Notes under the pieces: model-generated | Database searches by the model: none | What the model saw: the letters and a program-made list of their open reading frames with translations, nothing else | Told to the model about the DNA's origin: nothing | Program-made: the position numbers and the translations under genes | In this document: in pieces, positions 1 to 64,000 of the stretch | Position numbering within the stretch: the first letter of the stretch is position 1 | How the letters are laid out: each line of letters opens with the position of its first letter | Assembly (NCBI GenBank): GCA_016791475.1 | Contig: JAEUWI010000017.1 | Location: 33,957-97,956, forward strand | Direction of reading: 5' to 3' | Length of the DNA stretch: 64,000 nt | DNA from: Candidatus Hydrogenedentota bacterium | GTDB lineage: Bacteria; Hydrogenedentota; Hydrogenedentia; Hydrogenedentales; JAEUWI01

Positions 1-963
1 ACCAGACCCCACTGAGGCGCGCGGCCCGTGTCGTCGTCCATTACGAAATGGGGCCAGGCCAGCACGCCCCGACCCATGGCCTCGACTTTCTTGATGTCGT
101 CGCGCGTGGGGAACACAGGTGTGTTCTTCTTTCCGCCTTTGGTCGTGTAGACGAGCGGTCGATAAAGGTGATGACAGGGCAGGGCGAGGTTCACATTCTT
201 CGGCATGGCGTCGAGGAGTTCGATGACCTCGCGGGAGCCGCGAATTTCGTTATCGAAGACTTTCTCCCAGCCCTGCTCCTCGGGACCGGGGCCCCAGTAG
301 GCGATGCACCAGGTGTTTGCATACATGCGTGCGGCGGGGTTCTTCTCCGCAAGCTTTTTTGCGAGGGTGTCCACGTAGTGCATGTAGTCCGGCACGGCAC
401 ATTTTCCGCAGTGGCAGGCGCCCCAGTCCGCCGCGAACTCATCGAAGAAGTTGGCCTCCTTATAGGTATCCATATACCATTCCTGGAGGGCGATGGTCTT
501 TTCGAAATTGCCGGGTTCTTTCGGACAGAGCTGTACCGCGCGGTTCAGCAACTGGTGGCCCGGCTCTTCGCCGTCGGGCACGGTGCTGACGACGGTGTTT
601 GTGAGGATATAGCCGAATTCCAGGCCCAGCGAGTGGGCCAGCTCCAGCACCAGTTTGCGATCTTCGATCTTCTCGCGTTCCATGGCCGTCTGGGGTATGC
701 GATTGAACTCCAGCATGGTGGCGAACTCGACGGCGTTCACACCACAGGCGTGAAGCCAGCGAATCTGGCGCAGCCACTCTTCGCGGCCCCAGTGCAGGGG
801 GGCGTGGTGCTCGGGATCGACGGTGAATCCGTCGTGAAAGTAGACGCCCCGGAGCTTGAAGGGCTTCCTCGGGTTTTCATCCGGCTTTGCGAGGGCTTGG
901 GACCCCGCCAGGGCGGAGACGGCGGCGATGGCGCATGCTTTATGAAATTCCCTGCGATTCATC
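1..963 (-). CDS. Secreted hypothetical protein, glycoside-hydrolase-like (3' end truncated by the window edge); paralog of 46569..48311
   Basis: Reverse complement of 940-980 reads GGAGGAATTCAG-ATG with an RBS 7 nt upstream of the ATG at 963. The translation MNRREFHKACAIAAVSALAGSQALA... has a signal peptide and shares motifs with the protein at 46569..48311 (W-GVNA-, CxCxxC). It is missing from the ORF track because it runs off the window. The + ORF 48..1358 is its antisense shadow. Confidence 0.6.
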
Positions 964-1025
964 TGAATTCCTCCTTCGAGGGGACGTTTGGTGTTGCTTC
1001 AGTATGCCCGGTCTTATCCTGCTAC

Positions 1026-1049
1026 GGGGGCTGGAAAGCCCCCGCTCCA
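1026..1049. repeat. Singleton REP hairpin (GGGGGCT-GGAA-AGCCCCC followed by GCTCCA) in the intergenic gap between two minus-strand genes
   Basis: Seen in sequence. Same hairpin-plus-tail motif as the REP copies flanking the RAYT gene at 20.4-21.7 kb. Confidence 0.5.
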
Positions 1050-1054
1050 CAGGG

Positions 1055-2602
1055 TCAGGGCATGGCTTCCAGGTCTTTTTTCATGGATTCGATAAGGCGC
1101 GGGGTGAAGGTCTCCATGCGCCGGAGTCCGTCCTGCACTTTGTCGAACATGGTTTCGCCCTCGCCCACGAAGACGTTGTTCTTCAAGGTTACCTGCGAAG
1201 CCGGCGCGTTGATCGCCCCGATAGCGGCCCAGAGCTTTCCGTCGTACCAGTTGTTTTTATACGCGTGCTGCTGTTGCCAGGCCACGTGGGCGTCGATGAA
1301 GGCCGCGAAGGCTACTTTAATTGCGGCGGGGTCCTGCGGCTGGGCAATCGCGCCCTGATAGAGCGTTTCCAGCGTGCCCATCATGTTGAGTTGAAGCTCC
1401 AGATCGAGGATGAATCGGGCCGGGTCTCCGAAGAGCAGCCCCTTGAGTGGGCCGGGAACTAAGGTGGTTTTCTTCAGGGACGCGAGGGAGGTGCGTGCGG
1501 CATCGATCGCGGCCACGTTGCCACCGCGCAAGGCTTCCCAGGCCCGGACGATGGTCTCGCCCTGTCCCGTAATCAGGTCGTTTGCGAAGGCGACGTAGTC
1601 GTCGCGGGTGCAGGTCAGTCCCTGGGCTCCCCGGGCGAAGGCGAAGGTATTGGGCAACTGCACGCAGTGGGTTTGCGAATTGCCGAGCACGCCGAGTTGT
1701 CCTTTGAGTTTGCCGCCCTCAAAGGCCGTGGTGTCACCGAAATTGGTGAGGGGAAAGCTGGGTTCGCCCTCGATCTTTCCGTAGTTGAAACTTAGAATGC
1801 GCTGGGGCATGTTGAGCGTGCTGGTCAGGTTAGGCTCGTTCATGCTGGCGATCCACCAGGGTTCGAGATGGTTCGCTGCGATCATGTGGACGGTCTGGTC
1901 AAATTCGTCTTCGGTACCGCGTTTGATCTCGCCGGTTTCATAGAAACGCGCGTAGGCCTCCCAGCCGAAGCCGGCCCAGTAGATCAGTTCCATTTCCGGG
2001 TTTAATTCGTTCATGATGTAGCGGTGACTGCGGAGAATGGAGACAAAATCCAGGTTCGTAGAGAAGGGCCATCCGCCGGGATCGCTGTCGATGATAAAGA
2101 TGCCGTCGGCGTTCTTCAGGGGGGTGATGAGTTCCTTGCGGAAGGCCATCAGCTTCCCCCACTCCACGGCGTCGGCAGGATTCACGCGCCGCTCGGTGCC
2201 GAAGAAGGGACGCTCCTCAAAGGTGTATTTCGCGGCCTCGTCCTTGCCTCGATTGTTGGGACAGAGCACGAAGTAGGCGCGCATGGAAAAGTCGCTGTGG
2301 GCCATGTCTATAACCTGGCCGATACGGTTCAGGTTTTCGTGGTCGCTCGGTGTCATGGGCTCGGGGACCGTCTCCAGCACGGGCCAGATAAGCACGGTGT
2401 TGTAGCCCAGGCGCTTTATGCCGTCGAGGTAACCCCGCCAGTCGTCCAGGGTCCAGGTGCGCGCGTTGTAGGGGTGATTGTAGGACCAGTGCTGATGGAC
2501 GTACATCCCCAGCATAGGGGTTTCGGGGGTCGGCGGCGCGGCATGGGCCGTGAACTCGATTCCTGCCGAGAGAAGTATGAGTCCGACGATTCTGCTTAAC
2601 AC
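1055..2602 (-). CDS. Secreted TIM-barrel-like glycoside hydrolase family protein (paralog A); true start probably GTG at 2602 after GGAGG
   Basis: 544-aa ORF. Starting at the internal GTG gives a signal peptide (MLSRIVGLILLSAGIEFTAHAAPP) with GGAGG 9 nt upstream. About 60% identical to 2781..4364 (MYVHQHWSYNHPY, TVLIWPVLET, IIDSDPGG motifs). Confidence 0.7.
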   Translation of the reverse strand: MLSRIVGLILLSAGIEFTAHAAPPTPETPMLGMYVHQHWSYNHPYNARTWTLDDWRGYLDGIKRLGYNTVLIWPVLETVPEPMTPSDHENLNRIGQVIDMAHSDFSMRAYFVLCPNNRGKDEAAKYTFEERPFFGTERRVNPADAVEWGKLMAFRKELITPLKNADGIFIIDSDPGGWPFSTNLDFVSILRSHRYIMNELNPEMELIYWAGFGWEAYARFYETGEIKRGTEDEFDQTVHMIAANHLEPWWIASMNEPNLTSTLNMPQRILSFNYGKIEGEPSFPLTNFGDTTAFEGGKLKGQLGVLGNSQTHCVQLPNTFAFARGAQGLTCTRDDYVAFANDLITGQGETIVRAWEALRGGNVAAIDAARTSLASLKKTTLVPGPLKGLLFGDPARFILDLELQLNMMGTLETLYQGAIAQPQDPAAIKVAFAAFIDAHVAWQQQHAYKNNWYDGKLWAAIGAINAPASQVTLKNNVFVGEGETMFDKVQDGLRRMETFTPRLIESMKKDLEAMP

Positions 2603-2780
2603 AATTTGCTGCCTCCATTGGTTAGCAGGCACTCCCGGCATTCGAAAGCACCTCGGTAGTGCCCTATGTAACGTGCAACGCCCGCTCACGTCTTAAGATT
2701 ATTTGTATGCGGGGCGGCGGGCGGTTGCGCCTCGCCGCCGCCCCGCGACGTGACCCTGTAAAGGAGCACGGCTTGGAAGA

Positions 2781-4364
2781 CTATTTCTGCAACGCCGCCA
2801 CCGTCTTTTTCATCGTCTCCAGCAGGCTGGGCGTAAAGGTCTCCACTTTCTTGTAGGCGTTGGTCACCTGTTCAAAGGGCGTGGCGCCTTCGCCTTTGTA
2901 GGAGTTCTGGTCCCGGACAAAGAATGGCTTGTAGGTCGCTTCGTCAACCTTTACGAGCGCCTCTTCCATGCGCGGCATGTACCAGTTGTTCTTGTAGTCG
3001 TGGACCTTCTGCCAATCCGTCGCTTCCTTCACAAAGGCGGCCATGGTCTCGGCGACGACTTTTTTGTCCGCGCCGTCCAGGGCGGCGGTGCGGAAGCGCT
3101 CCAGCGTGGCACGGAAGCGGAGCACATGGCCCAGATCGGTCACGAAGCGCTTGGGGCTGCCGAAGAGGAGGCCTTCCAGATCGCCGGGCTTCAGGTCGGT
3201 GTCGGCCATGGCGGATACGTTCTTCTCGGCCGCTTCGATGATTGCGGGGTCGACCTGATTGACGGCCTCCCAGCCGGCGACAATCGTCTCACCGTGACCG
3301 GGCAACAGCCGCTCCGCAAAGGCCACATAGTCTTCGCGCGTGGGCATGGGTTGTCCGGTTGCGCCGCGCGAGAAGAGGAAGGCATTGGGGAGCTGGAGAC
3401 AGTGGGTCTGGGAATTGCCCAGGGTGCCGCGCACGCCAAGATTTTTCCCGGCCTGATAGGCGAACTCGGTGCCGAAGTTCAGCATGGGGAAGCTGGGCTC
3501 GCCCTCGATTGCGCCGTACTGGTAGTTAAGCACGCGATCCGGCATGCCGATTTCATCGGCGACATTGGGTCCACGGCCGCTTGCCAGGCCCCAGGGTTCG
3601 GGATTGACCTTGGCGAGGAGCTTGATGGCTTCCTGAATCTCGGGGTTTTCGCCCATGGCGAATTCGGCGGTGGCGTAGAAGCGGCAATAGGCCTCCCAGC
3701 CCGCGTGGATCCAATAATAGAGCTCGATATTGGGATTCAGTTCATTGAACATGGTGCGGTGGGAGTTCAGCAGCGAAACGAACTCCACGTTGTCCGAGCC
3801 GGGATAGCCACCCGGATCGCTATCGATGATGAGCACGCCATCAATCTTCTTCAGCGGCGTGAAGATCTTCCGGCGAAATTCGAGCATCTTGCCCATGGCG
3901 ATGGCATCGGCCGGGTTCACGCGCTGGTCGGTAAAGAAGAAGGGGCGCTTCACGAAGGTGTACTTGGCGGCCTCTTCGTTCTTCGCGATTACATTGGGGC
4001 ACAAGGCGATGAGCACGCGCATGTCCTGGGCGTGGGCGAAATCGACCACCTCGGCCATTTTTTCCAGATTCTCCTCGTCGCTCTTTGTGAGCGGATCCGG
4101 CATGGTTTCGAGAACGGGCCAAATCAACACGGTGTTGAAGCCCAGTTTCTTCAGACCGTCCAGATAGCCCTTCCAGTCTTCGAGGGTCCAGGTCCGGGCG
4201 GCATAGGGATGGTTGTAGGACCAGTGCTGGTGCACGTACATGCCAATCATCGGGGGCTTGTTCCAGGATGATGTCTTTTCTTCCGCGCACGCGCCCGGGG
4301 CCAGGGTCCCGGCCAGACACGCCGCCACGAGGGCAAATGTCGCCACCAGTTTTTTCTTCATCAT
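2781..4364 (-). CDS. Secreted glycoside hydrolase family protein (paralog B), translationally coupled to the upstream ABC permease
   Basis: The real start is ATGATGAAGAAAAAA (MMKKKLVATFALVAACLAGTLAPGACA signal peptide) at 4364. Its ATG overlaps the TGA stop of the permease (ATGA), with GGAGG inside the permease 3' end. The track's 692-aa ORF running up to 4859 is a read-through artefact. Confidence 0.8.
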   Translation of the reverse strand: MMKKKLVATFALVAACLAGTLAPGACAEEKTSSWNKPPMIGMYVHQHWSYNHPYAARTWTLEDWKGYLDGLKKLGFNTVLIWPVLETMPDPLTKSDEENLEKMAEVVDFAHAQDMRVLIALCPNVIAKNEEAAKYTFVKRPFFFTDQRVNPADAIAMGKMLEFRRKIFTPLKKIDGVLIIDSDPGGYPGSDNVEFVSLLNSHRTMFNELNPNIELYYWIHAGWEAYCRFYATAEFAMGENPEIQEAIKLLAKVNPEPWGLASGRGPNVADEIGMPDRVLNYQYGAIEGEPSFPMLNFGTEFAYQAGKNLGVRGTLGNSQTHCLQLPNAFLFSRGATGQPMPTREDYVAFAERLLPGHGETIVAGWEAVNQVDPAIIEAAEKNVSAMADTDLKPGDLEGLLFGSPKRFVTDLGHVLRFRATLERFRTAALDGADKKVVAETMAAFVKEATDWQKVHDYKNNWYMPRMEEALVKVDEATYKPFFVRDQNSYKGEGATPFEQVTNAYKKVETFTPSLLETMKKTVAALQK

Positions 4365-5314
4365 TTCTTGACCTCCTGCAGTCGGTTTGCCAATACCGCG
4401 GCCAGGATCAGGCCGCCGCGCACGATATATTGAAAGAATGGGTCCAGATTGAGGATTGTCATGCCGTTCGAGATGACGCCGATGAACAGAATGCCGATGA
4501 GGGTGCCGCGAACCGTGCCGATGCCGCCGGAGAAGCTGGTGCCGCCGATGATGACGGCGGCGATGACGTCCAGCTCCAGCCCCTGGGCCAGGGTGGGCGA
4601 TCCGCTGGCGATGCGGGAGGACATGAGCAGCCCGCTGACCGCGGCGAGTCCGCCCGTGATGGCGAATACCATGACCCGGACGAATGCCACGTTGATACCG
4701 GAGAGACGGGCGGCTTCGTCGTTTCCCCCGACGGCATAGACGGCGCCGCCGAAGACCGTATACTTCATGAGGAAGTGAATCGCTGCGAAGGCAATTACAA
4801 AGATGATGGCGGGAAAGGGCACCCCGAAGAGGTAGCCGCCACCCAGAAAGCTGTACCACTCCGACGCGATGGCGATGGGAAAGCCCTTGGTAATCATGAG
4901 GGCGAAACCGCGCTCGGCGGTGAAGAGGGCGAGGGTGGTGATGAACGAGGGGACCTCAAACTTCACGCGCATGAATCCGGTGAATGCGCCGAGGAGCGCA
5001 CCCGAGACGACGGTGAGGAGCATGGCGAAGGGGATGGGCATGCCGGCCTCGATGAGTTTCGCGGCGATACAACCCGAGAGCGCCACGGCGGAACCGACGC
5101 TGAGATCGATCTCCCTGGCGATGATGATCATGGTCATGCCGAAGGCGATAAGCCCCATCATCGACACGGAGCGCAGGATGTTGAGGAAATTCTCCAGGGA
5201 CAGAAAGTTTGGCGCGCTGAGCGCCAGACCGACGCAAATTGCGAGGAGGACAATATCCATTACCGAGCGAGAGAGCCACGCACGCGCCTGGCCGACCAGT
5301 ACTTCGTTACCCAT
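4361..5314 (-). CDS. ABC transporter permease, RbsC/XylH-like (CUT2 family sugar ABC)
   Basis: Multi-TM protein with permease topology. The ATG at 5314 overlaps the ATPase stop (ATGGGTAA); an alternative GTG start is at 5323. Confidence 0.85.
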   Translation of the reverse strand: MGNEVLVGQARAWLSRSVMDIVLLAICVGLALSAPNFLSLENFLNILRSVSMMGLIAFGMTMIIIAREIDLSVGSAVALSGCIAAKLIEAGMPIPFAMLLTVVSGALLGAFTGFMRVKFEVPSFITTLALFTAERGFALMITKGFPIAIASEWYSFLGGGYLFGVPFPAIIFVIAFAAIHFLMKYTVFGGAVYAVGGNDEAARLSGINVAFVRVMVFAITGGLAAVSGLLMSSRIASGSPTLAQGLELDVIAAVIIGGTSFSGGIGTVRGTLIGILFIGVISNGMTILNLDPFFQYIVRGGLILAAVLANRLQEVKK

Positions 5315-6830
5315 GGGATGCACTTTCTAGCGACGCGTCCGCGTCCACACAATACTCAAACAATTTCTGGGGCGTCACCGAATCGGGCTGAACTTCGCCC
5401 ACGATCCGGCCTTCCCGCATGACGAGGATTCGGTGGCACACGTCCACCAGCTCCTCCAGTTCACTTGAAACAAAAATGGTGCTGATGCCTTTCTTGCTGA
5501 GATCCCAGATCAACTGGAAGATCTGCTGCTTGGCCTGAATGTCGATGCCCCGGGTGGGCTCGTCGAGGAGGAGGATGCGTGGCTCGGTGTTGAGCCACTT
5601 TCCCACCACCACCTTCTGCTGATTGCCGCCGCTCAAGGTGGCCACGGGTGCCTCCACATTGGGTACGCGGATGTGGAGTTCCTCGATGTTTCGCTTCACC
5701 GTGGGCTCCTGCCGGGCTCTCGATGTGACGCCGTGCCACGAGAAGCGGCGCAGGCTGGCGAGGCAAATGTTTTCCCGTGTGTTGAGGTTGAGCACGAGGC
5801 CCTCCTCTTTGCGGTTTTCCGGGGTAAGCCCTATGCCGAACTCTTTCATCCTCGCGGGGGTGGGCCGCTCAACGGTCTTTCCCTCCACCAGGATCTCGCC
5901 CGAGTCGAGCCGGTCCGCGCCGCACAGGGTGCGGAGCAGCTCCGTACGCCCGGCGCCGACGAGCCCCGCGATGCCCAGGATTTCGCCGCGTTTCACGGAG
6001 AGCGACACATCGTGAAGCTTGCCCGCGCGATTGAGATTGCGCGCTTCGAGTACGGTGCCCTCTCCCACCACCAGGTTTTCCGGCCGGTGGCGCGGGACGA
6101 CCTCGCCAAACATCATGTGGGCAATGGTGGCGGGGTCGGCCTCTTCGATGGGGATCGTGCCTACGAGGTCGCCATCGCGCAGGGCGGACACCTTGTGGGC
6201 GATGCGCTTCAACTCCTGAAGTCGGTGGGAAATATAGACGATGGCGACTCCCCGTGCGGAAAGTTCGCGAATGAGTCGAAACAGGCTCTCGGTCTCGTCG
6301 TTCGCCAGCGACGAGGTCGGCTCGTCCAGCATAAGGACCTTTGGGCGGAAGGACATGGCCTTGGCTATCTCGACCATCTGTTGCCCCGCCATGCCCAGGG
6401 TGTTCACCGGTCGATGGGGATTAATCTCGAGATTCAGGCTTTCCAGGATTTCCGCGGCGCGATCATAAACGGCGGTCCAGTCGATGCAAAGGCCCCCGAA
6501 TTTCGTGGGCAGATCGGCCAGGAGCATGTTGTGGGCGACGGTAAGCCCGGGCACGAGGCTGAGCTCCTGATATACGGTGGCAATCCCCTTTTGGAAGGCG
6601 TCGCGGGGCGAGCGGAGCTCCACCGGCTCTCCCGCAACATAGATGCCGCCTGCGGTGGGGCGCGAGGCTCCGGAGAGGATCTTGACCAGGGAGCTCTTTC
6701 CGGCACCGTTCTTGCCGATGAGGGCGTGCACTTCTCCGGGCATGAACGACAGGCTCACGTCGTTCAGCGCGACGGTGCCGGGATAGACCTTGCGAATATT
6801 TCTTGCTTCAAGATTGGGTGTGGAGGTCAT
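5307..6830 (-). CDS. Sugar ABC transporter ATP-binding protein with two ABC domains (RbsA/XylG/MglA-like)
   Basis: Walker A motifs GKNGAGKSS and GLVGAGRTEL; LSGG signatures LSGGNQQKVVVG and the degenerate AGQQM; 507 aa with duplicated ABC domains. Confidence 0.9.
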   Translation of the reverse strand: MTSTPNLEARNIRKVYPGTVALNDVSLSFMPGEVHALIGKNGAGKSSLVKILSGASRPTAGGIYVAGEPVELRSPRDAFQKGIATVYQELSLVPGLTVAHNMLLADLPTKFGGLCIDWTAVYDRAAEILESLNLEINPHRPVNTLGMAGQQMVEIAKAMSFRPKVLMLDEPTSSLANDETESLFRLIRELSARGVAIVYISHRLQELKRIAHKVSALRDGDLVGTIPIEEADPATIAHMMFGEVVPRHRPENLVVGEGTVLEARNLNRAGKLHDVSLSVKRGEILGIAGLVGAGRTELLRTLCGADRLDSGEILVEGKTVERPTPARMKEFGIGLTPENRKEEGLVLNLNTRENICLASLRRFSWHGVTSRARQEPTVKRNIEELHIRVPNVEAPVATLSGGNQQKVVVGKWLNTEPRILLLDEPTRGIDIQAKQQIFQLIWDLSKKGISTIFVSSELEELVDVCHRILVMREGRIVGEVQPDSVTPQKLFEYCVDADASLESASHG

Positions 6831-6835
6831 GGCGG

Positions 6836-7843
6836 TTACTGCGCGAGCTCCTTCAGCCTGGCCATGTACTCCCGCGTGCCCACCGCGTCGGCCCTGGAAA
6901 AGAGAATACCCGGCAGGGCCACTTTCTTCTCCACAGGTTCCTTCTTCAAGGCCGCCAGGGCGGTTGTGATGGCCTGGGCCCCGATGTCAAAGGGTTTCTG
7001 TCCGGTGACGGCCTGGAGGACGTCTTCCTCCGAGAGCAGGAAAGTCCCGATCTGCTCGCTCATATCGGTACCGAAGACGTATACATGATGGCCCGTGTTC
7101 TTTTTGTTCGCGGTGGCGGCGGCGTTGACCGCGCCCACGGTACCGCCCTCATTGGCGGCCCAGATAAGATCGATGGCGGGATTGGCCGTGAGCATGTTTT
7201 CCACGAGGGAGGTGGCCTCGGGCGCAAGCCAGGCGTCCTGCTCGGTGACGATTTCCACACCGGGCAGTTTGGTGATTTCGTCCTTGAAGCCCTTCACGCG
7301 CTGGCTCGCGGTCTCGGGCGCCAGGGCGATGTACTGCACGATGGCGACCTTTGCCTTTCCACCCAGTTTCGTTTCAATAAAGACGCGGGCGGCCTCGCCC
7401 GTGATGCGCCCCAGCTCCACCTGATCGCTGCGGATGTTGCTCGCCGGGAAGTCGGCGTCCACGTGGGCGTCGTAGGTGACGACGGGAATACCTTTGTCGT
7501 GGGCGCGCTTCAGTGCGGGAATGGAGCTTTGGGGACTCAGGGGCGCGACGACGAGGGCGTCGACTTGATTCGCCAGATACGTATCGACGATGGCAATCTC
7601 CTTATCGAGCGCGCCGAAGCTGTTGTTGACCATCAGTTCCACTTTCAGTCGGTCGGCGGCATCCCGCATGCCCTGCTGAATGAGGTGAAAGTACTGGTCT
7701 TCCTGAAAGACGATGGCGCCGATGGTGACGCGCCCGTCGTCCTCCTTTGGCCGCGGTTGACACCCGGCCATGGCCGCGCAAAGGCCCGCGACAGCCACGC
7801 CCGCCATCAAGTTTTTTGCTCGTCTGTATAAGATAGAGCGCAT
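6836..7843 (-). CDS. Periplasmic sugar-binding lipoprotein (LacI/RbsB-type periplasmic binding protein)
   Basis: Start chosen at MRSILYRRAKNLMAGVAVAGLCAAMAGC (lipobox). PBP type-I fold motifs (VDALVVAP, GIPVVTYD). The track ORF extends upstream to 8029 in frame, but that part lacks signal-peptide logic. Confidence 0.75.
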   Translation of the reverse strand: MRSILYRRAKNLMAGVAVAGLCAAMAGCQPRPKEDDGRVTIGAIVFQEDQYFHLIQQGMRDAADRLKVELMVNNSFGALDKEIAIVDTYLANQVDALVVAPLSPQSSIPALKRAHDKGIPVVTYDAHVDADFPASNIRSDQVELGRITGEAARVFIETKLGGKAKVAIVQYIALAPETASQRVKGFKDEITKLPGVEIVTEQDAWLAPEATSLVENMLTANPAIDLIWAANEGGTVGAVNAAATANKKNTGHHVYVFGTDMSEQIGTFLLSEEDVLQAVTGQKPFDIGAQAITTALAALKKEPVEKKVALPGILFSRADAVGTREYMARLKELAQ

Positions 7844-7890
7844 ACCCAAACCTTTCCAAGACTTCAACAGGAAATTACAGTATGTTCCAC

Positions 7891-8994
7891 TTACGGCCCC
7901 GATGGGGACAAGAGTTGCTTGAAATAATTCCAGGCGGGTGATTTGGACCCGTCGGGGCGTATGAGCCAATTGCCCACCATCTCGTCGTTGCCGTAGGGCG
8001 GTGTACTCTCCGCTTTCGGGCCATCGCAATAGAGCTCCCAGAAGAGGATGTACGGCGCGCCTATATCGAGAGCGCCTTCCACGCTGTAGCGTATCATGTT
8101 CAGCCGCTGTTCCTCGCTCACGAGACTCTCGGGCCAGCCGAACTCGCCGATATAGACGTTTTTCGCGCCAAAGGTCGCACTGTCGGGGGCTTTGTCCAGC
8201 AGATACTGGAGCGCGGAACGGTATTTCTCCTCGCTCTGGCCCATGGTATCGTAGGCCGAATAGGAGTACAAATCGCAGTGGGTGCGGGGCAGCACATCGT
8301 TGGTCACCGTCGGGTGGCCCAGTTGCGCCTTTTCCACCAGATTCACCTCCGCCGCGTGGTAAACATGGACGCCGTCCATACCGACTTCCCGGCGCGCGCG
8401 ATCAACGCCGTCCTGGCGCGCGTTGAGCCATTCGATCATGCCCTCCACGGCGACAGGGTCGGGCTTCTTCTCCATATCCAGGGGCGGATGGGTCAACACC
8501 CAGTCGCCTTCCCAGTTCTGGAATACGAAGGTCTTTCCCGTACCCTTGTAGCGGGTCAGCAGGTATTTTGTGAATTCGTAATAGGAATCCCGCTCATGGG
8601 CTTCGTCTTCGGGGGTCATGCCCTGGGTGAAGTAGTGGATTTCCCGGCCCGGCGCGAAGGTCATGAGCACGAAGGAGGTGAAGGGCTTGGCGAAGACTTT
8701 TTCGAAATATGGGGTTTGCGCCGCCTGCACCAGGCTCGTAATTTCCGGCCATTCCGTATTGAATTTGTAATAGCCGTCCAGCCGATCGCGAATGATGAGC
8801 TTAATCACCCGGCTGCCCAGCGCCAGGACCTGGTCCGCGCCTTCGTTGATGTAGTCGTCTTCGGTTAGATGATAGAAACTGTTGATGTGGTTGATCCCGA
8901 CCACATCGGCAAGCTCCGCCGCCGTGGCGTCCCTTCCGCAGGCGGAGGAGCCGAGCGCCAGCGCCGCGACGAGACATGCAATAACACGGCCCAT
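7891..8994 (-). CDS. Secreted clan GH-A (TIM barrel, GH5-like) glycoside hydrolase
   Basis: Start MGRVIACLVAALALGSSAC (signal/lipobox) with AAAGGA RBS. Catalytic-type motifs FQNWEGDW (acid/base NEP-like) and YIGEFGWP (nucleophile GEFG). Confidence 0.65.
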   Translation of the reverse strand: MGRVIACLVAALALGSSACGRDATAAELADVVGINHINSFYHLTEDDYINEGADQVLALGSRVIKLIIRDRLDGYYKFNTEWPEITSLVQAAQTPYFEKVFAKPFTSFVLMTFAPGREIHYFTQGMTPEDEAHERDSYYEFTKYLLTRYKGTGKTFVFQNWEGDWVLTHPPLDMEKKPDPVAVEGMIEWLNARQDGVDRARREVGMDGVHVYHAAEVNLVEKAQLGHPTVTNDVLPRTHCDLYSYSAYDTMGQSEEKYRSALQYLLDKAPDSATFGAKNVYIGEFGWPESLVSEEQRLNMIRYSVEGALDIGAPYILFWELYCDGPKAESTPPYGNDEMVGNWLIRPDGSKSPAWNYFKQLLSPSGP

Positions 8995-9074
8995 GGATTT
9001 TTCCTTTCGCCCCCGCAAGAAATTTTCGGAATCCCGATGCGCTATGAAACGCGGGGCTCTGGTGCGCCGCGCGG

Positions 9075-9581
9075 TCAAGGTGCGGGATTCGGTGATTCCG
9101 CCGAGGGCGGGCCCGCAGCCGGAGCCGCCACGGGCGCCATTCCATTGGTCATGTCGTTTTGCTGCTGCTGCTGCACGACCTCGTTCATCAACTGCCTCAC
9201 CTTCTGCGTCTCCGCACTCTCTTCAATGACCACTTCCGTGGAGGTGCAGCCCCGCAGATATATCGCCAGCAGGAGGCCTGCGCCAAGGGCGCAAATGATT
9301 AAGGGGAGCCGTGGCAGCCGTGAAGCACTGGAGGGAACCGCCCTGGGCGCTTCTTCCTCCCGCTTGCGGGATCGCGTGCCGGAGGGCAAGACGGCCTTGG
9401 AAATTTTTCTAAGGGGCCTGGTGAGTTTCCTCCAGAATCTGGACGGTTTCGGACCGTCCGGCGATTCGGCATGGTGGTCCTTCTTTCGTTTACGCCGCCG
9501 CTTCGCTGTTTCTTCCACAACAAATGCTCCAATCAGAATCTTGATCTTAACGGCGCGGGGGCCCTGGGTCCCCCGCGCCAC
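9075..9581 (-). CDS. Possible small single-pass membrane protein (very basic N-terminus, one TM helix, Q-rich C-terminus)
   Basis: 168-aa ORF with a GTG start and no clear RBS. TM segment LPLIICALGAGLLLAIYL. Could be spurious. Confidence 0.25.
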   Translation of the reverse strand: MARGTQGPRAVKIKILIGAFVVEETAKRRRKRKKDHHAESPDGPKPSRFWRKLTRPLRKISKAVLPSGTRSRKREEEAPRAVPSSASRLPRLPLIICALGAGLLLAIYLRGCTSTEVVIEESAETQKVRQLMNEVVQQQQQNDMTNGMAPVAAPAAGPPSAESPNPAP

Positions 9582-9605
9582 GATGGTTCAGGTACGCTGT
9601 TCAAA

Positions 9606-10688
9606 TCAACCGAAGCCGGCCCCGCGGGTAAGGTCGCCCACGAGGAAGGTGCTCAGGGGCCATACGCCGTTGCTGCCGGGACCGTCGGCCGGGTTGACCG
9701 GGGCGCCGTCCTTGTATTTCATGTAGCTGACATGGCCGTCCATGTAGAGTACATTCACGCCGCCGGGGATGTGGTTGAACTGGGCGGTGGAGGAAATGCC
9801 TTCCACCGACTGGCTCTCATTGCCGGACCAGCCGTCCCACATGGTGATGACACTGCTCTGGGCCTTGGCGGAAGCGCCGGCGTTGTTGATGTCCGTGATG
9901 AAGAAGCGCTCGATGCCTTCGCGGCAGATCTTGTAGCCCGCGGGCAGCTTTCCTCCGTTGTCATCGCCCACCGGGAGGAAGCTCAGATAGGTCTGGGGCA
10001 GGTAGGACGCTCCGGCGGGGATGTCGTGCTGGGAGCGGTTCTGCCACTTGACCACGCGACTCCACTCGGGCGGTCCGCCGACCGCCTGCACCTGGGCCGC
10101 GGAGAAACTAATCTCCGGCTGGCTCGGGGTCGCGGGGTCGTTGTACCACCAGCAGGTGCCGTAGTAGGCGTCCATAATCTGGGAGCCCGTGCTTACGGCA
10201 TAGGGCATGTAGAAGTAGGACACCGGCCAGGACAGGATTCCGTGGCGCACGGCATTGGCGGCGGGCGTGTTGCCCTGGATGCTGTTCACCTGGGCGGCGA
10301 TATCCTGCTTGATGCCGACGGAGCCCGTGAACCAGATTGAAGCGCCGTTGGAGATCGGGGGGCGGTCATTGCGCGAATCGGAAGGGCAGATCATGATGTT
10401 GGGATCGGTCCAATACTCGGGATAGAGCGATTCGCTGTCCACGCCCATGGACCAGATCCAGCCGCCCGCGATCCACTGCGAACCCATGGGAAACTTCTGA
10501 CCTTTACTTTCGTTCGCATAGAGCTTGAAGATCAAGCCCCACTGCTTCAGGTTGTTCTGACAACTGGCCCGCCGCGCCGCCTCCCGGGCGCGCGCCAGCG
10601 CCGGGAGCAGAATCGCCGCCAGTATGCCGATGATGGCGATCACCACCAACAGCTCGATCAATGTGAAACCTCGCCTTCTGCCTGCCAT
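9606..10688 (-). CDS. DUF1559 / prepilin-type N-terminal cleavage-methylation domain protein (Planctomycete-type pseudopilin-like)
   Basis: Start [31 protein letters not shown] with AAGGAGAA RBS. Hallmark N-terminal motif of the family. Confidence 0.85.
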
Positions 10689-10978
10689 GACACGTTCTCC
10701 TTGGTTTGAATCAAGACACCGGATTAAGGAATGAAAACTGACCGTCTTCATTGAAACGCGACAGATCCAGCGGCTTCGCTCCCCGCTGTGACTACCCGGA
10801 GCGATGGTCCGCACCTACCCTCATTTGCCGAACACCACCACGACTTAGTGTATCGACCCAGTCAAATTATCATAAGCCATGCCGCTTGTCAAGCACTTTC
10901 CAAACGAAATAAAAATGAAAACAAAACCCAATAAATCTGCTATTTCCACGCAGGCGAACCCCGCTTGAACGCCCCGTA

Positions 10979-10992
10979 CTATATCGATATAG
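10979..10992. promoter_or_regulatory. Perfect 14-bp palindrome CTATATCGATATAG (plus a nearby ATCGATAC half-site) in the divergent promoter region upstream of the sulfatase gene
   Basis: Seen in sequence, in an AT-rich intergenic region about 60 bp upstream of the 11051 start. Candidate operator. Confidence 0.3.
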
Positions 10993-11050
10993 TCTTTTCT
11001 ATCGATACTGTTGGACCGAATAAGACCATGAGACCGGAGAGGAGACGACC

Positions 11051-12718
11051 GTGATACACTCAAGATCAATTCTCGAACTTTCCACTGCAAAGGGCCGTGA
11101 AATGAGACTGTGCCTGCTTCGCCTCGTCGTCGGACTGACAATCGGCGCGTTCTGCTTCGCCCGTGCCGTGGAAGTTTGCGCCGACGGCAGGCCCAACGTG
11201 CTCCTGATCATGGCGGACGATATGCGGCCGTGGCTCGGCGCTTATGGCGAAAGCGGGCTGCGGACGCCCCACCTGGATCGGCTTGCGGACGCGGGACTGG
11301 TCTTTGAGCGTGCTTACTGCCAGAATGCCGTCTGCGGTCCCTCGCGCGCGAGTCTGCTGACGGGGCTGCGTCCGGACACGACGCGCATCTTCGACAACGA
11401 CACCCATTTCCGCACCCACAACCCGTCGATTGTGACGCTGCCCCAGCTTTTTCGCGAACACGGCTATCGCACGCAGGCGATTGGCAAAATCTTTCACCCC
11501 AGCTTTGCCCAGGCCTATGTCGGCGCGCGGATGGATGACTTACCCTCGTGGAGCGAGCCCACGTGGTATCCTCCGCCCCAGTATTACCACACGGGTAGCG
11601 GGATGGCGCTGGCGGAATCGATCTTTCTGCGCCATCCCGGCTGCGGGATGTATCAGGGCGCCACGTGCATGCACAATCGCCTTCAGGAGGCTGCGGAACT
11701 CACCCCGGCACAGCGGTCGTTGTACGGGGGCGGCGAGTGGAAGCGCCACTTCGTGCAGGCGGCGCTCTGCGAGGCGCCCGACGTGCCCGACAATGAACTG
11801 GGCGACGGACAGATCGCGGACCGGGCGATTGAAGCCTTGCAGCAGATGAAGGGCAAGCCCTTCTTTCTCGCCGTGGGCTTTCTTCGTCCTCATGTTCCCT
11901 TTGTTGCCCCGAAGAAGTACTGGGATCTCTATCAGCGCGAGGCCTTCAGCCCGGTGCGCAATGGGAAGGCCCCGGCCAACCTTTCCCGGGCGACTTACCC
12001 CGCAATGCACGATCACGGGGCTTATGAAGGCGCGCCGCCGGAGGGTCCCCTTGACGACGACAAGGCCCGGGAGCTGATGCACGGTTACGCGGCCTGCGTG
12101 AGCTTTGTGGATGCCCAGGCCGGGCGTGTGCTGGAGGAACTGAAACGTCTCGGCCTTGCGGAGAATACGATCGTGGTCTTTCTGGGCGATCACGGCTATC
12201 ACCTGGGAGAGAATGGTCGCTGGGGGAAGCAAACGTGCTACGAGACAGCGACGCGCGCGCCGCTGATTGTGTCCGCGCCGGGCACGAAGGCGGCCGGGAA
12301 GCACACGAAGGCCCTCGTGGAGTTTGTGGACCTCTTCCCCACGCTGTGCGAACTTGCCGCGCTGCCCGCGCCGGAGCGTCTGGAAGGCAGCAGCTTCGCA
12401 AGGCTGCTGGATACGCCCGAGCGCCCCTGGAAGCGCGCGACCTTCAGCCAGTTTCCCGATCCCGTGCGCGTGAGCCGACCGGAGGTACTCGCCGCGCCGG
12501 GTGATCTTATGGGCCGGACGATCCGCACGGACCGGTATCGGCTCATCGTCTGGGAACACGTGCTGGATCCTGCGAAGGTGGAAGAGGTGGAGCTCTATGA
12601 CTATGTAAGCGATCCCGGCGAGACCACGAACATCGCGGATGACCCCGCCCAGGCGGAGACGCTCGCGGCGATGATGTCGATATTGCGCGAGGGCTGGCGC
12701 GGTTCGGTACCACCGTAA
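11051..12718 (+). CDS. Sulfatase (formylglycine-dependent; iduronate-2-sulfatase-like)
   Basis: C-x-P-x-R motif CGPSRASLLTG; N-terminal signal peptide; GTG start with GGAGAGGAG RBS. An alternative ATG is at 11102. Confidence 0.9.
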   Translation: MIHSRSILELSTAKGREMRLCLLRLVVGLTIGAFCFARAVEVCADGRPNVLLIMADDMRPWLGAYGESGLRTPHLDRLADAGLVFERAYCQNAVCGPSRASLLTGLRPDTTRIFDNDTHFRTHNPSIVTLPQLFREHGYRTQAIGKIFHPSFAQAYVGARMDDLPSWSEPTWYPPPQYYHTGSGMALAESIFLRHPGCGMYQGATCMHNRLQEAAELTPAQRSLYGGGEWKRHFVQAALCEAPDVPDNELGDGQIADRAIEALQQMKGKPFFLAVGFLRPHVPFVAPKKYWDLYQREAFSPVRNGKAPANLSRATYPAMHDHGAYEGAPPEGPLDDDKARELMHGYAACVSFVDAQAGRVLEELKRLGLAENTIVVFLGDHGYHLGENGRWGKQTCYETATRAPLIVSAPGTKAAGKHTKALVEFVDLFPTLCELAALPAPERLEGSSFARLLDTPERPWKRATFSQFPDPVRVSRPEVLAAPGDLMGRTIRTDRYRLIVWEHVLDPAKVEEVELYDYVSDPGETTNIADDPAQAETLAAMMSILREGWRGSVPP

Positions 12719-12837
12719 TGAGTGGATGCGATCTGGTCCACGGAGGCACAGAGAATAGGAATAGAAGACAGCTTGCTGCGTTGCAGGGCTTCGTCGGTCA
12801 TTGGGTCACTTTTGGCACGTCTTCTTGCCGATGTAAT

Positions 12838-12864
12838 GCACGCAAAGGCGCGAAGGCGCAAAGA
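12838..12864. promoter_or_regulatory. Conserved intergenic 27-mer GCACGCAAAGGCGCGAAGGCGCAAAGA (tandem RAAGGCGC 8-mers); a second exact copy lies at 38812..38838 and a partial reverse copy at 36912..36935
   Basis: Exact 27-nt identity between two distant AT-richer intergenic regions upstream of secreted glycan-related genes. Confidence 0.3.
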
Positions 12865-13106
12865 AAAATCAAATTTGACTGTGCCTTAATTGCAGGGGGG
12901 ATCATTGTCGCGGAACGGTTTTTTCCCTCCCCCATCTTCGTGCCCTTCGTATCTTCGTGGTGGAAAAATTTGGTTGCGACCGCAGCCTGCGCTTTGTCCT
13001 CCGTGGTTGAACTGATTTCGATCAGTCTTCCGGACACCGAATTCTATTGATTCGTTTGCACGTTCGCGCGCAGAATATCCGGGTAGTTCCTGGAGAGTAC
13101 CCCGCC

Positions 13107-14696
13107 ATGTTGACCCGAAGAAGTTTCCTGGCACTGTGTGCCGCCGCGGGCTCCACCAGCCTGCCCCTTGCCCCTCAAGCCCTGGTCGCCGAACGCGCTA
13201 TGGCGCGCCGTTATCACCTCTGCCTCACGCCGAAGGCGATGGAAGAAAACCCAGCCCTGCTGGACATTGTGCGACAGGCCGGTGTAACCGATATCTGGCT
13301 GGCCGCCTATTTCTACGGCTATTGGTATGAAACCCCGGAGCGCCTGCGCGCGACGGCGGCGCGCCTTGAATACCTGGGGCTGCGCTGGCACCTGGTCAAT
13401 GTGCCCCTGGGCCATCCCGGTGATTCCCTCGGCGACAAATCGGGCTCGACCGCCCTCACCCCGCCCGCCCACTGGCAGATGGCGCAACGGCCCGATGGCA
13501 CGAAGTATTCCGGCACCTCCCTCCATCCGCCGGCGACGGAAGAGAACGTGGCGGCCCTTGGCCTGCTGGCGGGGCTGAAGCCGGACTGCATTTTCCTCGA
13601 CGACGACTTCCGCCTGGCCACGGGACCCGGCGTCATCGGCGGGTGCTTCTGCGACACCCACCGCAACGATTTTCTGACGCGGCACGGCTATGCCGACGCA
13701 CGCTGGGAAGAACTGCTCGGCGATGTGCGCGACCGGCGCCTCTCGGAGGTGCTTCGCGCGTGGGTGAACTACACCTGCGATCAACTCACCGCCAGCTTCC
13801 GCGCGCAGCAGGCCGCCGCGCCCGAGGTGGCCCTGGGCAATATGATCATGTACCTTGGCGCGGAGAAGGCCGGTATCCGACTTTCCGAATACACGGACGT
13901 GCCCTTTCGTGTGGGAGAGTTGATGTTTCACGACAAGGGCTTCGGCCCGGTCAAAGGCAAGACCGACGAACTTTTCAGCGCCCTCTTTCACCGGCGCTAT
14001 GCCCGGCGGGACCTGGCTTTCAGCGAGACTACGGCCTACCCCGCCGATCAGCTCTCCGCCCGCAACATGGCGGCGAAGCTTGTGGTGTCGACGATCACCG
14101 GTGTGCCCAACACCATGTTCATGTCCGGCCTGACGCCCTTCCCCGCCGCACACTGGGATGTGCTCGCTCCGGCCATGAAAGAGAACGCCCGGATACACGA
14201 CCTGATCGGCGACAGCCGTCCTCAGGGTCCCCTCAAGCATTACTGGGGCGAAGCCGAGCGTTATGTGGGGGAAGACAAACCCTTCAGCCTCTTTCTGGCG
14301 ATGGGGATTCCCTTCGAAGTGACGGACCAGATCGCAACGGATGGATGGACTTTCCTGGCCGATTTCGATGCGCGGAACCTGAGCGAGAAAGCACGCCAGA
14401 CCACTGGCCAGCTCGTGTGCCGCGCCAGCGCGGGCCGGGTGCCCGAAGGCCTGCGCGCCGTGGACGAGTCCCTTGAGGGGCTGTGGGCGCTGAAGCGCGA
14501 GATGCTCCAAGCGGGCCTCGATGTGCCCCATGTGATCGACGAAAAGCCTGTGGTTTGCGCGTGGTATCCGGAAGTGGGCAGCGTGCTGCTCTGGAACCTG
14601 GGCGAGGGCAGAGAGACTTTTCAAGTGCGGTGGCGGGGGTCCAGTGTTCCGGTGGAGGTCGAAGGGCTTGGCGTTGGGATGGTGGGGCTGAGTTAG
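13107..14696 (+). CDS. Tat-exported hypothetical protein
   Basis: Start MLTRRSFLALCAAAGS (twin-arginine motif) with GGAGAG upstream. The antisense ORF 13044..14624 is rejected. Confidence 0.75.
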   Translation: MLTRRSFLALCAAAGSTSLPLAPQALVAERAMARRYHLCLTPKAMEENPALLDIVRQAGVTDIWLAAYFYGYWYETPERLRATAARLEYLGLRWHLVNVPLGHPGDSLGDKSGSTALTPPAHWQMAQRPDGTKYSGTSLHPPATEENVAALGLLAGLKPDCIFLDDDFRLATGPGVIGGCFCDTHRNDFLTRHGYADARWEELLGDVRDRRLSEVLRAWVNYTCDQLTASFRAQQAAAPEVALGNMIMYLGAEKAGIRLSEYTDVPFRVGELMFHDKGFGPVKGKTDELFSALFHRRYARRDLAFSETTAYPADQLSARNMAAKLVVSTITGVPNTMFMSGLTPFPAAHWDVLAPAMKENARIHDLIGDSRPQGPLKHYWGEAERYVGEDKPFSLFLAMGIPFEVTDQIATDGWTFLADFDARNLSEKARQTTGQLVCRASAGRVPEGLRAVDESLEGLWALKREMLQAGLDVPHVIDEKPVVCAWYPEVGSVLLWNLGEGRETFQVRWRGSSVPVEVEGLGVGMVGLS

Positions 14697-14710
14697 GGGC
14701 CGGGAGGGTT

Positions 14711-14796
14711 ATGGGTCGTATGGGTCGTATGGGTCGTATGGGTCGTATGGGTCGTATGGGTCGTATGAGTCGTATGGGTCGTATGGGTCGTATGGA
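14711..14796. repeat. 9-bp microsatellite (ATGGGTCGT)x9.5: 8 perfect units and 1 G>A variant
   Basis: Seen directly in the intergenic region immediately upstream of the blaI-blaR1 promoter. Confidence 0.9.
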
Positions 14797-14820
14797 GTTC
14801 TGGGTCCGGTTGGCCCCCAA

Positions 14821-14878
14821 GTGCTAACCCAGTAGCATTTCCCTTGACAAGCCGCAGCAAGTGCTATATCCTTAGCAC
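14821..14878 (+). promoter_or_regulatory. Putative autoregulated blaI promoter: TTGACA (14844-14849), 16-nt spacer, TATATC (14866-14871), flanked or overlapped by two GTGCTA-N6-TAGCA(C/T) dyads
   Basis: Dyads at 14821-14839 and 14861-14878. BlaI/MecI-family repressors bind paired dyad operators overlapping their own promoter. Confidence 0.45.
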
Positions 14879-14926
14879 ATGGCCGCCGTATGGGCGCGGT
14901 CTGCGGCTGTTAAGGAATCTATCACC

Positions 14927-15316
14927 ATGAACAAATCTACCCCCCTCGATCTCGGGCGGCGCGAGCGCCAGATTATGGAGGCCGTCTATGCCTGCGGCCA
15001 GGCCTCCGTCACCGACGTGCTGGAGGCCATCCCCGACCCGCCCAGCTACTCCACCGTGCGGGCCATCCTCAATTCCCTTGAAGAAAAGGGCCACCTCCAG
15101 CGGAAGAAACTCGGCAAGAAATTTCTCTACGTACCCACGGTCTCCCCCGAGAATGCGCGACACTCTGTACTCAAGCGGATGGTCAGCACCTTCTTCAATG
15201 GGTCCGCCGCCCAGGCCGCCGCGTCCCTCATCGAGATGGATGTAAACAAACTCAGCAACGACGATCTCGACCGGCTGTCGGCCCTGATCGAGGAAGCCAA
15301 GCAGAAGGGGCGCTGA
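14927..15316 (+). CDS. blaI: BlaI/MecI/CopY-family transcriptional repressor (penicillinase-repressor winged helix)
   Basis: 130-aa protein MNKSTPLDLGRRERQIMEAVYACGQASVTDV... with AAGGAA RBS. Stop is 2 nt before the next ATG. Confidence 0.9.
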   Translation: MNKSTPLDLGRRERQIMEAVYACGQASVTDVLEAIPDPPSYSTVRAILNSLEEKGHLQRKKLGKKFLYVPTVSPENARHSVLKRMVSTFFNGSAAQAAASLIEMDVNKLSNDDLDRLSALIEEAKQKGR

Positions 15317-15318
15317 CC

Positions 15319-18300
15319 ATGTGGAATCTACTCCAGGACGAATTGGGCGGCGGCGTGTGGCCGCGCCTGCTGGTGGCGCTGGTGGACACCGGGGCCAAAG
15401 GGCTTATCCTGATGGCTGCGGCAGGCCTGGCCGCGGCGGCACTGCGACGCAACGCCGCCGCGGCACGACACCTCGTGTGGATGCTGGCCCTGTGTGGGTT
15501 GCTGATCCTGCCCGTGGTGTCGCTGATGATGCCGAAGTGGACCCTTCCTATTCTGCCTGCGATTGAGGCCCCCGCCGTGGCGCCGATTGCCGCTACGCCG
15601 CCAATCGCGACGGCACCCGCAGCACCCGTTGTCGTTTCGACGCCCATGACCGAAATCGCGCCAGTGGCACCCAATGTCATCCCCCCTGCGGCACGCAGCG
15701 AGCGGCCAGCCGCGCCAATCGACGCAACGCCGCCTGAATCCGCGCAAGCCCCGATGAACTACGGCGTATGGCTGCTGGCAACGTGGCTCTCTTTCGCCCT
15801 GCTCTCCCTCGCGCCCTTCGCCGCAGGGGTCGTGGCCGTCGCGCGCATGCGCCGCCGCGCTGAAGCCTTTTCCGAGGGCGACCTCCAGGCGCTGGCCACC
15901 GCCCTAGGCCGATGCATCGGCCTGAAGCGTACGGCGCGGCTGTTGCGCAGCCCGGCGGGCTCCATGCCCATGGCCACCGGCTTCATCAAGCCCGCCGTCT
16001 TCCTACCCGACGACGCCCTCGCGTGGTCCGAAGAAAAGCGCCGCGTCGTGCTGCTCCACGAACTCGCGCACGTCAAACGCCGGGACTGCCTGGCCCACGC
16101 CATCGCCCGCACCGCCACCTCCCTCCATTGGTTCAACCCCCTCGCCTGGCTCGCCCTCCGCCAGCTCCGCATCGAGCGCGAACACGCCTGCGACGACCTC
16201 GTCCTCGCCGCCGGCGAACGCCCCTCCGCCTACGCCGAAAACCTCCTCGAAATCGCCCGTACGTTGCGCGCAAGCACCGTCGTCAGCGCCGCCGCCATCA
16301 CCATGGCCCAGAAAAGCCAACTTGAGGGGCGACTGCTGGCGGTCCTCGACGCCGCGCGGAATCGGGGACTCGTCACCCGAAAATTCGCTGTGATTTGTAT
16401 CGCCACCCTAAGCGTGGTCGTGAGTGTGCTGGGTGCCGTGGCCGTAACACGAGAAATTTCCACGACCGGTGATCTCCTGGCTATTGCGAAGCCTGTTAAG
16501 AAGACTTCCCTGGAGAGTTTCTTCGGCGGTTGGAGAAATCTCCCGTTCAAATTGAGCGACGGAGATGCGGAAGCCATCGCCCAGTGTCTCGAACTGACCC
16601 AGAGGTACAACGCAATCCACAACCGTGTGAATCGATACTCACTTCCAGAAGTTCGGGAATCGCTCGAAGCGCTTTTGTCGAAACATCCAGAATTTTTCTA
16701 TGTGGAGCACTTGCTGGGCACCTGGCACCAAATGAATGGCAACACGGCCGTGGCCGAAGACTATTTCCTGCGCTCGTACCGCCACGCTCCCGTGGTGCTC
16801 ATTCAACGTTACGAGCATGCGGACGGAAGTCCGATCGTGGGCGCTGCCATCCGCAAGTTTGAGATCGAGTGCAATCGCGTCCAGGGCGGAAGCTTGGATC
16901 CAAGCCTGAATCTGAAGTACTTCGATTTAACCACGGATTCTGAAGGCTGCGTCTATCTGCCCGTTTATGACACCGTGTACAGGACGAGCACCAGGAGCTT
17001 TCCTGAAGGATTCGACGTTAGTTACCCGAAGCTTGGCTGGTTCGAGAGTCGGGGAAAGGCCGCGATGCTGCCTACGGCGGGCGTGGGAATTGTGGGCGGC
17101 GCGTACGAACAGGCAGTCGCTTCCGACGCAGCGGGAGTGGTCAGGGTAAGCGGCAGGGACTTCCAACTGACCAAGGTGCGGCGCATGGACGCGCCCGAGG
17201 CCTTGGAGCTACTCGAATTCCCCGCATGGCCCCATGAGTTCCCGCACCGCGGCCGATTCCCCGAGTTAGAAGAAGGGGACTGGGATTGCCTGCTCGTCGA
17301 TATCGGCGGAAGGCAACAGTTCCCAAAAGACTTCGACGTGGTTCAGATCCGCGTCTTCGACCACGAAACTCGAAGCGTGCTCTGGGACAGTGATTCGCGC
17401 TATCACAAATTGGAACAGGACGTAGAATTCACGGGCGGTTTCGTTTCCGCTCTCAACAACGCGGTGTTCCTTGCGCGGCGCGGCGGAAAATGGCCCGAAA
17501 ATATCGACCTCTGGTTTCGCGTCGATCTGCTGAAGGATTCGCCGTCCGCCCACCATCACCTCCCCGTCGGCAAGACTGACATGGCCATCACGACCGGGGG
17601 CACCGGTTGGGTCGAAATCGAGGAGGTCCGCGCCGGTTCATGGAACGTCGAGTATTCCGAGGGGGGCGGAGAGGTCACATGGCTCGCGTTGAATCCCGAA
17701 TCGGAATCGCACTGTACCGTGGTGCTCCGGCGCTCGGGTGACTGGGAAGGCGGACGCCTGACGGTTTCCGCCAAGGATCAGCGGGGAAACACCTATTGGC
17801 CGCAATCAATCCACTTCGTGGATTTTGATCGCGCGGAATTAGAAGTGGTGAATTTCCCATTACCTGCAGATCAACTGCTCGAACTCGAATTCGGGCAGGT
17901 CGCGGACCCGACCGACTTTCGGAAGACTTTCTATTTTGACGGGATAGCTCTGGATCCGCTCCTCGCGGCGCCAACGGAAGCCTCTGGCGATAATCCTTCT
18001 ACGGCGAATGCGAGCGGCGATACGCCGATTGCGCTGAACCCACGCACCGAGAGCATACCGGAAAGCCCGGTGAGTCCGGAAACGCAGAATGACAGCGAAC
18101 CCGATGCAGATCGCCCCGACGGTGCGTTCAGCGTCGAATTCCCCGGCGGCTACCGGGCGCACGTCATCGGTGTCGGCGATACAATCGGCGAGGCCAGTGG
18201 TATATTCTGGGCGGCAGACGGTTCTCCAATGGCATTGGCACCGGAGGGAGTAACGGCCGACGTAAGCAACGTCACGCTCCTACCCGAAACCATCGGACGC

Positions 18301-20388
18301 AAGTTCCTTGTCGAGTTGCTACCGCCGCTCAATAGCCACTCCATGACGGGTGTTACGTTTATGTGCAAAATTGAACGGCCGGGCTCCAGCTCGACGATAG
18401 GCAGTAGCGGTTCCGGAGCGTCCCTCAGAAACGCATTTGATGCAACATTTCCTATGAACGCAAAAGATGCCTCGGTCAAAGTCGGAGTCGCTGCCGGACC
18501 TTGGAAAACCGTGTTCAGCGGTTGCATTGGATGCGACACCGGCGTATCGGATAGTGAATTCAGCGCTACATTCAGTGACGTCTTTGACCAAGACGGCGCA
18601 AAGCGGATCACCGTTACTCACAAGTCGCTTGAACAAGAACGCCGAGTGGTCGCTATCGACGCAGCCAGCGCCGCCCACCCTCTCCGAATGACAGTAAGCA
18701 GAGATGGTGAGGAAATGTCGCAATCCGAGTGGATATTTGACGGTATCGCGCCAGAGGAGGCGGAGGAACTTGAGATCCAGATTCGCGACTACGAATGGCG
18801 AACGATACATGGGATTGCGCTCTATCCTCATGAGAAATCAGCCCAATCCAATGGGGAGCAAAGCAGCGCCAACTCAAGCGATTCACCCTACTCAGTTTTC
18901 AATCATGACTATCTAGGCACCCTGCTCGAAGACCCCAATCTTCTGACGCGCATCGCGGGTGACGCCATCACGCCTCCGGCGGCAGACACGTCTTGGGGCC
19001 CCGTCGTGGATGGTCTTCAGGCCGCCGTGCGTTTCATTCCTGAAAAAGAGACGTATGCCCTGGGCGAAACGATTGGGATGGAATACCTGGTGCGCAATAT
19101 CGGGCCAATTCCGCTGGAGTTCTTGTCCAGCAAATGGCGAAATGGTGACCAGTGCTTCGTTACCGACGATCAGGGGAAGAAACGGGCGGGCGGCACATCG
19201 CAAGGCACTGGCCTCAATCCAGTACGTCGCGTCAAACTCGCGCCGGGAGAAGTCGGGGCGATCGAGAGCGCGAGTTTCACGATTATGCCGGAAGCATCAG
19301 GCCGCTCCCCTTTACACCCTGTGGCCACGTGGGCACGTTCTCATGCCGGCATTCACAAGGTGCAGTTCAGGGTCCACTTCCCCGACACGTATGCGAGGTC
19401 GGGGGATAACGCACCCCGGCCTGACGACTGGACCGGCACTTTGATGACAGGGGAGCGGACTATAGAATTTGTTGACGATCCTGAACTGTTCCGTGCTCAT
19501 TCCGTCTTCCAGATTCGTATGGTTGCAGCCAAGCCCGACGACAAAGGCGCGAAGGCATTTCCGCGGGAGGCGAGCAACAGGCCGCCTGATGAAGTCGACG
19601 AACTCTGGCTACTTGATGACGTGTTGGTCGGTGAGGGCGACCTTGCCGCTGTCGGGGCGGTGCCAGGCGCTACTCCGAATGAGTACGCAATTGAAATCAG
19701 ATTGAATGAAAAGGCCTCCGAACGACTCGCGCTTGCCACCGAAGAAAATATCGGCCACCGGATGGCCTGCATGTACCAGGAAATGATTCTCGCCGCGCCC
19801 ACCCTGAATGGCCCAGTGGGCGACGGGAAATTTGTCGTGGGAGGTAAATTCAGCAAGGACGTGGCCGAATCGATGATTTCAGAGATTCGAGCGGCCAATG
19901 CGCTCGACACGAAGGCACCGTTCATGCAACCCAGCACGGCGCCGACCCTCGGCCCTGAAGTCGAAGTCACCATCCGTCATTCGGGGGAAAACTGCATGAT
20001 CGACTTCGACACCGGTAAACTTTTCACGCCGCCGAATTTCAACGGCACGGAAGACGCCTTCGCGTGGTGCGCGAAGAATGGCATTGACGCGGGCGGCGGC
20101 AATCAGGACGAGGTGCGCGGCCTGATCGGCATAGATATAGTTCTCAATCCCGAAGCAAATGCGATCTGGGACGAGGCGGCGACTAATGGCGCGCTGAAAC
20201 ACGACGCTTTCAAGTATGGCAAGCCCGGCAATCCGGTCTACCTCAGCGCGAAGGGCGAGCTGCCTGCGACGTGGACCTTCAAGACGCGCGAGGGCGGTTT
20301 GGGCATTGTCCAGATTCTGGGCTTCGACGATGAAGAACCGCGCGGCGTGAAGATCCGGTATCGGATGCTGGAGAAGGGCTCCGAGTAG
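15319..20388 (+). CDS. BlaR1-type membrane sensor: M56 peptidase domain (HEXXH = HELAH) with a ~1300-aa C-terminal extracytoplasmic extension
   Basis: N-terminal TM helices and the motif LLHELAHVKRRD...LHWFNPLAWL typical of the M56 BlaR1 family; paired in an operon with blaI. Confidence 0.85.
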   Translation: MWNLLQDELGGGVWPRLLVALVDTGAKGLILMAAAGLAAAALRRNAAAARHLVWMLALCGLLILPVVSLMMPKWTLPILPAIEAPAVAPIAATPPIATAPAAPVVVSTPMTEIAPVAPNVIPPAARSERPAAPIDATPPESAQAPMNYGVWLLATWLSFALLSLAPFAAGVVAVARMRRRAEAFSEGDLQALATALGRCIGLKRTARLLRSPAGSMPMATGFIKPAVFLPDDALAWSEEKRRVVLLHELAHVKRRDCLAHAIARTATSLHWFNPLAWLALRQLRIEREHACDDLVLAAGERPSAYAENLLEIARTLRASTVVSAAAITMAQKSQLEGRLLAVLDAARNRGLVTRKFAVICIATLSVVVSVLGAVAVTREISTTGDLLAIAKPVKKTSLESFFGGWRNLPFKLSDGDAEAIAQCLELTQRYNAIHNRVNRYSLPEVRESLEALLSKHPEFFYVEHLLGTWHQMNGNTAVAEDYFLRSYRHAPVVLIQRYEHADGSPIVGAAIRKFEIECNRVQGGSLDPSLNLKYFDLTTDSEGCVYLPVYDTVYRTSTRSFPEGFDVSYPKLGWFESRGKAAMLPTAGVGIVGGAYEQAVASDAAGVVRVSGRDFQLTKVRRMDAPEALELLEFPAWPHEFPHRGRFPELEEGDWDCLLVDIGGRQQFPKDFDVVQIRVFDHETRSVLWDSDSRYHKLEQDVEFTGGFVSALNNAVFLARRGGKWPENIDLWFRVDLLKDSPSAHHHLPVGKTDMAITTGGTGWVEIEEVRAGSWNVEYSEGGGEVTWLALNPESESHCTVVLRRSGDWEGGRLTVSAKDQRGNTYWPQSIHFVDFDRAELEVVNFPLPADQLLELEFGQVADPTDFRKTFYFDGIALDPLLAAPTEASGDNPSTANASGDTPIALNPRTESIPESPVSPETQNDSEPDADRPDGAFSVEFPGGYRAHVIGVGDTIGEASGIFWAADGSPMALAPEGVTADVSNVTLLPETIGRKFLVELLPPLNSHSMTGVTFMCKIERPGSSSTIGSSGSGASLRNAFDATFPMNAKDASVKVGVAAGPWKTVFSGCIGCDTGVSDSEFSATFSDVFDQDGAKRITVTHKSLEQERRVVAIDAASAAHPLRMTVSRDGEEMSQSEWIFDGIAPEEAEELEIQIRDYEWRTIHGIALYPHEKSAQSNGEQSSANSSDSPYSVFNHDYLGTLLEDPNLLTRIAGDAITPPAADTSWGPVVDGLQAAVRFIPEKETYALGETIGMEYLVRNIGPIPLEFLSSKWRNGDQCFVTDDQGKKRAGGTSQGTGLNPVRRVKLAPGEVGAIESASFTIMPEASGRSPLHPVATWARSHAGIHKVQFRVHFPDTYARSGDNAPRPDDWTGTLMTGERTIEFVDDPELFRAHSVFQIRMVAAKPDDKGAKAFPREASNRPPDEVDELWLLDDVLVGEGDLAAVGAVPGATPNEYAIEIRLNEKASERLALATEENIGHRMACMYQEMILAAPTLNGPVGDGKFVVGGKFSKDVAESMISEIRAANALDTKAPFMQPSTAPTLGPEVEVTIRHSGENCMIDFDTGKLFTPPNFNGTEDAFAWCAKNGIDAGGGNQDEVRGLIGIDIVLNPEANAIWDEAATNGALKHDAFKYGKPGNPVYLSAKGELPATWTFKTREGGLGIVQILGFDDEEPRGVKIRYRMLEKGSE

Positions 20389-20397
20389 GCGCGTTAT

Positions 20398-20788
20398 GGA
20401 GGGGGGCCTTTCCAGGCCCACATCTAAACTACCAACGTGAACTTCGGTATTGCAGACGCCCGCGACTCCCGTGTAAAACTCAAAATGGGGAGCTGGAAAG
20501 CTCCCTCTCCATACTATCAGTCCACAGCGCTATGGAGGGGGGCCTTTCCAGGCCCACATGAGAACCACCAACGCGAACTGCGGTGTGACAGGTGCCCGCG
20601 ACTCCCGTGCAAAACTCAAAATGGGGAGCTGGAAAGCTCCCACTCCATACTATCAGTCCACCGCGCTATGGAGGGGGGCCTTTCCAGGCCCACAGTGGAA
20701 CTGCCAACGTGAACTGCGATCTGGCAGGTGCCCGCGACTCACGTATAGACCAAGAAAATGGGGAGCTGGAAAGCTCCCTCTCCATACT
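20398..20788. repeat. Tandem array of three ~136-bp units (20398, 20534, 20670), each holding two REP hairpins in head-to-head orientation (BIME-like), abutting the 3' end of the RAYT gene
   Basis: Units are ~85% identical. Each contains CTATGGAGGGGGGCCTTTCCAGGCCC (the reverse-orientation REP) and GGGGAGCTGGAAAGCTCCCTCTCCATACT (the forward REP). Hairpin stems are GGGAGCT/AGCTCCC with a GGAA loop. The small ORFs here are rejected. Confidence 0.8.
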
Positions 20789-20795
20789 CTCGCTA

Positions 20796-21491
20796 TTAAT
20801 TGTCTTTTTCGAGGTAGATAAACTCCCCCGGTTTTAGTCCAGCTCTATTCGGATTCTCCTTGATATATCCGAAGTAGTATTCGAAGTGGTGATCGCTCCT
20901 TACCAGCCGGTCCCAATAGTCCTCCTGCCAGAGGGCGCCCTTCCGGTTCATACGTTTGTTGATTTCGCGCGCCGTGAAGCCCTTCCACGATTGAAGAATC
21001 GCTCGCAACTTATACTCGCCCAAGGGTCGAAAGAGCACGTGCACATGGTTTGGCATCACCACAAAAGATGCAACATCACAACGCTCGCCATCAAAATGAC
21101 GCAATGCACCCGCCACGATTTCCGCATTGCTTGAATCTCGCAGAAGGCACGAGCCCATTCCCTTGTCCAGCCAGCCGTCGATGCGCTCCATGAAGATCCC
21201 ATAGTATTCGCGCTCGGTAGCAACACCCCAGGGGCGCGGATTGTGTTTCAACCACGCATCTTTTTCTTGCCGCCACTGCCGAAGCAGCGCAGCCGGCAAG
21301 GAATCGCCCAATCGCCATGTTACGAAGCACCAGACATCTCCCTGCTGCCAGTGAGGGAGCCGGTTGTGCTTGATATCGATTTCGCCGCCTCGCTGAAAGA
21401 AGGATGGGGAACAATCGTCTGGCTCCGTGGAGGGGAGTTGCTTCGCGAGCGGATTTTCTATTTCATGGCCTTCAGCCTCGCCGTACGTCAT
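20796..21491 (-). mobile_element. REP-associated tyrosine transposase (RAYT; IS200/IS605-like HuH Y1 transposase)
   Basis: HuH motif VVMPNHVHVLF; RLPHW motif; C-terminal LWQEDYWDRLVRSDHHFEYYFGYIKENP, which compares with the E. coli RAYT segment WQRSYYDHVIRNE...IWDNP. AAGAGGG RBS. Flanked on both sides by REP hairpins. Confidence 0.8.
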
Positions 21492-21513
21492 GCTTATGCC
21501 CTCTTAATTCGGG

Positions 21514-21670
21514 GGCTGGAAAGCCCCCGCTCCATACCTCACATGCCCCGCTCCGACAATCTTATACACCAACGTCGTAACACCCTTGGGACTTCGGGGG
21601 CTGGAAAGCCCCCGCTCCATATCTCTCATGCCCTGAACCAGGACTGGGGAATCCCCGCTCCATACTTGCA
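21514..21670. repeat. REP copies on the 5' side of the RAYT gene: two GGGGGCTGGAAAGCCCCCGCTCCATA at 21516 and 21598, plus a degenerate third
   Basis: Seen in sequence. Same orientation as the forward REPs of the array at 20398-20788. Confidence 0.7.
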
Positions 21671-21694
21671 TGTTCGTTGAATCCAATACCATGC

Positions 21695-23617
21695 TCAGGG
21701 AAGCATTTCGCCCGTGAGCCAGGCCATGGAAAAGCGGGCGAAGCGTATCCATTCTCGGCGGTGCTTTTCTCCGCCTTCGAAGAGGATGCCGATGTCGCCG
21801 TTGGAGAGCTGCACCAAAGTGGAGTAGGACGAAGGGCCGGCGTGGATGAGTCTCTTTACGGGCCAGGTGGCGCCTTCGTCGTAACTCATGCGCACCGTCA
21901 TCTTTGTTCGCTCCACGACGCCGTAGAGCTCGCCGAAGTTGTCCGGGTTGGCGAAGAGGAGGCCGTCTTTCCCGCCTGTCTTTCCGGCGCTGTAGCGCAG
22001 GATGCTGGCCTGGCAGGGGCACTCGTTGAGGGCGGCGTCCCAGCGCACGGTGGACCAGCTCGCGCCGCCGTCGGCACTGGTGGCCACGCCGCGGCAGCTC
22101 CGGCCCATGTTGCCGCGCATGTTGAGCATGAGGCGCCCATCCTTCAAAGACACCACCTGGGACTCGTCGGAAAGCTCGGCCACGGGCGCACCCATGGTCC
22201 AGGTGTCGCCGCCGTCGTCGCTGAACATGACGCAGGAGCGAAAGTTTTCTTCCATTTCGATGGTGGCCTCGCCGGTATAGCCGGGAATGATCAGGCGGCC
22301 GTTGTCCATCTGGACGCCGATGCCGGGGCCGGGCACGAAGCTATCGTCCGCGTTGACGATGGCCTCGGTAATATCGCGGGGCGCGGACCAGGTCTTGCCG
22401 TTGTCCGCGCTCTTGAGGACGAGGCAGCGGTGGTGGCCGGGGGCAGTCTTGTGGGCGTTGATCCCCACGAGCACCACCTCGTCCGTTTTCCGGTTTATCA
22501 CGACACAGGGATTCATGAGGGCTTCCGCGCCGGTTCCCGGCACGAGGGTCTGGACGGGGAGCCAGCTCTTGCCTTCGTCGAGACTGCGCCGCAGCACCAT
22601 GTCGGTCGGGCTGGCATCGTCCTGCGCGATCTTCCGCGCCTCGCAGAAGGCCAGCAGGCTGCCGTCGGACGCGGTGATCATGGCGGGGATGCGGTAGGTG
22701 CTCACGCCGCCCTCCCCAGCCACAAAGACATCAGTAAAGACGGGTTCACCGGCCGGGCGCGGCGCGGGCGCGCCCATGGCGACGCGAAAGCCGATGTGGC
22801 TGTGCTCCGCCTTGGGTTCTTCGTGGTCGCGCCGCGATGAACGGCATCGCCCGCCGGTGGCGGTCCAGCCCCCGCCGCGCAGCACGCGGTGCGCGGCGAA
22901 GGACGGCCCGGCGGGGTCCACCGATTCGCCGTCGAAGTAGTAGCCGTGCCAGTCCTGGCACCATTCGGAGACATTGCCGCTCATATCGTGAAGGCCCCAC
23001 GGATTGGGGAGTTTCTTTCCCACGGGCTGTGCGCTGGCGTCTTTACCGGCGGGGACGGTTCCACGCCACCATGCGTGGGCATCGATCTCCACGTAGTCGA
23101 GGTCGTCGCCCCAGGGAAAGCGCGTGGTGGTGCCGGCGCGGCACGCGTATTCCCACTCCGCCTCGGTGGGCAGGCGGAGGTCTTCATTCAAGTGATCCGC
23201 GAGCTTCTCGTTGAAGGCTTGCGCCGCCTCCCAGGATATGTACACGGCAGGCGATGCGGGGTCGTCCGACACCTGCTCACGGCCGCCCCAGGGACTCGTG
23301 CCCATGACCGACTGCCACTGGGCCTTGGTGATTTCATACTTGCCCATCCAGAAGCCGCGGGTGAGGGTTACTGGGTGCCGGGGCGTTTCCTTGTTGGGGT
23401 AGGCGTCGCGCTCGCCCGGGGCCTGGCCCATCTCGAAACTGCCCGCCGGAATCCAGACCATTTCCAGGGGAACGCCACCCGGCAGTTCCAGGGTACGCAC
23501 GGCGCCTGCGGCGGGGGCTTCCGCCGCCGTGGCGGCGGCGGTGACCGTGATGAACAGACCCAATACGAAAAATGTCGCCACAGACAAGATGGCGGGGAAC
23601 AAACGTCGAATCATCAT
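21695..23617 (-). CDS. Secreted fusion protein: FGE-sulfatase (SUMF1-like) domain joined to a BNR/Asp-box sialidase (GH33-like) domain
   Basis: Signal peptide. FGE-type motifs YISWEAAQAF, GNVSEWCQDW and RVLRGGGW. Then a RIP motif (YRIPAMITA) and five Asp-boxes (SLDEGKSW, SADNGKTW, SDDGGDTW, SADGGASW, SYDEGATW). Confidence 0.85.
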   Translation of the reverse strand: MMIRRLFPAILSVATFFVLGLFITVTAAATAAEAPAAGAVRTLELPGGVPLEMVWIPAGSFEMGQAPGERDAYPNKETPRHPVTLTRGFWMGKYEITKAQWQSVMGTSPWGGREQVSDDPASPAVYISWEAAQAFNEKLADHLNEDLRLPTEAEWEYACRAGTTTRFPWGDDLDYVEIDAHAWWRGTVPAGKDASAQPVGKKLPNPWGLHDMSGNVSEWCQDWHGYYFDGESVDPAGPSFAAHRVLRGGGWTATGGRCRSSRRDHEEPKAEHSHIGFRVAMGAPAPRPAGEPVFTDVFVAGEGGVSTYRIPAMITASDGSLLAFCEARKIAQDDASPTDMVLRRSLDEGKSWLPVQTLVPGTGAEALMNPCVVINRKTDEVVLVGINAHKTAPGHHRCLVLKSADNGKTWSAPRDITEAIVNADDSFVPGPGIGVQMDNGRLIIPGYTGEATIEMEENFRSCVMFSDDGGDTWTMGAPVAELSDESQVVSLKDGRLMLNMRGNMGRSCRGVATSADGGASWSTVRWDAALNECPCQASILRYSAGKTGGKDGLLFANPDNFGELYGVVERTKMTVRMSYDEGATWPVKRLIHAGPSSYSTLVQLSNGDIGILFEGGEKHRREWIRFARFSMAWLTGEMLP

Positions 23618-24024
23618 GCTCTCCTCACGATTACAGTCGAATTACGAACCGGGATCTTGTAACACGATAGCGGCACAAAGCAACCGAACTGCCGTGCTTC
23701 GGTCCGGCTGCCGAGATTGAGAGCGCTATATCTTAAAGGGCCTCGGACATGTCTGAGGCAGAGTGCGCCTCGGTCGACAGCGCCCAACAGGAGGTCCAGT
23801 GCCACTACATCGTAATCGAAGTCATTCCCACGAAAGTGGGAATCCAGAAAGCGGCGAAGTACACGTCGCAAGTTCTCGCCATCCCCACTTTCATAAGGAT
23901 GACACCCCCCAGATTGCTTCACTAATTCACTGTGCCCTTTGAACATTAAGATGGGCGTTATCTCAGGCAGGAATGACTAAGCCCCTTTGGTGTTGCCTCT
24001 CTTGGGGGCGCATGTTCAATCGCT

Positions 24025-25380
24025 TCAGCTCACCATGTCCTTGTGTAGATCCCAGGGCGCGCGGACGGGCCGGCTGAGCATGGCGGTGGCTTCGGTATCG
24101 TCGAGGATCTGCTCCTTTTCCGGGTTCCAGCGCAGCGGGCGGTTGAGCCGGATCGCGATGTCGCACAGATGGCTTATCGTGTCGGAGCGAATGGCGGCTT
24201 CGAGGGGGCTCACGGGTGTCTCTCCCGTCTTCGCGCAGTGCAGGAGATCGCCCATGTGGCTCGTGGTCTCTTTCAGGCGTACATCGCTCTCTTTGAATTT
24301 CACCTTCAGGATGTCAGGGTTGCTGGCCAGGATACCGCCGCGATCGACGCTGACCCAGCCCTCGCTTCCGAAGAAGGTCGTGCCGTGGTCCTTCCAGGGG
24401 CGGTAGACCGAAACAATCGGCTCCGCTACGCGGTGTCCCATGAAGCGGAGCTTCACGCCGCTTTCATAGACGCATTCCGTGTCCCAGGACTCGATGGTGT
24501 CGTAGAGTCCCTGTGTAGGGAGGCTTCCCGTGCCGCTGTACTGCACGGGGCTCGTGTGGTCTGTGCCAAGCCCCCATTGGACGATATCGAGGGGGTGGGC
24601 GCCCCACCCCGCGATAAAGCCCAGGGCGTAGTCGTAGAGGTGATAGGTGCCGTAGCAGGTACAGCGATCGACGGTGTAGGTTCGCTCGGGCGACGGGCCG
24701 GTCCAGCGATCAAAATCAAATCCTTCGGGGACCGGCGCAGGCTCCGTACTGCCGTACTGGGGCACACTGAAGGCGGCGTACTGGCTGGAAATATCGGCGC
24801 ACCACGCATCCACGCGGGAAACCTCGCCGATGTAGCCGTTGCGGACGAGTTCGCAGGCCTGGCGGAACTGGGGCGCGGAGCGTTGCTGGGTGCCATACTG
24901 GATGACGGTTCTGTGCTCCGCCGCGACGCGGCGCAATTCCCAGGCCCACTCCATGCTCACGCCCAGGGGCTTCTCCACATAGATCGCCTTGCCCGCGCGC
25001 GCCGCCGCAATCGCGATGGGCACGTGCCAGTGATCGGGCGTGGCGATGATCACGGCGTCGATGTCCTTCCGGGCGAGCACCTCGCGAAAGTCGGCATAGG
25101 CCTGGACCATGTTGCCTTTGTAAAAGGTATTCAGCTTGTCCCGAGTGGATTCCCGCCGATCCGTGTAGCAATCGCTCACGGCGAGAAACTGGGCCTCCGG
25201 TCGGTGCACGGCGTCATTGAGCAGACCGCTTCCGCGCCCGCCCGCGCCGATGAGGGCGATGTTAACGCGATTGCTGGGCGCATCGTTGCCCCAGGCGCGC
25301 GCGGGAAGAATCAGGGGCACCGCGAGCGCGGCCGACGACCATTTCAAGAAATCCCTGCGTGAAGACGGGTGCGTTTTCAT
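24025..25380 (-). CDS. Tat-exported Gfo/Idh/MocA family oxidoreductase
   Basis: RRDFLK Tat motif; NAD-binding IGAGGRGS; EKPL motif; GGGAG RBS. Confidence 0.9.
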   Translation of the reverse strand: MKTHPSSRRDFLKWSSAALAVPLILPARAWGNDAPSNRVNIALIGAGGRGSGLLNDAVHRPEAQFLAVSDCYTDRRESTRDKLNTFYKGNMVQAYADFREVLARKDIDAVIIATPDHWHVPIAIAAARAGKAIYVEKPLGVSMEWAWELRRVAAEHRTVIQYGTQQRSAPQFRQACELVRNGYIGEVSRVDAWCADISSQYAAFSVPQYGSTEPAPVPEGFDFDRWTGPSPERTYTVDRCTCYGTYHLYDYALGFIAGWGAHPLDIVQWGLGTDHTSPVQYSGTGSLPTQGLYDTIESWDTECVYESGVKLRFMGHRVAEPIVSVYRPWKDHGTTFFGSEGWVSVDRGGILASNPDILKVKFKESDVRLKETTSHMGDLLHCAKTGETPVSPLEAAIRSDTISHLCDIAIRLNRPLRWNPEKEQILDDTEATAMLSRPVRAPWDLHKDMVS

Positions 25381-25401
25381 GGTGTAACTCCCGGGGACCT
25401 G

Positions 25402-27048
25402 TTATTGTTTCGGTTGAGCGGCGTTCATGACGGCCATTTCCTGACGGAGCCGGTGGCTGTTCCACACGCCGGGATGGACGACAATACGGTAGTGAAGGGC
25501 GAGCGTCTCCCCCACTTTGAGGGTGCGGGGCGCGCGGTAGAGCAGAGCGGGACTGAAGTAATGAAAGTTGTTGTCCGGCTGCGCGATGACATACCAGGGT
25601 GACGACGGGGCGTTGCTTCCCTCGCGCAACAGCATGGCAAGACCCACGGGGTGGCCATCAATCACGCCACTGAAATCCAGAGCGCGGGCGTCGAGATTCG
25701 CCTGGGGCGCGTCCAATGCCACAGGGCCCGCTTCCGAGTTTACTTCCGCGTCGATCATCAGGCTGAAGCGCATGGAAAGACCGGCGTAGCCGCCCCAGGA
25801 TTTTCCTTCCGGCTCGCCCTCGATGGGCGTGCGGTCCAGCACCACATCGGCATTCAGGGCCTTGAAAGTCGCATCCCAGTCGATGGTGCAGGCGCCCATC
25901 CAGTCCGGTGGAGAAAGATGTAGCGTCCGCGACTCTGCCAGCACAGGCTTTCCCGGATCGATTTCGTAGCGCAGGTTGAATTGAACGACGGCGGAACCAT
26001 CGGCCTGTGTGTCAATGACGGGCGCGTCCCAGAGCGTCCTGCCGTCGGGCAGTCCAGTTTCCCGGCTCTCTTCCCAGAAGTTAACGCCATTGATAAACTT
26101 CCAGGAGAACCACAGCGCGTGGTGCCAGGGGTGATCCGGCGGGGCTTCCCAAGTCAAGGCCGGGCCTTCAGCCAGGGCCAGGGGGTGAAAATAGGGCTTC
26201 CGGGCGTCCTTCCCGAAGTTCAACTGCCAGAGGGTGGCGCCGTTCAGTTTCAACGCTAGTGCTTCACCCGTCTGAGTCCATTCGAGGTTCCGGGGCGCTG
26301 GTGGAACGGAGCCCGTTGCGGCCCAGGCCACCGCGCGCCGGAGCAGCGTGGCAAAGGCGGGATGGCTCATGGCGCGGACGTGATGGCCGAGGAGGAAGTT
26401 CACGCTGCGGCCCTTGCCGAAGTCTCGACTGAAGAGAATCGGCTCTTCGTTTCCGGTGCCGCGAAATTCCGGGTCGGACCAGGCCGTGGCGAGCACCTGG
26501 GCCTCCGGGGGAACGGGAACCTTGTGCCAGAGCTCGTCGAAGGTGGTGAAGTCCGCCATGCCTTCGGTGATGGGATGCGCCACGCCGGATGATTTCACGG
26601 TAAAGTGATGCTGCTTCCCGTGTCCCGTGTTCTGGAGGTCCCAGGCGGTGATCGCCATCTTCTGGTAGTCCGCCCAATCGTAGAACGAGGAAGACCCGGC
26701 GTGGACGGAGACGAAGCCCTTACCTCCGGCGACGAACTCGATCAGCGCGCTCCGCGCCGCTTCGGGCCAGCCTGTGGCGGCGGCATCGCCCCAGTTGTTC
26801 CAGTTGCTCAGGATCACGTCGAATCCAGCGAGGTACTCGGCTGTCATGGTCTCGGGTTTATCGAGCACCGCGACCTCGGCCCCACCCTCCTTTTCCAGGA
26901 TCTCGCGCAGCTTCGGCGTCGTCTCCCGCCACTCGTGGTTATTCTGTCCGCTCAGGAGCAGCACCTGAAGCGGATCGGCGAATGCGGGGGCAACCAGGCA
27001 AACGACCACCAGGGCCAAAGACCAGATTGAGATTGTATGGACGCGCAT
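25402..27048 (-). CDS. Secreted ThuA-like (class-I glutamine amidotransferase-like) domain protein with a C-terminal extension
   Basis: Signal peptide MRVHTISIWSLALVVVCLVAPAFA; ThuA-type N-terminal domain (VLLLSGQNNHEW...). Confidence 0.7.
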   Translation of the reverse strand: MRVHTISIWSLALVVVCLVAPAFADPLQVLLLSGQNNHEWRETTPKLREILEKEGGAEVAVLDKPETMTAEYLAGFDVILSNWNNWGDAAATGWPEAARSALIEFVAGGKGFVSVHAGSSSFYDWADYQKMAITAWDLQNTGHGKQHHFTVKSSGVAHPITEGMADFTTFDELWHKVPVPPEAQVLATAWSDPEFRGTGNEEPILFSRDFGKGRSVNFLLGHHVRAMSHPAFATLLRRAVAWAATGSVPPAPRNLEWTQTGEALALKLNGATLWQLNFGKDARKPYFHPLALAEGPALTWEAPPDHPWHHALWFSWKFINGVNFWEESRETGLPDGRTLWDAPVIDTQADGSAVVQFNLRYEIDPGKPVLAESRTLHLSPPDWMGACTIDWDATFKALNADVVLDRTPIEGEPEGKSWGGYAGLSMRFSLMIDAEVNSEAGPVALDAPQANLDARALDFSGVIDGHPVGLAMLLREGSNAPSSPWYVIAQPDNNFHYFSPALLYRAPRTLKVGETLALHYRIVVHPGVWNSHRLRQEMAVMNAAQPKQ

Positions 27049-27063
27049 TGTGTATACCCTCGA

Positions 27064-28275
27064 TCAGTACTCCGCTTCGATGGGAATCTTGAGCCTTGAA
27101 AGCTCGCTCTTTTTCCACGCGTAATCTGTGACGCCGTTACCACCCGCCATTCGATTGGGGCGCCGGACCGAAGCCACCTTCACGGCGCGGAGGCTGCGGG
27201 CCCACATCTCTGTCGACGATAAGTTACCGAGCATGGACGCCCGATCGAGGTCCCCCGGGTAGCTCGAAGGTGAGAAGCCGGCGGTAAATGCCGGGGCGTA
27301 GGTCCGCCGAAACTCATCGCACAGCCCCGTCACTTCCGCGCCTATAGCCGCCTTATCCCAGATGTCGACATGGCGACTATCTTTCAGATAAGCGAGGAAA
27401 GTCCGCAGCCCGGCGGTGGGCTGTCCCGCATCGACGGGCAACTCACCCAGGGCCATGGTCAGGGACTTCTCCATCATCCTGATACTTCTGAAAACGTCCG
27501 TGTTCAACTGGCCCGCGTCGCCATAGGAAAGCAACGCTCCGTCCAGGTAGATAAAGGGAATCAGGCCGTTGGAAACCACCACCTCGGAGGTCGCCGAGAA
27601 GCGCCGCGCCAGCCGGTCGCCCCGTGAGGGGCCGCCGCCGAAGGGGTGATAGTGCCCCATCGCCACGATGGCTTCTCCCCGCAGCCACAAGGCCACTTCG
27701 TCGCCCAGATAGGGTATTTCCTTGTAGTCCATATAGGTCCCGAGCGATTGGGCGAGCGCATCGGGCAGCAATGCGTTCCAAGTGCGCAGTGCCACGTGCC
27801 GGTAGCCGCCGTCGGGCGCGCGGACGATGGCGAAAATCATTCCTCCGCTTGAATCGCGCATATCGCCGCAGATCTCCTCTCGATAGCGGGCCACCTGCAC
27901 CTCCGAAGTGAGGAAAGCCGAGAGTTCATTCCCGCCCTCGCCCGGCGCGAAGAAGCACGCCGCATAGCGTTGGGCCAGGAAAGCGTAGACCGAGAGCGGA
28001 TGGCTCGGCGCCAGGGCCATGGGAAGAGACGCAACGACGGCCAGGACCACCGCCACAAAGCGGTGCGCGCGCAGGGTGCGGGAAATGCGCCGGGCGAACA
28101 GGGTTGCGCGAATTCCATTGCGTTCAAATCCTCCGATCCAGCTTCCAACTGTGAAGGGGTGTTTCCACAGGGCGTTCAGGAGACGCTGACGCTCGCTCCA
28201 GCGGCCTTCGGCGGCATGGACCCAACCCTTGGAAATGCCACAGGGCGAGCTTGATATTCCCGTACTGCAAAACAT
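27064..28275 (-). CDS. Hypothetical protein with a JAB/MPN-like HxH...S..D motif (GHYHPFGGGPSRGD)
   Basis: ORF with a plausible GGGGA RBS. The true start may be internal (near 28080), ahead of a hydrophobic segment. The motif resemblance is weak. Confidence 0.5.
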   Translation of the reverse strand: MFCSTGISSSPCGISKGWVHAAEGRWSERQRLLNALWKHPFTVGSWIGGFERNGIRATLFARRISRTLRAHRFVAVVLAVVASLPMALAPSHPLSVYAFLAQRYAACFFAPGEGGNELSAFLTSEVQVARYREEICGDMRDSSGGMIFAIVRAPDGGYRHVALRTWNALLPDALAQSLGTYMDYKEIPYLGDEVALWLRGEAIVAMGHYHPFGGGPSRGDRLARRFSATSEVVVSNGLIPFIYLDGALLSYGDAGQLNTDVFRSIRMMEKSLTMALGELPVDAGQPTAGLRTFLAYLKDSRHVDIWDKAAIGAEVTGLCDEFRRTYAPAFTAGFSPSSYPGDLDRASMLGNLSSTEMWARSLRAVKVASVRRPNRMAGGNGVTDYAWKKSELSRLKIPIEAEY

Positions 28276-28388
28276 GTTGGAATCCCCAAAACTACCAGGT
28301 TTCCAGATACTTCAACGACACTTACAATTCGCGCTCCCCTTCGGGGGCGGATGGCCGTCCTCGCCCCGGCGGAAGACGCCGGGCCGCT

Positions 28389-29213
28389 TCAGCCCTTCAC
28401 CAGATTCCGCAAGTGAGCGATGCTCCGCGCGGCCTGCTCCACCGTCCCGCACTCGACGGAGAGCACGATGTCGCGGGGGGCCTTCCGACACGAGTCGATG
28501 ACCTCGGCCCAGTCGATTACGCCATCGCCGCAGGCACAGCCCACCGGCGTACCGGTAACGCGCCCGCGCTCGGTGTGGGACTGCTCCATGGAGATGTCCT
28601 TCGCATGGAGATGGACCAGGCGGTCCAGGACGCGGTTCAGCCAGTCTATGGGATCTTCACCCGACAGGTAGCTGTTGCCCGTGTCGAAGTTGATCCCGAT
28701 GGATGGCGATTCGACGAGCCCCCAGATCCGGTCCAGCCCTTCGGGGGTCTTGCTGTATTGCTGGTGGGGTTCAATGCCGATGAGAATTCCACGGGACTCG
28801 GCCAGTGGGGCCGCCTCCCGCAGCACGTAGCGCATGAGGACGTGATCCTCCTCCGCCGTGGTCCAGACAGGTTTCGGTCCTTCGTCGGTGTTGACGACCG
28901 GAGCGCCGCACTCCGCGGCGAAGCGGACTGCCTGCTTGAGATACTCGGTGCTGATTTCCGGTTTACAGAGGGGCGTGTGCGTGGACAGACCGGAGAGGCG
29001 CACCCCCGCGCGCTCGCAGGCGCGCTTGATCCGGTAGGGATCGTCCAGCATCGAGACGCTGTGAAAGTAGCCCGCTTCACTAAGCAACTCTCGCCCCCAG
29101 TGAACCATGGGCTCCACGAACTCATAGCCGAGGCTTGCGGCTTTTTCCACCGCCCACTCGAAGGGCTTGTCCGCGTGGCGGACAAATTCCAGGTTAATTC
29201 CGATTCCGATCAT
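28389..29213 (-). CDS. Sugar phosphate isomerase/epimerase (xylose-isomerase-like TIM barrel)
   Basis: Family-typical motifs: the EP of FVEPMVHWG, HLHAKD and a metal-binding GIEPH. Confidence 0.85.
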   Translation of the reverse strand: MIGIGINLEFVRHADKPFEWAVEKAASLGYEFVEPMVHWGRELLSEAGYFHSVSMLDDPYRIKRACERAGVRLSGLSTHTPLCKPEISTEYLKQAVRFAAECGAPVVNTDEGPKPVWTTAEEDHVLMRYVLREAAPLAESRGILIGIEPHQQYSKTPEGLDRIWGLVESPSIGINFDTGNSYLSGEDPIDWLNRVLDRLVHLHAKDISMEQSHTERGRVTGTPVGCACGDGVIDWAEVIDSCRKAPRDIVLSVECGTVEQAARSIAHLRNLVKG

Positions 29214-29565
29214 GACTGCAAAGCCTCCATAGTCGACAGACCGTCAAGCAGCGGGGTCAGATATGTTCAATACACTTTTGTTCAATTGTTGCCATCAGCC
29301 GGACAGTGACCTGCCTGCCGAACACTGATCGTTGCTTCCTTCCGGGCCATTCCCGCGTCCTGGGGCCTGTATACTTTGGCGGTTGGTGAAAGCGGGAGCG
29401 GCTTTTCTCTGGAATCTGTCTTTATTGATGCATTTACCATGCCAGTACAGGAAGGCCGCGCGGCGCCGAGTTTCCGGGTATCGTTTTTGCTTCTCCATCG
29501 CGTTGAAGGGGTGTATACTCACCCCGTTCACTCAAGCGCATTGGATCAAGTTCGGGGAACCTGCG

Positions 29566-30699
29566 ATGTTACGTGCTTCCATGGTTGTGCTGGCCCTTGC
29601 GGCTGGATTTTCGATTCAAAGCAGTGCCCAGTGGCTGCCCGTCGACGGCGCCAACGCCTGGGAGGAACCCACCGAGTTGGCGGGGCCGCGTGTCATCATC
29701 GAATACACGCTGAATGGCGCGGACCTCTCACCGAAGACGCCCGCCTACGTTTTCATTCACTACCGGATCGCGCCCGAGGCCCCCTGGCGATTGCTTTCGC
29801 CGGAAAATCTTCAGGGAAACGGCGTGGGCATCGTGGAAGAAGCGGGCGCGAAAAAGGTGATCTGGTGGGGCACGGCGGAGCGCGATTTCCCCGCCCTGGC
29901 CGGCGCGGAGTTTCGCGTGCGCGCCATCGCCATGGCGCGGGTGCCCGGTGGCGAATTCGCCATGAAGAGCCTCGCGGGACAGGGCCGCGATCAATCCGGC
30001 AAGAACCCGCAGAGGTCGTCCCTTCCGCTCTATCACATCGGGCGCTACGAAACCACGACAGGCATGTACGTGGACTATCTCAATGAGGCCGGCATCGGTG
30101 GAACGGGCTTCAACACGAAGATGGAAAATCTGGAGCGATGCGGCATTGTGAAAGGCGCGGATGGCGTCTTCACCGCCGCGCCGGGCCGGGAAAACTATCC
30201 CGTGTCGTATGTATCGTGGTACGACGCCGCCGGATTTCTGCGGTGGTGCGGCCTGCGCCTCCCGGATGAAGCGGAGTGGGAAAAAGCCTATCGGGGAGGG
30301 AACTTTCTGGATGGCGACGAACAGAAGCAGGAACCGAATCCGAATGTGAATCGCCGGTATCCCTGGGGCGACGAGCTTCCGAACGACGGCGGCATACAGC
30401 GTTGCAACTACGACGGCGAAGGGGACGGCTTCGCCAGTACGGCGCCCGTGGGCAGTTTTGCGGCGTACACCAGCCCGTACGGCGTCCACGACATGGCGGG
30501 CAACGTGAACGAGTGGACACTGAACTGGTACACCACGCCGTACCATACGGGCCTTGACGGTTATCGTGTGGTGCGCGGCGGCTCGTGGCTCGACTTGCCG
30601 GAAGGCTGCGACGGTGTGTCGGGCGCGACCACCCTGCCGTTGAAGGAAGGCGGCACGATGGGCTTTCGCGGCGTGTATGCGCCGTCTCCGGCACCCTGA
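29566..30699 (+). CDS. Secreted FGE-sulfatase (SUMF1)-domain protein
   Basis: Start MLRASMVVLALAAGFSIQSSAQ (signal peptide). The C-terminal domain carries YVSWYDAAGF, GNVNEWT and RVVRGGSW motifs. Confidence 0.8.
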   Translation: MLRASMVVLALAAGFSIQSSAQWLPVDGANAWEEPTELAGPRVIIEYTLNGADLSPKTPAYVFIHYRIAPEAPWRLLSPENLQGNGVGIVEEAGAKKVIWWGTAERDFPALAGAEFRVRAIAMARVPGGEFAMKSLAGQGRDQSGKNPQRSSLPLYHIGRYETTTGMYVDYLNEAGIGGTGFNTKMENLERCGIVKGADGVFTAAPGRENYPVSYVSWYDAAGFLRWCGLRLPDEAEWEKAYRGGNFLDGDEQKQEPNPNVNRRYPWGDELPNDGGIQRCNYDGEGDGFASTAPVGSFAAYTSPYGVHDMAGNVNEWTLNWYTTPYHTGLDGYRVVRGGSWLDLPEGCDGVSGATTLPLKEGGTMGFRGVYAPSPAP

Positions 30700-30756
30700 C
30701 CTTAACGACGCGACGCTGAACCCGCGCCGCGTCGATCACCTTGAAAGGGCGACACA

Positions 30757-32106
30757 ATGAGCACGTTGAAACGAAGAAGCTTCATCAAAGGGTCACTGGG
30801 CGCGGCGGCGACGCTGGCCGCTCTGAGCGCGGCGCGATCAACCGCGGCCCAGGACAAGGTGGTGGTGGGGGTGATGGGCCTCGGCGGGCGTGGACGTTCC
30901 CTGCTGACCAGCCTCGTCATGAGCTCCAATGTTCACATCAAGTACATCTGCGACGCCGACACGCGCTGTGCGGGACCTGCCACCGAAATTGTGATGGAGG
31001 GGCACGAGTACCGGCCGACCTTCGTGCAGGACTTTCGGAAAATGCTGGAAGATCCCGAGGTGGATGCGATTGTGGTGGCCACTTCGGATCGGTGGCACGC
31101 CCTGGCGACGATTATGGCCTGCCAGGCGGGCAAGGACGTCTACGTCGAGAAGCCCCAGTCGATGAGCATCTGGGACGGCCAGCAGATGATCGCGGCGGCT
31201 CGGAAGTATGAGCGCATCGTGCAGGTGGGCATGCAGACCCGAAGCGGCCCCTACCTCCAGTCGGCGCTGGAATACATTCAGAGCGGGAAACTCGGCGATG
31301 TGATGCTGGCGCGGGTCTATCTCATGCAGGCGGGCGGACCCAACGCCTTGCCTCCGGAAGAGCCGGTCCCCGAGGGTATTGACTATGATCTCTGGTGCGG
31401 CCCCTCCCCCATGATGCCCTACCGGCCGGGTCGCTGGTTCCAGAATTACTGGGATTTCTACAACGGCGAACTGACGGGCGACCTGATTCATCAGGTGGAT
31501 CTGGCGCGTCTGTTAATCGGCAAGAAGGCACCGAACAGCGTCTTCAGCGCGGGCGGGGTATACCGCTACAACGACGGTCGGGAACAGCCCGACACCCAAT
31601 TCTCCACACTGGAGTTTGACAAGGTCACGATGATGATCGAGGGCGGCTTCTGGTGCCCCTACAACCACCGCATCGTGCTGCTGCCGGACAAGAGCAAATT
31701 TCCGGACTGGGAATTCTGTGCGACGAAGATCGAGATCCTCGGCACCCAGGGGCTCATGTATTTCGGACGCCATGGCGGCGGCTGGGAAGTGTATGAGGGC
31801 GACGAGAAGACACGCTCCACCCACCCCGTGGCCTCGGAGCTTTCGGAGTACAAGTGGGACGAGATGACGCCGCTCCACTTCGAGAATTTCTTCCAGTGCA
31901 TTCGTGATCGCAAGGCGCCGAATGCGGACGTGGCCGATGGGCATCTCTCCATGAACTTGTGCCACCTGGCCAATCTTTCGAACCGGCTGAACAACCAGAA
32001 GTTGCGTTGGGATGGTGAGAAGGAAGTCTTCATCGACAACGATGACGCGAACCGGCTTCTGCGGGCGAATTACCGGACGCCGTGGGTCATTCCTGAAACC
32101 GTATAG
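30757..32106 (+). CDS. Tat-exported Gfo/Idh/MocA family oxidoreductase
   Basis: KRRSFIKG Tat motif; GLGGRGRS NAD-binding loop; EKP motif. Confidence 0.9.
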   Translation: MSTLKRRSFIKGSLGAAATLAALSAARSTAAQDKVVVGVMGLGGRGRSLLTSLVMSSNVHIKYICDADTRCAGPATEIVMEGHEYRPTFVQDFRKMLEDPEVDAIVVATSDRWHALATIMACQAGKDVYVEKPQSMSIWDGQQMIAAARKYERIVQVGMQTRSGPYLQSALEYIQSGKLGDVMLARVYLMQAGGPNALPPEEPVPEGIDYDLWCGPSPMMPYRPGRWFQNYWDFYNGELTGDLIHQVDLARLLIGKKAPNSVFSAGGVYRYNDGREQPDTQFSTLEFDKVTMMIEGGFWCPYNHRIVLLPDKSKFPDWEFCATKIEILGTQGLMYFGRHGGGWEVYEGDEKTRSTHPVASELSEYKWDEMTPLHFENFFQCIRDRKAPNADVADGHLSMNLCHLANLSNRLNNQKLRWDGEKEVFIDNDDANRLLRANYRTPWVIPETV

Positions 32107-32111
32107 AACTC

Positions 32112-32154
32112 CAGGGCGCCTGGATCCCTTCCGCGGAAGGATTTCAGGCGCCCG
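32112..32154. terminator. Bidirectional hairpin between convergent genes, containing the perfect 20-bp palindrome ATCCCTTCCGCGGAAGGGAT
   Basis: GC-rich extended stem (CAGGGCGCCTGG...CAGGCGCCC) between the 32106 stop (+) and the 32196 stop (-). Confidence 0.5.
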
Positions 32155-32195
32155 TTCCATATTCTGACGTGGCAGCGGCGTGGCCGACGACGGTT

Positions 32196-33536
32196 TCAGA
32201 CCTGTTCCGGCACCACCCAGGGATCGCGATAGGTACGCTTCACGTATTGATTGCCCGCTTCCTCGTTGAAGTACTCTGTTTCCGGGTTGATCGTCAACGT
32301 CTGGCCAGAACGAAAGGCGGCGTTTCCGTAGAGGCAGAGCAGGGTCGACTTGTGCAGCTTCTCGATGTCCGCCGTGGGCTGCTGTCGTGAGCGGATGCAT
32401 TCGATATAGTTGGCGATGTGGGCGGTGTTGGACGGGCTGAATTTTCCGTGGTGGATTTTCACGGATTGCCCGTCGGCGTCGAAACACTGCCATCCCCCGC
32501 CGTGCCGGCTGAAGTACATGACCTGTTTTGTGCCGTAGAACTCGATACGCGTTCCGCTGAAGGGCCAGTTGGGCAGAATATCCAGATCGCGCACTTCCAG
32601 CGGCGTCTTCTTCATGTAGGGCGCCCAGTTCGCCTGCTCGAAAACCATCGTCAGCCCGTCGTAGTTCCAGATTACGCTGTGAGTGTCGGGTGTCTCCTGG
32701 GCGTCGTCAAAATGATAGAGGCCGCCCGCGGACGACACTGACTTCGGGTAATCCCGGTCGATCAACCATCGCGCGACGTCGATCTGGTGCACGCCGTCGT
32801 TGATGATGTCGCCACCCGAATAGTCCCAGAACCAGTGCCACGCATAGTGGAAGCGATTCTTATTAAAGGGCCGCTCCGGCGCGGGCCCGAGCCACATGTC
32901 GTAATCAACACCGGCGGGCACCTCGCTATCCTCCGGTCGCCCTATGTTGCTTCGCTCCTTGCTGTTCAGCACACGCACAAAGTGCAGATCGCCGAAGTCC
33001 GCCGATCTCAGGTAGTCGAAGGCGGCGTACACATAGTCGTTACTTCGATTCTGAGCACCCACCTGAACCACGCGGTTGTATTTGCGCGCGGTCTCGACCA
33101 TCTTCTGGCTCTCCCAGATGCTGTGGGCCGTGGGCTTCTCCACGTACATGTCCTTGCCCGCCTGACACGCCAGAATCGTGGCCAGGGCGTGCCAGTGATC
33201 CGGCAGCGCGCCCACGACCCCGTTCACTTCCGGGTCGTCCAGCATGTGGCGAAAATCCTGGGAGGTCTTCACTTCCCTGCCCGTGATGCCTTGCAATTTC
33301 TTCGCCGCATCCGCGAGCCGGTTCGCGTCGCAATCGGTCAGCCAGCGAATCTCCACGTCGTCACGGCGCGCAAACTCGTCCATGAGAAACTGGCCGCGAC
33401 CGCCGCAACCCATGAAGCCGATAATCACGCGATCATTCGCACCCGCGACATTGATCGACGGCCCCGCGCCCGCCAGGGCCGTGGCCACGCCCACATTTCT
33501 CAGAAATCCGCGCCGACTCAGGTTCACCTGTGCCAT
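32196..33536 (-). CDS. Tat-exported Gfo/Idh/MocA family oxidoreductase
   Basis: Start MAQVNLSRRGFLRNV with GAGGAGGA RBS. The track ORF extends to 33608. Confidence 0.9.
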   Translation of the reverse strand: MAQVNLSRRGFLRNVGVATALAGAGPSINVAGANDRVIIGFMGCGGRGQFLMDEFARRDDVEIRWLTDCDANRLADAAKKLQGITGREVKTSQDFRHMLDDPEVNGVVGALPDHWHALATILACQAGKDMYVEKPTAHSIWESQKMVETARKYNRVVQVGAQNRSNDYVYAAFDYLRSADFGDLHFVRVLNSKERSNIGRPEDSEVPAGVDYDMWLGPAPERPFNKNRFHYAWHWFWDYSGGDIINDGVHQIDVARWLIDRDYPKSVSSAGGLYHFDDAQETPDTHSVIWNYDGLTMVFEQANWAPYMKKTPLEVRDLDILPNWPFSGTRIEFYGTKQVMYFSRHGGGWQCFDADGQSVKIHHGKFSPSNTAHIANYIECIRSRQQPTADIEKLHKSTLLCLYGNAAFRSGQTLTINPETEYFNEEAGNQYVKRTYRDPWVVPEQV

Positions 33537-33621
33537 GTTGTGGTCCTCCTCATTCCGGCCCGCGACTCCCGGTGTCTGGCAGGCGCCAGTCACCGGGAGC
33601 TCAGACATTCAGGGCAGACGA

Positions 33622-36600
33622 TTATTCCGTGGTGACGGGTATTAACTCGAAGGGGCTGAACAGCCCATAGGCCACGTTGCTGTACTCCGTTCCGGCGGGC
33701 GGCCCCGCTTCAGGGGCCTTACGGAAGTGCTCCGGCCCGGCAAGTCCCGGCGCGGCATTGCCGTGGAAGGGACCCATGGTGTTGCGGGGCGTACCGATGA
33801 CGAGCACCTCCACGGTGTTGGCGCCCGATTTGATTAGTCCTTTCAGATCGCAGGTCCAAGGCTGACGCCAGATGTAACCCGCGGAAGTCCCATTGACACG
33901 CACCTCGGCCACGCTGCCACACCAATCCGAGAGTGCGACACGATAGATACCGGCTGCATCCGCGATCTCATAGGTCTGGGCGTAGCACACGGTGTCACCG
34001 TACATGGGCATACCCTGATCGCGCCAGGGGCCGGGCTGGAGCGCTTTGGCGGTGGTTATGCTGAATCCCTTCTCAACGGCCTCCAGTGCGAAGTCTCCGA
34101 GCACATAGATCGCCGCGATTTCGTGCAGCATGGTGAAGGGCGTGGCCGCCAACTCCAGCGTGTTCTCCCCTTCGCGCGCCAATTGCCCGACGTCAATCAC
34201 GCCAAAGGACTTGTCAAACCACCAGACTCCGGGAAGGGCGCCGACCGCCTTTCCATTGAAGGTCATCGTGTAAAGATCCGGACTCTCCACCACAACACGC
34301 AGGCCCGCGGGCGGGGTCCCGGCGATGTTGAAGCGATAGGTCGCCGTGAAGCCGCTCCCTTCGGGAAAGGACTTGCTGATGAGGTCGTCTTTGAATTGGA
34401 CGGCGTGATCCCAGGGATTGTGATCGAGGCCGTGCTGCTGAAAGGCGAACTCGGCCGCGCGGCTATAGTGGATGCCTTGCAGGGATTTGCCCTGGGCCGA
34501 CACATCGACAAAGTCAACGGTGAGTACGTTGGGCTCGGTGGCCTTGACAGCCATTGGCGCCGTGGCTGCCACCGGACCGCCTGCGATTCTGGTCACCACC
34601 GGCGCGGCGTCCTCGCCGTTGGTTTGCCATTCGAGCAGCAGACTTCCCGCAGGGGGTAGTTCAAAAGTGACCGGTTCGCCGGCGGCGGCGTAGGGCGCAA
34701 TCTCGCCACTTTCCAGATTCCATTGCCGCACGGCAAGTCCGCCACTCGACAGGGTGCCCCGAGTCGGATTCTCCAAACTGCTGTTGACCAGGAAGAGCAG
34801 TTGCCCGCCGTCGAACTGGCGCCGATGATGATAGAGTATCCCTTGATCCCCTGCGGCGCGTTGAACGATTGCACTGTCCCCCAGGAGCGTGTCTGCGATG
34901 GTATCGGTAGAGGCTACGGTCCATCCGGCGGCCATCTTCGCGACCGCTTCGGACTTCACACCACCGATATAGCTGGGCGAGTCGCCCGCACAGGAGTAGA
35001 CGATGCCGCCGTTCTTAACAAACTTCTCCAGCAGCGCGGCGGTTTCCTTGTTGAGATTTTCCAGCAGGGGCGGAATGACGATGGTATGGTATGCCCGCTC
35101 GCCCACGACGAAGCGGTTGCCCTTTACCGCACCGTGATCGGCGATAATGTCTTCGCAGCCCAGATCAAACTCCACCTGGGCCTGGGCCAGCTTCACCACG
35201 AGCGCCTGAAAGGCGTCGCCCAGGGCCGCGCGGGTATCCGCCGGTTCTCCCTGGTACATCCACGCCGTTGTGGTGGGCTCCAGCACGAGGATTTCATTGA
35301 CCTGTTCGCCGTGGGTAAGTGCAGCGGAGAGGCGCGCGAAGTAGGTTGCGGGGACGTGGTAGGCCTCCCACCAGGGGCTGTGATAGGAGAAGGACGGCGG
35401 GTAATCGGCCTTGCGCGCGCCGCGCATGGAGATGCGCGACAGGTGCTCGTCCATGGTGTTGACACCCAGCACATAGAGCCAGTCGCCGATGCGCTTCATG
35501 TCTTCAAAGCGCGTTTCCCATCCTGCGCCTCCGTAGGCCTCGCAGAGGGTGCGCTCCTTGCCGAGCTGATTGGCCACGCTGGAGAGCTCCAGCACCGACC
35601 GCGTGTTGCCAAACTGGGCGTGGACGCCTTCGTCATACTGGTTGAACAGGGTGTCGATGGCCGGGCGCTGGTGCCAGGCATACATCGCCATGTTGTCCGG
35701 CGCCGTGGTGGCGTCCGGCCAGCCGTGTTCCCAGTAGTGCCCGGTAAATTCGATGCCTTTGGATTCGCAGTAGTCGTAGTAGGGCCTGGCCCAGCGCTCG
35801 ACAAAAAGGTCCAGCAGGGTCTGGTAATAGTTGTGACGAACCCGACGCCAATCCCCCACCGGCTTCGAAAGGCTCGCCAGATTCTCCGTGAGGCTGTAGC
35901 CCCAGCGCTTCGAAAACTGCTCCGGCAGATCGGGGGTCCAGTGAAGCTGTCCGCCGGGACGCAGGTGGGGTTCGTCAGTGAATACGCCCGGCATGCGCTT
36001 GCCAAACTGGTCACCGATTTCACGCTCGTAAGCGCCCATGGTAATTTCGAGAAACTTCTGGGTTACACCGGGGTGCAGCAGGTCTACATAGCTCCATCCG
36101 CCGAACCAGGGCGACTCTTTGGCCAATTCGATGCGCACGGCGAGGTAGGAACCTGGCCCCGATAGGGCGCCGGACTTGACCGAAGCCGTAACCTCCGTGC
36201 TCTGCTCGCCGTCAATTCGAAAGACGGCCAGCATGTCCTCCGTCCACGCCGGTGGCGCATCGAGGGGCTCGAATTTCAGTCCGATGCCACGGGACTCCGG
36301 CATCGCCTGGGGCACGTAGCCCCCGGCAAACCCGGACGGGTAGGAGTTTTCGTCGTAGATCCAGATGTTCATGTCCAGACGCTCAGCGGTCTCCAGCGCC
36401 TTTTTCCAGAGCCGGAACCAATCGTCGGACAGGTAGGGCGTCATGAGACCGGGGCGGGGATGGATGAAGGGCTGTCGGACATTCTGGGATGCGAGATCCT
36501 CCAGCGTGGAGACGATCTGCTCCTCGGTCAGCATGTCGTTCCAGACCCAGAGCGGACCGGTGGTGTACTCGCGGGTGGGATTGGCAAAGAGGGTGCGAAG

Positions 36601-36684
36601 TTCAGACAAGTCCTCGGACATGGCGTTCCCCAGTACCCCCAGGGTGGTCAGTGATAGCGTAACCAGCATAGAGCGCGCACGCAT
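33622..36684 (-). CDS. Large (~1020 aa) secreted glycoside-hydrolase-like protein
   Basis: Start MRARSMLVTLSLTTLGVLGNA (signal peptide) with AAAGGGAA RBS. The WIYDENSYPSGFAGG segment and the overall architecture resemble large secreted GH families. The track's TTG start at 36717 is less likely. Confidence 0.7.
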   Translation of the reverse strand: MRARSMLVTLSLTTLGVLGNAMSEDLSELRTLFANPTREYTTGPLWVWNDMLTEEQIVSTLEDLASQNVRQPFIHPRPGLMTPYLSDDWFRLWKKALETAERLDMNIWIYDENSYPSGFAGGYVPQAMPESRGIGLKFEPLDAPPAWTEDMLAVFRIDGEQSTEVTASVKSGALSGPGSYLAVRIELAKESPWFGGWSYVDLLHPGVTQKFLEITMGAYEREIGDQFGKRMPGVFTDEPHLRPGGQLHWTPDLPEQFSKRWGYSLTENLASLSKPVGDWRRVRHNYYQTLLDLFVERWARPYYDYCESKGIEFTGHYWEHGWPDATTAPDNMAMYAWHQRPAIDTLFNQYDEGVHAQFGNTRSVLELSSVANQLGKERTLCEAYGGAGWETRFEDMKRIGDWLYVLGVNTMDEHLSRISMRGARKADYPPSFSYHSPWWEAYHVPATYFARLSAALTHGEQVNEILVLEPTTTAWMYQGEPADTRAALGDAFQALVVKLAQAQVEFDLGCEDIIADHGAVKGNRFVVGERAYHTIVIPPLLENLNKETAALLEKFVKNGGIVYSCAGDSPSYIGGVKSEAVAKMAAGWTVASTDTIADTLLGDSAIVQRAAGDQGILYHHRRQFDGGQLLFLVNSSLENPTRGTLSSGGLAVRQWNLESGEIAPYAAAGEPVTFELPPAGSLLLEWQTNGEDAAPVVTRIAGGPVAATAPMAVKATEPNVLTVDFVDVSAQGKSLQGIHYSRAAEFAFQQHGLDHNPWDHAVQFKDDLISKSFPEGSGFTATYRFNIAGTPPAGLRVVVESPDLYTMTFNGKAVGALPGVWWFDKSFGVIDVGQLAREGENTLELAATPFTMLHEIAAIYVLGDFALEAVEKGFSITTAKALQPGPWRDQGMPMYGDTVCYAQTYEIADAAGIYRVALSDWCGSVAEVRVNGTSAGYIWRQPWTCDLKGLIKSGANTVEVLVIGTPRNTMGPFHGNAAPGLAGPEHFRKAPEAGPPAGTEYSNVAYGLFSPFELIPVTTE

Positions 36685-36974
36685 GGCGGCATTCCCTTTC
36701 GAAAGGTTAGCTGCCAACCTGCCATTGTGTGGATCTTAGCACGCCCGCGACCGCGATCCAACTATGTTTTCGCGTCCGGTTGCTCGGACCGCGGCCCAAT
36801 GTTTCACGACGACGGCCACAAAGAGCACGAAGAAGAATCGGGAGGAAAGAAATCACCCCCCGACTGCGATTCCTCCTGCGAGCCAGGCAATTCCAGTTCC
36901 ACGTCAATTCTTACTTGTCTTTGCGCCTTCGCTTGCGGGAAATTCAGTAACCACCGGTAGAACCGGTGGTATGA

Positions 36975-36992
36975 GGAAGGCCCCTGAAAGGG
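36975..36992. repeat. REP-like hairpin variant GGCCCCT-GAAA-GGGGCC in an intergenic region
   Basis: Seen in sequence. G-rich stem with a GAAA loop like the REP family, but no flanking T-run. Confidence 0.3.
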
Positions 36993-37175
36993 GCCGCGGT
37001 GGAAGTATATACTGTCAAAGGCGGTTAGCCTCGTGCATTATTGTCTCAAAGATTGACGGTGGAGCGGTGGAGCCTGCTGAATTCTCGCCGGCATTGCCGG
37101 TGGGTCAGCTTGGATTTAGAATGCATACAAGGATTTACCGAGCGCCCTCCGAAGGCCTGCAGCAGGGTAATCTCG

Positions 37176-38753
37176 CTATTTTTCGCCAAACCACCAAGAA
37201 TAAAAGCTGCCCTTCCTCAGGGTGAATCGCAGGCGCACCTCTTTTCCCCGGATCGTATCCAGCGCCCCACGCTCCCAGACCAGTTCGGCCTGCGGATGAT
37301 CGCCTGAAATCACCGTCGACTCCGCGAGCGCCTCTCCCCCATCCATTAGCACTTCCGCGCGAATTTCGCCGCCGTAGGCATCCACGTTTACCCACAGAGC
37401 GCCCTCCGGCATCGTGAATGGCGGCGTCTTAACGGTCCCGGGGGTTTCGCCCGCGTCGAGCGAGATGAAGCCATCTCGACGGAGCACCGCGAGGCAGACC
37501 GCAAAGGCGTCCGAGGCCACGCCCTTGTTCAAGGCGAGCCCGTAATTCATTCCGCCGGTGTAGTAGAACCAGAGCTCGTCCCCGCGGACTATGGGAAACG
37601 AAGGGGGCAGCACGCAGGCCAGATCATAGGCCCCGCTACCGAGTTTGGAGGAGGCGAGAAAGGGCTGGCGATCGCCGAGACGTTGCCACTCTTTGAGGTC
37701 ACGGCTGGCCATCAGTTGCACTTCGTGGAAGCCGCTCCAGTCTCCACTTTCCTTGTAGCCCTTTACCATGTCCGGTGGGATACGCGGGTCGTCAAAGCCT
37801 GGCCAGTCCTTCGGGACCTTACCGGTCTGATGATAGAAGGACGGCATGGCAATATATAGCCCCTCATATCGAAACACGGAAACGTTGTACACATCCACAT
37901 TGTAGGTTTCCGGGATATTGTGGGAAGGCTGCTGAAGCGCAGGGTCGGCGAAGCGGGCGGCGATGTTCTTTCGGCCGATCTCCTGATCGAGATCGTCCGC
38001 GTGAAAGGTCAATACCGGTTCCGTCCAGTGCTCGAAATCCTGGCTGGTGATAATCACATGGGAACGCCCGTGGGGACCCCACGTTTTCAACGTGGCGATG
38101 AAGGTATGGGTCCGGGTATCGTAGCTCAGATTGGACTCATCGCTCGACTTCAGCTTTGGAACATCGAGCAGGGTCCAGTGAATGCCATCCGGGCTCACCA
38201 TCGGCTCCCGGTCGTAGCAATGGGCGAAGCCCTTGAATCGACGGGCGGGATCGGGGTCGTCCGGATCGTAGACCACATTCTCAATGGCATTTGCCGGCCA
38301 CTCCCGCGCGGGATCGGGCGTCACCAGATTGTTCTCCAGCGAACCCCGCACTTCCTTCTGTCGCAGGGCGGGTTTGGTCCAGTGAAGCCCATCGACGCTC
38401 TCAGCGTAGGCGGTTCCGCTGCTCCCGTCCGTCCGCGAGGCCAACAGCCAGAGTTTGAAGACCTTCGCCTCCGGGTCCCATGCGGGCGCGCTCCGGGTCT
38501 GGAGCGAAGTCTCGTCGGGCGGCGTGGGTCGGAGCACCGCGCCCCGTTTCACGGGCGTGTGCATCGTGCGCGAAAGATTCTCGATGATCGCGATACCTGC
38601 ATCATCGAGAAACAACTGTCGCTCGCCGAGCGCGGGAGAAAAAGCTTTGGGTTCGTTGCCTGCCACCTCCTCCGCGGTTGCGCCTGCCATCAGACAGAGC
38701 GATAGCATCGCGCTCTGCAAGAGCGGACCGAAAAATCTGGGATAGACTTGCAT
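37176..38753 (-). CDS. Secreted glycoside-hydrolase-like protein (beta-propeller type, GH43/GH130-like)
   Basis: Signal peptide MQVYPRFFGPLLQSAMLSLCLMAGATA. Family assignment is uncertain. Confidence 0.65.
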   Translation of the reverse strand: MQVYPRFFGPLLQSAMLSLCLMAGATAEEVAGNEPKAFSPALGERQLFLDDAGIAIIENLSRTMHTPVKRGAVLRPTPPDETSLQTRSAPAWDPEAKVFKLWLLASRTDGSSGTAYAESVDGLHWTKPALRQKEVRGSLENNLVTPDPAREWPANAIENVVYDPDDPDPARRFKGFAHCYDREPMVSPDGIHWTLLDVPKLKSSDESNLSYDTRTHTFIATLKTWGPHGRSHVIITSQDFEHWTEPVLTFHADDLDQEIGRKNIAARFADPALQQPSHNIPETYNVDVYNVSVFRYEGLYIAMPSFYHQTGKVPKDWPGFDDPRIPPDMVKGYKESGDWSGFHEVQLMASRDLKEWQRLGDRQPFLASSKLGSGAYDLACVLPPSFPIVRGDELWFYYTGGMNYGLALNKGVASDAFAVCLAVLRRDGFISLDAGETPGTVKTPPFTMPEGALWVNVDAYGGEIRAEVLMDGGEALAESTVISGDHPQAELVWERGALDTIRGKEVRLRFTLRKGSFYSWWFGEK

Positions 38754-38857
38754 TTGACTCTCCGACCCGCCCTCAGAAAGGCGTTAATCGCTATTTTTCA
38801 GATTATTCGCACGCAAAGGCGCGAAGGCGCAAAGACAACTTGGGCATGACTCCCGAA

Positions 38858-39385
38858 CTACAATTTCTTCTTCTCAAACCAGGCGAACATCGCCAGCGTT
38901 CCCGCTACGAAAATGGGAATGACCACCCAGTGTGAAACGCCGAGGGACTCCGAAATACCGACTTTGCCGAAGTCTTTCCAGGCCAATACCGAGGTCAACA
39001 GCACCGGGTAGACTTCGGCGTACACGGCCGCACCGATGAGCATGCCGACTACGGCGAAGATGGCATGCCAGCGTCCTTCGGCCAACGCGCCGACGGAGGT
39101 TCCGGGGCAGTACCCCATGACGGCCCAGCCTGCGCCGAAGAGCAGGCCGCCCAGAACAACACCGCCGACGTTCATGGATTTGTGACTGAGGGTGATGATG
39201 CCCAGATCCGACAAGGCATACAGCCCGACAAGCCCCACCAGAATTGCGGACATCATGAACTTGAGGATGGTCATGTCTTTCAGGAGCATGGCGCCCACCT
39301 GCTTCTCAAATCGAAGCACGCGCCCCTTCTGCAACAGCACGCCAAAGATGACACCGGTGATGAGCCCGAGTAACAGTACGCCCAT
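38858..39385 (-). CDS. YeeE/YedE-family (sulfur-compound transporter, DUF395) membrane protein, half-size
   Basis: Multi-TM protein with an MGYCPGTSVGA motif. Its start lies 1 nt after the stop of the upstream half gene. Confidence 0.8.
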   Translation of the reverse strand: MGVLLLGLITGVIFGVLLQKGRVLRFEKQVGAMLLKDMTILKFMMSAILVGLVGLYALSDLGIITLSHKSMNVGGVVLGGLLFGAGWAVMGYCPGTSVGALAEGRWHAIFAVVGMLIGAAVYAEVYPVLLTSVLAWKDFGKVGISESLGVSHWVVIPIFVAGTLAMFAWFEKKKL

Positions 39386-39386
39386 G

Positions 39387-39923
39387 TCAGGATTCCTTGT
39401 AGATGAAATGGGCCACAAGAGCCCCCGCGCCAAAGAACATGGCCATTGCGACCAGGCCGCTGACCGACAATTGCATCAGACCGCTCAACCCATGGCCGCT
39501 GGGGCATCCGTCCGCGAGGCGTGCGCCGAACATGGCGACAGCGCCCCCGCCAAGGGCACCCAGGGCCCGTTTACCAATGGAGTCGCCGAAACGCGCCTTC
39601 CAGGTTGGCGGGACGCTTTCCAATTTGAAGCTGGCGCTGGTGAGCGAGGAAATCAGCGCCCCCAGGAAGATGCCGACAACAAACATGAACTGCCAGTCCA
39701 CTTTCACTTTCTCTTTGGTGAAATAGGCATTGCCCTCGACGTGGTCGGGCACGACGCACATTTCCACCAGACCGGCGGCGCGGACAAAGGTGGTGGATGC
39801 GCCGAGAAACTGGGTTTTCGGAATCACGTAGGTCGTTGCCACGGCCGAGGCTATCGCCAGCAAACCCACCAGCGCCCCCGCGAGGTAGGGATTCCATGCG
39901 CCTTCATCTGTTTTCCATTTCAT
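39387..39923 (-). CDS. YeeE/YedE-family membrane protein, half-size (partner of 38858..39385)
   Basis: LADGCPSGHG motif; AAGGAG RBS 7 nt upstream of the ATG. Confidence 0.8.
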   Translation of the reverse strand: MKWKTDEGAWNPYLAGALVGLLAIASAVATTYVIPKTQFLGASTTFVRAAGLVEMCVVPDHVEGNAYFTKEKVKVDWQFMFVVGIFLGALISSLTSASFKLESVPPTWKARFGDSIGKRALGALGGGAVAMFGARLADGCPSGHGLSGLMQLSVSGLVAMAMFFGAGALVAHFIYKES

Positions 39924-40058
39924 GACACGCTCCTTCTTTTGCCGTATTCGACATGCGCCGCTCCGGGTTCGTCACAGTCAACGTCCCGATTCGCATGCTG
40001 TACGATTGTGTTCAGGTTTTCCCCGGCGATCGCCGCCACGATTCAATCGCCCTTAAGA

Positions 40059-40823
40059 TCAGGCAAGCGTTTCCTGCTCGCCTGGTGCGCGGTCGATCAC
40101 GCGCCGGAAGCAGTCCTCCATGGAGCATATCTTGCACCCGTAGGCCTCCTTCCTCACCGCGCCCCCAATTCCAATGACACCGCTCACCGACTTCTCCGGC
40201 TGCATCAATGCCGACTCCGTGAGCGTGATTCCGCAAAAGTCGGGCGGCAGCAGAGAGAACAACTTGTGCTGTTCCGAGACACTCCAGCCGCAGTATCCGG
40301 GACTGTACCGATTCGTCGTGCCCCGACCCCGATTAAGGGCCCACGCGACGATTTGCTCCTCGACCCGGTCGGCGGCCTTCTCCACAAGCTCCGAGCCAAG
40401 GGCGTCCACGAAATATGCCTGCAAGTGATCCCCGCCCCCCATGAGCTCCTGAGACCAATCGGTCATCCCTTTGCCCGCGGTCACTACGAAGAACGCAAGT
40501 GTCGCAGCGCCTTGAAGGGGCCTGGCGATGACACGCCCCGTGTGGAATTCATTTCCGCATGCGCGAAAGCCTTCCGTCTCCAGCAGAATGTCTTCCGGAG
40601 AGAAAACGCGAAAGCCGCCTTCGATCTGCGCGCGGGCCGGCGCCTCAAGCAGGAGCCGGTCGAGGTCCTCGGCGAAATGCGTCGATGCCGCGCCACCGGC
40701 ATAGCCCATCCCCCGGGCGACTTCATCTGCGGTCAGACCGAGGGACGCCGCGTCAAGACGAAAGTGATAGGTTTCCGGGCCGCAGGTTGTCGTCGCTTCG
40801 CACATGGCGGACACGCTTTCCAA
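40059..40823 (-). CDS. Methionine-synthase (MetH) reactivation/AdoMet-binding domain homolog (corrinoid-activation protein)
   Basis: RYSPGYCGW and ITLTESALMQPEKSVSGVIGI parallel E. coli MetH RPAPGYPACP and MKLTESFAMWPGASVSGWYF. Confidence 0.7.
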   Translation of the reverse strand: MESVSAMCEATTTCGPETYHFRLDAASLGLTADEVARGMGYAGGAASTHFAEDLDRLLLEAPARAQIEGGFRVFSPEDILLETEGFRACGNEFHTGRVIARPLQGAATLAFFVVTAGKGMTDWSQELMGGGDHLQAYFVDALGSELVEKAADRVEEQIVAWALNRGRGTTNRYSPGYCGWSVSEQHKLFSLLPPDFCGITLTESALMQPEKSVSGVIGIGGAVRKEAYGCKICSMEDCFRRVIDRAPGEQETLA

Positions 40824-40832
40824 TCCGGTGGC

Positions 40833-41501
40833 TCAGGCGCTCGAAGCCGACAGAAACTGGAGCGCGGATTGCGGATCGCGGGAATAATGGTCCGCGCCAA
40901 TTTTCTCGCTGAATTCCTGGGTCAGGGGTGCGCCGCCCACGATCACTCTGGTGTCGGGCCGCTGCGTCTTGATCGCCTGGACAATCTTTTCCATGTTCAT
41001 CATGGTCGTGGTCAGCAGGGCGCTCAGCCCCACCACACAACCCGGGTGGGCGTCGATCGCGGCGATAAACTTCTCGGCGGATACGTCCACCCCAATATCG
41101 ATGACTTCCCAGCCGCCACCCTCCATGATCATGGCCACGAGGTTTTTTCCGATGTCGTGAAGATCCCCCTGGACCGTGCCGATCACGAGTGTGCCCTTGT
41201 GCTTCGTGACGCCGGAGTCGAAGAAGGGCTTCAGGTGGGCCATGCCGGCGCTCATGGCGCGGGCGGCCATGAGCAGATCGGGAACAAAGGCCTGATGCCG
41301 GCTGAACTTATCGCCGATACGGCTCATGCCGGCCATCAACCCTTCATTGAGGACGCTGTTCGGATCCAGGCCCTCGGCGAGGGCCCTGGCCGTCAATTCG
41401 TCCACCCCCTCCTGACCCTTGAGGTCGGGCGGATAGGGTGCGTCCCGGTTTACTTTTCCCCGTTCGGTGTGGAGTGCAATCAGTTCTAGCAGCGAGTCCA
41501 T
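40833..41501 (-). CDS. Corrinoid (cobalamin)-binding protein (MtaC/MetH Cob-domain-like)
   Basis: Start MDSLLELIALH with GGAGAGAAGGGAA upstream. B12-binding_2 cap followed by a Rossmann domain with the DxHxxG motif (GDLHDIGKN). Confidence 0.85.
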   Translation of the reverse strand: MDSLLELIALHTERGKVNRDAPYPPDLKGQEGVDELTARALAEGLDPNSVLNEGLMAGMSRIGDKFSRHQAFVPDLLMAARAMSAGMAHLKPFFDSGVTKHKGTLVIGTVQGDLHDIGKNLVAMIMEGGGWEVIDIGVDVSAEKFIAAIDAHPGCVVGLSALLTTTMMNMEKIVQAIKTQRPDTRVIVGGAPLTQEFSEKIGADHYSRDPQSALQFLSASSA

Positions 41502-41765
41502 ATTCCCTTCTCTCCGTGGCGGCCCCACCGCGAGGGAGATCGGGGACTCGGCCTCGTTGCCGTGTCGGGTACTCCCGGGCGGAGCGTCTGACCTGATCAT
41601 ACTCCTCGCGGGACCGTCGGGGCCACCCTAAAATCCACCCGGTCGCCACGGAGATAAGTACGGTTGCAGATTATGATTGTAAACGCGTCTCCGCCGATCT
41701 ATGATAGAGGCAATGGCTCCGACTTGGGGAAGTGGGAGCGTCACGAAATACTGGGGAACAGTACG

Positions 41766-43199
41766 ATGGGGAACGATCCCGCCCAACGCTATGCGGAACG
41801 CTTCGACCGCTATGTGACCGCGCTTAGAAACGGCAAGCCGGACCGCATTCCGATTCGCCCGTTTGCCGCCGAGTTCACCGCCAAATACGCGGGCTACACC
41901 TGCCAGCAGGTCACCCACGACTACGATCTGGCCTTTCGCGCCATGCGAAAATGCGCCACCGATTTTGACTGGGACGCAGTCCCCGCCAGCATGGTCTACG
42001 TCTGGACCGGCCTCACGCAGGCGATTGGCCTGAAGTATTACGCCACGCCGGGCGTCGAGATTCCCGCCGATACCGCCTTCCAGTTCCTCGAACCTCCCGA
42101 GGGGCAATCCTTCATGCAGGCCGATGAGTACGAGCAACTCATCGCCGATCCCACGGGATTTCTGATGAATGTCTGGCTCCCCCGCGTTTCGCGGGATGTG
42201 TGTCCCATTGGCGAGCCCGTCACGACACGCAACAACCTGTCGTTCCTCAAGGGCGGAATGGCCATGCTGGCCTACTTCAACGCCTTTCCACCCGCCATCG
42301 AGCAATTGAAGGCGGAATGCGGCACCGTCTCCGCCATCGCGGGCATCTTCAAGTCCCCCCTGGACATTCTTGGCGACAAGCTCCGGGGCTATATGGGCCT
42401 GACGATGGACCTGCTGGAGCGGCCGGAACTGGTGCTGGAAGCCTGCAAGGCCCTCATGCCGCACCTGCTCCACGTGGCGTTGACGACGGCCGACCCGGAC
42501 AAGAATGTTCCCATCGGATTCTGGCTCCATCGCGGCGGCGCGCCTTTCGTGAAACTGGAGCATTTCAACACGATCAACTGGCCGACGCTGAAGCCGATCA
42601 TCGAAGCCCTGTGGGCTCATGGCCACCAGACCCTCTTCTATGCCGAGGGCGACTGGGATGCCCACCTCGAAGCGTTTGCGGAGCTGCCGCCCGGCAGCAT
42701 CCAGTACCATGTGGATCGCGGTGACATTCTCCAAGCCCACCGGGTGCTCGGCAAGAAGTTCTGCATCAGCGGCGGCATTCCCAACGCTCTTCTTTCCTAC
42801 GGCACTCCGGAGCAGGTGACGGCCCGCTGTAAAGATGTCATTGACGCGGTCGCGGGCGACGGCGGCTATATCATGGATGCGAGCGCGATCATCCAGAACG
42901 ACGCCCGCGTTGAAAACGTTCGCGCCATGACCGAATTCACCCGATCTTACGGGGTATACAGCACAACGGGTTCCTCTACAGTCCCCGCCAACCCAGGCCT
43001 GAACCCGCCCATCTCTGTCGCCGAGGCCATGGCCAGGATTCCAGTCCCGAATCTGAAGGCCGGGGCGTGCATGCCCTGGCCCGAAAAGCGCAAAGAACTG
43101 GCGCCAGTCCAGGGCGACGAACGCATACTGGAGCGAATCTGGGACAACGTGGACAGCCTTGCCAACATGTATGTCTGGCAATGCCTGCTGTCCTTCTAG
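41766..43199 (+). CDS. UroD-family (MtaA/CmuA-like) methyltransferase paralog 1, long form
   Basis: N-terminal region AERFDRYVTALRNGKPDRIPIRPF typical of the UroD-like fold. The track ORF starts at 41664. Confidence 0.75.
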   Translation: MGNDPAQRYAERFDRYVTALRNGKPDRIPIRPFAAEFTAKYAGYTCQQVTHDYDLAFRAMRKCATDFDWDAVPASMVYVWTGLTQAIGLKYYATPGVEIPADTAFQFLEPPEGQSFMQADEYEQLIADPTGFLMNVWLPRVSRDVCPIGEPVTTRNNLSFLKGGMAMLAYFNAFPPAIEQLKAECGTVSAIAGIFKSPLDILGDKLRGYMGLTMDLLERPELVLEACKALMPHLLHVALTTADPDKNVPIGFWLHRGGAPFVKLEHFNTINWPTLKPIIEALWAHGHQTLFYAEGDWDAHLEAFAELPPGSIQYHVDRGDILQAHRVLGKKFCISGGIPNALLSYGTPEQVTARCKDVIDAVAGDGGYIMDASAIIQNDARVENVRAMTEFTRSYGVYSTTGSSTVPANPGLNPPISVAEAMARIPVPNLKAGACMPWPEKRKELAPVQGDERILERIWDNVDSLANMYVWQCLLSF

Positions 43200-43223
43200 G
43201 AAAATCGAGGGAGAAAGACAACA

Positions 43224-44231
43224 ATGACAGGTCGCGAACGGGTTCTGGCCATGCTTTCCGGAAAAACCCCGGATTCACTCCCCCTGATGCCTATCACCAT
43301 GATGTTTGCCGCCGACCAGACGGGCGTGCATTACCGCGACTATGCGAATGACCACCGCGTTCTCGTGGAGGCCCAGATTTGCACGGCGGAGCGCTTCGAC
43401 TTCGATCACGTGTCGTGCATCTCCGATCCCGGCCGGGAGGCCGCGGATTGTGGCGCGACGGTGGTCTATTTTGACGACCAGCCCCCCGCGATTGACGAGA
43501 TCAATGCGCGGCTCGCCAACAAGGCCGACCTGCTCACGCTGAAATTGCCCGATCCGCTTGGTGGCGGCCGAATGCACGATCGGGTGCTCGCCGCGGCTTT
43601 GTTCAAGGAGCGCGTGGGTGGGGAGAAACTCATTGAGGGCTGGGTGGAGGGCCCCTGCGCCGAGGGTGCCGACCTGCGGGGTATCAATACCCTCATGATG
43701 GACTTCTACGACGACCCCGCCTTCATCCACGATCTCTTCGCCTTCAATGTCGAAATGGCCCTCGCCTTCGCGAAGGCGCAGGTGGATGCCGGAGCCGGTA
43801 TTATTGGCGTGGGTGATGCCGCGGCGTCCCTCATCGGCCCGCACCTCTATGAAGAGTTTGTCTTTCCGTATGAAAAGCAACTGGTGGACGGCCTGCATGC
43901 CATGGGCACCCTGGTCCGCCTGCATATCTGCGGCAATACTTCCGCCATCCTCGCGGGGATGGGCCGTCTGGGCTGCGACATCGTGGATCTGGACTACATG
44001 GCTTCCCTTGCGGACGCTCGTCACGCCATGCCGGCCCGGCAGGTGCTTCTCGGGAATATGGATCCGGTTTCGGTGCTGCGCAACAGTTCCGTGGGCACGG
44101 TTACGGACACGCTTGATAACTGCTACCGAGATGCCGGCCCCCTTTACATCGTAGGGGCCGGTTGCGAGGTGCCTCGCGGGACACCGCTGGCCAACGTGGA
44201 GTGCCTTCGGGACTACGCCCGCTCACACTGA
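43224..44231 (+). CDS. UroD-family methylcobamide:thiol methyltransferase (MtaA-like) paralog 2
   Basis: Zinc-ligand motif LHICGN (HxCG) and a downstream GAGCEVP cysteine; MtaA-like length (335 aa). Confidence 0.85.
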   Translation: MTGRERVLAMLSGKTPDSLPLMPITMMFAADQTGVHYRDYANDHRVLVEAQICTAERFDFDHVSCISDPGREAADCGATVVYFDDQPPAIDEINARLANKADLLTLKLPDPLGGGRMHDRVLAAALFKERVGGEKLIEGWVEGPCAEGADLRGINTLMMDFYDDPAFIHDLFAFNVEMALAFAKAQVDAGAGIIGVGDAAASLIGPHLYEEFVFPYEKQLVDGLHAMGTLVRLHICGNTSAILAGMGRLGCDIVDLDYMASLADARHAMPARQVLLGNMDPVSVLRNSSVGTVTDTLDNCYRDAGPLYIVGAGCEVPRGTPLANVECLRDYARSH

Positions 44232-44246
44232 GGCCCGACCTGTCAC

Positions 44247-45368
44247 TCACGCGTCGGGCGGGATATCCAGCGTTGCTTCCACGAGGCGGGCGAGGTCCAG
44301 CACCCGTTCATCGGGCGTGTCCGCTTCGATATCCGCCATAACAATGTCGCAGGGACTCAGTTCTCGGCGTATGCGGGCCAGATCCGCAGCCAATTCGTCC
44401 AGGGACTTGCCCGTAAGGTCGGTCGGGCGATACATCACCGCCCGCCGTGCCCGAGGGCACAGATCCCGCGCGCGCCGGAGGTCGGAATCCATTCCCATAT
44501 CAACGTAGCCGAGCTTATCTATACTCGCGTAGTCCTCGATATAGGGGTCGACATTCCATGCGCAATTGTGGATTCCAAAATGCTCGAAGGCCTCGGAGAG
44601 CATCCGGTCGTATGGAAGAATGAACTCGCGATACTGATCCGGCGAAACCATGTTCACCACGCAATTGCTCACGGTGGCATGGCGTACGATGACGCCCGAT
44701 TCACGTTGCCGGGCATAGAGCAACTTCATGCCGCTGATCATGGTCCGGGTTACCACCTCAAACAGGTGGCACGCCAGTGCGGGATCCATCATCAGGTCGA
44801 TAAAGATCTGGTCGCCCCGAATCCGAAAGGCGTTGTTCAGCACGCCCTGCCAGTTGATGTAGCCCTCGATGCGTCCGAAGTGGCGCTCGATAAGATCCGC
44901 CTGCTCCATAATCTGCACAAAGACCGGATTCGCGGAAAGATCCGGCACTTCCAGCGACTTGATCCGGGCTTCGCTCAGGTACTCGTGTCGGGCAGCGGGC
45001 CAGTTGTCGGGGTAGTACTCCGCGCCTACACCGAAGATACGCGACATGGTCACTGCCCCGTGCACACCATCCAGCGTGGACGGCGCCGCGTCGGGGTTGG
45101 CGCCGCCGAGTTGCAGGCTGGGAAAACGGCGATTCAGTTCCCGGCGCATGCGCACGAGCGTTTCGCCGCGATAGAGGGGATCGAGGTGCCAGCGCTCCGA
45201 AAAATCCACGTCGCAGTTCGCCCTGTACCAGAGCGGAGTGAAACCATACTCGACGCGCAAGTCGGACTCCGAGCCATCACAGGGGGTGCGCGTGGCCGGG
45301 GCGGCGGGCGCAATAAAGCTGCGCAACTGGCCGACGGTGGACAGGGTGGCTTCCGTGGTTGTGCTCAT
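44247..45368 (-). CDS. UroD-family methyltransferase paralog 3
   Basis: IHNCAWNVDPY (HxC motif) and a UroD-like C-terminal region. Confidence 0.7.
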   Translation of the reverse strand: MSTTTEATLSTVGQLRSFIAPAAPATRTPCDGSESDLRVEYGFTPLWYRANCDVDFSERWHLDPLYRGETLVRMRRELNRRFPSLQLGGANPDAAPSTLDGVHGAVTMSRIFGVGAEYYPDNWPAARHEYLSEARIKSLEVPDLSANPVFVQIMEQADLIERHFGRIEGYINWQGVLNNAFRIRGDQIFIDLMMDPALACHLFEVVTRTMISGMKLLYARQRESGVIVRHATVSNCVVNMVSPDQYREFILPYDRMLSEAFEHFGIHNCAWNVDPYIEDYASIDKLGYVDMGMDSDLRRARDLCPRARRAVMYRPTDLTGKSLDELAADLARIRRELSPCDIVMADIEADTPDERVLDLARLVEATLDIPPDA

Positions 45369-45389
45369 GGCGGCTCCTTTACCGGGTCA

Positions 45390-46274
45390 TCATGCCCGGG
45401 CGATGGCCTCGCGGATGGCGCGAATGTGGTCCGGTGACGTGCCGCAGCAGCCGCCTATGATATTTGCTCCAGCGGCGATCATGGCGGGCACGCAACCCGA
45501 CATGAAATCGGGGGTCTCCGGATAAGACTCGCCTTCGGCGGTCAGCACGGGCAGCCCGGCATTGGGATGTACGAGAATGGGGGTGTCGGGCGCGGCCGCG
45601 CGCAGGGCCTGGACCACACCGATCATGGGCTCGGAACCCTGGCTGCAATTGGTGCCCAGAATATCGGCGCCGGCCGCCACCAGGGCCGCCGCCATGTCGG
45701 CGGGCGATGCGCCCATCATCGTGTAGTAGGTTTCACCCGCACAACTGTCGTAGGTAAAGGAGCAGATGATTTCGAGGGCGGTGCAGGCCTTCACCGCCTT
45801 CACCGCCACCACGGCCTCGTCGATGGCCGAAAAGGTCTCGATAATGCAGGCATCCGCGCCGCCCTCTTCCAGTGCGCGGGCCTGGGCGCCGAATACCTCC
45901 GCCAGCTCCTCTTCGCTGGTGTCACCCATCATCAAAATCTTACCGGTTGGCCCGATGGAGGCCGCCACGTTCACCTCGTCGCCCGCGGCCTCACGGGAGA
46001 GTCGTGCGGCCGCGCGATTGAGTTCGGCCATTCTTCCGTCGAGGCCATAGGCGGCCAGCTTGATGCGCGAGCCGCCAAAGCTGTTCGTGGTCACGATATC
46101 GGAGCCGGCATCCACATAGCGCCGGGCAATGCTGCGCACCGCATCGGGATGCTCCACATTCCAGAGCTCCGGGCACTCCCCCGCTTTCAGGCCCTGGGCC
46201 ATCAGCAGGGTTCCCCAGGCGCCGTCGGACACGAGGACGCCTTTTTCTTTGATTTTTTCACGAATGGACTTCAT
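45390..46274 (-). CDS. Homocysteine S-methyltransferase domain protein (MetH Hcy-binding-domain / MmuM-like)
   Basis: Start MKSIREKIKEKGVLVSDGAWGTLL with GGGGAGA RBS. Zinc/Hcy motif GGCCGTSPDHIRAI. The upstream 400 codons of the track ORF (to 47459) are rejected as non-coding. Confidence 0.85.
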   Translation of the reverse strand: MKSIREKIKEKGVLVSDGAWGTLLMAQGLKAGECPELWNVEHPDAVRSIARRYVDAGSDIVTTNSFGGSRIKLAAYGLDGRMAELNRAAARLSREAAGDEVNVAASIGPTGKILMMGDTSEEELAEVFGAQARALEEGGADACIIETFSAIDEAVVAVKAVKACTALEIICSFTYDSCAGETYYTMMGASPADMAAALVAAGADILGTNCSQGSEPMIGVVQALRAAAPDTPILVHPNAGLPVLTAEGESYPETPDFMSGCVPAMIAAGANIIGGCCGTSPDHIRAIREAIARA

Positions 46275-46568
46275 AGGGGTCTCCCCGGTTCGACGGCGGT
46301 CCATCGACATCGACTCCCCCGTCGATGCGCGCCCGTCGGGCCTTGTGATCGTTGCGATTACACAGCGCGCCCTTAGTCTACGGCACGCCTCCCCCGGCGA
46401 GCAAGCGGGAAATCTTTTTCCTGCGCGAGGCAAGGTGGCGACAGCGTCGTGATCGCGTATCCGAGTTCCATGGGTTACAATAGGCCGACGCGTCTCGGGC
46501 GCAGGCCCAGCGATACACGGGGGATACTGGAGCGAATCGGGGCTCCAAGAAAAAGGAGAGAGCAATCC

Positions 46569-48311
46569 ATGAATGCACACAACCGCAGAACGTTCCTGAA
46601 GGGCGCCACCGCGCTGGGCCTGGCCGGCTTTGCCGACGTGACCCGCGCCGCCTACGGGGCTGAGAAGATCTCCACCGAATCGACCCTGAAGGTTCGAATC
46701 AAGGCGGACGGGGAGCCCCTCGTCGCCCGAGGCTTTGCAATCTTGAAGGATCGAATCGAGCAGCGATGCGCGGTTCGCGTTGTCGAAGGTCGAAGCGGTG
46801 CAACGGTTATCCTGACGGTGGACGAGAAGCTTCCCCCGGAGGCTTTCCGTATTGATGAGAAGCGTGGCGCGGTTCGTGTCGCGGGGGGCTCGCCGAGCGG
46901 CCTGCTCTATGGCATTGGGAAGTTCCTTCGCACCAGCGGCTACGATGGCGGCTTTCAGCCCTCGAGCTGGCGCGGCACTTCGGCGCCGCAGGGCTCCCTG
47001 CGGGGCATGTACTTTGCCTCTCACTTCCACAACTGGTATCACGAGGCGCCGGAGGCGGAAGTGATTCGTTACATGGAAGACCTCTCGCTCTGGGGCGTGA
47101 ACGCCATCATGGTCATCTTCCCCATGATCAATCTTCAGGGCTGGGATGACCCCGAAGCGGAACCCGCGATGGCGAAGCTGCGCCAGTATGTGGTCTCCGC
47201 ACGAGAACTGGGGCTGCAATTTGTCACCGGATTGAACAACTGCATGTTCATCGGCGCACCCCAGGACATCCGCGCCGGTCGCCTGCCCGACCCGACAAAG
47301 CGGCGGGGCAACAGCGGCCATCCCATCTGCCCCAGCAATCCCAAAGGGCACGCCTACCTCATGGAGAACACGGAGAAGCTTTATCAAAGACTGGCGGATG
47401 TGGGTCTGGATCTGGTCTGCATGTGGCCCTACGACGAAGGGGGCTGCTCCTGCGATCAATGCGCGCCCTGGGGCAGCAATGGCTACGTGAAGATCTCACG
47501 AGACCTTACGTTGCTTGGCCGGAAGTACTTTCCGAATCTCAAAACCATCGTGAGCACCTGGATGTTTGACACGCCACCCGAAGGCGAGTGGCAGGGCCTG
47601 ACGGACGTGCTGGCCAGGCAGAATGACTGGGCAAGTTACATACTGGCCGATTCCCACGAGGACTTCCCCCGCTATCCGCTGGACGTTACCGTGCCGGGCA
47701 ACCTGCCCCTCATCAATTTTCCCGAAATCAGCATGTGGGGCAACTCCCCCTGGGGCGGTGTCGGCGCCCATCCCCTGCCCGCCCGCTTCCAGCGCCTGTG
47801 GGACCAGGTGAAGCACAAGGTCGAGGGCGGCTTTCCCTACAGCGAAGGCATCTATGAAGACATGAGCAAGGCCATCGTTCTCCAGTTCTACTGGAATCGC
47901 GACCAATCCGCACGGGCCACGCTGGAGGAATACATCGCCTATGAATTTGGGTCCGGCGTGACCGAAGACGTGCTGGCGTTGGTGGAGCTCTTGGAGAGCG
48001 CCGTCGGCCGCGCTTTCCGAAAGGAACCTGCCGACAAAGAGGCCGTCGAACGCGCCTTCGCGCTGGCGGAGGGTGTTCACGCCCGGCTGCCGGAGTGGGC
48101 GCGCACGAGCTGGCGCTGGGAGATTCTCCATTTGCGCGCCCTGCTCGACCGCGAGCGCTTTGCCGGCGCGGGGCTGGAGAGTCCCACCGCTGAAGCCGCG
48201 CTCTTGCGCCTGGTGGAGATTTACCACTGCCAGTTGGAAACGGACGACCCCTACCACCACCGTGTCCGGCCTCGACTTCGCCAGGCGGTGGACCGTGCGG
48301 GGAGAAAATAA
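46569..48311 (+). CDS. Tat-exported glycoside-hydrolase-like protein (paralog of the gene at 1..963)
   Basis: Start MNAHNRRTFLKGATALGLAGFA with AAGGAGAG RBS. Shares W-GVNA and CxCxxC motifs with the first gene. Confidence 0.75.
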   Translation: MNAHNRRTFLKGATALGLAGFADVTRAAYGAEKISTESTLKVRIKADGEPLVARGFAILKDRIEQRCAVRVVEGRSGATVILTVDEKLPPEAFRIDEKRGAVRVAGGSPSGLLYGIGKFLRTSGYDGGFQPSSWRGTSAPQGSLRGMYFASHFHNWYHEAPEAEVIRYMEDLSLWGVNAIMVIFPMINLQGWDDPEAEPAMAKLRQYVVSARELGLQFVTGLNNCMFIGAPQDIRAGRLPDPTKRRGNSGHPICPSNPKGHAYLMENTEKLYQRLADVGLDLVCMWPYDEGGCSCDQCAPWGSNGYVKISRDLTLLGRKYFPNLKTIVSTWMFDTPPEGEWQGLTDVLARQNDWASYILADSHEDFPRYPLDVTVPGNLPLINFPEISMWGNSPWGGVGAHPLPARFQRLWDQVKHKVEGGFPYSEGIYEDMSKAIVLQFYWNRDQSARATLEEYIAYEFGSGVTEDVLALVELLESAVGRAFRKEPADKEAVERAFALAEGVHARLPEWARTSWRWEILHLRALLDRERFAGAGLESPTAEAALLRLVEIYHCQLETDDPYHHRVRPRLRQAVDRAGRK

Positions 48312-48327
48312 TGTAGTCTCACGAACA

Positions 48328-48357
48328 CCGGGGCGCGTTGGCGTCAGCGCGCCCCGG
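48328..48357. terminator. GC-rich hairpin (CCGGGGCGCG-N9-GCGCGCCCCGG) between convergent genes, overlapping the stop of 48344..49606
   Basis: Seen in sequence. 10-11 bp perfect stem. Confidence 0.45.
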
Positions 48358-49606
48358 GCGGTTCCTTCCATTCCCCCACCACCTGCTGGATGGCCTCCAG
48401 CGCGCCAAGGTCGCTTTCGATGCCTTCCCAGTTGTAGACGGTAATATGGCGGCAATCGCGAAACTGAAAGGTCTTCACAAAGTGCTCCGCCCAGGCCGCG
48501 CGGTCCTGTCCGGGCCACAGCCATTCCACAGCGGCCCAGCGGGTCCGACCCGCGTGCGCCATCGCCTCTTCTATCGGGGCCATATCCGCCGGGCCCTTCC
48601 AGTAAATGCTCCAGCCCGGCGTGGACCATTCGTTGAACGCGGCGGAAAAGGGAATATGACGTTCGAAGGGTTCCAAGGTTCCGCCCTCGTGGACGTAGAC
48701 CTTCTCGGGCGGCAACCCGGCATCCGCGGCGGTCTTTGCGAGCAACCCGAGATAGCGCCGGACCACTTCGCCGAGGTCGTCGCGAGTCAACACGCCCTCG
48801 GACTTGATGCCGGCGCTTTTCACCGCCGCGTAGCCAAGCTGGGCCAGACCGCCACTCAGCCCTTTGGTCGCGTCCAGGCCATAGACAGGATCGTGCGTTT
48901 CTTCGGCGGGCCACTTCTCCGCGAACTGATTCCCATCGGGATAGTAGAAAGCGTTGTAGCCGATGCTGGCCTCCCAACCCAGCTTCACGCCGCCAAAGAG
49001 GTGGGCGCGCGCAGGCGGGAGAGCCCGGCGCCATTCTTCCACGATTCCGAGTAGTGTCTTCATCGGCTCAAGCGTCGCGTTGAGCACTTTGGGACTCATG
49101 ATGTTCTGCGCTGGGGCCACGCGCAATTGACGTCCCCAGTTGCGCCATCCGATCTTCACCGCACCGCTGGGATCCCAGGTGCACCACTCCACGTTCTGCA
49201 CGTTCGCCGGGTCATAGCCTGGTCGCGCGGGATCCCACCAGTTCCACAGCTCGGGGCGGTTCTCCCACCAGTTCTGCCCGTCGAGCACAATCAGCACGGG
49301 CACTCCCGTGGCCTCGCTGGCGCGCAACAAATCGTGCAAGGCGCGCGTTTGCTGTTCCATGGGCGAATTGAGCACGGAGAAGATCCAGCTCACGCCCACG
49401 CGCATGTCCTCCCGCTCCGATGCGCCGATGGTTCTCGAAATTTCTGTCAGTGTTGCTCGAAAATCCGCCTCGCTCTCGCCCCGCTGCTCGCCAGAACCAT
49501 AGGCCACGTTGAGAAAGATATAGCGGGGATCCCCCGACGCGGCAAGGGCGACCAGGGAATAGGAAAGACAGGCAATCACGGTCACGACCCTGGGGAACAG
49601 GCTCAT
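48344..49606 (-). CDS. Secreted hypothetical protein
   Basis: Signal peptide MSLFPRVVTVIACLSYSLVALAASG. No family assigned. Confidence 0.7.
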   Translation of the reverse strand: MSLFPRVVTVIACLSYSLVALAASGDPRYIFLNVAYGSGEQRGESEADFRATLTEISRTIGASEREDMRVGVSWIFSVLNSPMEQQTRALHDLLRASEATGVPVLIVLDGQNWWENRPELWNWWDPARPGYDPANVQNVEWCTWDPSGAVKIGWRNWGRQLRVAPAQNIMSPKVLNATLEPMKTLLGIVEEWRRALPPARAHLFGGVKLGWEASIGYNAFYYPDGNQFAEKWPAEETHDPVYGLDATKGLSGGLAQLGYAAVKSAGIKSEGVLTRDDLGEVVRRYLGLLAKTAADAGLPPEKVYVHEGGTLEPFERHIPFSAAFNEWSTPGWSIYWKGPADMAPIEEAMAHAGRTRWAAVEWLWPGQDRAAWAEHFVKTFQFRDCRHITVYNWEGIESDLGALEAIQQVVGEWKEPPGAR

Positions 49607-50553
49607 GACGCGATGTCCGCGGCCGCCAGTTCCCGCAGGCGCCCCACATCTCTCGTGGGCGCATCGCCAAACTGGCGCTTGTACTCCCGACTGAAAAAGG
49701 ACGGATCGCGGTACCCGACGCGATACCCCGCCTCCGATGCGTCCAACCCTTCGCTGAGCATGAGTCGCCGGGCTTCCTGCAGGCGCAATTGTTTCTGAAA
49801 CTGGAGCGGACTCATGGCCGTGACCGCTTTGAAATGGGCGTGGAAGCCCGAAACGCTCATGCCGAGTTCGCGCGCCATGTCTTCGGCGCGAAAGGGTTTG
49901 TCGAAGCGCTCGCTCAGCTTTCTGACCGCGCGCGCCATCCGGTGCGCCTGGCCGCCGATGGTCGCAAGATGGCGCATGCGGCTGCTCTGCGCGCCTGTCA
50001 GGAGACGATAAACAATCTCGCGGATGACCAGCGGCGCGAGGGCGCGATAGTCCGCGGGGCTCTCGGCCAGCCGAGCGAGACGCAGGGTGGCATCCAGCAG
50101 ATCGGTATCGAGCGGACTGACGTCGATGGACTTCACGCCGCCGCCGTCGCCGCGCTGTGGCTCGCCGTCCAAATCGAGCATCACGGCGGTGACGACCGAA
50201 GGATCGAGGACGAGTCGAAAACCGAGATAGGGCTTCTCGGGTGACGCATCGACCACCTGGCCCGTCAGCGGGAGATCGACCGTGGTGATGAGATATTGCG
50301 CGGGATCGTAGCGCAGGCGCTCCTCACCCACCATGACTTCCTTGCTTCCCTGGGCGATGACGCAGAAGGAGGGCTCGCTGACGCCGTGTACGCGTTCGGT
50401 CGTGTCCGAACCGCGGCGGAAGTGAAGGCCGGGCTGAATCTCGACGCCGCCATCGCGCCGGGCCACCCGCGCGATGCGCTGGGCCAGTTCTTCCAGGTCG
50501 GCCTGCCGCCGGCGGATCTCGCGATCAATTGATGCCTTCATGAATCGCTCCAT
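49603..50553 (-). CDS. AraC-family transcriptional regulator
   Basis: C-terminal HTH_18 (AraC) region (RAEDMARELGMSVSGFHAHFK...FSREYKRQFG) with an N-terminal AraC-type ligand-binding domain. Divergent from the ADH gene. Confidence 0.85.
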   Translation of the reverse strand: MERFMKASIDREIRRRQADLEELAQRIARVARRDGGVEIQPGLHFRRGSDTTERVHGVSEPSFCVIAQGSKEVMVGEERLRYDPAQYLITTVDLPLTGQVVDASPEKPYLGFRLVLDPSVVTAVMLDLDGEPQRGDGGGVKSIDVSPLDTDLLDATLRLARLAESPADYRALAPLVIREIVYRLLTGAQSSRMRHLATIGGQAHRMARAVRKLSERFDKPFRAEDMARELGMSVSGFHAHFKAVTAMSPLQFQKQLRLQEARRLMLSEGLDASEAGYRVGYRDPSFFSREYKRQFGDAPTRDVGRLRELAAADIAS

Positions 50554-50804
50554 GCTTCCATCCCACTTGAATCGGATATAAAGCTAAACCTTGGAGGATT
50601 GTACCAGCATATCCGAGGATCGTGATACTCAATTCTTAAGAATTGGTTGTAGAATTTGTGCAGGTCCGATAGACCTCACGCGTAGAGCGGCCGAAGCGTT
50701 TGGAATCTTGTCCTACGTTCACCCGTCCAAGCGAAGCCGATTATGCGGACAAGTCGAAGTCATTCCGCCGGCAGTCCAAATACCCAACAAACAGGAGTTA
50801 CACC

Positions 50805-51860
50805 ATGAAAAACGTCAAAGCCTTCTCCGCCGCCAGCGCCACCTCCCCCCTTGCGGGCGACCAGATTCCACGCCGCGATCCCCTGGAGCACGACGTTCAG
50901 ATCGAGATTCTGTTCTGCGGCGTCTGCCACTCCGATCTCCATCAGGTGCGCGACGAGTGGAAAAGCGTCATGCCCACGGTCTACCCCTGCGTCCCTGGCC
51001 ATGAGATCGTCGGCCGCGTCACCAGCGTCGGTAGTCATGTGAAGGGCTTCAACGTCGGCGACCTGGCGGCCGTCGGCTGCCTGGTGGACTCGGACCGCAC
51101 CTGCCCCGATTGCCAAGCGGGCTTCGAGCAGTTCTGCGGCAATATGACGCTGACCTACAACTCGCCGGACAAACACCTCGGCGGGGTTACCTATGGCGGC
51201 TATTCCGACAGCATCGTGGTGGATGAACGCTATGTCCTGCGCGTCCCGGAAAACCTCGATCTCGCGGGCACCGCACCCCTCCTTTGCGCGGGCATCACCA
51301 CCTATTCGCCCATGCGCCACTGGGGCGCCGGCCCCGGCAAGAAAGTCGGCATTGTCGGCCTGGGTGGGCTGGGCCACATGGGGGTGAAATTTGCCCACGC
51401 CCTCGGCGCCCACGTGGTCGTGTTTACCACTTCCCCCGGCAAGGTGGAAGACGCCTTGCGCCTGGGCGCGGACGAAGTTGTCCTCTCGAAAGACGCCAAC
51501 GAAATGCAGCAGCACGCCGGCAGCTTCGACTTCATCCTTGACGCCGTCTCCGCGGACCACGACGTCAATGCCTATCTCAATCTTCTCCGCCGTGACGGCA
51601 CCATCACGCTCGTCGGCGCGCCGGAGAAGCCCATGGCCGTGTCCGCCTTTAACCTCATCTTCGGACGCCGCAGCCTGTCGGGTTCCCCCATCGGCGGTAT
51701 CGCCGAGACCCAGGAAATGCTCGACTTCTGCGGCGCACACAACATCACCGCGGATGTGGAGGTTATCGCAATCCAGCAGATCAACGAGGCCTACGAGCGC
51801 CTGCTGAAGTCGGACGTGAAGTATCGATTCTCCATCGACATGGCCTCGCTCAAGGCATAG
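50805..51860 (+). CDS. Zinc-dependent NAD(P)-dependent alcohol dehydrogenase (YahK/cinnamyl-ADH-like)
   Basis: GVCHSDLH zinc motif; GHEIVG; structural-zinc site CPDC; GLGGLGHMG Rossmann loop; CAGGAG RBS. Confidence 0.9.
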   Translation: MKNVKAFSAASATSPLAGDQIPRRDPLEHDVQIEILFCGVCHSDLHQVRDEWKSVMPTVYPCVPGHEIVGRVTSVGSHVKGFNVGDLAAVGCLVDSDRTCPDCQAGFEQFCGNMTLTYNSPDKHLGGVTYGGYSDSIVVDERYVLRVPENLDLAGTAPLLCAGITTYSPMRHWGAGPGKKVGIVGLGGLGHMGVKFAHALGAHVVVFTTSPGKVEDALRLGADEVVLSKDANEMQQHAGSFDFILDAVSADHDVNAYLNLLRRDGTITLVGAPEKPMAVSAFNLIFGRRSLSGSPIGGIAETQEMLDFCGAHNITADVEVIAIQQINEAYERLLKSDVKYRFSIDMASLKA

Positions 51861-51870
51861 CCGAATGGAA

Positions 51871-51907
51871 GCGCCCGCCGGGAGACATCCCCGGCGGGCG
51901 CGTTTGT
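51871..51907. terminator. Bidirectional terminator hairpin GCGCCCGCCGGG-N7-CCCGGCGGGCGC followed by GTTTGT
   Basis: 12-bp perfect stem between the convergent ADH (+) and phospholipase C (-) genes. Confidence 0.55.
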
Positions 51908-51923
51908 AAAAGGCTGAAGATAC

Positions 51924-54308
51924 TCACCCCATGGCCGGATCGGATATCGACCATTCCCCGGTCTCCACCCGCCCCGCAAATCTTAACGCGGTCTCCCCGG
52001 CTCGCGCCGAAAGATCGTACCACTGCTTTCCGGCGTTGGTCTCGATGGAAATCGTCTGCTTCTGCCCTGGCTTCAGGGAAACGGGCTGAAGTCGATCCCC
52101 GTAGGATTCGTCGGCCAGCGCCACTTCGATGGGCTGTTCAGTCAGGTTGACGAGGGCGAGTGAAAGGCTCGCCCCGTCACTTCGAATTTCAGCGTTGAAC
52201 ACGGGCGCTCCCGCGCTCTTAAGTGCGCGCATGAAGCCGTTGGGTCCGTCGATTCGTACATCGCATTCACCCGCGACCGGAAGCGTGTCTTCTATCGCAT
52301 CACCCGGCACAACCGCATAGGACCGGCAGATCATTTCCTTGCCATACACGTATGCATTGAAGGCGCCGCCCGCCGCCCGTTCCTGGTTGCGCGCGTTGCC
52401 CGCTTCGAGGCGAATCGTCACGCCGTCCTTCGCGGGCTGGAAATTCGCCTCCAGCTCATAGGGCAAGGGACAAGACGGTCGCCCGCCGCGTTCCTGGAAA
52501 GCCGCCACCTCAAAGGTCTCGACCTCGCCCGGTTTCAACGGTGCGGCGGCCTTCGGGGCTTCGGTAAAGCTGGCCTTGTGAATACGCTCCACATAGGCGT
52601 CCCGGTCGAGGTATTCCGGCAACGGGTACTCTTCTCCGTTCCAGGGTTTAAAAGCGGAGGTGAGATCGCCGCAGACCGTACGACGCCAGGGGCTGATATT
52701 GGTCTCTTTCACGGGTGTGCCTTTGCCCGCGAGCCATTGCTCAAGGAACATGAGGATGGACGTGTGGTCGCTGACTTGCGAGTTCACACAACCACCCCGA
52801 GTCCACGGGGACGCGATAACCAGCGGACAGCGATAACCCAGACCGATGGAATGATCGCGCTCGTGCGCGTCGGAAACATCGAGGGCGGTGTCGAGCCCTT
52901 CGGAGCACTTGCCCGTTTCGGGGCGCCCTGGATGGGGCGCCACAAAGGGAGGAAGATGATCGAAGAGCCCATCGTTCTCGTCGTAGCACAGAATAAAGAC
53001 GGTCTTCTTCCACACTTCGGGATCGCGCGTGAGGATGTTGAGCACTTCGCTCAAGTACCACGCGCCAAACCAGGCGGAGCCGGGGTGATCGGAAAAGCGC
53101 TCGGGCGCGACGAGCCAGGAAACCGCCGGAAGCGTGCCGCCGTCGACGTCCTTGCGGAATTGGTGGAGCACATCGCCTTTGGGCACTTGGATCGTGCGGG
53201 CCTGGCCTTCGTCATCGTAGTGGTGCTCTACGAGCGTGCGATAATCGGGATCGCCCTCGTTCGTGCAGAAGGCTTTCTCGTGGAGCGCCTTTGCTTTGGC
53301 GTCCAGGCTGTTCCAGCCCGCGTCCGTGTACTCGGTCAATTCCTTTCGGGCACTCTCAAGAATCTGCTCCCCTCGCGCGCGATCTTTTGCGAGCTTTGCC
53401 GATGCCTCGGCGGACAGGGTACCGCTGGCCAGCGCTTCGGACGCTTCTTTCAGTTTCACTCCGAGGATTTCGATGAGCTTCGGAAGGTGGGCCCTGCGCT
53501 GCTTTGAATAACGAACGCGAAACTGGCTGAACCACTCGATGGGGTTGTCGGTGAAATTGGAAAGCCACGCGTCCTCTTCGCCGACGAGCCCGGTATCCAG
53601 CGATATCTCGTTCTGGTAAATCTTCCACGAGACTCCCGCGTCTTCCAGGCGCTCCGGGTAGGTGGTCCAGGCCGCTTCGGCATCGTAGTCCGTGTCGCCG
53701 TTCTGCACCCGCGCGGGATGGGCCGCATCCTCGCGAATCGTGCCGCTCCAGAGGTGCAGCCGGTTTGGCGTTGTGCCCGTCAGCGAAGAGCAGAAGGCGT
53801 GGTCAAACACCGTGAATGCATCGGCCAGGGCATAGTAGAAGGGAATGTCCTCCCGTGTAAAAAAGCCCATGGTCATGGGGAAGCCGTCGTCGCGCCGCTT
53901 GGCCGGAAGCCATTGATCGTAGCGGCCGCCATTGCGCGCATCCACTTGATCCTGCCAGGAGTGGGGCGTGCCGCCCATCCAGGTGACCTTCGAGCCCTCC
54001 ATGTCCATGCGAAACGGCGGGATGATCGTGCCGTCGGTGTCCGGCTGAAACCAGACCGGCATCCCATTGGGCTGGCGATGCGCTCGTGGATCGCGATAGC
54101 CCCGCACGCCGCGCAGCGATCCGTAGGCGTGATCGAAGGAGCGGTTCTCCTGCATGAGGATCACCACGTGCTCCGCGTCGTGAAAGGTCGATCCGGGCGC
54201 GGGGTTGATCGCCGCCGCAGCAGCAATGGCCTCGGGCATGCCGCTCCACACCACGGAGGCCGAACCCAGGGCGGCGGCGGCCTTAAGAAATTCACGTCGA
54301 GATTGCAT
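51924..54308 (-). CDS. Tat-exported phospholipase C (non-haemolytic PlcN-type phosphoesterase family)
   Basis: MQSRREFLKAAAALG Tat signal, followed by EHVVILMQENRSFDHAYG, the family's conserved N-terminal motif. Confidence 0.9.
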   Translation of the reverse strand: MQSRREFLKAAAALGSASVVWSGMPEAIAAAAAINPAPGSTFHDAEHVVILMQENRSFDHAYGSLRGVRGYRDPRAHRQPNGMPVWFQPDTDGTIIPPFRMDMEGSKVTWMGGTPHSWQDQVDARNGGRYDQWLPAKRRDDGFPMTMGFFTREDIPFYYALADAFTVFDHAFCSSLTGTTPNRLHLWSGTIREDAAHPARVQNGDTDYDAEAAWTTYPERLEDAGVSWKIYQNEISLDTGLVGEEDAWLSNFTDNPIEWFSQFRVRYSKQRRAHLPKLIEILGVKLKEASEALASGTLSAEASAKLAKDRARGEQILESARKELTEYTDAGWNSLDAKAKALHEKAFCTNEGDPDYRTLVEHHYDDEGQARTIQVPKGDVLHQFRKDVDGGTLPAVSWLVAPERFSDHPGSAWFGAWYLSEVLNILTRDPEVWKKTVFILCYDENDGLFDHLPPFVAPHPGRPETGKCSEGLDTALDVSDAHERDHSIGLGYRCPLVIASPWTRGGCVNSQVSDHTSILMFLEQWLAGKGTPVKETNISPWRRTVCGDLTSAFKPWNGEEYPLPEYLDRDAYVERIHKASFTEAPKAAAPLKPGEVETFEVAAFQERGGRPSCPLPYELEANFQPAKDGVTIRLEAGNARNQERAAGGAFNAYVYGKEMICRSYAVVPGDAIEDTLPVAGECDVRIDGPNGFMRALKSAGAPVFNAEIRSDGASLSLALVNLTEQPIEVALADESYGDRLQPVSLKPGQKQTISIETNAGKQWYDLSARAGETALRFAGRVETGEWSISDPAMG

Positions 54309-54568
54309 GGTTCACCTGTCGTTGCGCGGCACCCGCGCAGAAGGTTTGAATCGGTAAGCCCCGAAAGCAGGTCGTGACTGAGGACGGGGCGATGTGTGTG
54401 CCGCGCAGATTCTACGACCTGAGGATTAATTGATCAAGGCGAGTCGCGTCAATTTTCTGTTAGCACGCGCATATGACTCTTGCCACGAATGTATGCGGCC
54501 GCAAACTAAACAGCGTATGAACAGGCAAGTTTTGCTAAATCCACTACTTCGCCTGGACTAGAATTGTT

Positions 54569-55130
54569 ATCGGGAGGGCATCAGAAACAGCCTCGTTATC
54601 TACGTCCTGCTTCGCATACCAGCGTGGGTTGGGCGTCCCGCCTGACCATCGTGCCCCAATCATCGCCTGGCAATAAGCACGTACGGCATGGTTCCCGTCC
54701 ACGTCATTACACCACTCAAGCGTAATATTCAGACCGAGGCTATGGGGTCAGGCGGGACGCCTAACCCACGTTGGCCTGCCCCCAATTTTCCAGTGGTTTC
54801 TTCAAGCACAACACACTTGGGGTATCAGAATTGCACAATGCGCCGCACGCCGCGTACGCCATCGGGAGGACATAAGAAACAGACCGGTTATTTTAGTCAT
54901 GTTTCGCACACCAACGTGGGTTGGGCGTCCCGCCTGACCATCGCGTCCCAAACATTGCCTGGCTGTTCGCACGTGCGGCATATCCCTCGAAAAAACATCA
55001 TCGCAGTACTCAATCGTAATAGGCAATGTGGTCAGGCGGGACGCCTAACCCACGTTGGCGTGCTCCAAAATTACCAGTGCAACCGCCAAGCGTGAGGGGC
55101 GATACGTGGCAGAATTGCAAAACGTGCCGA
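54569..55130. repeat. Tandem duplication of a ~292-bp unit (units begin at 54569 and 54861). Each unit contains a 27-29-bp inverted repeat whose arms lie ~95 bp apart: CCARCGTGGGTTGGGCGTCCCGCCTGACC...GGTCAGGCGGGACGCCTAACCCACGTTGG
   Basis: Units are ~75% identical overall, but the inverted-repeat arms are almost perfectly conserved. The arm mismatches are G:T (G.U-compatible). Unit 1 carries an extra A>G change that keeps wobble pairing. Confidence 0.8.
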
Positions 55131-55177
55131 ACTAGCGGTAGCGTCGATTAATTCAGACACGAGACGGAGCTAACGGA

Positions 55178-55606
55178 TTAATCTGACTCTGAAAGTTCCG
55201 CACCGGCCCATTCGAGCGCCTGCCGACGATCCAGGAACAGGCGCACGTGAACGGCCTTGCCCTTGCGAAAGGTGTAGACATCGGCGATCCGCCCTTCCCG
55301 CCATTCCGTTTCGCTTTTCAGACGCACCCGCACGTGGACAAATACAACAATCTTGTCCCCTGCGACGATGAACCGCTCCGGCTCGCAGCGTCCCTCGGCC
55401 CAGGTCCCCCGCGCCTGCGTTGCGTGCGCCTCTATCGCGGCGCGTCCCGTATACGTCCCGCCGCCCGGAGACTCCGCAAACTCGATCCACTCGATGTTCT
55501 CGTCGAAGTCTTTGACGAAGGAAGGGATATCGCCCCGGTTGAGGGCCGTGTAGGCTTCTTTCAGGGCTGCGGTCTCGGTGGTGAGAGATGGTGTCAAGCT
55601 GCTCAT
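55178..55606 (-). CDS. SnoaL-like / NTF2-fold (ketosteroid-isomerase-like) small protein
   Basis: 142-aa ORF MSSLTPSLTTETAALKEAYTALNRGD...; fold-level call only. Confidence 0.55.
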   Translation of the reverse strand: MSSLTPSLTTETAALKEAYTALNRGDIPSFVKDFDENIEWIEFAESPGGGTYTGRAAIEAHATQARGTWAEGRCEPERFIVAGDKIVVFVHVRVRLKSETEWREGRIADVYTFRKGKAVHVRLFLDRRQALEWAGAELSESD

Positions 55607-55639
55607 GTTTCCAGCCCTTTGTTTGTGTTTTTCATCTCG

Positions 55640-55765
55640 ACTTATCTGTGTTTATCTGAGTCCATCTGTGGGAAAAGGTCGCCTGCTTCCTGCAGGCAGT
55701 CGAAGGCACGTCGAGAATAGTGGGCGATAAGTTTCCCACAGATGGACTCAGATAAACACAGATAA
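55640..55765. repeat. Perfect 35-bp inverted repeat (CTTATCTGTGTTTATCTGAGTCCATCTGTGGGAAA ... TTTCCCACAGATGGACTCAGATAAACACAGATAAG) enclosing a 56-nt loop with its own small hairpin
   Basis: Seen in sequence. Lies ~120 bp downstream of the 3' end of the tmRNA gene. Confidence 0.8.
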
Positions 55766-55883
55766 GAAAACCGGTGTTCGAACCGGATGAAGCAATTCAT
55801 TTGGTTCATACTACGCCGTCAGCGCACCTTGAATGCAAAAAGCCCGCCGACCATTTGGCCAGCGGACTGCGGGTATTCTCTAA

Positions 55884-56241
55884 TGGTGGAGGCGGCGGGA
55901 ATCGAACCCGCGTCCGAAAGTGTGTCCACGAAGGCGTCTACGTGCATAGCCCGTCTTTTAAGATTCGCCACCCGGGATCGCGTGAGGCTCGCTATCCAGG
56001 GCCGCTAGGGGGAAACCTACTCTATCGGACGTTCCACCGACGTTCCGACGCGAGACCCGCTGTCGTGCGTCTTAGCCCCTTAGCAGGTGGTCAAGGGTAA
56101 GACGAGGCGGCAATTAAGCAGCCATTGCGAAATCGTGTTGATCGTTCGCAGTTAATTGGGTTCCGGTTTTTTACGAGGCCACCGGAGTCCTCGGCACGCA
56201 ACCAACGTTTCATCCACCCCCGTCGAGACCATGTCGCCCCC
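55884..56241 (-). ncRNA. ssrA: tmRNA (ssrA), ~358 nt
   Basis: Minus-strand RNA. The 5' end GGGGGCGACAUGGUCUCGACGGGGG and the 3' end GGACGCGGGUUCGAUUCCCGCCGCCUCCACCA form a tRNA-like acceptor stem, T-arm and CCA. Tag reading frame GCG AAC GAT CAA CAC GAT TTC GCA ATG GCT GCT TAA gives ANDQHDFAMAA. Confidence 0.85.
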
Positions 56242-56374
56242 ACGAAGTCTGGGTAAACGTTGCGCGGCGTCCTTCTATTTACGCCGTGCATTACTGATTA
56301 TGCCACAGGATATGCGCATTGGTCCAGCGCGCTTGCCGCCGTGGATTTGGATTCTGCATAATGGCCCCACGAGG

Positions 56375-56450
56375 TTGCAGGGACGACAGGGACATCAGCG
56401 ACGGCAGGCTTTTGCATTCGTCGCTGCCGTCCCTGATGTCCCTGTAATTT
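56375..56450. promoter_or_regulatory. Imperfect 21-bp inverted repeat (CAGGGACATCAGCGACGGCAG ... CTGCCGTCCCTGATGTCCCTG) in the divergent ssrA/recA promoter region, upstream of a TTGACA (56489-56494) -35 box
   Basis: Seen in sequence. Sits ~110 bp upstream of the recA start and ~130 bp upstream of the tmRNA 5' end. Confidence 0.3.
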
Positions 56451-56562
56451 GGCAAAATTTACCAAGAAATTTTTCTGAAAACTTTTACTTGACATCCTTT
56501 CAGTATTCTGGCAAGATACGCGCATGGTGAATGTTTATTCAGTGCAACTGGAGGAAAGACGA

Positions 56563-57630
56563 ATGGCTGCCAAACCAACCGCGGACACGGAAAAGGTCAA
56601 AGCGCTCGATATCGCGCTGGCCCAACTTGAGAAACAATTTGGCCGGGGGACCCTGGTCCGCCTGGGCGACGACAGCATGAGCCAGAAGGTGGAGGCGATT
56701 TCCACCGGGGCGCTGACCCTGGATCTGGCCACGGGCATTGGCGGTCTGCCCGTGGGGCGTGTGGTGGAGATTTTCGGCCCGGAATCCTCCGGTAAGACGA
56801 CCCTGGCCCTCCATGTGGTGGCCAATTCCCAGCGCAACGGCGGCATTGCCTGCTTTATTGACGCGGAACACGCCCTGGATCCCGGTTTTGCCGCGAAGAT
56901 TGGCGTGGACATCGACAACCTCCTCGTGTCGCAGCCGGATACGGCGGAGCAGGCGCTGGAGATCTGCGAGAGCCTGGTCCGCAGCAATGCGGTGAACGTG
57001 ATCGTCATCGACTCGGTGGCGGCCCTCGTTCCCAAGGCGGAAGTGGAAGGCGACATGGGCGACAGCCACATGGGCCTTCAGGCGCGGCTTATGTCTCAGG
57101 CCTTGCGCAAGCTCACGGCCATCATCAGCCGCTCGAACACGCTGGTGATTTTCATCAACCAGATCCGCGACAAGATTGGTGTCATGTTCGGCAGCCCGGA
57201 AACGACCACGGGCGGTCGCGCGCTGAAATTCTACTCCAGCATCCGCCTGGACATCCGGCGCATTGCGGCCATCAAGGAAAAAGAGGAGAATGTGGGGAAC
57301 CGGGTCAAGGTGAAGGTGGTGAAAAACAAGCTCGCGGCCCCCTTCCGCGATGCCGAGTTCGAAATTCTCTTCAATGAAGGTATTTCCAAGGAAGGCAACA
57401 TCCTGGATCTGGCGGTGGACGAAAAGCTCATCCGCAAGAGTGGCGCGTGGTTCTCGCTGAACGGCGAGAATCTGGGCCAGGGCCGGGAAGCCACGCGCCA
57501 GTACCTGAAAGACAATCCGGCCGTCACCGAGCAGTTGCGCGAGCAGATTATTCAGGCCCGCGGCTTGCAATGGGGCGGTGCCGCGCCCGAGGTTGAAGAG
57601 GTAGTACGGGAAGCGAGTGCAGGCGACTGA
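56563..57630 (+). CDS. recA: Recombinase RecA
   Basis: Start [16 protein letters not shown] with GGAGG RBS. Walker [10 protein letters not shown] and canonical RecA motifs throughout. Confidence 0.95.
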
Positions 57631-60600
57631 AACGACCGGTCTGAATGACCGAAAACCACGGGAGAGCCGGGGCCGCAAGACACGTCTGTGGCTGCTGGCT
57701 CTCCTCATGTTGACGGCGCTCCTGGCGGGCGGGCTGCTGCTCGCCAAGTACCAGCTCGCCGTGCTGCGGGGCCGTGTCCAGACCGCAATCGAAGAGCGCA
57801 CCGGTATCCAGCTCGAAACGACCGGCGTGCAGGTCCACGGCGTTGCCGGCCTCCGCCTTCAGGAGCTCCACCTGGCCTATGCGGCCCCCGCGGGCCCCGC
57901 CATCGACATTGCCGTGCCGGAGGCCCTCCTCCATGTGAGCCTGCTCGAATTGCTCCGGGGCTCCGTGGTGCTGGATCGCCTTCAACTCGACAACGCCCAT
58001 GTCCGCCTGTCGCGCCCGGTGGATCACAAGTGGATCACGGACGAGCTCACCAGCCGCTCCGCCCTTACCAGCAATATCCCCTTCAGGGCCCTGGGCCGGA
58101 ACTGCACCCTCGAAATTGACCGGATCGTGGGCGAGTCCACCTTCCGGGTGGAGCACGTGAACTTCGATCTGAACCGGCTCTCCGACTCCCCCCACATCAT
58201 CGCGAATGTGGACGGACGCCTGGACCAGGCCTCTCGGAGCGCCTTCGAGGTTTTCGCGCGCTATGCCTCCCTCGAAGATTTCGACCTGCGCCTGCAGAGC
58301 GACGGCCTGACGGCCCAGGATGTCGCCGCCTTCCTCCCCACCGCGACCGATCTGTTCACGTCCGGCAGTGTACGGCCGAGCCTGCGCGTTGCGGGCTACC
58401 CCCGCAAGGCCATGGTGGTCTCGCTGGAGCTCCCCTTCAACAATGTGGCCCTCGCCACGCCCCAGCGATTCCCCGTACCTTCCGAGGGCCTGCTGACCGC
58501 CCTGGCGAGCTACGACGTGAACACGCGCCTGCTGACCCTGAACTCCGCCAAGACCCTTTCGCCGGACTTCGAGGGCCGGGTCGAAGGCACCGTTTCCCTC
58601 GCCCAGGACCTGCCCGATCTCGATCTCAAGGTGGAGGTGCAGCAGCTCCCGGTGAACGATGTGCTTGACTTTGTAATGAAGGAGTGGCTCGCCCAGTACG
58701 GCAGCCTCGAAATCGACGCGCCGAAGCCCTACAAATTTTTCGTCACCCTGAATGGTCAGGCCAACAACGCCCGCCTGGGGGTCGAAGCGCAACTGGGCAA
58801 CGGGGCGCTGCGCTTTGCGCCGACCGACCCCGCCCTGCCCAGGGCCGATCTCAAATTCAGCCTTATGAGCGTGGCCTGGAATTCCGAACAGTCCTTCCCC
58901 ACGGGCACCCTCTCCCTCAGCGGCGGCTCCATCGAGCATGGCCCTTCCAAGCTGCACGCCGAGGACATCTCCGGCAATTTTCAGCTCGGCAGCGACGGGC
59001 TGGTTTTCGACCCCATGGTCGCCCGTATCGCGGGCAACACCGTCATGGGAAGCGCCCACTACCAGCTTGCCGAGAAAACCCTGAATTTTTCCATCGCCGG
59101 TAATCTCGGTACGGTAGAGGAACTGGAGTTCTTCAAGTCCAGTCGCAGCCTGAACCTCTATGGGCCTCTCGCCCTGGACGCCCTCACCGGCACCATCGCC
59201 CCCGGACATCACACCTACGACGCCACGGTGGACCTCACTCGTACCGGCATCGAGTGGGAGTGGTGGTTCAAGAAGGCCCCCGGAATCGGAGCGCGCCTGG
59301 AAAAACTCCACTTCGACCTCAAGCCGGGAAAGTCCGCCACACTCTCCATGCTGGCCGCCCTCGATACCATCGAGATTGACACCAGGGCTTCCCTCACCCA
59401 CCGGGGTGGAAAATGGGCGCTGGACGACCTGAAGGCGACTTCCCCCAATGTGAGCATGGGAACCGCCAACAAGGTCCTGGTTTTCCCCTATGCCATCTCC
59501 GGCGGCACGGGAACGGAGGCCTACCTTCACTGGGTCAAGAAATCGCAGAGCCCCGAAGTGATCGAATTAACCATCGGCGGCCTGGTGGACGAACTCGCCC
59601 TGTTGCCCGAAGGTTCCCGTCAGCCCATCACCGGAAAAAATGTACGCGTCGATACCACGGTCGTAAAGGCCGGCGAGGAGCGCACGGGTCTCCTCACCCT
59701 CCATACCACGTCGGCGGAACTCCCCCCCTTCGGCACCCGCTGGCTGTTGCCCCCCCGCGCCGAAGACGATCCCTCCCTGAAAACCTATCCGCCGCTGGAT
59801 CGCGACTGGACCTACACGCTTTCGGCCGACACCCTCGTCTATCCCCCCTGGCGCGGCAGCGCCTTCACCGGCAGGGCCTACACCCGCAAGCACGAGAGCG
59901 GCTTTGAACGATTCGAGGCCACGGTGGACAACGGCAAAATCGGCGGGGTCTACTCCTCTTCAAATCCCGACAACATCAATCGGCTGAACGCCAGTTGGGA
60001 TGATGTGCCCGCCTCCCACCTGCTGGAACATTTGAAGCTTCCGGAGATATTTACCGGCACTATGACCGGCGGCATACAGTACTCCATCGACCAGGACGAC
60101 AGTGGGACCCTCGCGGGCACGGGTTATTTCGATGTGGTGGACGGCCAGTTCAGCGCCGACTACCTCTTCTCCAAGTTTCAGCAGCAGATCGAGCAAGGCA
60201 CGGTGAGCATTCCCCCTTCGCTGCGCTTCTCGCGCTTCGCCTCCGACCTCACCCTGGAGGGCGATGTGGTCAAGGCCACCAACATGATCCTGGAATCCGA
60301 AGCCGTCACCATCTCGGGCGATGGCCAGTTTGTGCTCTCCGGCGATATGGACTTCCACCTCAAATTCTCGCTCCCGCCCGACACGGCCAAGGGGATTCCC
60401 GCGCTGCGGACCTATTTCAATCTGGACGGTCTCAAGCGGAGCCAAACCAACCTCCAGATCGCCTTTCATATCTTCGGCCCCACCTTTAACCCGAAAATGG
60501 AGCTCGATGGAATGCCTTCCATGGGGGACACCATTGTAAGCGGCGCGGTCGAAGTCACCAGCGATGTGATGAAAGTGGTCGACCTGCCTAGACAAATCCT

Positions 60601-60667
60601 CCTCGATCTGTTTAAGATTGGGGGTGGAATCGTTGGCGCAGGGGGCAAGAAGGCGCCAAACGAGTAA
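57617..60667 (+). CDS. AsmA-like / TamB-like large membrane-anchored protein
   Basis: GTG start overlapping the recA 3' end. N-terminal TM anchor [20 protein letters not shown] followed by a long beta-rich periplasmic region. Confidence 0.7.
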
Positions 60668-60710
60668 AGTGAGCAGATGTGTTCAACCCCAGGCGAATCG
60701 TATCCATTAA

Positions 60711-61688
60711 ATGAATATTAAGATCAGTAAGAACTCCCATTCCTGCGCGGCCTGCGGCAATGACTTTCAGCACGAGCAGGAACTTACCTCCACCGTCAAG
60801 GTCGCCGAGGGCGTCCTGCACCGGCAGGATTTCTGTCGGGACTGCTGGAACTCCGAGCAAAGCAAAGACGCCTACTCGGTGTGGTCCATGGTCTATCATG
60901 ACCCGAAAATTGAAAACCAGGAGCCGGCCGAGGTCTTTTCTCCCCTGCGCCAGCTTTTCTATGAAGCGGCGGAAGAGCAGTCCCGTATCGAGATGGCCAA
61001 GGCCTTTCTCGCGGCGGGCCTGTTGCGTCGCCAGAAGGTGTTTCGGCTTATCAAAGAGTCGGACGAATCCGATGGCGAGGTGCGGATCACGCTCTATACC
61101 GATCGCATCGGCAACCGGCTGATTGAGGTGCCCGATCCACAATTTACCTATGCGGAAATGGATAAGGCCCGAACGCTGCTGATCGAGCGCCTGCAGGTGC
61201 TGGAGCAGGCCGCCGCGCCGCCGCCCGCAACCGCGGAGGTCGAGGCTCCCGCCGCGACCAATCCGCTTGACGAGGATAGCCCCGAATCTTCCGAGATGCC
61301 TGACTCTGCCACCACCACTCCGGAGAATGAAGGGGAACCGTTGGATTCCTCGGCGGAAGACGAAGAAGACGAGTTTGACGATGATGATGATGATGATGAC
61401 GAAGATGAATTTGACGACGAAGATGATGAAGACGAATTTGACGACGATGATGATGAGGACGATGATGAAGAAGACGAATTTGACGACGACGATGATGATG
61501 ATGACGAATTTGACGACGAAGATGATGAGGACGAAGATGGCGACGAGGACTTGGACGAAGCCGCTGATGATGAGGATAGGGAAGTGAAAGTCATGGAATC
61601 CGCCTTGGCTGGCAGTGGAAGCACCCGTGGGTACGCCGCGGGCTATGTGGCTTTCGCAAACGAGGAGGCACTTCATGCCCAGGCATAG
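60711..61688 (+). CDS. Hypothetical protein with an N-terminal zinc-ribbon-like CxxC...CxxC and a highly acidic repetitive C-terminus ((D/E)nEFDD repeats)
   Basis: Motifs CAACGNDF and CRDCW, followed by a run of ~110 residues that are almost all D/E. The underlying DNA is a GAT/GAC/GAA-rich near-tandem repeat. Confidence 0.7.
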   Translation: MNIKISKNSHSCAACGNDFQHEQELTSTVKVAEGVLHRQDFCRDCWNSEQSKDAYSVWSMVYHDPKIENQEPAEVFSPLRQLFYEAAEEQSRIEMAKAFLAAGLLRRQKVFRLIKESDESDGEVRITLYTDRIGNRLIEVPDPQFTYAEMDKARTLLIERLQVLEQAAAPPPATAEVEAPAATNPLDEDSPESSEMPDSATTTPENEGEPLDSSAEDEEDEFDDDDDDDDEDEFDDEDDEDEFDDDDDEDDDEEDEFDDDDDDDDEFDDEDDEDEDGDEDLDEAADDEDREVKVMESALAGSGSTRGYAAGYVAFANEEALHAQA

Positions 61689-62748
61689 TTCATATCGATC
61701 CAATCATGGTCTGGAACCCGTCGGCAACGACTGGAGTTCAAGCCAGCTTATAATCGGCATCGCCGTGGCCATTGGCTTCGGGGTAATCTGTTTTGCCGCG
61801 GGGTACGTCATAGCCCTGAACGACAATCCGCTGGAACCGGTGGCTTCGAACGCACCGGTGGAGCCTATGCCCGCGCCTGCCCCGGCGGGCGCGACCGAAG
61901 CCCCCGCGCCCGCGCCCGCGCCTGCCTCACCGCAGACGCCGCCCCCCGCACCGGCCGCCACGAACACGACGGCGCCCTCGGCGGTTCCCGGCCCGAATGC
62001 GGCAGCCTCCGCAGCGGCACCGGCAGCGGCGCCCGGCCCGACCGCGGCGGCGATCAAGGCCCCGGAAAATACCCCGGCCCCCGAGAAGCCGTCGGACACC
62101 GTGGTCCGCACCGGTTTGCGTTCCACGCCGGTCAATGCCCTGCCCGAACCGGGAGGTCCCACCCCCATGGTTCGTACGCCGGTCGACATGAACAAGGCCC
62201 CCACGCCCAAAATCGAGCCCGTAGAGCCTGACGAAATGGCCGCCGTCCCCGGTATTACGCCGCCCGCCACGGTACAGGCGCCGACCACCGTAGCCAAGAA
62301 CACGACGGCGGCAACCCCGCCCTCGGGAACGACTCCGGAGATTATCCCGCCCACAGGCAGGCCCGAGACCACGGCTCCCCCGAAAGAAAAGGAACCGGAG
62401 AAGCCCATGAAAACGGCGGAAGCCGTCACACCGCCGAAAACGCAGGCGGCGCCGCCGAAGACGCCCGCCCCTGCGGAGAAGCCCGCGGCGCCCACCGCGA
62501 CTAAAGGATCCTTCGGAATTCAGGTTGCCTCGTTCGATGGCCCCCAGCGCAGCACCCAGGCCAAAGAATTCCAGCGCAGCCTGAAAGCCAAAGCACAGCA
62601 GAACGCCGAAATCATCGTGGCGGCCGACGGCACCTACCATAAAGTGGTCGTGTCCGGCTTCGATACCCGCGAGGAAGCCAAGGCGGCCTGCGAAAAAATG
62701 AAGAGCAAGCCCGGACTGGAGGGCGCGTGGGTCGTGCGCCTGCCCTGA
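61675..62748 (+). CDS. SPOR-domain protein: single TM, long Pro/Ala/Thr-rich linker, C-terminal peptidoglycan-binding SPOR domain
   Basis: Start MPRHSSYRS with GAGGAGG RBS; overlaps the upstream gene by 14 nt. C-terminal GSFGIQVASFDGPQRSTQAKEFQRSL...GAWVVRL matches SPOR topology. Confidence 0.8.
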   Translation: MPRHSSYRSNHGLEPVGNDWSSSQLIIGIAVAIGFGVICFAAGYVIALNDNPLEPVASNAPVEPMPAPAPAGATEAPAPAPAPASPQTPPPAPAATNTTAPSAVPGPNAAASAAAPAAAPGPTAAAIKAPENTPAPEKPSDTVVRTGLRSTPVNALPEPGGPTPMVRTPVDMNKAPTPKIEPVEPDEMAAVPGITPPATVQAPTTVAKNTTAATPPSGTTPEIIPPTGRPETTAPPKEKEPEKPMKTAEAVTPPKTQAAPPKTPAPAEKPAAPTATKGSFGIQVASFDGPQRSTQAKEFQRSLKAKAQQNAEIIVAADGTYHKVVVSGFDTREEAKAACEKMKSKPGLEGAWVVRLP

Positions 62749-62865
62749 ACGGCGCCGTCCCCCCGAAGTTTCCCGATCGAGTGAGTTTTCCCGGTTCGGC
62801 GTTGCGCCGAATGGGAACAAGGCAAGGTACAGGCGCAAGTCCCAGGGACGGCGCGGGAGTCTATT

Positions 62866-63744
62866 ATGATGAAGGTTGCCGTGGTTGGCCCAGGTGCGCT
62901 GGGGTGCCTATTTGCGGCGCGGCTCGTTCAGGGCGGCGTAAAAACCCACTTGGTGGACTACGATCTGAAGCGGGCGGAGCGACTCTCCAAAAGCGGGATC
63001 ACGGTTGAGCGCCAGGAGGAGTCCGTCACGGTCCACCCGACCATCGCCACCAAGATTCCCGCGGGCCAGGATCTGATCCTGGTCCTCACGAAGTCCCACA
63101 GCACCGGCGACCTGAAATTACCGCCGGAATCCCCCGTGCTCACCCTCCAGAACGGGCTCGGCAACGTGGAAATGCTCTGCGCCCTCGTGGGAAGCGCCCG
63201 AGTACTCGCCGGCACCACCGCGGAGGCCGCCACCCTGCTGGGTGAAGGCCGCACCCGCCATGTCGCCGCCGGAATCACGCGACTCGGGTCCTGGACCTCC
63301 TGCGCCACCGGTGCGGCCCGGGAAGCCCTCGCGGTGGCCGGTTTCGAAGTTGCCGTGACGGAATCGCCGGGCCAGCTCCTTTGGGAAAAGCTCGCCATCA
63401 GCGCCGCCATCAATCCGCTCACGGCCATTCTCAACGTGAACAACGGCCAGCTCCTCCACAACAAGGAAACGCGCCAGCTCATGCGCGACCTCGTCGTGGA
63501 GGCCGTGAAAGTCGCCGCCACCGAAGGGTACCGCTTCGAGCACAGCCTGGTTGAAATCGCCGAGTCCATGTGCGAGGCCACGAGCGAAAATGTGTCCAGC
63601 ATGCTGCAGGACATTCGCGCCGGCAAACGCACCGAGATTGAGGCGATCAGCGGGGAAGTCTTGCGCCGTGCGCAGATCGCCTCGCTCCCCACGCCCCGCA
63701 CCCGAGTAATTTACCAGCTCGTCCGGGGGCTTGAGCGTCGGTGA
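62866..63744 (+). CDS. panE: 2-dehydropantoate 2-reductase (ketopantoate reductase, PanE/ApbA)
   Basis: N-terminal Rossmann motif MMKVAVVGPGALG and ApbA-family C-terminal helices; GGGAG RBS. Confidence 0.85.
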   Translation: MMKVAVVGPGALGCLFAARLVQGGVKTHLVDYDLKRAERLSKSGITVERQEESVTVHPTIATKIPAGQDLILVLTKSHSTGDLKLPPESPVLTLQNGLGNVEMLCALVGSARVLAGTTAEAATLLGEGRTRHVAAGITRLGSWTSCATGAAREALAVAGFEVAVTESPGQLLWEKLAISAAINPLTAILNVNNGQLLHNKETRQLMRDLVVEAVKVAATEGYRFEHSLVEIAESMCEATSENVSSMLQDIRAGKRTEIEAISGEVLRRAQIASLPTPRTRVIYQLVRGLERR

Positions 63745-64000
63745 AGCTGCCGGAACTGAACTACACTTCCCCCAACACCTTCACCCGCAAGCAAAAGCTT
63801 CAGCTTGCCGTTTTGCCGCCAGTCATTGTTGGCCTTCTTCGCGCGATCCTGTTCACCTGCCCCCGTGAAACCCGCGATCAGCATTTTCTTGACGACACCG
63901 TAGCCACCCACGGCCACGCCATAATCGCACTCTGGCACGAAGCCACGGCCTACGCCCTCTACAAGCACTCGGGCTCCAATTTTCATGCCGCCTCCAGCTA
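63741..64000 (+). CDS. Hypothetical protein (5' partial; GTG start overlapping the panE stop as GTGA); runs off the window end
   Basis: Open frame VKLPELNYTSPNTFTRKQKLQLAVLPPVIVGLLRAILFT... to the window end. Not in the ORF track because it lacks a stop. Confidence 0.4.
   Translation, partial: MKLPELNYTSPNTFTRKQKLQLAVLPPVIVGLLRAILFTCPRETRDQHFLDDTVATHGHAIIALWHEATAYALYKHSGSNFHAASS

Follow-up and report, generated by a model that had tools for sequence, protein, structure and literature searches.

A probable REPtron with GGAG-tagged REP hairpins in the uncultured phylum Hydrogenedentota

The genome of Candidatus Hydrogenedentota bacterium contains, in a stretch of 64,000 nucleotides of contig JAEUWI010000017.1 (hereafter the window), an open reading frame (ORF) that resembles a REP-associated tyrosine transposase (RAYT) and is bracketed by short hairpin repeats. 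The question raised by this locus is whether the gene and the hairpins belong together as an enzyme and its cognate repeats, or whether insertion of a mobile unit, the spread of RNA elements or a local duplication brought about the arrangement. The evidence makes it very probable that the region is a REPtron, i.e., a class-2 Y1 HUH enzyme of the RAYT/TnpAREP type with a cognate REP family, which would extend REPtrons to the uncultured phylum Hydrogenedentota. A RAYT with its own REP family had been proposed in an initial annotation made from the sequence alone, and this agrees with the Y1_Tnp score above the cut-off, the HUH motif, Tyr209, the fold match to 4er8 and the flanking REPs. The same annotation took the genome to be Planctomycete-like, which it is not: window segments are syntenic with metagenome-assembled genomes of Hydrogenedentales at 86-90% identity, and the REP family is dispersed in three Hydrogenedentales genomes; therefore, the host belongs to Hydrogenedentota (FCB group) and is not a planctomycete.

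The RAYT-type gene and its protein

The gene occupies positions 20796-21491 of the minus strand and encodes 231 aa. Its family, fold and motifs, as judged from profile searches, alignment, AlphaFold 2 modelling and comparison with homologues, identify it as a RAYT-type Y1 HUH gene. The Pfam profile Y1_Tnp (PF01797) matches residues 136-212 with 38 bits (cut-off 23), and the best NCBIfam match is the equivalog model REP_Tyr_transpos (NF047646, E 4e-20), which covers the core of the protein alone (residues 117-219) and scores 72.1 bits, below its cut-off of 80; this shortfall was counted against the REPtron reading. Thus, the profile match foreseen in the initial annotation was obtained for Y1_Tnp and fell short for the RAYT equivalog. 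The IS200/IS605 TnpA equivalog NF033573 gave 30.4 bits, the cut-off being 55. The AlphaFold 2 model (pLDDT 81.8) has E. coli TnpAREP bound to REP, 4er8_A, as its best Foldseek match in the PDB (E 9.7e-6, TM(target) 0.62), and the top 29 PDB matches are all TnpAREP or IS200/IS605 TnpA, 4er8 being followed only by the TnpA proteins of IS200, ISDra2 and IS608.

The motifs of the ORF comprise VVMPNHVHVL, which includes the HUH motif His149-Val-His151, RLPHW (residues 44-48) and YYFGYIKENP, where the putative catalytic residue Tyr209 is found (Y209-IKE-NP). Tyr209 aligns with Tyr115 of 4er8, the HUH motifs align as well, and the HUH residues and Tyr209 are invariant across 32 homologues. According to Quentin, Siguier, Chandler & Fichant (2018), class 2 is marked by Y---NP and class 1 by Y---Q (PMC6006769); the class-2 signatures NHVH, WQ and Y---NP (Y209-I-K-E-N213-P214, with Y, I, N and P invariant in the clade) are all found in the ORF, and Y---Q is absent. 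Residues D194/R195/R198 occupy the positions of the E. coli GTAG contacts E100/H101/R104, as described for subclasses 2.5 and 2.7. The likeness to E. coli RAYT motifs claimed at the outset is therefore true of the HUH and tyrosine motifs, which align to 4er8, and not of RLPHW; RLPHW(QQG) is a signature of an N-terminally extended clade. The first ~45 residues of the protein are disordered or variable. The ORF is intact and retains every residue that is invariant in the clade.

The neighbouring genes encode an M56 peptidase and an FGE-sulfatase/BNR protein, no TnpB being encoded there, and a sigma-70 promoter scan of positions 20300-21800 gave no match. Homologues of this clade are often misnamed, e.g., as a 'type I restriction enzyme R subunit'.

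The hairpin family in the window and in related genomes

The window contains 10 copies of one hairpin repeat, nine of which flank the RAYT gene, three upstream and six downstream, as in the REPtron arrangement. Each REP is a 26-nt module; the strand that looks active consists of 5'-TATGGAG, a G+C-rich 8-bp stem, the tetraloop TTCC and the second arm of the stem, and the opposite strand reads stem-GGAA-stem-CTCCATA. The GGAA loop and the CTCCATA tail had been recognised previously; the stem, described as 6-7 bp, is in fact 8 bp long, because the position written as 'N' ahead of CTCCATA forms a pair with the nucleotide on the 5' side of the stem (C:G 38, G:C 20, A:T 13 and G.T/T.G 10 among 103 copies). 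Base pairing holds in 93% of stem cells, and double (compensatory) changes were counted in 71, compared with 19 ± 3 after shuffling, none of 500 shuffles reaching this number. On the opposite strand the conserved tail becomes a 5' tag, (TAT)GGAG, which adjoins the base of the hairpin where GTAG is found in canonical REPs, and this is the best way to read it; by analogy with PMC8266576, a guide or recognition role for it is plausible. The canonical 5' GT[AG]G tag itself is not present at the foot, which is GGAG, and this was also counted against the REPtron reading.

The pattern GGGGSCTGGAAAGSCCCCNCTCCATA, with up to three mismatches allowed, matches nine times in the window, compared with 0.00 matches expected; with the strand as matched, the positions are 1026(+), 20395(-), 20488(+), 20531(-), 20624(+), 20667(-), 20761(+), 21511(+) and 21596(+). 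The type-A consensus REP lies on the minus strand at 21511-21536, 19 nt upstream of the RAYT start; it has no mismatches to the pattern, reads 5'-TATGGAG-CGGGGGCT-TTCC-AGCCCCCG and belongs to the direct-repeat families D2/D3. The second perfect upstream copy (21596-21621, minus strand, also matched by the pattern) follows at a spacing of 85 nt, so that the two form a tandem 85-nt unit, and a degenerate copy made up of GGACTGGGGAATCCCC and GCTCCATAC with an intact tail lies at 21641-21665 (minus strand). Hence, the two direct copies and a degenerate third described on the 5' side were located as claimed. The number of 85-nt units differs between samples: L003 has one fewer, and L072, whose RAYT is a 95% orthologue and whose layout is that of the window, has five upstream copies.

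On the other side, the M56-peptidase gene and the RAYT gene converge, and between their 3' ends Tandem Repeats Finder revealed an array with a period of 136 nt and 2.9 copies at 20391-20788 (87% matches), in accordance with the three ~136-bp tandem units, with one REP in each orientation, of the initial annotation. The unit is an inverted REP doublet, in which a type-C REP (GGAG on the plus strand, stem TGGGCCT/AGGCCCC) is separated by a spacer of ~67 nt from a type-B REP (GGAG on the minus strand, stem GGGAGCT/AGCTCCC); a 17-nt linker joins the units. All six REPs of the array are matched by the pattern. The type-C copies are located at 20395-20420, where the plus strand reads 5'-TATGGAG-GGGGGCCT-TTCC-AGGCCCA, 20531-20556 and 20667-20692, and the type-B copies at 20488-20513, 20624-20649 and 20761-20786, the last one 10 nt downstream of the RAYT stop. 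On the minus strand, the type-B REPs are followed by a terminator-like CATTTT, and the type-B REP of unit 3 is possibly the terminator of the RAYT transcript. In the predicted minimum free energy structure of the 136-nt unit both REPs are paired, with an energy not distinct from that of shuffles (z about -1.6). Types B and C are known only from the RAYT locus and its orthologues, and locus L057 has a single orthologous doublet in place of the array. Changes in the number of array units and of 85-nt units can stem from slippage or unequal recombination, which was counted against the REPtron reading. Arrays such as these break metagenome assemblies, and the exact gene was found only on contigs of 1.2-1.6 kb.

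The only REP beyond the RAYT locus in these 64 kb of the genome is a dispersed single type-A copy with the tail CTCCACA at 1026-1051 (minus strand, pattern match). As had been noted, it is situated in an intergenic gap, here of 92 nt, between two co-directional genes (stop at 1055, start at ~962), and it is kept at the orthologous site of Hydrogenedentales bin.359 (L007), the stem there being disrupted by two substitutions. The variant reported at 36975 (GGCCCC-TGAAA-GGGGCC) does not belong to the family: it lacks both the loop (GGAA/TTCC) and the tag (CTCC/GGAG) and escaped even a search that tolerated six substitutions. The Rfam gathering scan of the whole window found no match at the REPs. 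Its sole match was a tmRNA located away from them.

Searches with the strict REP pattern placed 65 of 67 loci in three Hydrogenedentales genomes; the two other matches, in Methanosarcinaceae (L010) and Anaerolineae (L035), were treated as chance or unrelated. About 72% of the copies in the three genomes form inverted doublets of ~116-122 nt; the 39 doublets have a modal length of 116-122 nt, with the tags pointing outward. The copies are 73% intergenic, compared with a non-coding background of 12%, as estimated with a crude greedy gene caller that miscalls a 91-aa ORF inside the array; it replaced an earlier test that used every open frame of 150 codons or more (0.55-0.71 vs 0.92), which is uninformative in DNA of 61% G+C. 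The REP family is dispersed and is not a local duplication, and the check for dispersal suggested with the initial annotation has been answered in its favour. Four results were counted against the REPtron reading here, namely the recovery of 12-34 strict and 14-51 relaxed matches per genome, which is low for a REP family, the absence of a RAYT homologue from a tblastn search of the 67 REP-bearing 8-kb loci, the lack of a RAYT at the orthologous site of a 7.9-Mb sister chromosome (see below), and the presence in bin.359 of at least eight doublets carried in a MITE bounded by terminal inverted repeats (TIRs) and duplicating its target. Since the doublets ride inside this MITE, part of the REP dispersal needs no RAYT; the terminal repeat of the MITE was not found in the window.

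Gene-hairpin linkage and competing explanations

Comparison with homologous loci indicates that gene and hairpins occur together far beyond the order. The clade is spread over Hydrogenedentota, Verrucomicrobiota, Kiritimatiellia, Chlorobia and many metagenomic lineages. Homologues of 45-72% identity from several phyla have flanks of the same hairpin design, and those of 54-59% identity (Verrucomicrobiota, Kiritimatiellia and other lineages) have hairpins of the form GGAG + 8 bp + TTCC/TCC on their flanks. GGAG-tagged hairpins with stems of 7-8 bp are present at 61 of 80 metagenome loci encoding RAYT homologues, with ~7 expected from shuffles; the sites number 247 (7.9 in shuffles), 150 of them no more than 150 nt from the gene, and the tags GTAG and GTGG occur 12 and 15 times, respectively, at the same loci. 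The extended tag is TATGGAG in the window and A[AC]GGAG in relatives. The homologues provide a clean set of natural data on the co-evolution of RAYTs and REPs. While protein identity ranges from 45 to 95%, loop and tag (GGAG) are fixed and the stems covary, which leads to a prediction as to the parts of the REP whose sequence is read and those recognised from their shape; it is testable by the published cleavage/strand-transfer SELEX assay.

As for binding, cleavage chemistry, mobility and host benefit, which we infer, the following scheme can be suggested. If it behaves like TnpAREP of E. coli, S. maltophilia and Marinomonas, the protein would act on single-stranded DNA, e.g., at replication forks, and may bind the folded REP, recognising the stem from its shape and the loop and 5' tag GGAG from their sequence. 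Tyr209 would cut beside the REP, with the metal held by His149/His151, and the strands would then be rejoined; in this way REPs and doublets could be excised, copied or re-inserted. The preferred dispersed unit is the REPIN- or BIME-like inverted doublet of ~120 nt with outward tags, and the three-unit array beside the RAYT gene is one doublet amplified locally in tandem. A secondary role is probably that of transcript-end or stabiliser hairpins at the RNA level, e.g., for the type-B REP and T-run after the RAYT stop.

Part of the evidence would also suit a mobile IS200-like unit ('TIRtron' or IS), consisting of the RAYT gene and its flanking tagged hairpins and inserted here, in place of a domesticated, vertically inherited RAYT. 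The 7.9-Mb chromosome OW818658.1 of a syntenic sister, 87-90% identical in the flanks, carries a single doublet at the orthologous site and lacks the RAYT there; a 1151-nt indel, corresponding to window positions 20515-21665, spans two array units, the RAYT gene and three REPs, and both breakpoints lie exactly after CTCCATAC, the tail of the first type-B REP on the left and that of the degenerate REP on the right. The 72%-identical orthologue of L071 resides at another locus, in an unrelated neighbourhood, with doublet arrays on both sides that share the loop and tag and have a covarying stem, GGGGACT/AGTCCCC. Many clade members simply have one tagged hairpin on each side, the outermost ones being oriented +/- with outward tags in 21 of 43 loci. 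Nevertheless, deletion between the direct-repeat REPs at 20488 and 21641 gives the same indel equally well, hairpins and doublets also occur scattered in places that lack the gene, and the single gene of the window has no second copy there or in the 67 REP loci. Together with Y---NP in place of Y---Q, the score of 30 against 55 for the IS200 equivalog and the lack of tnpB, this makes the insertion of such a unit unlikely, and it is in any case compatible with a REPtron.

The hairpins might instead serve mainly at the level of RNA or transcription, as terminators or as stabilisers of mRNA 3' ends with GNRA/UUCC tetraloops, and have been spread by recombination or by hitch-hiking in a MITE, the Y1 gene being irrelevant. 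The short T-run after the type-B REPs on the RAYT sense strand, the REP in the operon gap at 1026, the mostly intergenic placement and the doublet-carrying MITE of bin.359 are in line with this, but both orientations occur, most copies are without a T-run, Rfam has no match, the tag and loop are conserved outside terminator logic, and the linkage of gene and hairpin at 61 of 80 independent loci from different phyla makes such an explanation very improbable. Moreover, the hairpins could function in RNA and still be processed by a RAYT, as REPs of E. coli are. It is hardly conceivable that the repeats are a local duplication or a chance cluster of palindromes next to a fragment of a decayed transposase; of the ten copies in the window, nine do lie within 1.3 kb, and types B and C occur only at the RAYT locus and its orthologues, but the family is carried by three related genomes, zero chance matches are expected, the ORF is intact and the stems covary. 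The REPtron, with a RAYT acting on its cognate REPs, thus remains the preferred explanation of the region.

Relation to known RAYT/REP systems

RAYT/REP systems outside Proteobacteria have already been catalogued in Planctomycetes, Acidobacteria, Cyanobacteria and Bacteroidetes (PMC6006769 Table S1; PMC3733652); therefore, the novelty originally argued from their being well characterised mainly in Proteobacteria was overstated. The protein motifs and hairpin design suggest a place in subclass 2.7, save for the tag. Common features of the proteins are [ND]HVH, WQ, YIxxNP, D/R at E. coli positions 100/101, a long variable N-terminus, an HMM core of ~102 aa, a full length of ~213-231 aa and the lack of a C-terminal domain. 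The REPs of subclass 2.7 also flank the gene and have a 4-nt tag at the 5' foot, a perfect 7-8-bp stem and a pyrimidine-rich loop of 3-4 nt (TCC, TCT, TTCC), e.g., GTGG-GGTGGGCA-TCC-TGCCCGCC in Anabaena cylindrica and GTGG-GGCAGCCA-TTCC-TGGCTGTC in Solibacter usitatus (PMC6006769). The difference is the tag, GT[AG]G there and GGAG here, and Hydrogenedentota were outside that survey; atypical tags have been accepted for subclass 2.6 and class 3 (PMC6006769).

E. coli TnpAREP (RayT/YafM, 4ER8) is the best structural match, with aligned HUH and catalytic tyrosine, and E. coli REPs/BIMEs likewise form inverted pairs flanking the gene, with a conserved tetranucleotide at the 5' foot (PMC3479197, PMC8266576). 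However, the sequence identity is 16%, the window protein does not have the C-terminal tail that contacts the tag in the E. coli enzyme, and a two-helix insertion of ~45 aa is predicted by the model after strand β1; the REP of E. coli is long and imperfectly palindromic, with a bulge and the tag GTAG, whereas the window REP is short and perfect. As in REPINs (Bertels & Rainey 2011) and BIMEs, an inverted REP pair with a spacer is the main dispersed unit, and several subfamilies per genome, mostly intergenic, are accompanied by tandem arrays beside the RAYT gene. Unlike in those systems, the doublet spacer is long (~67 nt) and variable, the copy number is in the tens and not the hundreds, folding into a long hairpin is no better than in shuffles (z about -1.6), and one subfamily is embedded in a DDE-type MITE in a related genome.

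Di Nocera et al. (2013; PMC3733652) defined REP superfamilies by the terminal tetranucleotide tag (GTAG, CGTC) and described tyrosine-transposase genes with flanking inverted repeats; the GGAG tag has no occurrence in the main text of that paper. The TIR motif of the TIRYT 'TIRtrons', GGGGWSAS, resembles GGGGACAG of the GGGGACA-GGAA-TGTCCCC hairpins of the clade, but TIRYTs are mostly of subclass 2.1 and have a C-terminal HTH domain, which the window protein lacks. Tentatively, and with rather less confidence than is attached to the REPtron itself, the N-terminally extended RLPHWQQG proteins can be proposed as a large RAYT clade, not found described in the literature searched, whose REPs (GGAG, 8-bp perfect stem, TTCC/TCC loop) would form a third 'tag' superfamily beside GTAG and CGTC. 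If so, the one-base change from GTAG to GGAG, with the D/R/R contacts kept, would be a natural specificity switch, which could be used to probe the tag as an IS608-like guide for the choice of cleavage site. With respect to the known RAYT/REP systems, the region adds a tag variant and leaves the understanding of such systems unchanged.

The RAYT gene and the REP copies around it

The 231-aa ORF at 20796–21491 (−), which carries the motifs VVMPNHVHVL, RLPHW and HHFEYYFGYIKENP, was taken for a REP-associated tyrosine transposase (RAYT) in the initial annotation, and the HMM and structural searches bear this identification out. The Pfam search indicated a match to Y1_Tnp (38 bits, cut-off 23); the RAYT equivalog NF047646 was the top NCBIfam model (E-value 4e-20), though its 72.1 bits fall below the 80-bit cut-off, and the IS200 equivalog scored 30 against a cut-off of 55. 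A phmmer alignment with E. coli TnpAREP (PDB code 4er8) superposed the HUH motifs and placed Tyr209 on the catalytic Tyr115; D194, R195 and R198 correspond to E100, H101 and R104, which contact the tag in the E. coli protein. AlphaFold2 modelling with 32 homologues as input (pLDDT 81.8, residues 1–45 disordered) produced a structure whose best PDB match was 4er8_A (E-value 9.7e-6), followed at ranks 2–29 by IS200, ISDra2 or IS608 transposases only. Compared with E. coli TnpAREP, the predicted structure contains a two-helix insertion (residues 67–109) after strand β1 and lacks the C-terminal tail. Judged from sequence, the motifs NHVH, WQ and Y---NP, together with D194/R195/R198, place the protein in class 2 of Quentin et al. 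2018 (PMC6006769). The best motif-based assignment appears to be subclass 2.7, since the protein also lacks a C-terminal domain, has a long and variable N-terminus and matches HMMs over a core of about 102 aa.

The 26-nt module GGGGGCT-GGAA-AGCCCCC-N-CTCCATA matches the window nine times with at most three mismatches (0.00 expected), at 1026 (+), 20395 (−), 20488 (+), 20531 (−), 20624 (+), 20667 (−), 20761 (+), 21511 (+) and 21596 (+), and a decayed tenth copy lies at 21641–21665. As the initial annotation described, the array at 20391–20788 is built of tandem doublets; Tandem Repeats Finder reported a 136-nt unit repeated 2.9 times with 87% matches, where each unit contains two REPs in opposite orientation (types B and C) about 67 nt apart and a 17-nt linker joins the units. 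The three-unit array is a local tandem amplification, since types B and C were found only at the RAYT locus and its orthologues. It is located between the convergent 3′ ends of the RAYT gene and a gene for an M56/BlaR1-like peptidase, whose stop codon is 3–7 nt from the first REP, and the type-B REPs, which precede a short run of Ts on the sense strand of the RAYT gene, may act as a terminator of the RAYT transcript. The peptidase gene itself (15319–20388, +) encodes an unusually large protein of 1689 aa with a SecDF P1-head-like domain near the C-terminus. On the other side, two perfect REPs form an 85-nt tandem unit between the RAYT start and the stop codon of a co-directional FGE-sulfatase/BNR gene. 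The REP at 1026 occupies an operon gap, and the Hydrogenedentales assembly bin.359 (JBHEKR01) keeps it at the orthologous site with the stem broken by two substitutions.

The element GGCCCC-TGAAA-GGGGCC at about 36975, listed as a variant REP copy, was rejected, having neither the REP loop nor the tag. At 36940–37010, in an intergenic gap, it stands side by side with another perfect hairpin, ACCACCGGT-AGA-ACCGGTGGT. Neither hairpin is related to the REP family, and together they may form a terminator pair. The window also contains a full-length tmRNA gene at 55884–56241 (−; Rfam RF00023, 185 bits).

Dispersal in related genomes

A strict REP pattern that held the loop, the tail and some stem positions constant was run over 185,579 species-representative genomes and revealed 67 loci, 65 of them in three Hydrogenedentales assemblies: bin.359, JBIJDL01 from Lake Mendota and the 7.9-Mb chromosome OW818658.1. 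Thus, the hairpins are not confined to the window and represent a dispersed family. The lone matches outside Hydrogenedentales, in a Methanosarcinaceae MAG (L010, 2752) and an Anaerolineae MAG (L035, 1150; loop and tail perfect, stem imperfect), may reflect chance, bin contamination or a related REP family. Window segments are syntenic and 86–90% identical to two of the three assemblies, so the host belongs to the Hydrogenedentota (FCB group), and its genome is not the Planctomycete-like one first supposed.

In the related genomes, REP copies number tens, not hundreds, per genome; about 72% form inverted doublets with outward tags (modal length 116–122 nt), with spacers of several subfamilies, and 73% are intergenic against a 12% non-coding background, as estimated with a crude gene caller. 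No RAYT homologue was found in the 67 loci. In bin.359, at least eight doublets (L017, L018 at ~290–500, L025, L030, L031, L039, L060/L004 and L063) lie within an element of ~210 nt that ends in 19-nt inverted repeats (CAGGGCAATCGCATTAAAA ... TTTTAATGCGATTGCCCTG) and is flanked by 9–10-bp target duplications, e.g., GGGAAACGGT, GGTTCAAGTC and TCGGTATCA. The element, a MITE of DDE-type signature, has the REPs as its cargo, and therefore some of the REP spread in bin.359 is hitch-hiking; the window does not contain the terminal repeat of this MITE.

OW818658.1 is collinear with window positions 18864–25694 (87–90% identity), but lacks 20515–21665. The missing segment comprises three REPs, two array units and the RAYT gene; one C/B doublet remains in OW818658.1, and CTCCATAC immediately precedes both junctions. 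A RAYT cassette could have been inserted at a REP tail; equally, the segment could have been deleted between the REPs at 20488 and 21641, which are direct repeats, through recombination or through catalysis by the RAYT.

Association of RAYT homologues with GGAG-tagged hairpins

Only three contigs contain the exact RAYT protein; they are 1.2–1.6 kb long, and every one ends in REPs. The 95% orthologue (L072) occupies the same locus. Upstream of the gene, the 85-nt unit is present in one perfect copy in an exact-protein contig (L003), in two copies plus a degenerate one in the window (21508–21633) and in five copies in L072 (60–430), reflecting either real length polymorphism or assembly collapse. 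The 72% orthologue (L071), from another Hydrogenedentales MAG with an unrelated neighbourhood, has doublet arrays on both sides with the GGAA/TTCC loop and CTCCAT/ATGGAG tag of the window and a covarying stem GGGGACT/AGTCCCC. Its called ATG start is within a REP tail (CTCCATGG, 9978–10003), and neighbouring doublets meet at the palindrome CTCCATGGAG, as though joined exactly at the tags. Hairpins of the same design flank 54–59% identical homologues in a Chthoniobacter-like verrucomicrobium, a Kiritimatiellia MAG, another Hydrogenedentes MAG and a 6-Mb genome.

Among 80 metagenome loci with 45–64% identical homologues, GGAG 0–2 nt 5′ of a perfect hairpin was found in 61 loci, with 247 sites in total, where dinucleotide shuffles gave 7.9 such sites distributed over 7.2 loci; GTAG and GTGG occurred at this position 12 and 15 times, respectively. 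Most of the GGAG sites (150/247) are within 150 nt of the RAYT gene, with stems of 8 bp (n = 150) or 7 bp (n = 81) and loops of 3–4 nt, chiefly TTCC, TCC and TCT. Stem and loop types shift along with protein divergence, from TTCC loops and GGGGACA-type stems (51–64% identity) through TCC/TCT loops and CCGGGGCG stems (~55%) to CGGCGGTT stems and TCC/TACA loops (45–50%). Many homologues (among P0008–P0010, P0017, P0022, P0032 and P0110) bear the JGI label "type I restriction enzyme R subunit", and a few are fused or merged with PF04313 HSDR_N, PF17761 or MoaE; the probable causes are carried-over annotation or gene calls that extend through REPs, which are translatable in frame.

Analysis of 103 distinct REP copies extended the stem from the proposed 6–7 bp to 8 bp: the base 5′ of the stem and the "N" form an additional pair. 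Pairing was found in 93% of stem cells, falling to 39–65% in slid registers, and changes on both sides affected 71 cells versus 19 ± 3 in column shuffles (reached in 0/500). Among the switches observed, G:C in the inner stem is replaced by A:T or C:G, the loop-closing pair changes from T:A to A:T, and the outer pair occurs as C:G, G:C or A:T.

Proposed mechanism and relation to known systems

TnpAREP of E. coli, S. maltophilia and Marinomonas binds and cleaves folded single-stranded REP DNA strand-specifically and needs the 5′ tetranucleotide, as well as particular bases in the loop if the REP is short and perfect; the tag stands in place of the IS608 guide and affects the choice between CT and CA cleavage sites (PMC8266576; PMC3479197). 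Exactly the GGAG tag and the loop are invariant across the clade, and the stem keeps pairing only; on this basis, a model is proposed in which the RAYT would recognise the sequence of the tag and loop and the shape of the stem. Tyr209, with a metal held by His149 and His151, would cleave beside the REP, and the strands would then be rejoined by the RAYT, which may mobilise single REPs and doublets.

Overall, the core of the initial RAYT/REP interpretation stands, and its taxon, one REP copy, strand and tag reading and novelty argument need correction. About one in four sequenced species has RAYT/REP systems (PMC5581495, PMC6006769), and, contrary to the suggested novelty beyond Proteobacteria, published tables already list them for Planctomycetes, Acidobacteria, Cyanobacteria, Bacteroidetes and others (PMC6006769; PMC3733652). 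A literature search found no paper linking RAYTs with Hydrogenedentes. The GGAG tag occurs once in Table S1 of Quentin et al., in subclass 2.2 (PMC6006769), and is absent from Di Nocera et al. (main text; PMC3733652). The RAYT and its REPs belong to a GGAG-tagged variant that looks widespread and of which no description was found in the papers searched. The subclass 2.7 REPs GTGG-GGTGGGCA-TCC-TGCCCGCC and GTGG-GGCAGCCA-TTCC-TGGCTGTC have the same architecture as the window REP and differ from it consistently only at the second tag base.

Follow-up and report, generated by a model that had tools for sequence, protein, structure and literature searches.

Organisation of the locus

Six adjacent genes, designated A to F, occupy positions 40059-46274 of the 64-kb stretch of DNA analysed here (the window); the first of these positions is exactly where A stops and the second exactly where F starts (Table 1). 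The initial annotation of this DNA had described a six-gene cluster in the same place, and both its coordinates and all of its domain calls were borne out by Pfam and NCBIfam, the profile searches having recovered Met_synt_B12, B12-binding, URO-D (sub-threshold in the case of E) and S-methyl_trans. The start codon of A was set by its 248-aa ortholog in a near-identical genome (L001), and E and F lie on the same strand, separated by 21 nt. The two unknown proteins flanking it, U1 and U2, had no informative match in the PDB.

A split YeeE/YedE pair does adjoin the cluster, as had been noted, but it is not a fixed component. L001 and one close relative (L164) carry the pair, but L165, although syntenic in other respects, lacks it, as does every other related cluster that we found; owing to this indel between close relatives, we rejected it as a constant part of the system and regard it as an accessory neighbour.

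Table 1. Positions and assignments of the six clustered genes, the divergent spacer and the adjoining transporter pair
Feature	Position	Strand	Assignment	Length (aa)	Basis
A	40059..40805	-	Lone MetH activation (reactivation) protein, TM0269 type	248	Pfam Met_synt_B12 51.9 bits
B	40833..41501	-	Corrinoid (B12-binding) carrier	222	Pfam B12-binding_2 67 bits, B12-binding 97 bits
B/C intergenic	41502..41765		Divergent spacer separating the B-A(-YeeE) and C-D operons		Gene coordinates
C	41766..43199	+	UroD-superfamily protein, CdmB/MtoB/O-demethylase (MT1) clade	477	URO-D 71.9 bits
D	43224..44231	+	MtaA-like methyltransferase	335	URO-D 191.7 bits; MtaA/CmuA 133 bits
E	44247..45368	-	Divergent UroD-fold protein	373	URO-D 20.7 bits, below the cut-off of 23.9; AlphaFold2 model
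F	45390..46274	-	Lone MetH-type homocysteine-binding S-methyltransferase domain	294	S-methyl_trans 241 bits
YeeE/YedE	38858..39385, 39387..39923	-	Split membrane-protein pair (Sulf_transp/DUF6691), downstream of A		Pfam, NCBIfam

The spacer between B and C contains one sigma-70-like match at 41677-41705(+), a type of match that did not exceed the shuffled expectation; counts of promoter and terminator patterns likewise equalled the shuffled expectation. Rfam searches at both gathering and permissive thresholds found neither a cobalamin, a SAM nor any other riboswitch near the cluster. The sole Rfam match in the window was a tmRNA located away from it. Neither the riboswitch nor the promoter searches thus lend support to a co-regulation of the genes with methionine supply.

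Methionine synthase modules encoded as separate proteins

Three of the proteins carry modules of MetH in the manner of a split enzyme, namely the SAM activation domain (A), the B12 cap and Rossmann domains (B) and the three-Cys homocysteine module (F). The match of A to the Met_synt_B12 model is confined to the C-terminal half of that model, and its nearest solved structure is that of TM0269 (1J6R; E=2.8e-9), the stand-alone reactivation protein of the split MetH of Thermotoga maritima. Direct inspection located the SAM-site motif RYSPGY (RxxxGY type) in A, which also has an additional conserved C-terminal tail, C-x2-C-x4-C-x2-R, the cysteines of which were invariant in four homologs down to 25% identity. 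In B, the cap domain precedes a Rossmann domain with DLHDIG (DxHxxG) at about residue 113, also checked directly. The best NCBIfam models for B were those of methylotrophic corrinoid proteins (MtgC_2, 195 bits; pyl_corrinoid, 168 bits; MtbC, 158 bits), with metH behind them at 135 bits.

Cys210, Cys276 and Cys277 are the zinc ligands of F and correspond in alignment to the GxNC and GGCCGT motifs of T. maritima MetH; both GGCCG and Cys210 were confirmed by direct inspection. Its best NCBIfam models include a YitJ-type bifunctional enzyme and BHMT, both under their respective cut-offs, whilst the nearest structure was the homocysteine/folate fragment of T. maritima MetH (1Q7M) with 168 bits, as opposed to 86 bits for BHMT and 60 bits for MmuM; on these scores, a BHMT or MmuM identity was rejected. 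Both F and A thus have their closest structural counterparts in the T. maritima pair TM0268 and TM0269, but TM0268 combines the homocysteine, pterin and B12 modules in one chain, whereas the modules present here are separate proteins, a pterin module is absent from the window and A bears the extra Cys-rich tail.

When the whole window was searched with full-length MetH (tblastn), only the homocysteine, B12 and activation modules were matched. No pterin-binding module was detected, either with PF00809 over 38 ORFs or by tblastn with full-length MetH and a stand-alone pterin protein, nor was MTHFR or RACo found in the window, and none of its ORFs matched the MttB superfamily (PF06253). The cluster had been proposed to be a methionine synthase in which the pterin module is replaced; what stands of this is that three of the four MetH modules are separate proteins and that the fourth is absent from the window, whilst folate independence is a property that we infer.

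Three UroD lineages in one cluster

The proteins encoded by C, D and E had been described as three paralogs, a term that proved too close, as they represent three very different UroD lineages and are neither close nor recent paralogs. That they are not hemE orthologs was upheld: D scored 68.5 bits against a TIGR01464 cut-off of 303 and neither C nor E gave a hemE match, and a uroporphyrinogen decarboxylase identity was rejected for all three on this basis. The HxC motif that two of the three were said to keep is indeed found only in D (HIC) and E (HNC).

The profile of the C family matched CdmB (9rui) with E=1e-46 over profile positions 2-398 of 477, CdmB being a substrate:corrinoid methyltransferase (MT1) characterised by structure and biochemistry (PMC13222342). 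In the hhalign register with D, C has Y-A-E where H-x-C would be expected and Ala at the position of the third zinc ligand, and it carries a family-specific C-terminal extension of about 80 aa. Judged by its sequence, C is a CdmB/MtoB-clade MT1 that lacks the thiol-zinc site. Members of its family share 60-68% identity across phyla, and the family was found in no fewer than 553 species genomes.

D has a His234-x-Cys236 ... Cys314 zinc-thiol site, with the HIC...GAGC motifs checked directly, and its nearest structure is MtaA (4ay7), with which LHICGN and GC are aligned; orthologs of 66-82% identity were present in five other related clusters. An exact-sequence query with D against an assembly index returned no match. 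E could not be placed against solved structures by sequence (E=0.54), so structure prediction was required. The resulting AlphaFold2 model (pLDDT 95.7) has a predicted UroD/MtaA fold, for which Foldseek returned MtaA 4ay7 as the best TM-score (0.64/0.69) and UroD 6w2o together with MtaA as the top E-values (about 1e-11). Within family alignments His267-x-Cys269 of E is invariant, whilst Ile347, beside the invariant Asp346, occupies the third Cys position, a cysteine that is not conserved in register when E is aligned with D by hhalign. On its alignments and model, E is best described as a divergent orphan family that keeps HxC. Thiol-type sites such as those of D and E are typical of methyl acceptors (MT2), which leaves the roles of these two proteins ambiguous.

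Conservation of the cluster

All six genes are found again in a relative (L164/L165) at about 80-87% identity, and the cluster recurs with a rearranged gene order at about 62% identity (L166, L169), from which it follows that the grouping reflects more than chance. The closest relatives are Hydrogenedentota MAGs; the affiliation with PVC bacteria implied in the initial annotation was not supported, and the host is probably a member of the Hydrogenedentota.

All five distinct contexts of the F family that were sampled had an adjoining corrinoid protein and one to four UroD genes (in one case also MtaB), and an activator, either A-like or RACo, was present in four of the five. Among them are a minimal UroD-corrinoid protein-F triplet (L168) and a cluster in which MtaB, the methanol:corrinoid MT1, directly follows F (L170). 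Scans anchored on C and E contributed two more contexts (L057 and L129), and RACo is encoded in the clusters of L057, L129, L166 and L169. The comparative genomics that had been suggested as a check hence ties the lone homocysteine domain to a corrinoid protein and UroD-type (once MtaB) genes in seven independent contexts, and a functional link between the three is well supported.

The C and E families outside these clusters

The C and E families were expected to reside in corrinoid clusters, an expectation that did not hold. No B, A, D or F lay within 10 kb at about 70 of the 80 loci scanned for C and at about 76 of the 80 scanned for E, for which reason the analysis was re-anchored on F; C adjoined a corrinoid protein in six of its 80 scanned loci (L057, L067, L070, L078, L083 and L001). 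As most loci have no corrinoid gene nearby, a corrinoid dependence of these families would rest on homology and on the minority of linked loci.

Beyond the clusters described above, C and E were mostly found alone in glycan-catabolism loci. C often immediately preceded GFO/IDH/MocA glycoside oxidoreductases or followed heparinase-like genes, whilst the neighbours of E included sulfatases, FGE-BNR proteins, NanA-like lyases and SSF transporters. This distribution provides a lead towards O-methylated sugars as the possible methyl donor. Searches of the literature revealed no account of corrinoid-dependent sugar demethylation.

A proposed corrinoid-dependent methyl-transfer hub

We propose, with a probability of roughly 0.6, that the locus is a corrinoid-dependent methyl-transfer hub with the architecture of a methionine synthase taken apart into its modules. 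B, the small corrinoid carrier, would alternate between Co(I) and methyl-Co(III), and would receive its methyl group from at least one substrate-specific methyltransferase of the UroD superfamily. C, as an MT1 without a thiol-zinc site, appears the likeliest loader; E and D, with their zinc-thiol or zinc-thiol-like sites, may be further loaders or alternative unloaders. F, as a MetH-type zinc-dependent homocysteine domain, would then convert methyl-B and homocysteine to methionine, whilst A would rescue oxidised Co(II)-B through SAM-dependent reductive methylation in the manner of TM0269. Methyl groups would accordingly flow towards homocysteine, and a glycan-degrading uncultured bacterium probably makes methionine by way of this cluster from donors other than methyl-folate.

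The hub shares parts with several known systems. The three-component O-demethylase and haloalkane systems CdmBCA, MtoABCD, OdmABCD and MtvABC also encode a small corrinoid protein alongside an MT1, which in the first of them is CdmB, a full-length homolog of C, but their methyl group goes to tetrahydrofolate or H4MPT by way of a pterin-binding MT2 and they employ an ATP-dependent RACo/AE activator, neither of which is in the window; here the sole recognisable acceptor is the homocysteine domain, and the activator is of MetH type (with RACo in its place in related loci). The MttB-type clusters of Electryoneota and others (PMC9324843) likewise set lone homocysteine, B12 and SAM-activation modules beside a non-folate methyltransferase, and were proposed to form methionine from an unknown donor, which in both cases is a hypothesis only; the donor-side enzyme differs, being MttB-type there and UroD-type in the hub. 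A contribution of MttB-type modules to methionine, hypothesised in 2022 (PMC9324843), was shown in 2025 for MtgBCDE (PMC12478193), and with these precedents the general concept is not new, the hub being its UroD-type variant.

Alternative explanations

The alternative that survives best, whilst somewhat unlikely, is an ordinary split MetH, in which F, B and A are folate-dependent with the pterin module encoded elsewhere, and the UroD proteins act in catabolism as MT1s, making use of the same B and delivering methyl groups mainly to THF for oxidation or assimilation. MtgBCDE of Ruegeria pomeroyi and Phaeobacter inhibens (PMC12478193, PMC5764234) works in this way, with a separate corrinoid protein common to the substrate MT1 and a lone homocysteine S-methyl_trans domain (MtgE), a bidirectional pterin module (PMC12478193) and a separate reactivation function. 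The two arrangements differ in that the MT1 of MtgBCDE belongs to the MttB superfamily and the pterin-binding MtgD is included, whereas the hub has three UroD proteins, no pterin module in the window and a MetH activation-domain protein as its activator. A split MetH with dispersed genes is already known (PMC5764234), and the L057 cluster unites a pterin-binding methyltransferase (Pterin_bind) and MTHFR with B, F, D and C, so a pterin-binding gene could sit elsewhere in the genome and be the main methyl source. Against this, no pterin module was found within 8-10 kb in five sampled Hydrogenedentota-type hubs, as in the window itself, and it is F, not a pterin protein, that consistently accompanies the corrinoid protein and the UroD genes.

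An improbable explanation is a salvage of methylated sulfur or selenium compounds of the mlp type, by which D and E would demethylate methanethiol, DMS, MMPA or methylselenides onto B, F would dispose of the methyl group on homocysteine and YeeE/YedE would move sulfur or selenium species. The Type 1 mlp clusters of Kountz and Balskus (PMC10418091) resemble the hub in combining three MtaA-like UroD proteins and a corrinoid protein with a link to sulfur/selenium genes, no folate methyltransferase and no known acceptor, and the MtaA-like D with its His-Cys-Cys site, the HxC kept in E and the adjoining transporter pair would all suit such a role. Those clusters, mostly from Firmicutes, nevertheless require Mlp2 and Mlp3 with His-Cys-Cys sites together with Ram/RACE (PMC10418091), whereas in the hub this site is confined to D, E keeps no third Cys in register, C is a member of the O-demethylase/haloalkane MT1 clade with no thiol site, the search of the window for RACo homologs revealed no Ram/RACE gene and F is an explicit acceptor module; in addition, the YeeE pair is not found in L165 or in the other hubs, and elsewhere C and E neighbour glycan genes and not sulfur/selenium genes.

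Coincidental adjacency, with F using SMM, SAM or betaine to methylate homocysteine and with UroD-like proteins that are decarboxylases or unrelated enzymes, is very improbable: the sub-cut-off YitJ-type and BHMT models of F, the sub-threshold URO-D score of E and the solitary state of most C and E homologs would fit it, but F is linked to a corrinoid protein in seven independent contexts and is nearer to MetH than to BHMT or MmuM, C is homologous along its length to a proven corrinoid MT1, and D is MtaA-like and far from hemE.

Implications

The UroD families of C (about 475 aa) and E (about 365 aa) are both large, highly conserved and as yet uncharacterised, which makes them candidates for an unknown anaerobic step of glycan catabolism. 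A further reading, which we consider distinctly unlikely, is that both are O2-independent corrinoid demethylases acting on methyl-ether sugars set free from algal or plant glycans, with the hub routing the methyl groups straight into methionine; if true, this would be the first anaerobic counterpart of the P450 sugar demethylases together with a folate-independent methionine synthase. Should the proposed methyl-transfer scheme hold, methionine synthase would represent one configuration of an exchangeable toolkit, in which a corrinoid carrier, a homocysteine acceptor and an activator are combined with any of several donor modules, UroD-type donors joining the MttB-type donors already shown. Widespread uncultured glycan degraders, including the Hydrogenedentota, some Verrucomicrobiota and others, would then be able to capture methyl groups without folate, and MAG-based predictions of methionine and B12 auxotrophy would change.

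Gene organisation and MetH-like modules

The six-gene cluster that the initial annotation had placed at 40059-46274 was confirmed. Codon-position GC analysis gave a clear gene map of the window (G+C ~61%), and the genes, designated A (activation protein), B (corrinoid protein), C, D and E (UroD-superfamily proteins) and F (stand-alone homocysteine methyltransferase), are arranged as the two-gene units B-A, C-D and F-E, with 21-27 nt between the members of each unit, B and C being divergent and D and E convergent. A is followed directly by the split YeeE/YedE pair that had been described. The domains previously named were all recovered by profile searches, E (sub-threshold for URO-D) being confirmed by its predicted structure, and the motifs quoted for B (DLHDIG), D (HIC), E (HNC) and F (GGCCG) were all present. 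A search of the window for riboswitches found none. Elsewhere in the window were a full-length tmRNA gene (Rfam RF00023, 185 bits) and an IS200-like Y1 transposase ORF inside a G+C dip (~57%).

Features of the window and of related loci (L numbers) in other genomes and metagenomes
Feature	Locus	Position	Strand
IS200-like Y1 transposase ORF	window	20796-21503	-
FGE-sulfatase/BNR_2 fusion gene	window	21695-23641	-
GFO_IDH_MocA, ThuA-DUF6807 fusion, uncharacterised 415-aa protein, AP_endonuc_2	window	24025-29243	-
Flanking protein	window	37176-38753	-
Split YeeE/YedE pair	window	38858-39923	
A	window	40059-40805	-
Cys tail of A	window	40059-40170	
B	window	40833-41501	-
C	window	41766-43199	+
C-terminal extension of C	window	42960-43199	
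D	window	43224-44231	+
E	window	44247-45368	-
F	window	45390-46274	-
Flanking protein	window	46449-48311	+
Flanking protein	window	48344-49606	-
tmRNA gene	window	55884-56241	-
Activation protein with Cys tail	L129	3879-5123	
Activation protein with Cys tail	L164	15525-16250	
Activation protein with Cys tail	L170	7290-7982	
YeeE/YedE pair	L164	16313-17378	
MtaB	L170	8911-10278	
Full-length metH and E-family gene	L122	22-3171 and 5715-6839	

When full-length MetH was used as a tblastn query against the whole window, three of its four modules were matched, by F, B and A, and its pterin-binding region had no match anywhere in the window. Queries with a stand-alone pterin-binding protein, MTHFR, RACo, MtaB and DUF1638 likewise returned no match there. 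A was assigned to Met_synt_B12, contains the RYSPGY motif, and is closest among solved structures to TM0269 (1J6R), which serves the split MetH of Thermotoga as a separate reactivation protein. Its C-terminus carries a C-x2-C-x4-C-x2-R tail, CKICSMEDCFRR, which sits outside the region aligned to TM0269 (214 residues), is invariant among A homologues down to 25% identity, recurs in activation proteins of three other loci, and might bind a metal or Fe-S cluster that accepts electrons in reactivation. For B (B12-binding_2 and B12-binding), stand-alone corrinoid proteins of the methylotrophic kind (MtgC, MtbC, pyl_corrinoid) outscored the MetH B12 domain. F (S-methyl_trans) carries Cys210 along with its GGCCG motif, and its closest solved structure was the homocysteine domain of Thermotoga maritima MetH (1Q7M, 168 bits), the matches to BHMT (86 bits) and MmuM (60 bits) being far weaker.

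The UroD-superfamily proteins

Profile searches assigned C and D to URO-D and ruled out a HemE orthologue for C, D and E alike. The three had been described as paralogues; they are instead separate UroD-superfamily lineages, and not recent paralogues. The family of C (477 aa) keeps 60-68% identity across phyla, and its profile matched CdmB over the full length (E=1e-46); CdmB, a chloromethane:corrinoid methyltransferase I with a structure solved recently, is of the MtoB/OdmB/VdmB/MtvB O-demethylase clade (PMC13222342). At the MtaA His-x-Cys position C has Tyr-Ala-Glu, and Ala at that of the third zinc ligand, a site consistent with the metal-free CdmB. Its C-terminal ~80 residues form a family-specific extension past the end of CdmB, with an invariant Gly433-x-Cys435-x2-Trp438 and a terminal W-Q-C-L-L-S-F. 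D is MtaA-like, with the His-Cys-Cys site intact (HIC...GAGC). E scored 20.7 bits against the Pfam URO-D threshold of 23.9, and its AlphaFold2 model (110 homologues, pLDDT 95.7) matched MtaA and UroD structures with a Foldseek probability of 1.0. The His267-x-Cys269 of E is invariant, and the third ligand position is Ile347, adjoining an invariant Asp346.

Recurrence of the cluster in other genomes

The best 120 relatives of F were all stand-alone proteins of ~295 aa, mostly from Hydrogenedentes, and a corrinoid protein and UroD genes adjoined F in every F-anchored context sampled. With these contexts and two loci from other scans (L057 and L129) taken together, B and F therefore form the constant core. 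C and D, often joined by E, recur in Hydrogenedentota hubs, the activator is either of the MetH type (A) or RACo, and the donor-side genes vary, with methanol-specific MtaB occurring once.

Gene content of related hubs (CP, corrinoid protein)
Locus	Content
L164/L165	All six genes, 71-87% identity
L166/L167	PocR-AraC, F, RACo, UroD, CP, C, D
L168	Minimal triplet UroD-CP-F
L169	GH78 and RhaT, then UroD-F-RACo, UroD, CP, C, D, E
L170	UroD x3, CP, A-like, F, MtaB; adjoins Rnf and PFOR
L057 (Verrucomicrobiota)	RACo, CP, F, DUF1638, D, MTHFR, pterin-binding protein, amidohydrolase, C
L129	CP, RACo, A-like, F, E

The position of MtaB, a methanol:corrinoid methyltransferase, directly after the stand-alone homocysteine methyltransferase of L170 implies that methyl groups pass from methanol to methionine in the organism concerned. 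The YeeE/YedE pair is present in L164 and absent from the otherwise syntenic L165, which has an identical F protein, and is thus accessory. The split-MetH-like interpretation originally proposed is partly supported, in its architecture and in the functional linkage of its genes, whilst the suggested methyl donors and folate independence stand as proposals. The attribution of the host to the PVC group is probably wrong, as the nearest relatives of C, D, E and F were from Hydrogenedentota MAGs (74-82% identity); a related cluster also occurs in one Verrucomicrobiota MAG.

Genomic contexts of the C and E families

The C anchor scan, with one genome per species, extended to at least 553 genomes, the hosts including Hydrogenedentota, Planctomycetota, Armatimonadota, Verrucomicrobiota, Lentisphaerota, Kiritimatiellota and Prolixibacteraceae. 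Among the best 80 loci, C usually lay away from B, A, D, E and F, and its recurrent neighbours were glycan-catabolism genes: GFO/IDH/MocA oxidoreductases (23 loci, in 10 directly downstream on the same strand), 3-keto-disaccharide-hydrolase/AP_endonuc_2 proteins (17 loci), heparinase-like genes (six loci, all directly upstream), ThuA, DUF6807 and sulfatases. In six of the 80, C had a corrinoid protein beside it (L057, L067, L070, L078, L083 and L001, the last from a near-identical genome). Corrinoid genes were similarly absent from most of 80 metagenomic loci of E, which recurrently neighboured sulfatases, FGE-sulfatase/BNR fusions, NanA-like DHDPS and SSF transporters. A role of the C and E families in removing methyl groups anaerobically from sugar methyl ethers, to feed methionine synthesis, is in our estimation unlikely.

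In the window itself, the block that includes a ThuA-DUF6807 fusion is similar to the genes that usually surround C in other loci. It occurs again beside the F-RACo-UroD-CP hub of L166, and suggests a pathway of the 3-keto-glycoside type. The FGE-sulfatase/BNR_2 fusion family recurs beside E-family genes in 8/49 other metagenomic loci. In L122, an E-family gene and a canonical full-length metH are ~2.5 kb apart, with a GH97 gene between them. Three conserved proteins flanking the cluster, with signal or TAT-like N-termini, had no Pfam family, and one of them, U2, matched the N-domain of a beta-N-acetylhexosaminidase no more than marginally (E=0.011); all three are probably glycan-active proteins of an uncharacterised kind.

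Proposed function and relation to known systems

On the best-supported reading, the locus is a modular hub for corrinoid methyl transfer. B would receive a methyl group from donor-specific methyltransferases, the clearest candidate being C as a CdmB-clade substrate:corrinoid methyltransferase, a role that MtaB would take in L170. F would then move the methyl group from methyl-B onto homocysteine, and A would restore oxidised B with SAM. D and E, the sites of which are wholly or partly of the thiol type, could act as loaders of the methylthiol type, as MtsA/MtpA do, or as alternative unloaders. Folate independence of the hub is plausible from gene content, since neither the window nor the surroundings of five related hubs contain a pterin module, but the presence of one in L057 leaves it short of proof.

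The architecture agrees with the published hypothesis of clusters combining an MttB homologue, a homocysteine methyltransferase, a corrinoid protein and an activation protein (PMC9324843), and with MtgBCDE of marine Alphaproteobacteria, which was genetically demonstrated (PMC12478193). Some features are also held in common with type 1 mlp clusters (PMC10418091) and with the Cdm and O-demethylase systems. The locus sets itself apart by its UroD-superfamily modules and explicit homocysteine acceptor, and further by its MetH-type activator with a Cys-rich tail and its Hydrogenedentota glycan-utilisation setting. Literature searches found no paper describing a UroD-type variant of the modular hub. 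The UroD-type hub is accordingly a variant of an architecture that had already been hypothesised and, in MtgBCDE, demonstrated.

Follow-up and report, generated by a model that had tools for sequence, protein, structure and literature searches.

In REPs of the canonical kind the hairpin has GT[AG]G at its 5′ base, and each tnpA-REP has a REP family of its own (PMC6006769). The TnpA-REP protein binds the hairpin together with the GTAG head on single-stranded DNA, by means of HUH and Y115 (PMC3479197). In Pseudomonas, tandem REPIN clusters are known that consist of two units, each made up of a flank f1, a REPIN and a flank f2 (PMC3116915). The element analysed here lies at positions 54569 to 55130 of a 64-kb stretch of a Candidatus Hydrogenedentota genome (the window), and it very probably consists of four REPs arranged as two tandem REPINs of the type copied by a RAYT (REP-associated HUH/Y1 tyrosine transposase). 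REPINs are small non-autonomous mobile elements already known from bacteria, and the evidence rules against a new structured RNA, the reading put forward in the initial annotation. The arrangement of two tandem REPINs with co-duplicated flanks is the one already known from Pseudomonas. The features of the element are the following, with the strand given where one applies.

54569..54860, no strand: tandem unit 1, consisting of 5′ flank, REPIN 1 and 3′ flank (direct-repeat families D1-D3, alignment A1)
54861..55132 (about; 55130 is also given as the end), no strand: tandem unit 2, consisting of 5′ flank, REPIN 2 and 3′ flank (direct repeats, alignment)
54614..54779, no strand: REPIN 1, an inverted REP doublet with tails inward and GTGG heads outward, 98-nt spacer (inverted repeat I5)
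54906..55063, no strand: REPIN 2, an inverted REP doublet, 88-nt spacer (inverted repeat I3)
54617..54650, top strand (+): REP copy 1, left arm of unit 1 (covariance model R1, 44.8 bits, E = 4.6e-10)
54743..54776, opposite strand (-): REP copy 2, right arm of unit 1 (R1, 50.4 bits, E = 1.5e-11)
54909..54942, + strand: REP copy 3, left arm of unit 2 (R1, 50.2 bits, E = 1.7e-11)
55027..55060, - strand: REP copy 4, right arm of unit 2 (R1, 52.1 bits, E = 5.3e-12)

A repeat search placed the direct repeats at a period of 292/284 bp (54569-54689 against 54861-54981, 54737-54795 against 55021-55079, and 54826-54848 against 55110-55132). The inverted arms of unit 1 (54614-54647 and 54746-54779) are 34 nt long and 88% complementary around their 98-nt spacer, and those of unit 2 (54906-54940 and 55029-55063) are 35 nt long and 94% complementary around 88 nt. 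The 29-mer of the arm occurs four times in the window at two mismatches or fewer, where none is expected (100 shuffles). Thus the tandem repeat with inverted arms that had been noticed earlier is real and non-random, with arms of 29-35 nt by recount; the identity of its two units, put then at about 75%, is 71% as computed, and the arms are indeed nearly identical between the units (94% and 97%), as compared with 63% in the loop, 78% in the 5′ flank and 56% in the 3′ flank. The arms are conserved far better than the rest of the unit (65/68 versus 144/227 identical positions, Fisher p = 1.5e-8). None of the ORFs inside the element (135, 74, 53 and 52 aa) has a Pfam match, which agrees with the earlier remark that no credible ORF is present. 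Furthermore, a search for homologues of the loops and flanks in all fetched loci and in the remaining window returned nothing below E = 0.03. The heptamer AGAATTG recurs in register at 54560, 54827 and 55111; it lies about 50 nt outside the arms, matches the register of the tandem duplication and does not have the status of a target-site duplication (TSD).

Every arm represents a single REP: an imperfect stem-loop of 8-9 bp with a 3-nt loop, directly preceded on its 5′ side by a GT[G/A]G head. The consensus reads GTGG-GTTRGGCG-TCC-CGCCTGAC(C). In copy 1, the GTGG head (54624-54627) is followed by the hairpin GGTTGGGCG-TCC-CGCCTGACC. The 29-mer of copy 2 is identical to copies on contigs of a Hydrogenedentales MAG (loci L003 and L009), and that of copy 3 to positions 992-1020 of locus L002, in the genome OW818658.1. 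The head is GTGG in all four copies of the window, while in an alignment of 37 REP copies (A3) the head columns 8-11 show an invariant G, an invariant T, G or A, and an invariant G, and the stem begins at column 12. Covariation in this alignment was scored against 500 shuffles and against slid registers. The stem of the small hairpin has eight pairs with about 100% of the cells paired, and compensatory changes are present at four of them (GC>CG, GC>AU, GC>CG and UA/GC/AU) across the 37 copies. Its covariation score is 0.357 versus 0.125 in the shuffles, none of which (0/500) reaches 0.357, and it does not exceed 0.075 in the slid registers. On the head-bearing strand the stem contains an invariant T.G pair (columns 14-28) and an R.T pair. 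At column 15, A and G coexist as a standing polymorphism (20 A, 16 G and 1 C; n = 37), and the partner of this column within the small hairpin is an invariant T. Folded as DNA, the single-REP hairpin has a modest energy of -4.8 to -7.5 kcal/mol (z from -0.07 to -2.3); the support for the hairpin therefore comes from covariation and not from energy, and thermodynamics alone would be insufficient to spot it. In all, the repeats match the short imperfect palindromes (20-40 nt) of the REP type in keeping their stem and in using alternative but complementary residues there in different subfamilies, and both the window cluster and all copies in loci L026-L030 are located between called genes.

In a search of genome contigs, the exact 21-nt core of the arm was found at 13 loci, six of which are contigs of one Hydrogenedentales MAG (bin.359) and one of which is in OW818658.1. 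The MAG bin.359 has nine exact-core REP copies, or 11 when variant-stem partner arms are included, mostly as inverted doublets with spacers of about 90-120 nt, and OW818658.1 has one doublet together with a sister subfamily. The exact-core copy number is 1-9 per genome, which is an undercount inherent in exact matching; classical REPs are typically present in hundreds of copies. Within the 64-kb window, the scan with model R1 found four copies of this family (family A), all in this one cluster. Seventeen doublets in total share the head-out orientation, and only the arms are shared between genomes, the spacers being unalignable; the doublets of L002 and L004 are homologous and lie in opposite orientation. 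A metagenome scan in which the nine inner stem-loop bases were left free returned nine loci, which served as an internal negative control. Eight of these matches are singletons in which one to three of the four inner pairs form, and the sole match with an inverted partner had all four; the eight singletons are thus regarded as chance matches on account of their incomplete inner pairing. Moreover, the orthologous spacer between the genes for a SnoaL-like protein and phospholipase C (PLC) in OW818658.1 (L031) is 429 bp long versus 869 bp in the window, and the REP is absent from it; the PLC of OW818658.1 falls in the same 90%-identity cluster as that of the window. This one presence/absence comparison suggests that the doublet may be mobile.

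At locus L001, the motif is found on both sides of an ORF with a match to Pfam Y1_Tnp (E = 6e-7, above the Pfam cutoff); against NCBIfam REP_Tyr_transpos the same protein scores 68.6 bits, below the cutoff of 80. The flanks of four further RAYTs of the L001 clade (90, 71, 65 and 57% identical) were examined. Upstream inverted REP doublets of the same architecture are present at all four, and a full downstream doublet at three, the fourth (L028/L029) having a single copy before the contig end; in all, there are five loci at which a RAYT-type HUH/Y1 gene is flanked on both sides by the REPs. The divergence of the REPs follows that of the RAYTs, with the stems GGCG/CGCC, GGCT/AGCC, GCCT/AGGC and AGCT/AGCT: L001 and L027 have the GGCG-type REP identical to that of the window, and L026, L028/29 and L030 have sister subtypes. 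No family-A RAYT was seen within the 64-kb window, which does contain a paralogue with repeats of its own.

20796..21491, - strand: paralogous RAYT-like Y1/HUH transposase gene, 231 aa, not the cognate enzyme (tblastn E = 2.6e-60)
20395..21664, no strand: REP family B (TATGGAGnGGGnnCTTTCCAGnnCCC) around the window RAYT (sequence and motif scan)

This window RAYT is 45% identical to the RAYT of L001, which is flanked by family-A REPs, and Pfam Y1_Tnp is on record for the protein. It resembles IS200 TnpA (2f4f) and E. coli TnpA-REP (4er8) weakly, the HUH motif and the Tyr being in register, and in the RAYT alignment A5 the motifs PNHVH and Y..NP are invariant and align to H59/H61 and Y115/N119 of 4er8. 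Around this gene the layout recurs with family B, in the form of three inverted doublets in tandem (20395-20786) and three copies that share one strand (21516-21664). Judged from these surroundings, the window RAYT appears to serve family B and not family A.

From these data we propose the following course of events. On single-stranded DNA each REP would fold into its own small hairpin, and a RAYT would recognise the hairpin together with the head, cleave and rejoin the REP, and so copy the inverted doublet to new extragenic sites, presumably leaving no TSD. Catalysis and mobilisation in trans are suggested by homology with E. coli TnpA-REP and the Pseudomonas REPINs. As cognate RAYT one expects an orthologue of the L001/P0001 type, encoded elsewhere in the genome. 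The twofold arrangement probably arose by local tandem duplication of flank, REPIN and flank, which is recurrent in this REP family, and after the duplication the REPs have stayed near the family consensus as loop and flanks decayed.

Other identities of the element have to be weighed against this proposal. A structured ncRNA, in the form of a long hairpin of about 150 nt or a unit of about 290 nt that would be read from the + strand and retained through selection for pairing in the RNA, would account for the arms being far better conserved than the loops and for both strands of the element folding far better than shuffles (z = -8.4 and -7.1), but such z-scores arise from any long inverted repeat. 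On the + strand the arm-to-arm mismatches do place G against T, once in unit 2 and twice in unit 1, as the initial annotation had observed, and they would read as G.U; its further step, that this pattern points to selection for RNA pairing, is not supported, because the position shared by the two units is the A/G polymorphism of the whole REP family at column 15, and only two independent transitions are involved, which would both give G.U on the + strand by chance with a probability of about 0.25. Both flanking genes, moreover, are on the - strand, where these positions read A.C. The covariation that was expected to back the long helix points the other way. Among 15 doublets from other loci, nine have differently compensated stems in their two arms, which breaks the arm-arm helix; the helix has 24 mismatches and 10 G.U in 408 positions, yet the small hairpins retain 271 of 272 pairs. 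The conserved unit is the small hairpin, and the long arm-to-arm helix is not conserved. Loop and flank are not conserved elsewhere, only the arms recur, and the orthologous spacer of the close relative is without the element. An Rfam scan of 53000-57000 with E up to 1 gave only tmRNA as a real match; MIR918, MIR158 and mir-561 were below the gathering score and are generic long-hairpin matches, an artefact of this sort of repeat. We therefore consider a structured ncRNA very unlikely.

A classical MITE, with the arms as terminal inverted repeats (TIRs) of a deleted DDE-type IS moved by cut-and-paste with TSDs, would fit a spacer of some 90 nt framed by inverted arms of some 30 nt, as well as the presence/absence polymorphism between relatives. 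The MITE alternative offered at the outset is right in so far as this is a miniature non-autonomous mobile element, but it is of the REP/REPIN type with a Y1/HUH transposase and not a MITE with TIRs and TSDs. TSDs flanking each unit had been named as the sign of a MITE; at neither hairpin is there an adjoining direct repeat of at least 4 nt, a slack of +/-4 nt at the boundaries included, and a TSD search around the units found none either. In addition, each arm forms a palindrome of its own, headed by GT[AG]G, the gene associated with the repeat in five loci is of the Y1/HUH class and not DDE, and the arm sequences are conserved rather than decaying, so that a MITE in the classical sense is scarcely credible. 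The arms also hold GTTRRRY (GTTGGGC/GTTAGGC) and RYYYAAC (GCCTAAC/GCCCAAC), the core motifs of attC, which brings an integron attC-like site to mind; a match to degenerate 7-nt motifs is, however, weak evidence, their order within each hairpin (GTTRRRY...RYYYAAC) is the reverse of that in attC, and there is neither an adjoining integrase nor a cassette array. With the same sequence flanking RAYT genes at other loci, the attC-like reading is effectively refuted and its probability is negligible.

Whether the REPIN cluster has gained a function for its host is a question of added function and not of identity. The element is located between the stop of the gene for the SnoaL-like protein (55178-55606, - strand) and the start of that for PLC (51924-54308, - strand), and the tmRNA gene (55884-56241, - strand) is 754 bp away, in accordance with the earlier statement that it lies within 1 kb. 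A sigma-70-like promoter is predicted between the element and PLC (54437-54409, - strand), where a stretch conserved with a relative is also found; the element is thus upstream of the likely PLC promoter and not inside it. Of the promoter-proximal position ascribed to it, the adjoining location stands and a place within the promoter does not. The cluster might affect transcription of the gene for the SnoaL-like protein or of PLC. As an exapted element, with highly stable hairpins between genes that run in the same direction, it could act as a terminator or insulator, as a stabiliser of the 3′ end of the SnoaL-like mRNA, or as a protein-binding site shaping PLC expression. Such a role would suit its place, directly downstream of an ORF and ahead of the conserved promoter region of PLC, and documented roles of REPs include mRNA stabilisation, transcription termination and the binding of IHF or gyrase (PMC3733652, PMC6006769). 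Between the two units the REPs agree at 96% of positions, and they match copies from other Hydrogenedentota genomes exactly, as against about 63% for the loop and flanks that were duplicated with them and have since decayed; selection for recognition by the RAYT or gene conversion among REPs, however, explains this conservation equally well. The promoter/terminator scan found no T-tract of the intrinsic-terminator kind at the hairpins, and its counts were not above those in shuffles. PLC and the SnoaL-like protein do not need the element for their function, since the close relative lacks it here. All in all, host exaptation seems to us rather unlikely. We consider it improbable as well that the REPs at this locus are actively maintained, be it through exaptation as an insulator, terminator or RNA-stability element or through RAYT-mediated gene conversion; if they were, the locus would provide evidence, from a deep-branching phylum that does not belong to the Proteobacteria, that REPIN-RAYT systems are maintained as beneficial partners.

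The identification as a REPIN cluster guards against annotating the element as a novel RNA or an island linked to ssrA. It also documents a RAYT-REP system in Candidatus Hydrogenedentota, with at least two REP families and RAYT paralogues, and with REP stems that co-vary with RAYT divergence across the clade; the literature searched contained no mention of RAYTs in this phylum. As an old tandem cluster in which only the REPs are preserved, it could serve studies of how REPIN populations persist.

A close likeness is to the REPINs of Pseudomonas fluorescens SBW25 (Bertels & Rainey 2011, PMC3116915). They too are extragenic inverted REP doublets with a spacer conserved in length and not in sequence (71-110 bp in SBW25 and 88-98 bp here), and they have linked RAYT genes, which are flanked by REPIN clusters. 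The 'ordered clusters' of SBW25, two tandem units of 5′ flank, REPIN and 3′ flank, have exactly the layout of the window. The phylum and the REP sequence differ; in addition, the tandem units of SBW25 are nearly identical, whereas here flanks and loops are 56-78% identical and REPs 94-97%, the copy number seen here is low, and the two REPs of a doublet often have different, internally compensated stems. With the REP/BIME system of E. coli (Messing 2012, PMC3479197; Quentin 2018, PMC6006769) the family shares an imperfect hairpin with a GT[AG]G tetranucleotide at its 5′ base, a conserved non-Watson-Crick position in that hairpin, and REP subtypes that alternate within pairs, as Y and Z do. The placing of the RAYT gene between REP pairs is that of the E. 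coli REPtron, and the HUH motif and catalytic Tyr (Y115) of TnpA-REP align with the window RAYT. However, the RAYTs here measure about 225-231 aa, carry an RLPHW motif at the N-terminus and some 55 inserted residues behind the first strand, are only weakly similar to 4er8 (E = 0.013) and fall below the NCBIfam equivalog cutoff, and the stem here is shorter (8-9 bp) with a 3-nt loop. The GTAG superfamily (Di Nocera 2013, PMC3733652) likewise includes repeats whose head has degenerated to GTGG, namely GTAG-20 of Opitutus terrae in the PVC group, and its stems span 6-9 bp, with short loops and many G.T pairs; its subfamilies use alternative but complementary residues in the stem, and its dimers are repeated in tandem together with flanking DNA; GTAG-20 is likened to the window REP by description and not by sequence, and Hydrogenedentota is absent from the phyla of that study. 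For another comparison, the subterminal imperfect palindromes of the IS200/IS605 elements (IS608, ISDra2) also form hairpins on single-stranded DNA that are recognised, with an adjacent tetranucleotide, by a Y1 HUH transposase, and these elements have neither TSD nor TIR. There the hairpins delimit an autonomous IS, which moves in one piece, whereas here the repeats are dispersed doublets apart from a single-copy-type transposase gene.

The element at 54569-55132 is very probably a tandem cluster of REPINs, i.e. inverted doublets of repetitive extragenic palindromes (REPs), of a GTGG-headed REP family (family A), ordinary in kind and located in a little-studied phylum. Its units, delimited by direct sequence reading and repeat analysis, lie among the following features.

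51924-54308, minus strand: phospholipase C gene (PLC, MBL7646755)
54569-55132: tandem element
54569-54860: tandem unit 1
54614-54647 with 54746-54779: inverted repeat of unit 1, spacer 98 nt
54861-55130/32: tandem unit 2
54906-54940 with 55029-55063: inverted repeat of unit 2, spacer 88 nt
55178-55606, minus strand: SnoaL-like gene
55884-56241, minus strand: tmRNA
from 56524, plus strand: recA (RecA, MBL7646757)

The two units have a period of 292/284 bp by repeat analysis and are 71% identical overall, very unevenly: the arms reach 94% and 97%, the 5' flank 78%, the loop 63% and the 3' flank 56%. The arms are thus more conserved than the rest of the units (65/68 versus 144/227 identical positions, Fisher p = 1.5e-8), and, counting up to two mismatches, the window contains four copies of the 29-nt arm, against 0 expected from 100 dinucleotide-preserving shuffles. 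The initial annotation described tandem units with conserved inverted arms, G opposite T on the plus strand as the arm-arm mismatches and no credible ORF, which agrees with our data, including the lack of any Pfam match among the ORFs inside the element.

The conserved feature is the individual REP and not the long helix, since in 17 doublets the small hairpins are paired at 271 of 272 positions while the arm-arm helix contains 24 mismatches and 10 G.U in 408 positions. In 9 of the 15 non-window doublets the stems differ between the two arms and are compensated within each arm, as with GGCG/CGCC facing GGCT/AGCC; the Y and Z subtypes of REPs in E. coli BIMEs offer a parallel (PMC6006769). The G.U-compatible substitutions had been read as selection for RNA pairing, and this is not supported: the G.U shared by both units is REP column 15, which is polymorphic for A and G throughout the family (20 A, 16 G, 1 C) and has an invariant T as its partner within the small hairpin. 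Together with one extra transition in unit 1, two independent events lie behind the pattern, and the probability of both reading G.U on the plus strand is about 0.25; on the minus strand, the sense strand of both flanking genes, these positions read A.C. The spacers and flanks of the doublets could not be aligned between genomes, and nothing significantly similar to the window loops and flanks was found in the rest of the window or in any locus fetched from other genomes. The doublets of two fetched loci (L002 and L004) share homology and lie in opposite orientations, which is what a unit able to insert in both directions should show.

A gap-free alignment of 37 REP copies gave a head of G, T, G or A, G immediately 5' of an 8-9 bp stem, with a 3-nt loop that is mostly TCC. 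Pair counting in these copies showed that the 8 pairs of the small hairpin are essentially always paired, with two-sided changes in four of them (GC>CG, GC>AU, GC>CG and UA/GC/AU). Covariation scores 0.357, versus 0.125 in shuffles (a score this high in 0/500), and stays at or below 0.075 in slid registers. One pair is an invariant T.G, and another position varies between A-T and G.T as read on the strand with the head; therefore, the hairpin has a strand polarity, which is seen in DNA folds too, where the energies are modest. As a negative control, a metagenome scan with the nine inner bases unspecified returned nine loci. Eight were singletons, taken as chance matches because they have 1-3 of the 4 inner pairs, and the sole locus with an inverted partner has 4/4.

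An exact-match search with the 21-nt arm core, using one genome per species, found 13 loci, none from the source genome: six on contigs of a single Hydrogenedentales MAG (bin.359), one on chromosome OW818658.1, and the remainder in two other Hydrogenedentota MAGs, one Pirellulaceae MAG and three Microcoleus genomes. The Microcoleus matches occupy one orthologous site in three species (L005 1750-1770, L007 5421-5441 and L013 311-331; CTTGTGGGTTAGGCGTCCCGCCTGC), and the Pirellulaceae copy (L010, about 3065-3135) has a doublet-like arrangement. About 2 matches to a 21-mer are expected by chance in the searched collection; either the GTGG/GGCG-TCC-CGCC type is spread over phyla, or these matches arose by chance. 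In a Hydrogenedentales MAG locus (L001), the motif stands on both sides of an ORF that carries VIMPNHVHVL as its HUH signature and matches Pfam Y1_Tnp, and the best NCBIfam match of this ORF is 'REP-associated tyrosine transposase' (RAYT; 68.6 bits, below the curated cutoff of 80). This suggested an identification of the arms as REP sequences and of the hairpins as REPINs. From a collection of homologues of the L001 protein, four (90, 71, 65 and 57% identical) were retrieved together with their flanks. Doublets built in the same way, and likewise inverted, lie upstream of the RAYT in all four, and full ones downstream in three, the fourth (L028/L029) having a single copy before the contig end. 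The 90% identical RAYT (L027) has GGCG-TCC-CGCC REPs as in the window, and the more distant ones have GGCT/AGCC, GCCT/AGGC or AGCT/AGCT stems with unchanged head and loop; therefore, REP divergence tracks RAYT divergence.

The window itself encodes a RAYT-like paralogue of 231 aa, which is 45% identical to the L001 RAYT (tblastn, E = 2.6e-60). When it is aligned with E. coli TnpA-REP, its HUH motif matches H59/H61 and its tyrosine Y115, residues whose roles are described in PMC3479197. It is flanked by another REP family (family B, TATGGAGnGGGnnCTTTCCAGnnCCC), with stems compensated between the subtypes GGGGCC, GGGAGC and GGGGGC.

1031-1051, minus strand: dispersed family-B singleton CTGTGGAGCGGGGGCTTTCCAGCCCCCG, some 20 kb distant from the RAYT gene
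20395-20786: three tandem inverted family-B doublets, period about 136 bp
20796-21491, minus strand: RAYT-like 'transposase' (MBL7646732)
21516-21664: three same-strand family-B copies

By sequence, 20395-21664 forms a complete REPtron, comprising the RAYT-like Y1/HUH gene and family B. This points to at least two RAYT/REP pairs in the genome, and since the window RAYT goes with family B, the family-A enzyme would have to be encoded outside the window. The family-A REP covariance model found no further copy in the window save one marginal match (23958-23992, minus strand, 15.6 bits, E = 0.023, CACCAAAGGGGCTTAGTCATTCCTGCCTGAGATAA) with recognisable head and tail and a non-complementary stem, which may be a decayed REP singlet. 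REP-adjacent tandem duplication is recurrent, as it is also seen in L001, another fetched locus (L030) and window family B; in L001 (2744-2845) the duplicated segment takes in the last ~34 RAYT codons at the 3' end and is 65% identical at the protein level.

The PLC of OW818658.1 (7.9 Mb chromosome) belongs to the same 90%-identity cluster as the window PLC. The SnoaL-PLC spacer there (syntenic locus L031) is 429 bp versus 869 bp in the window and has no match to the REP model, which suggests that the REPIN cluster is either a lineage-specific insertion or was lost in OW818658.1. The gene ends and ~200 bp nearest PLC are alignable, and this stretch holds a predicted -35/-10 at 54437-54409, so that the cluster is positioned upstream of the likely PLC promoter. 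The OW818658.1 spacer (5572-6000 of L031) carries a different inverted repeat of CCGTG sub-repeats (TTCCGTGTCCTTCCGTGGTC ... GACCACGGAGACACGGAGG), similar in style to a perfect 35-nt inverted repeat of the window (55641-55675/55732-55766, spacer 56 nt) between the SnoaL-like gene and tmRNA. The latter is composed of ATCTG[T/A]G sub-repeats, has no second copy in the window or any fetched locus, and might represent a further REPIN-like family or a terminator; an Rfam 'MIR158' match to it (40 bits versus a gathering score of 67) was dismissed as a generic hairpin artefact. From tmRNA to the SnoaL-like gene there are merely 278 bp in the window, whereas OW818658.1 has three extra small genes (L031 3638-5001: a GIY-YIG protein, a 78-aa ORF and a 135-aa ORF); thus it is the relative, rather than the window, that has an ssrA-adjacent insertion. 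In addition, a 22-nt inverted repeat between tmRNA and recA (56386-56407/56424-56445, 95% complementary, spacer 16 nt; GGGACATCAG[C/G]GACGGCAG ... CTGCCGTCCCTGATGTC) is kept at the syntenic position in OW818658.1 and may be a conserved regulatory element or terminator.

The initial annotation had proposed a structured ncRNA or a MITE. The former is unlikely, as small REP hairpins are conserved rather than the long helix, loops and flanks are not common to other genomes, the orthologous spacer lacks REPs and the element has no Rfam match. A MITE of the TIR/TSD type fails on the internal palindromes of the arms, the association with a Y1 transposase and the target-site duplication test, which found none abutting either hairpin. 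An attC-like reading of GTTRRRY/RYYYAAC was also rejected, because motif order and context are wrong. On top of the REPIN identity, a possible host function as terminator, insulator or mRNA stabiliser is hinted at by the selective preservation of the REPs, but OW818658.1 lacks the element and the hairpins are not followed by a T-tract. What is mildly unusual about the REPIN cluster is only how old the duplication is: between units the REPs still share 94-97% identity and all else has decayed.

Canonical REPs carry a 5' GT[AG]G at the hairpin foot, every tnpA-REP is paired with a REP family of its own, and several families are possible per genome (PMC6006769). In vitro, E. coli TnpA-REP binds ssDNA at the imperfect hairpin and the GTAG head and makes its cut close by (PMC3479197). 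We found no paper linking Hydrogenedentota with RAYTs, and the tandem cluster would extend a known class by one new member from this phylum. Bertels and Rainey defined the REPIN as an inverted REP doublet, and their ordered clusters consist of two tandem units, each of flank f1, REPIN and flank f2 (PMC3116915). At the sequence level, the element at 54569-55132 appears to agree with REPs and REPINs in every feature tested.
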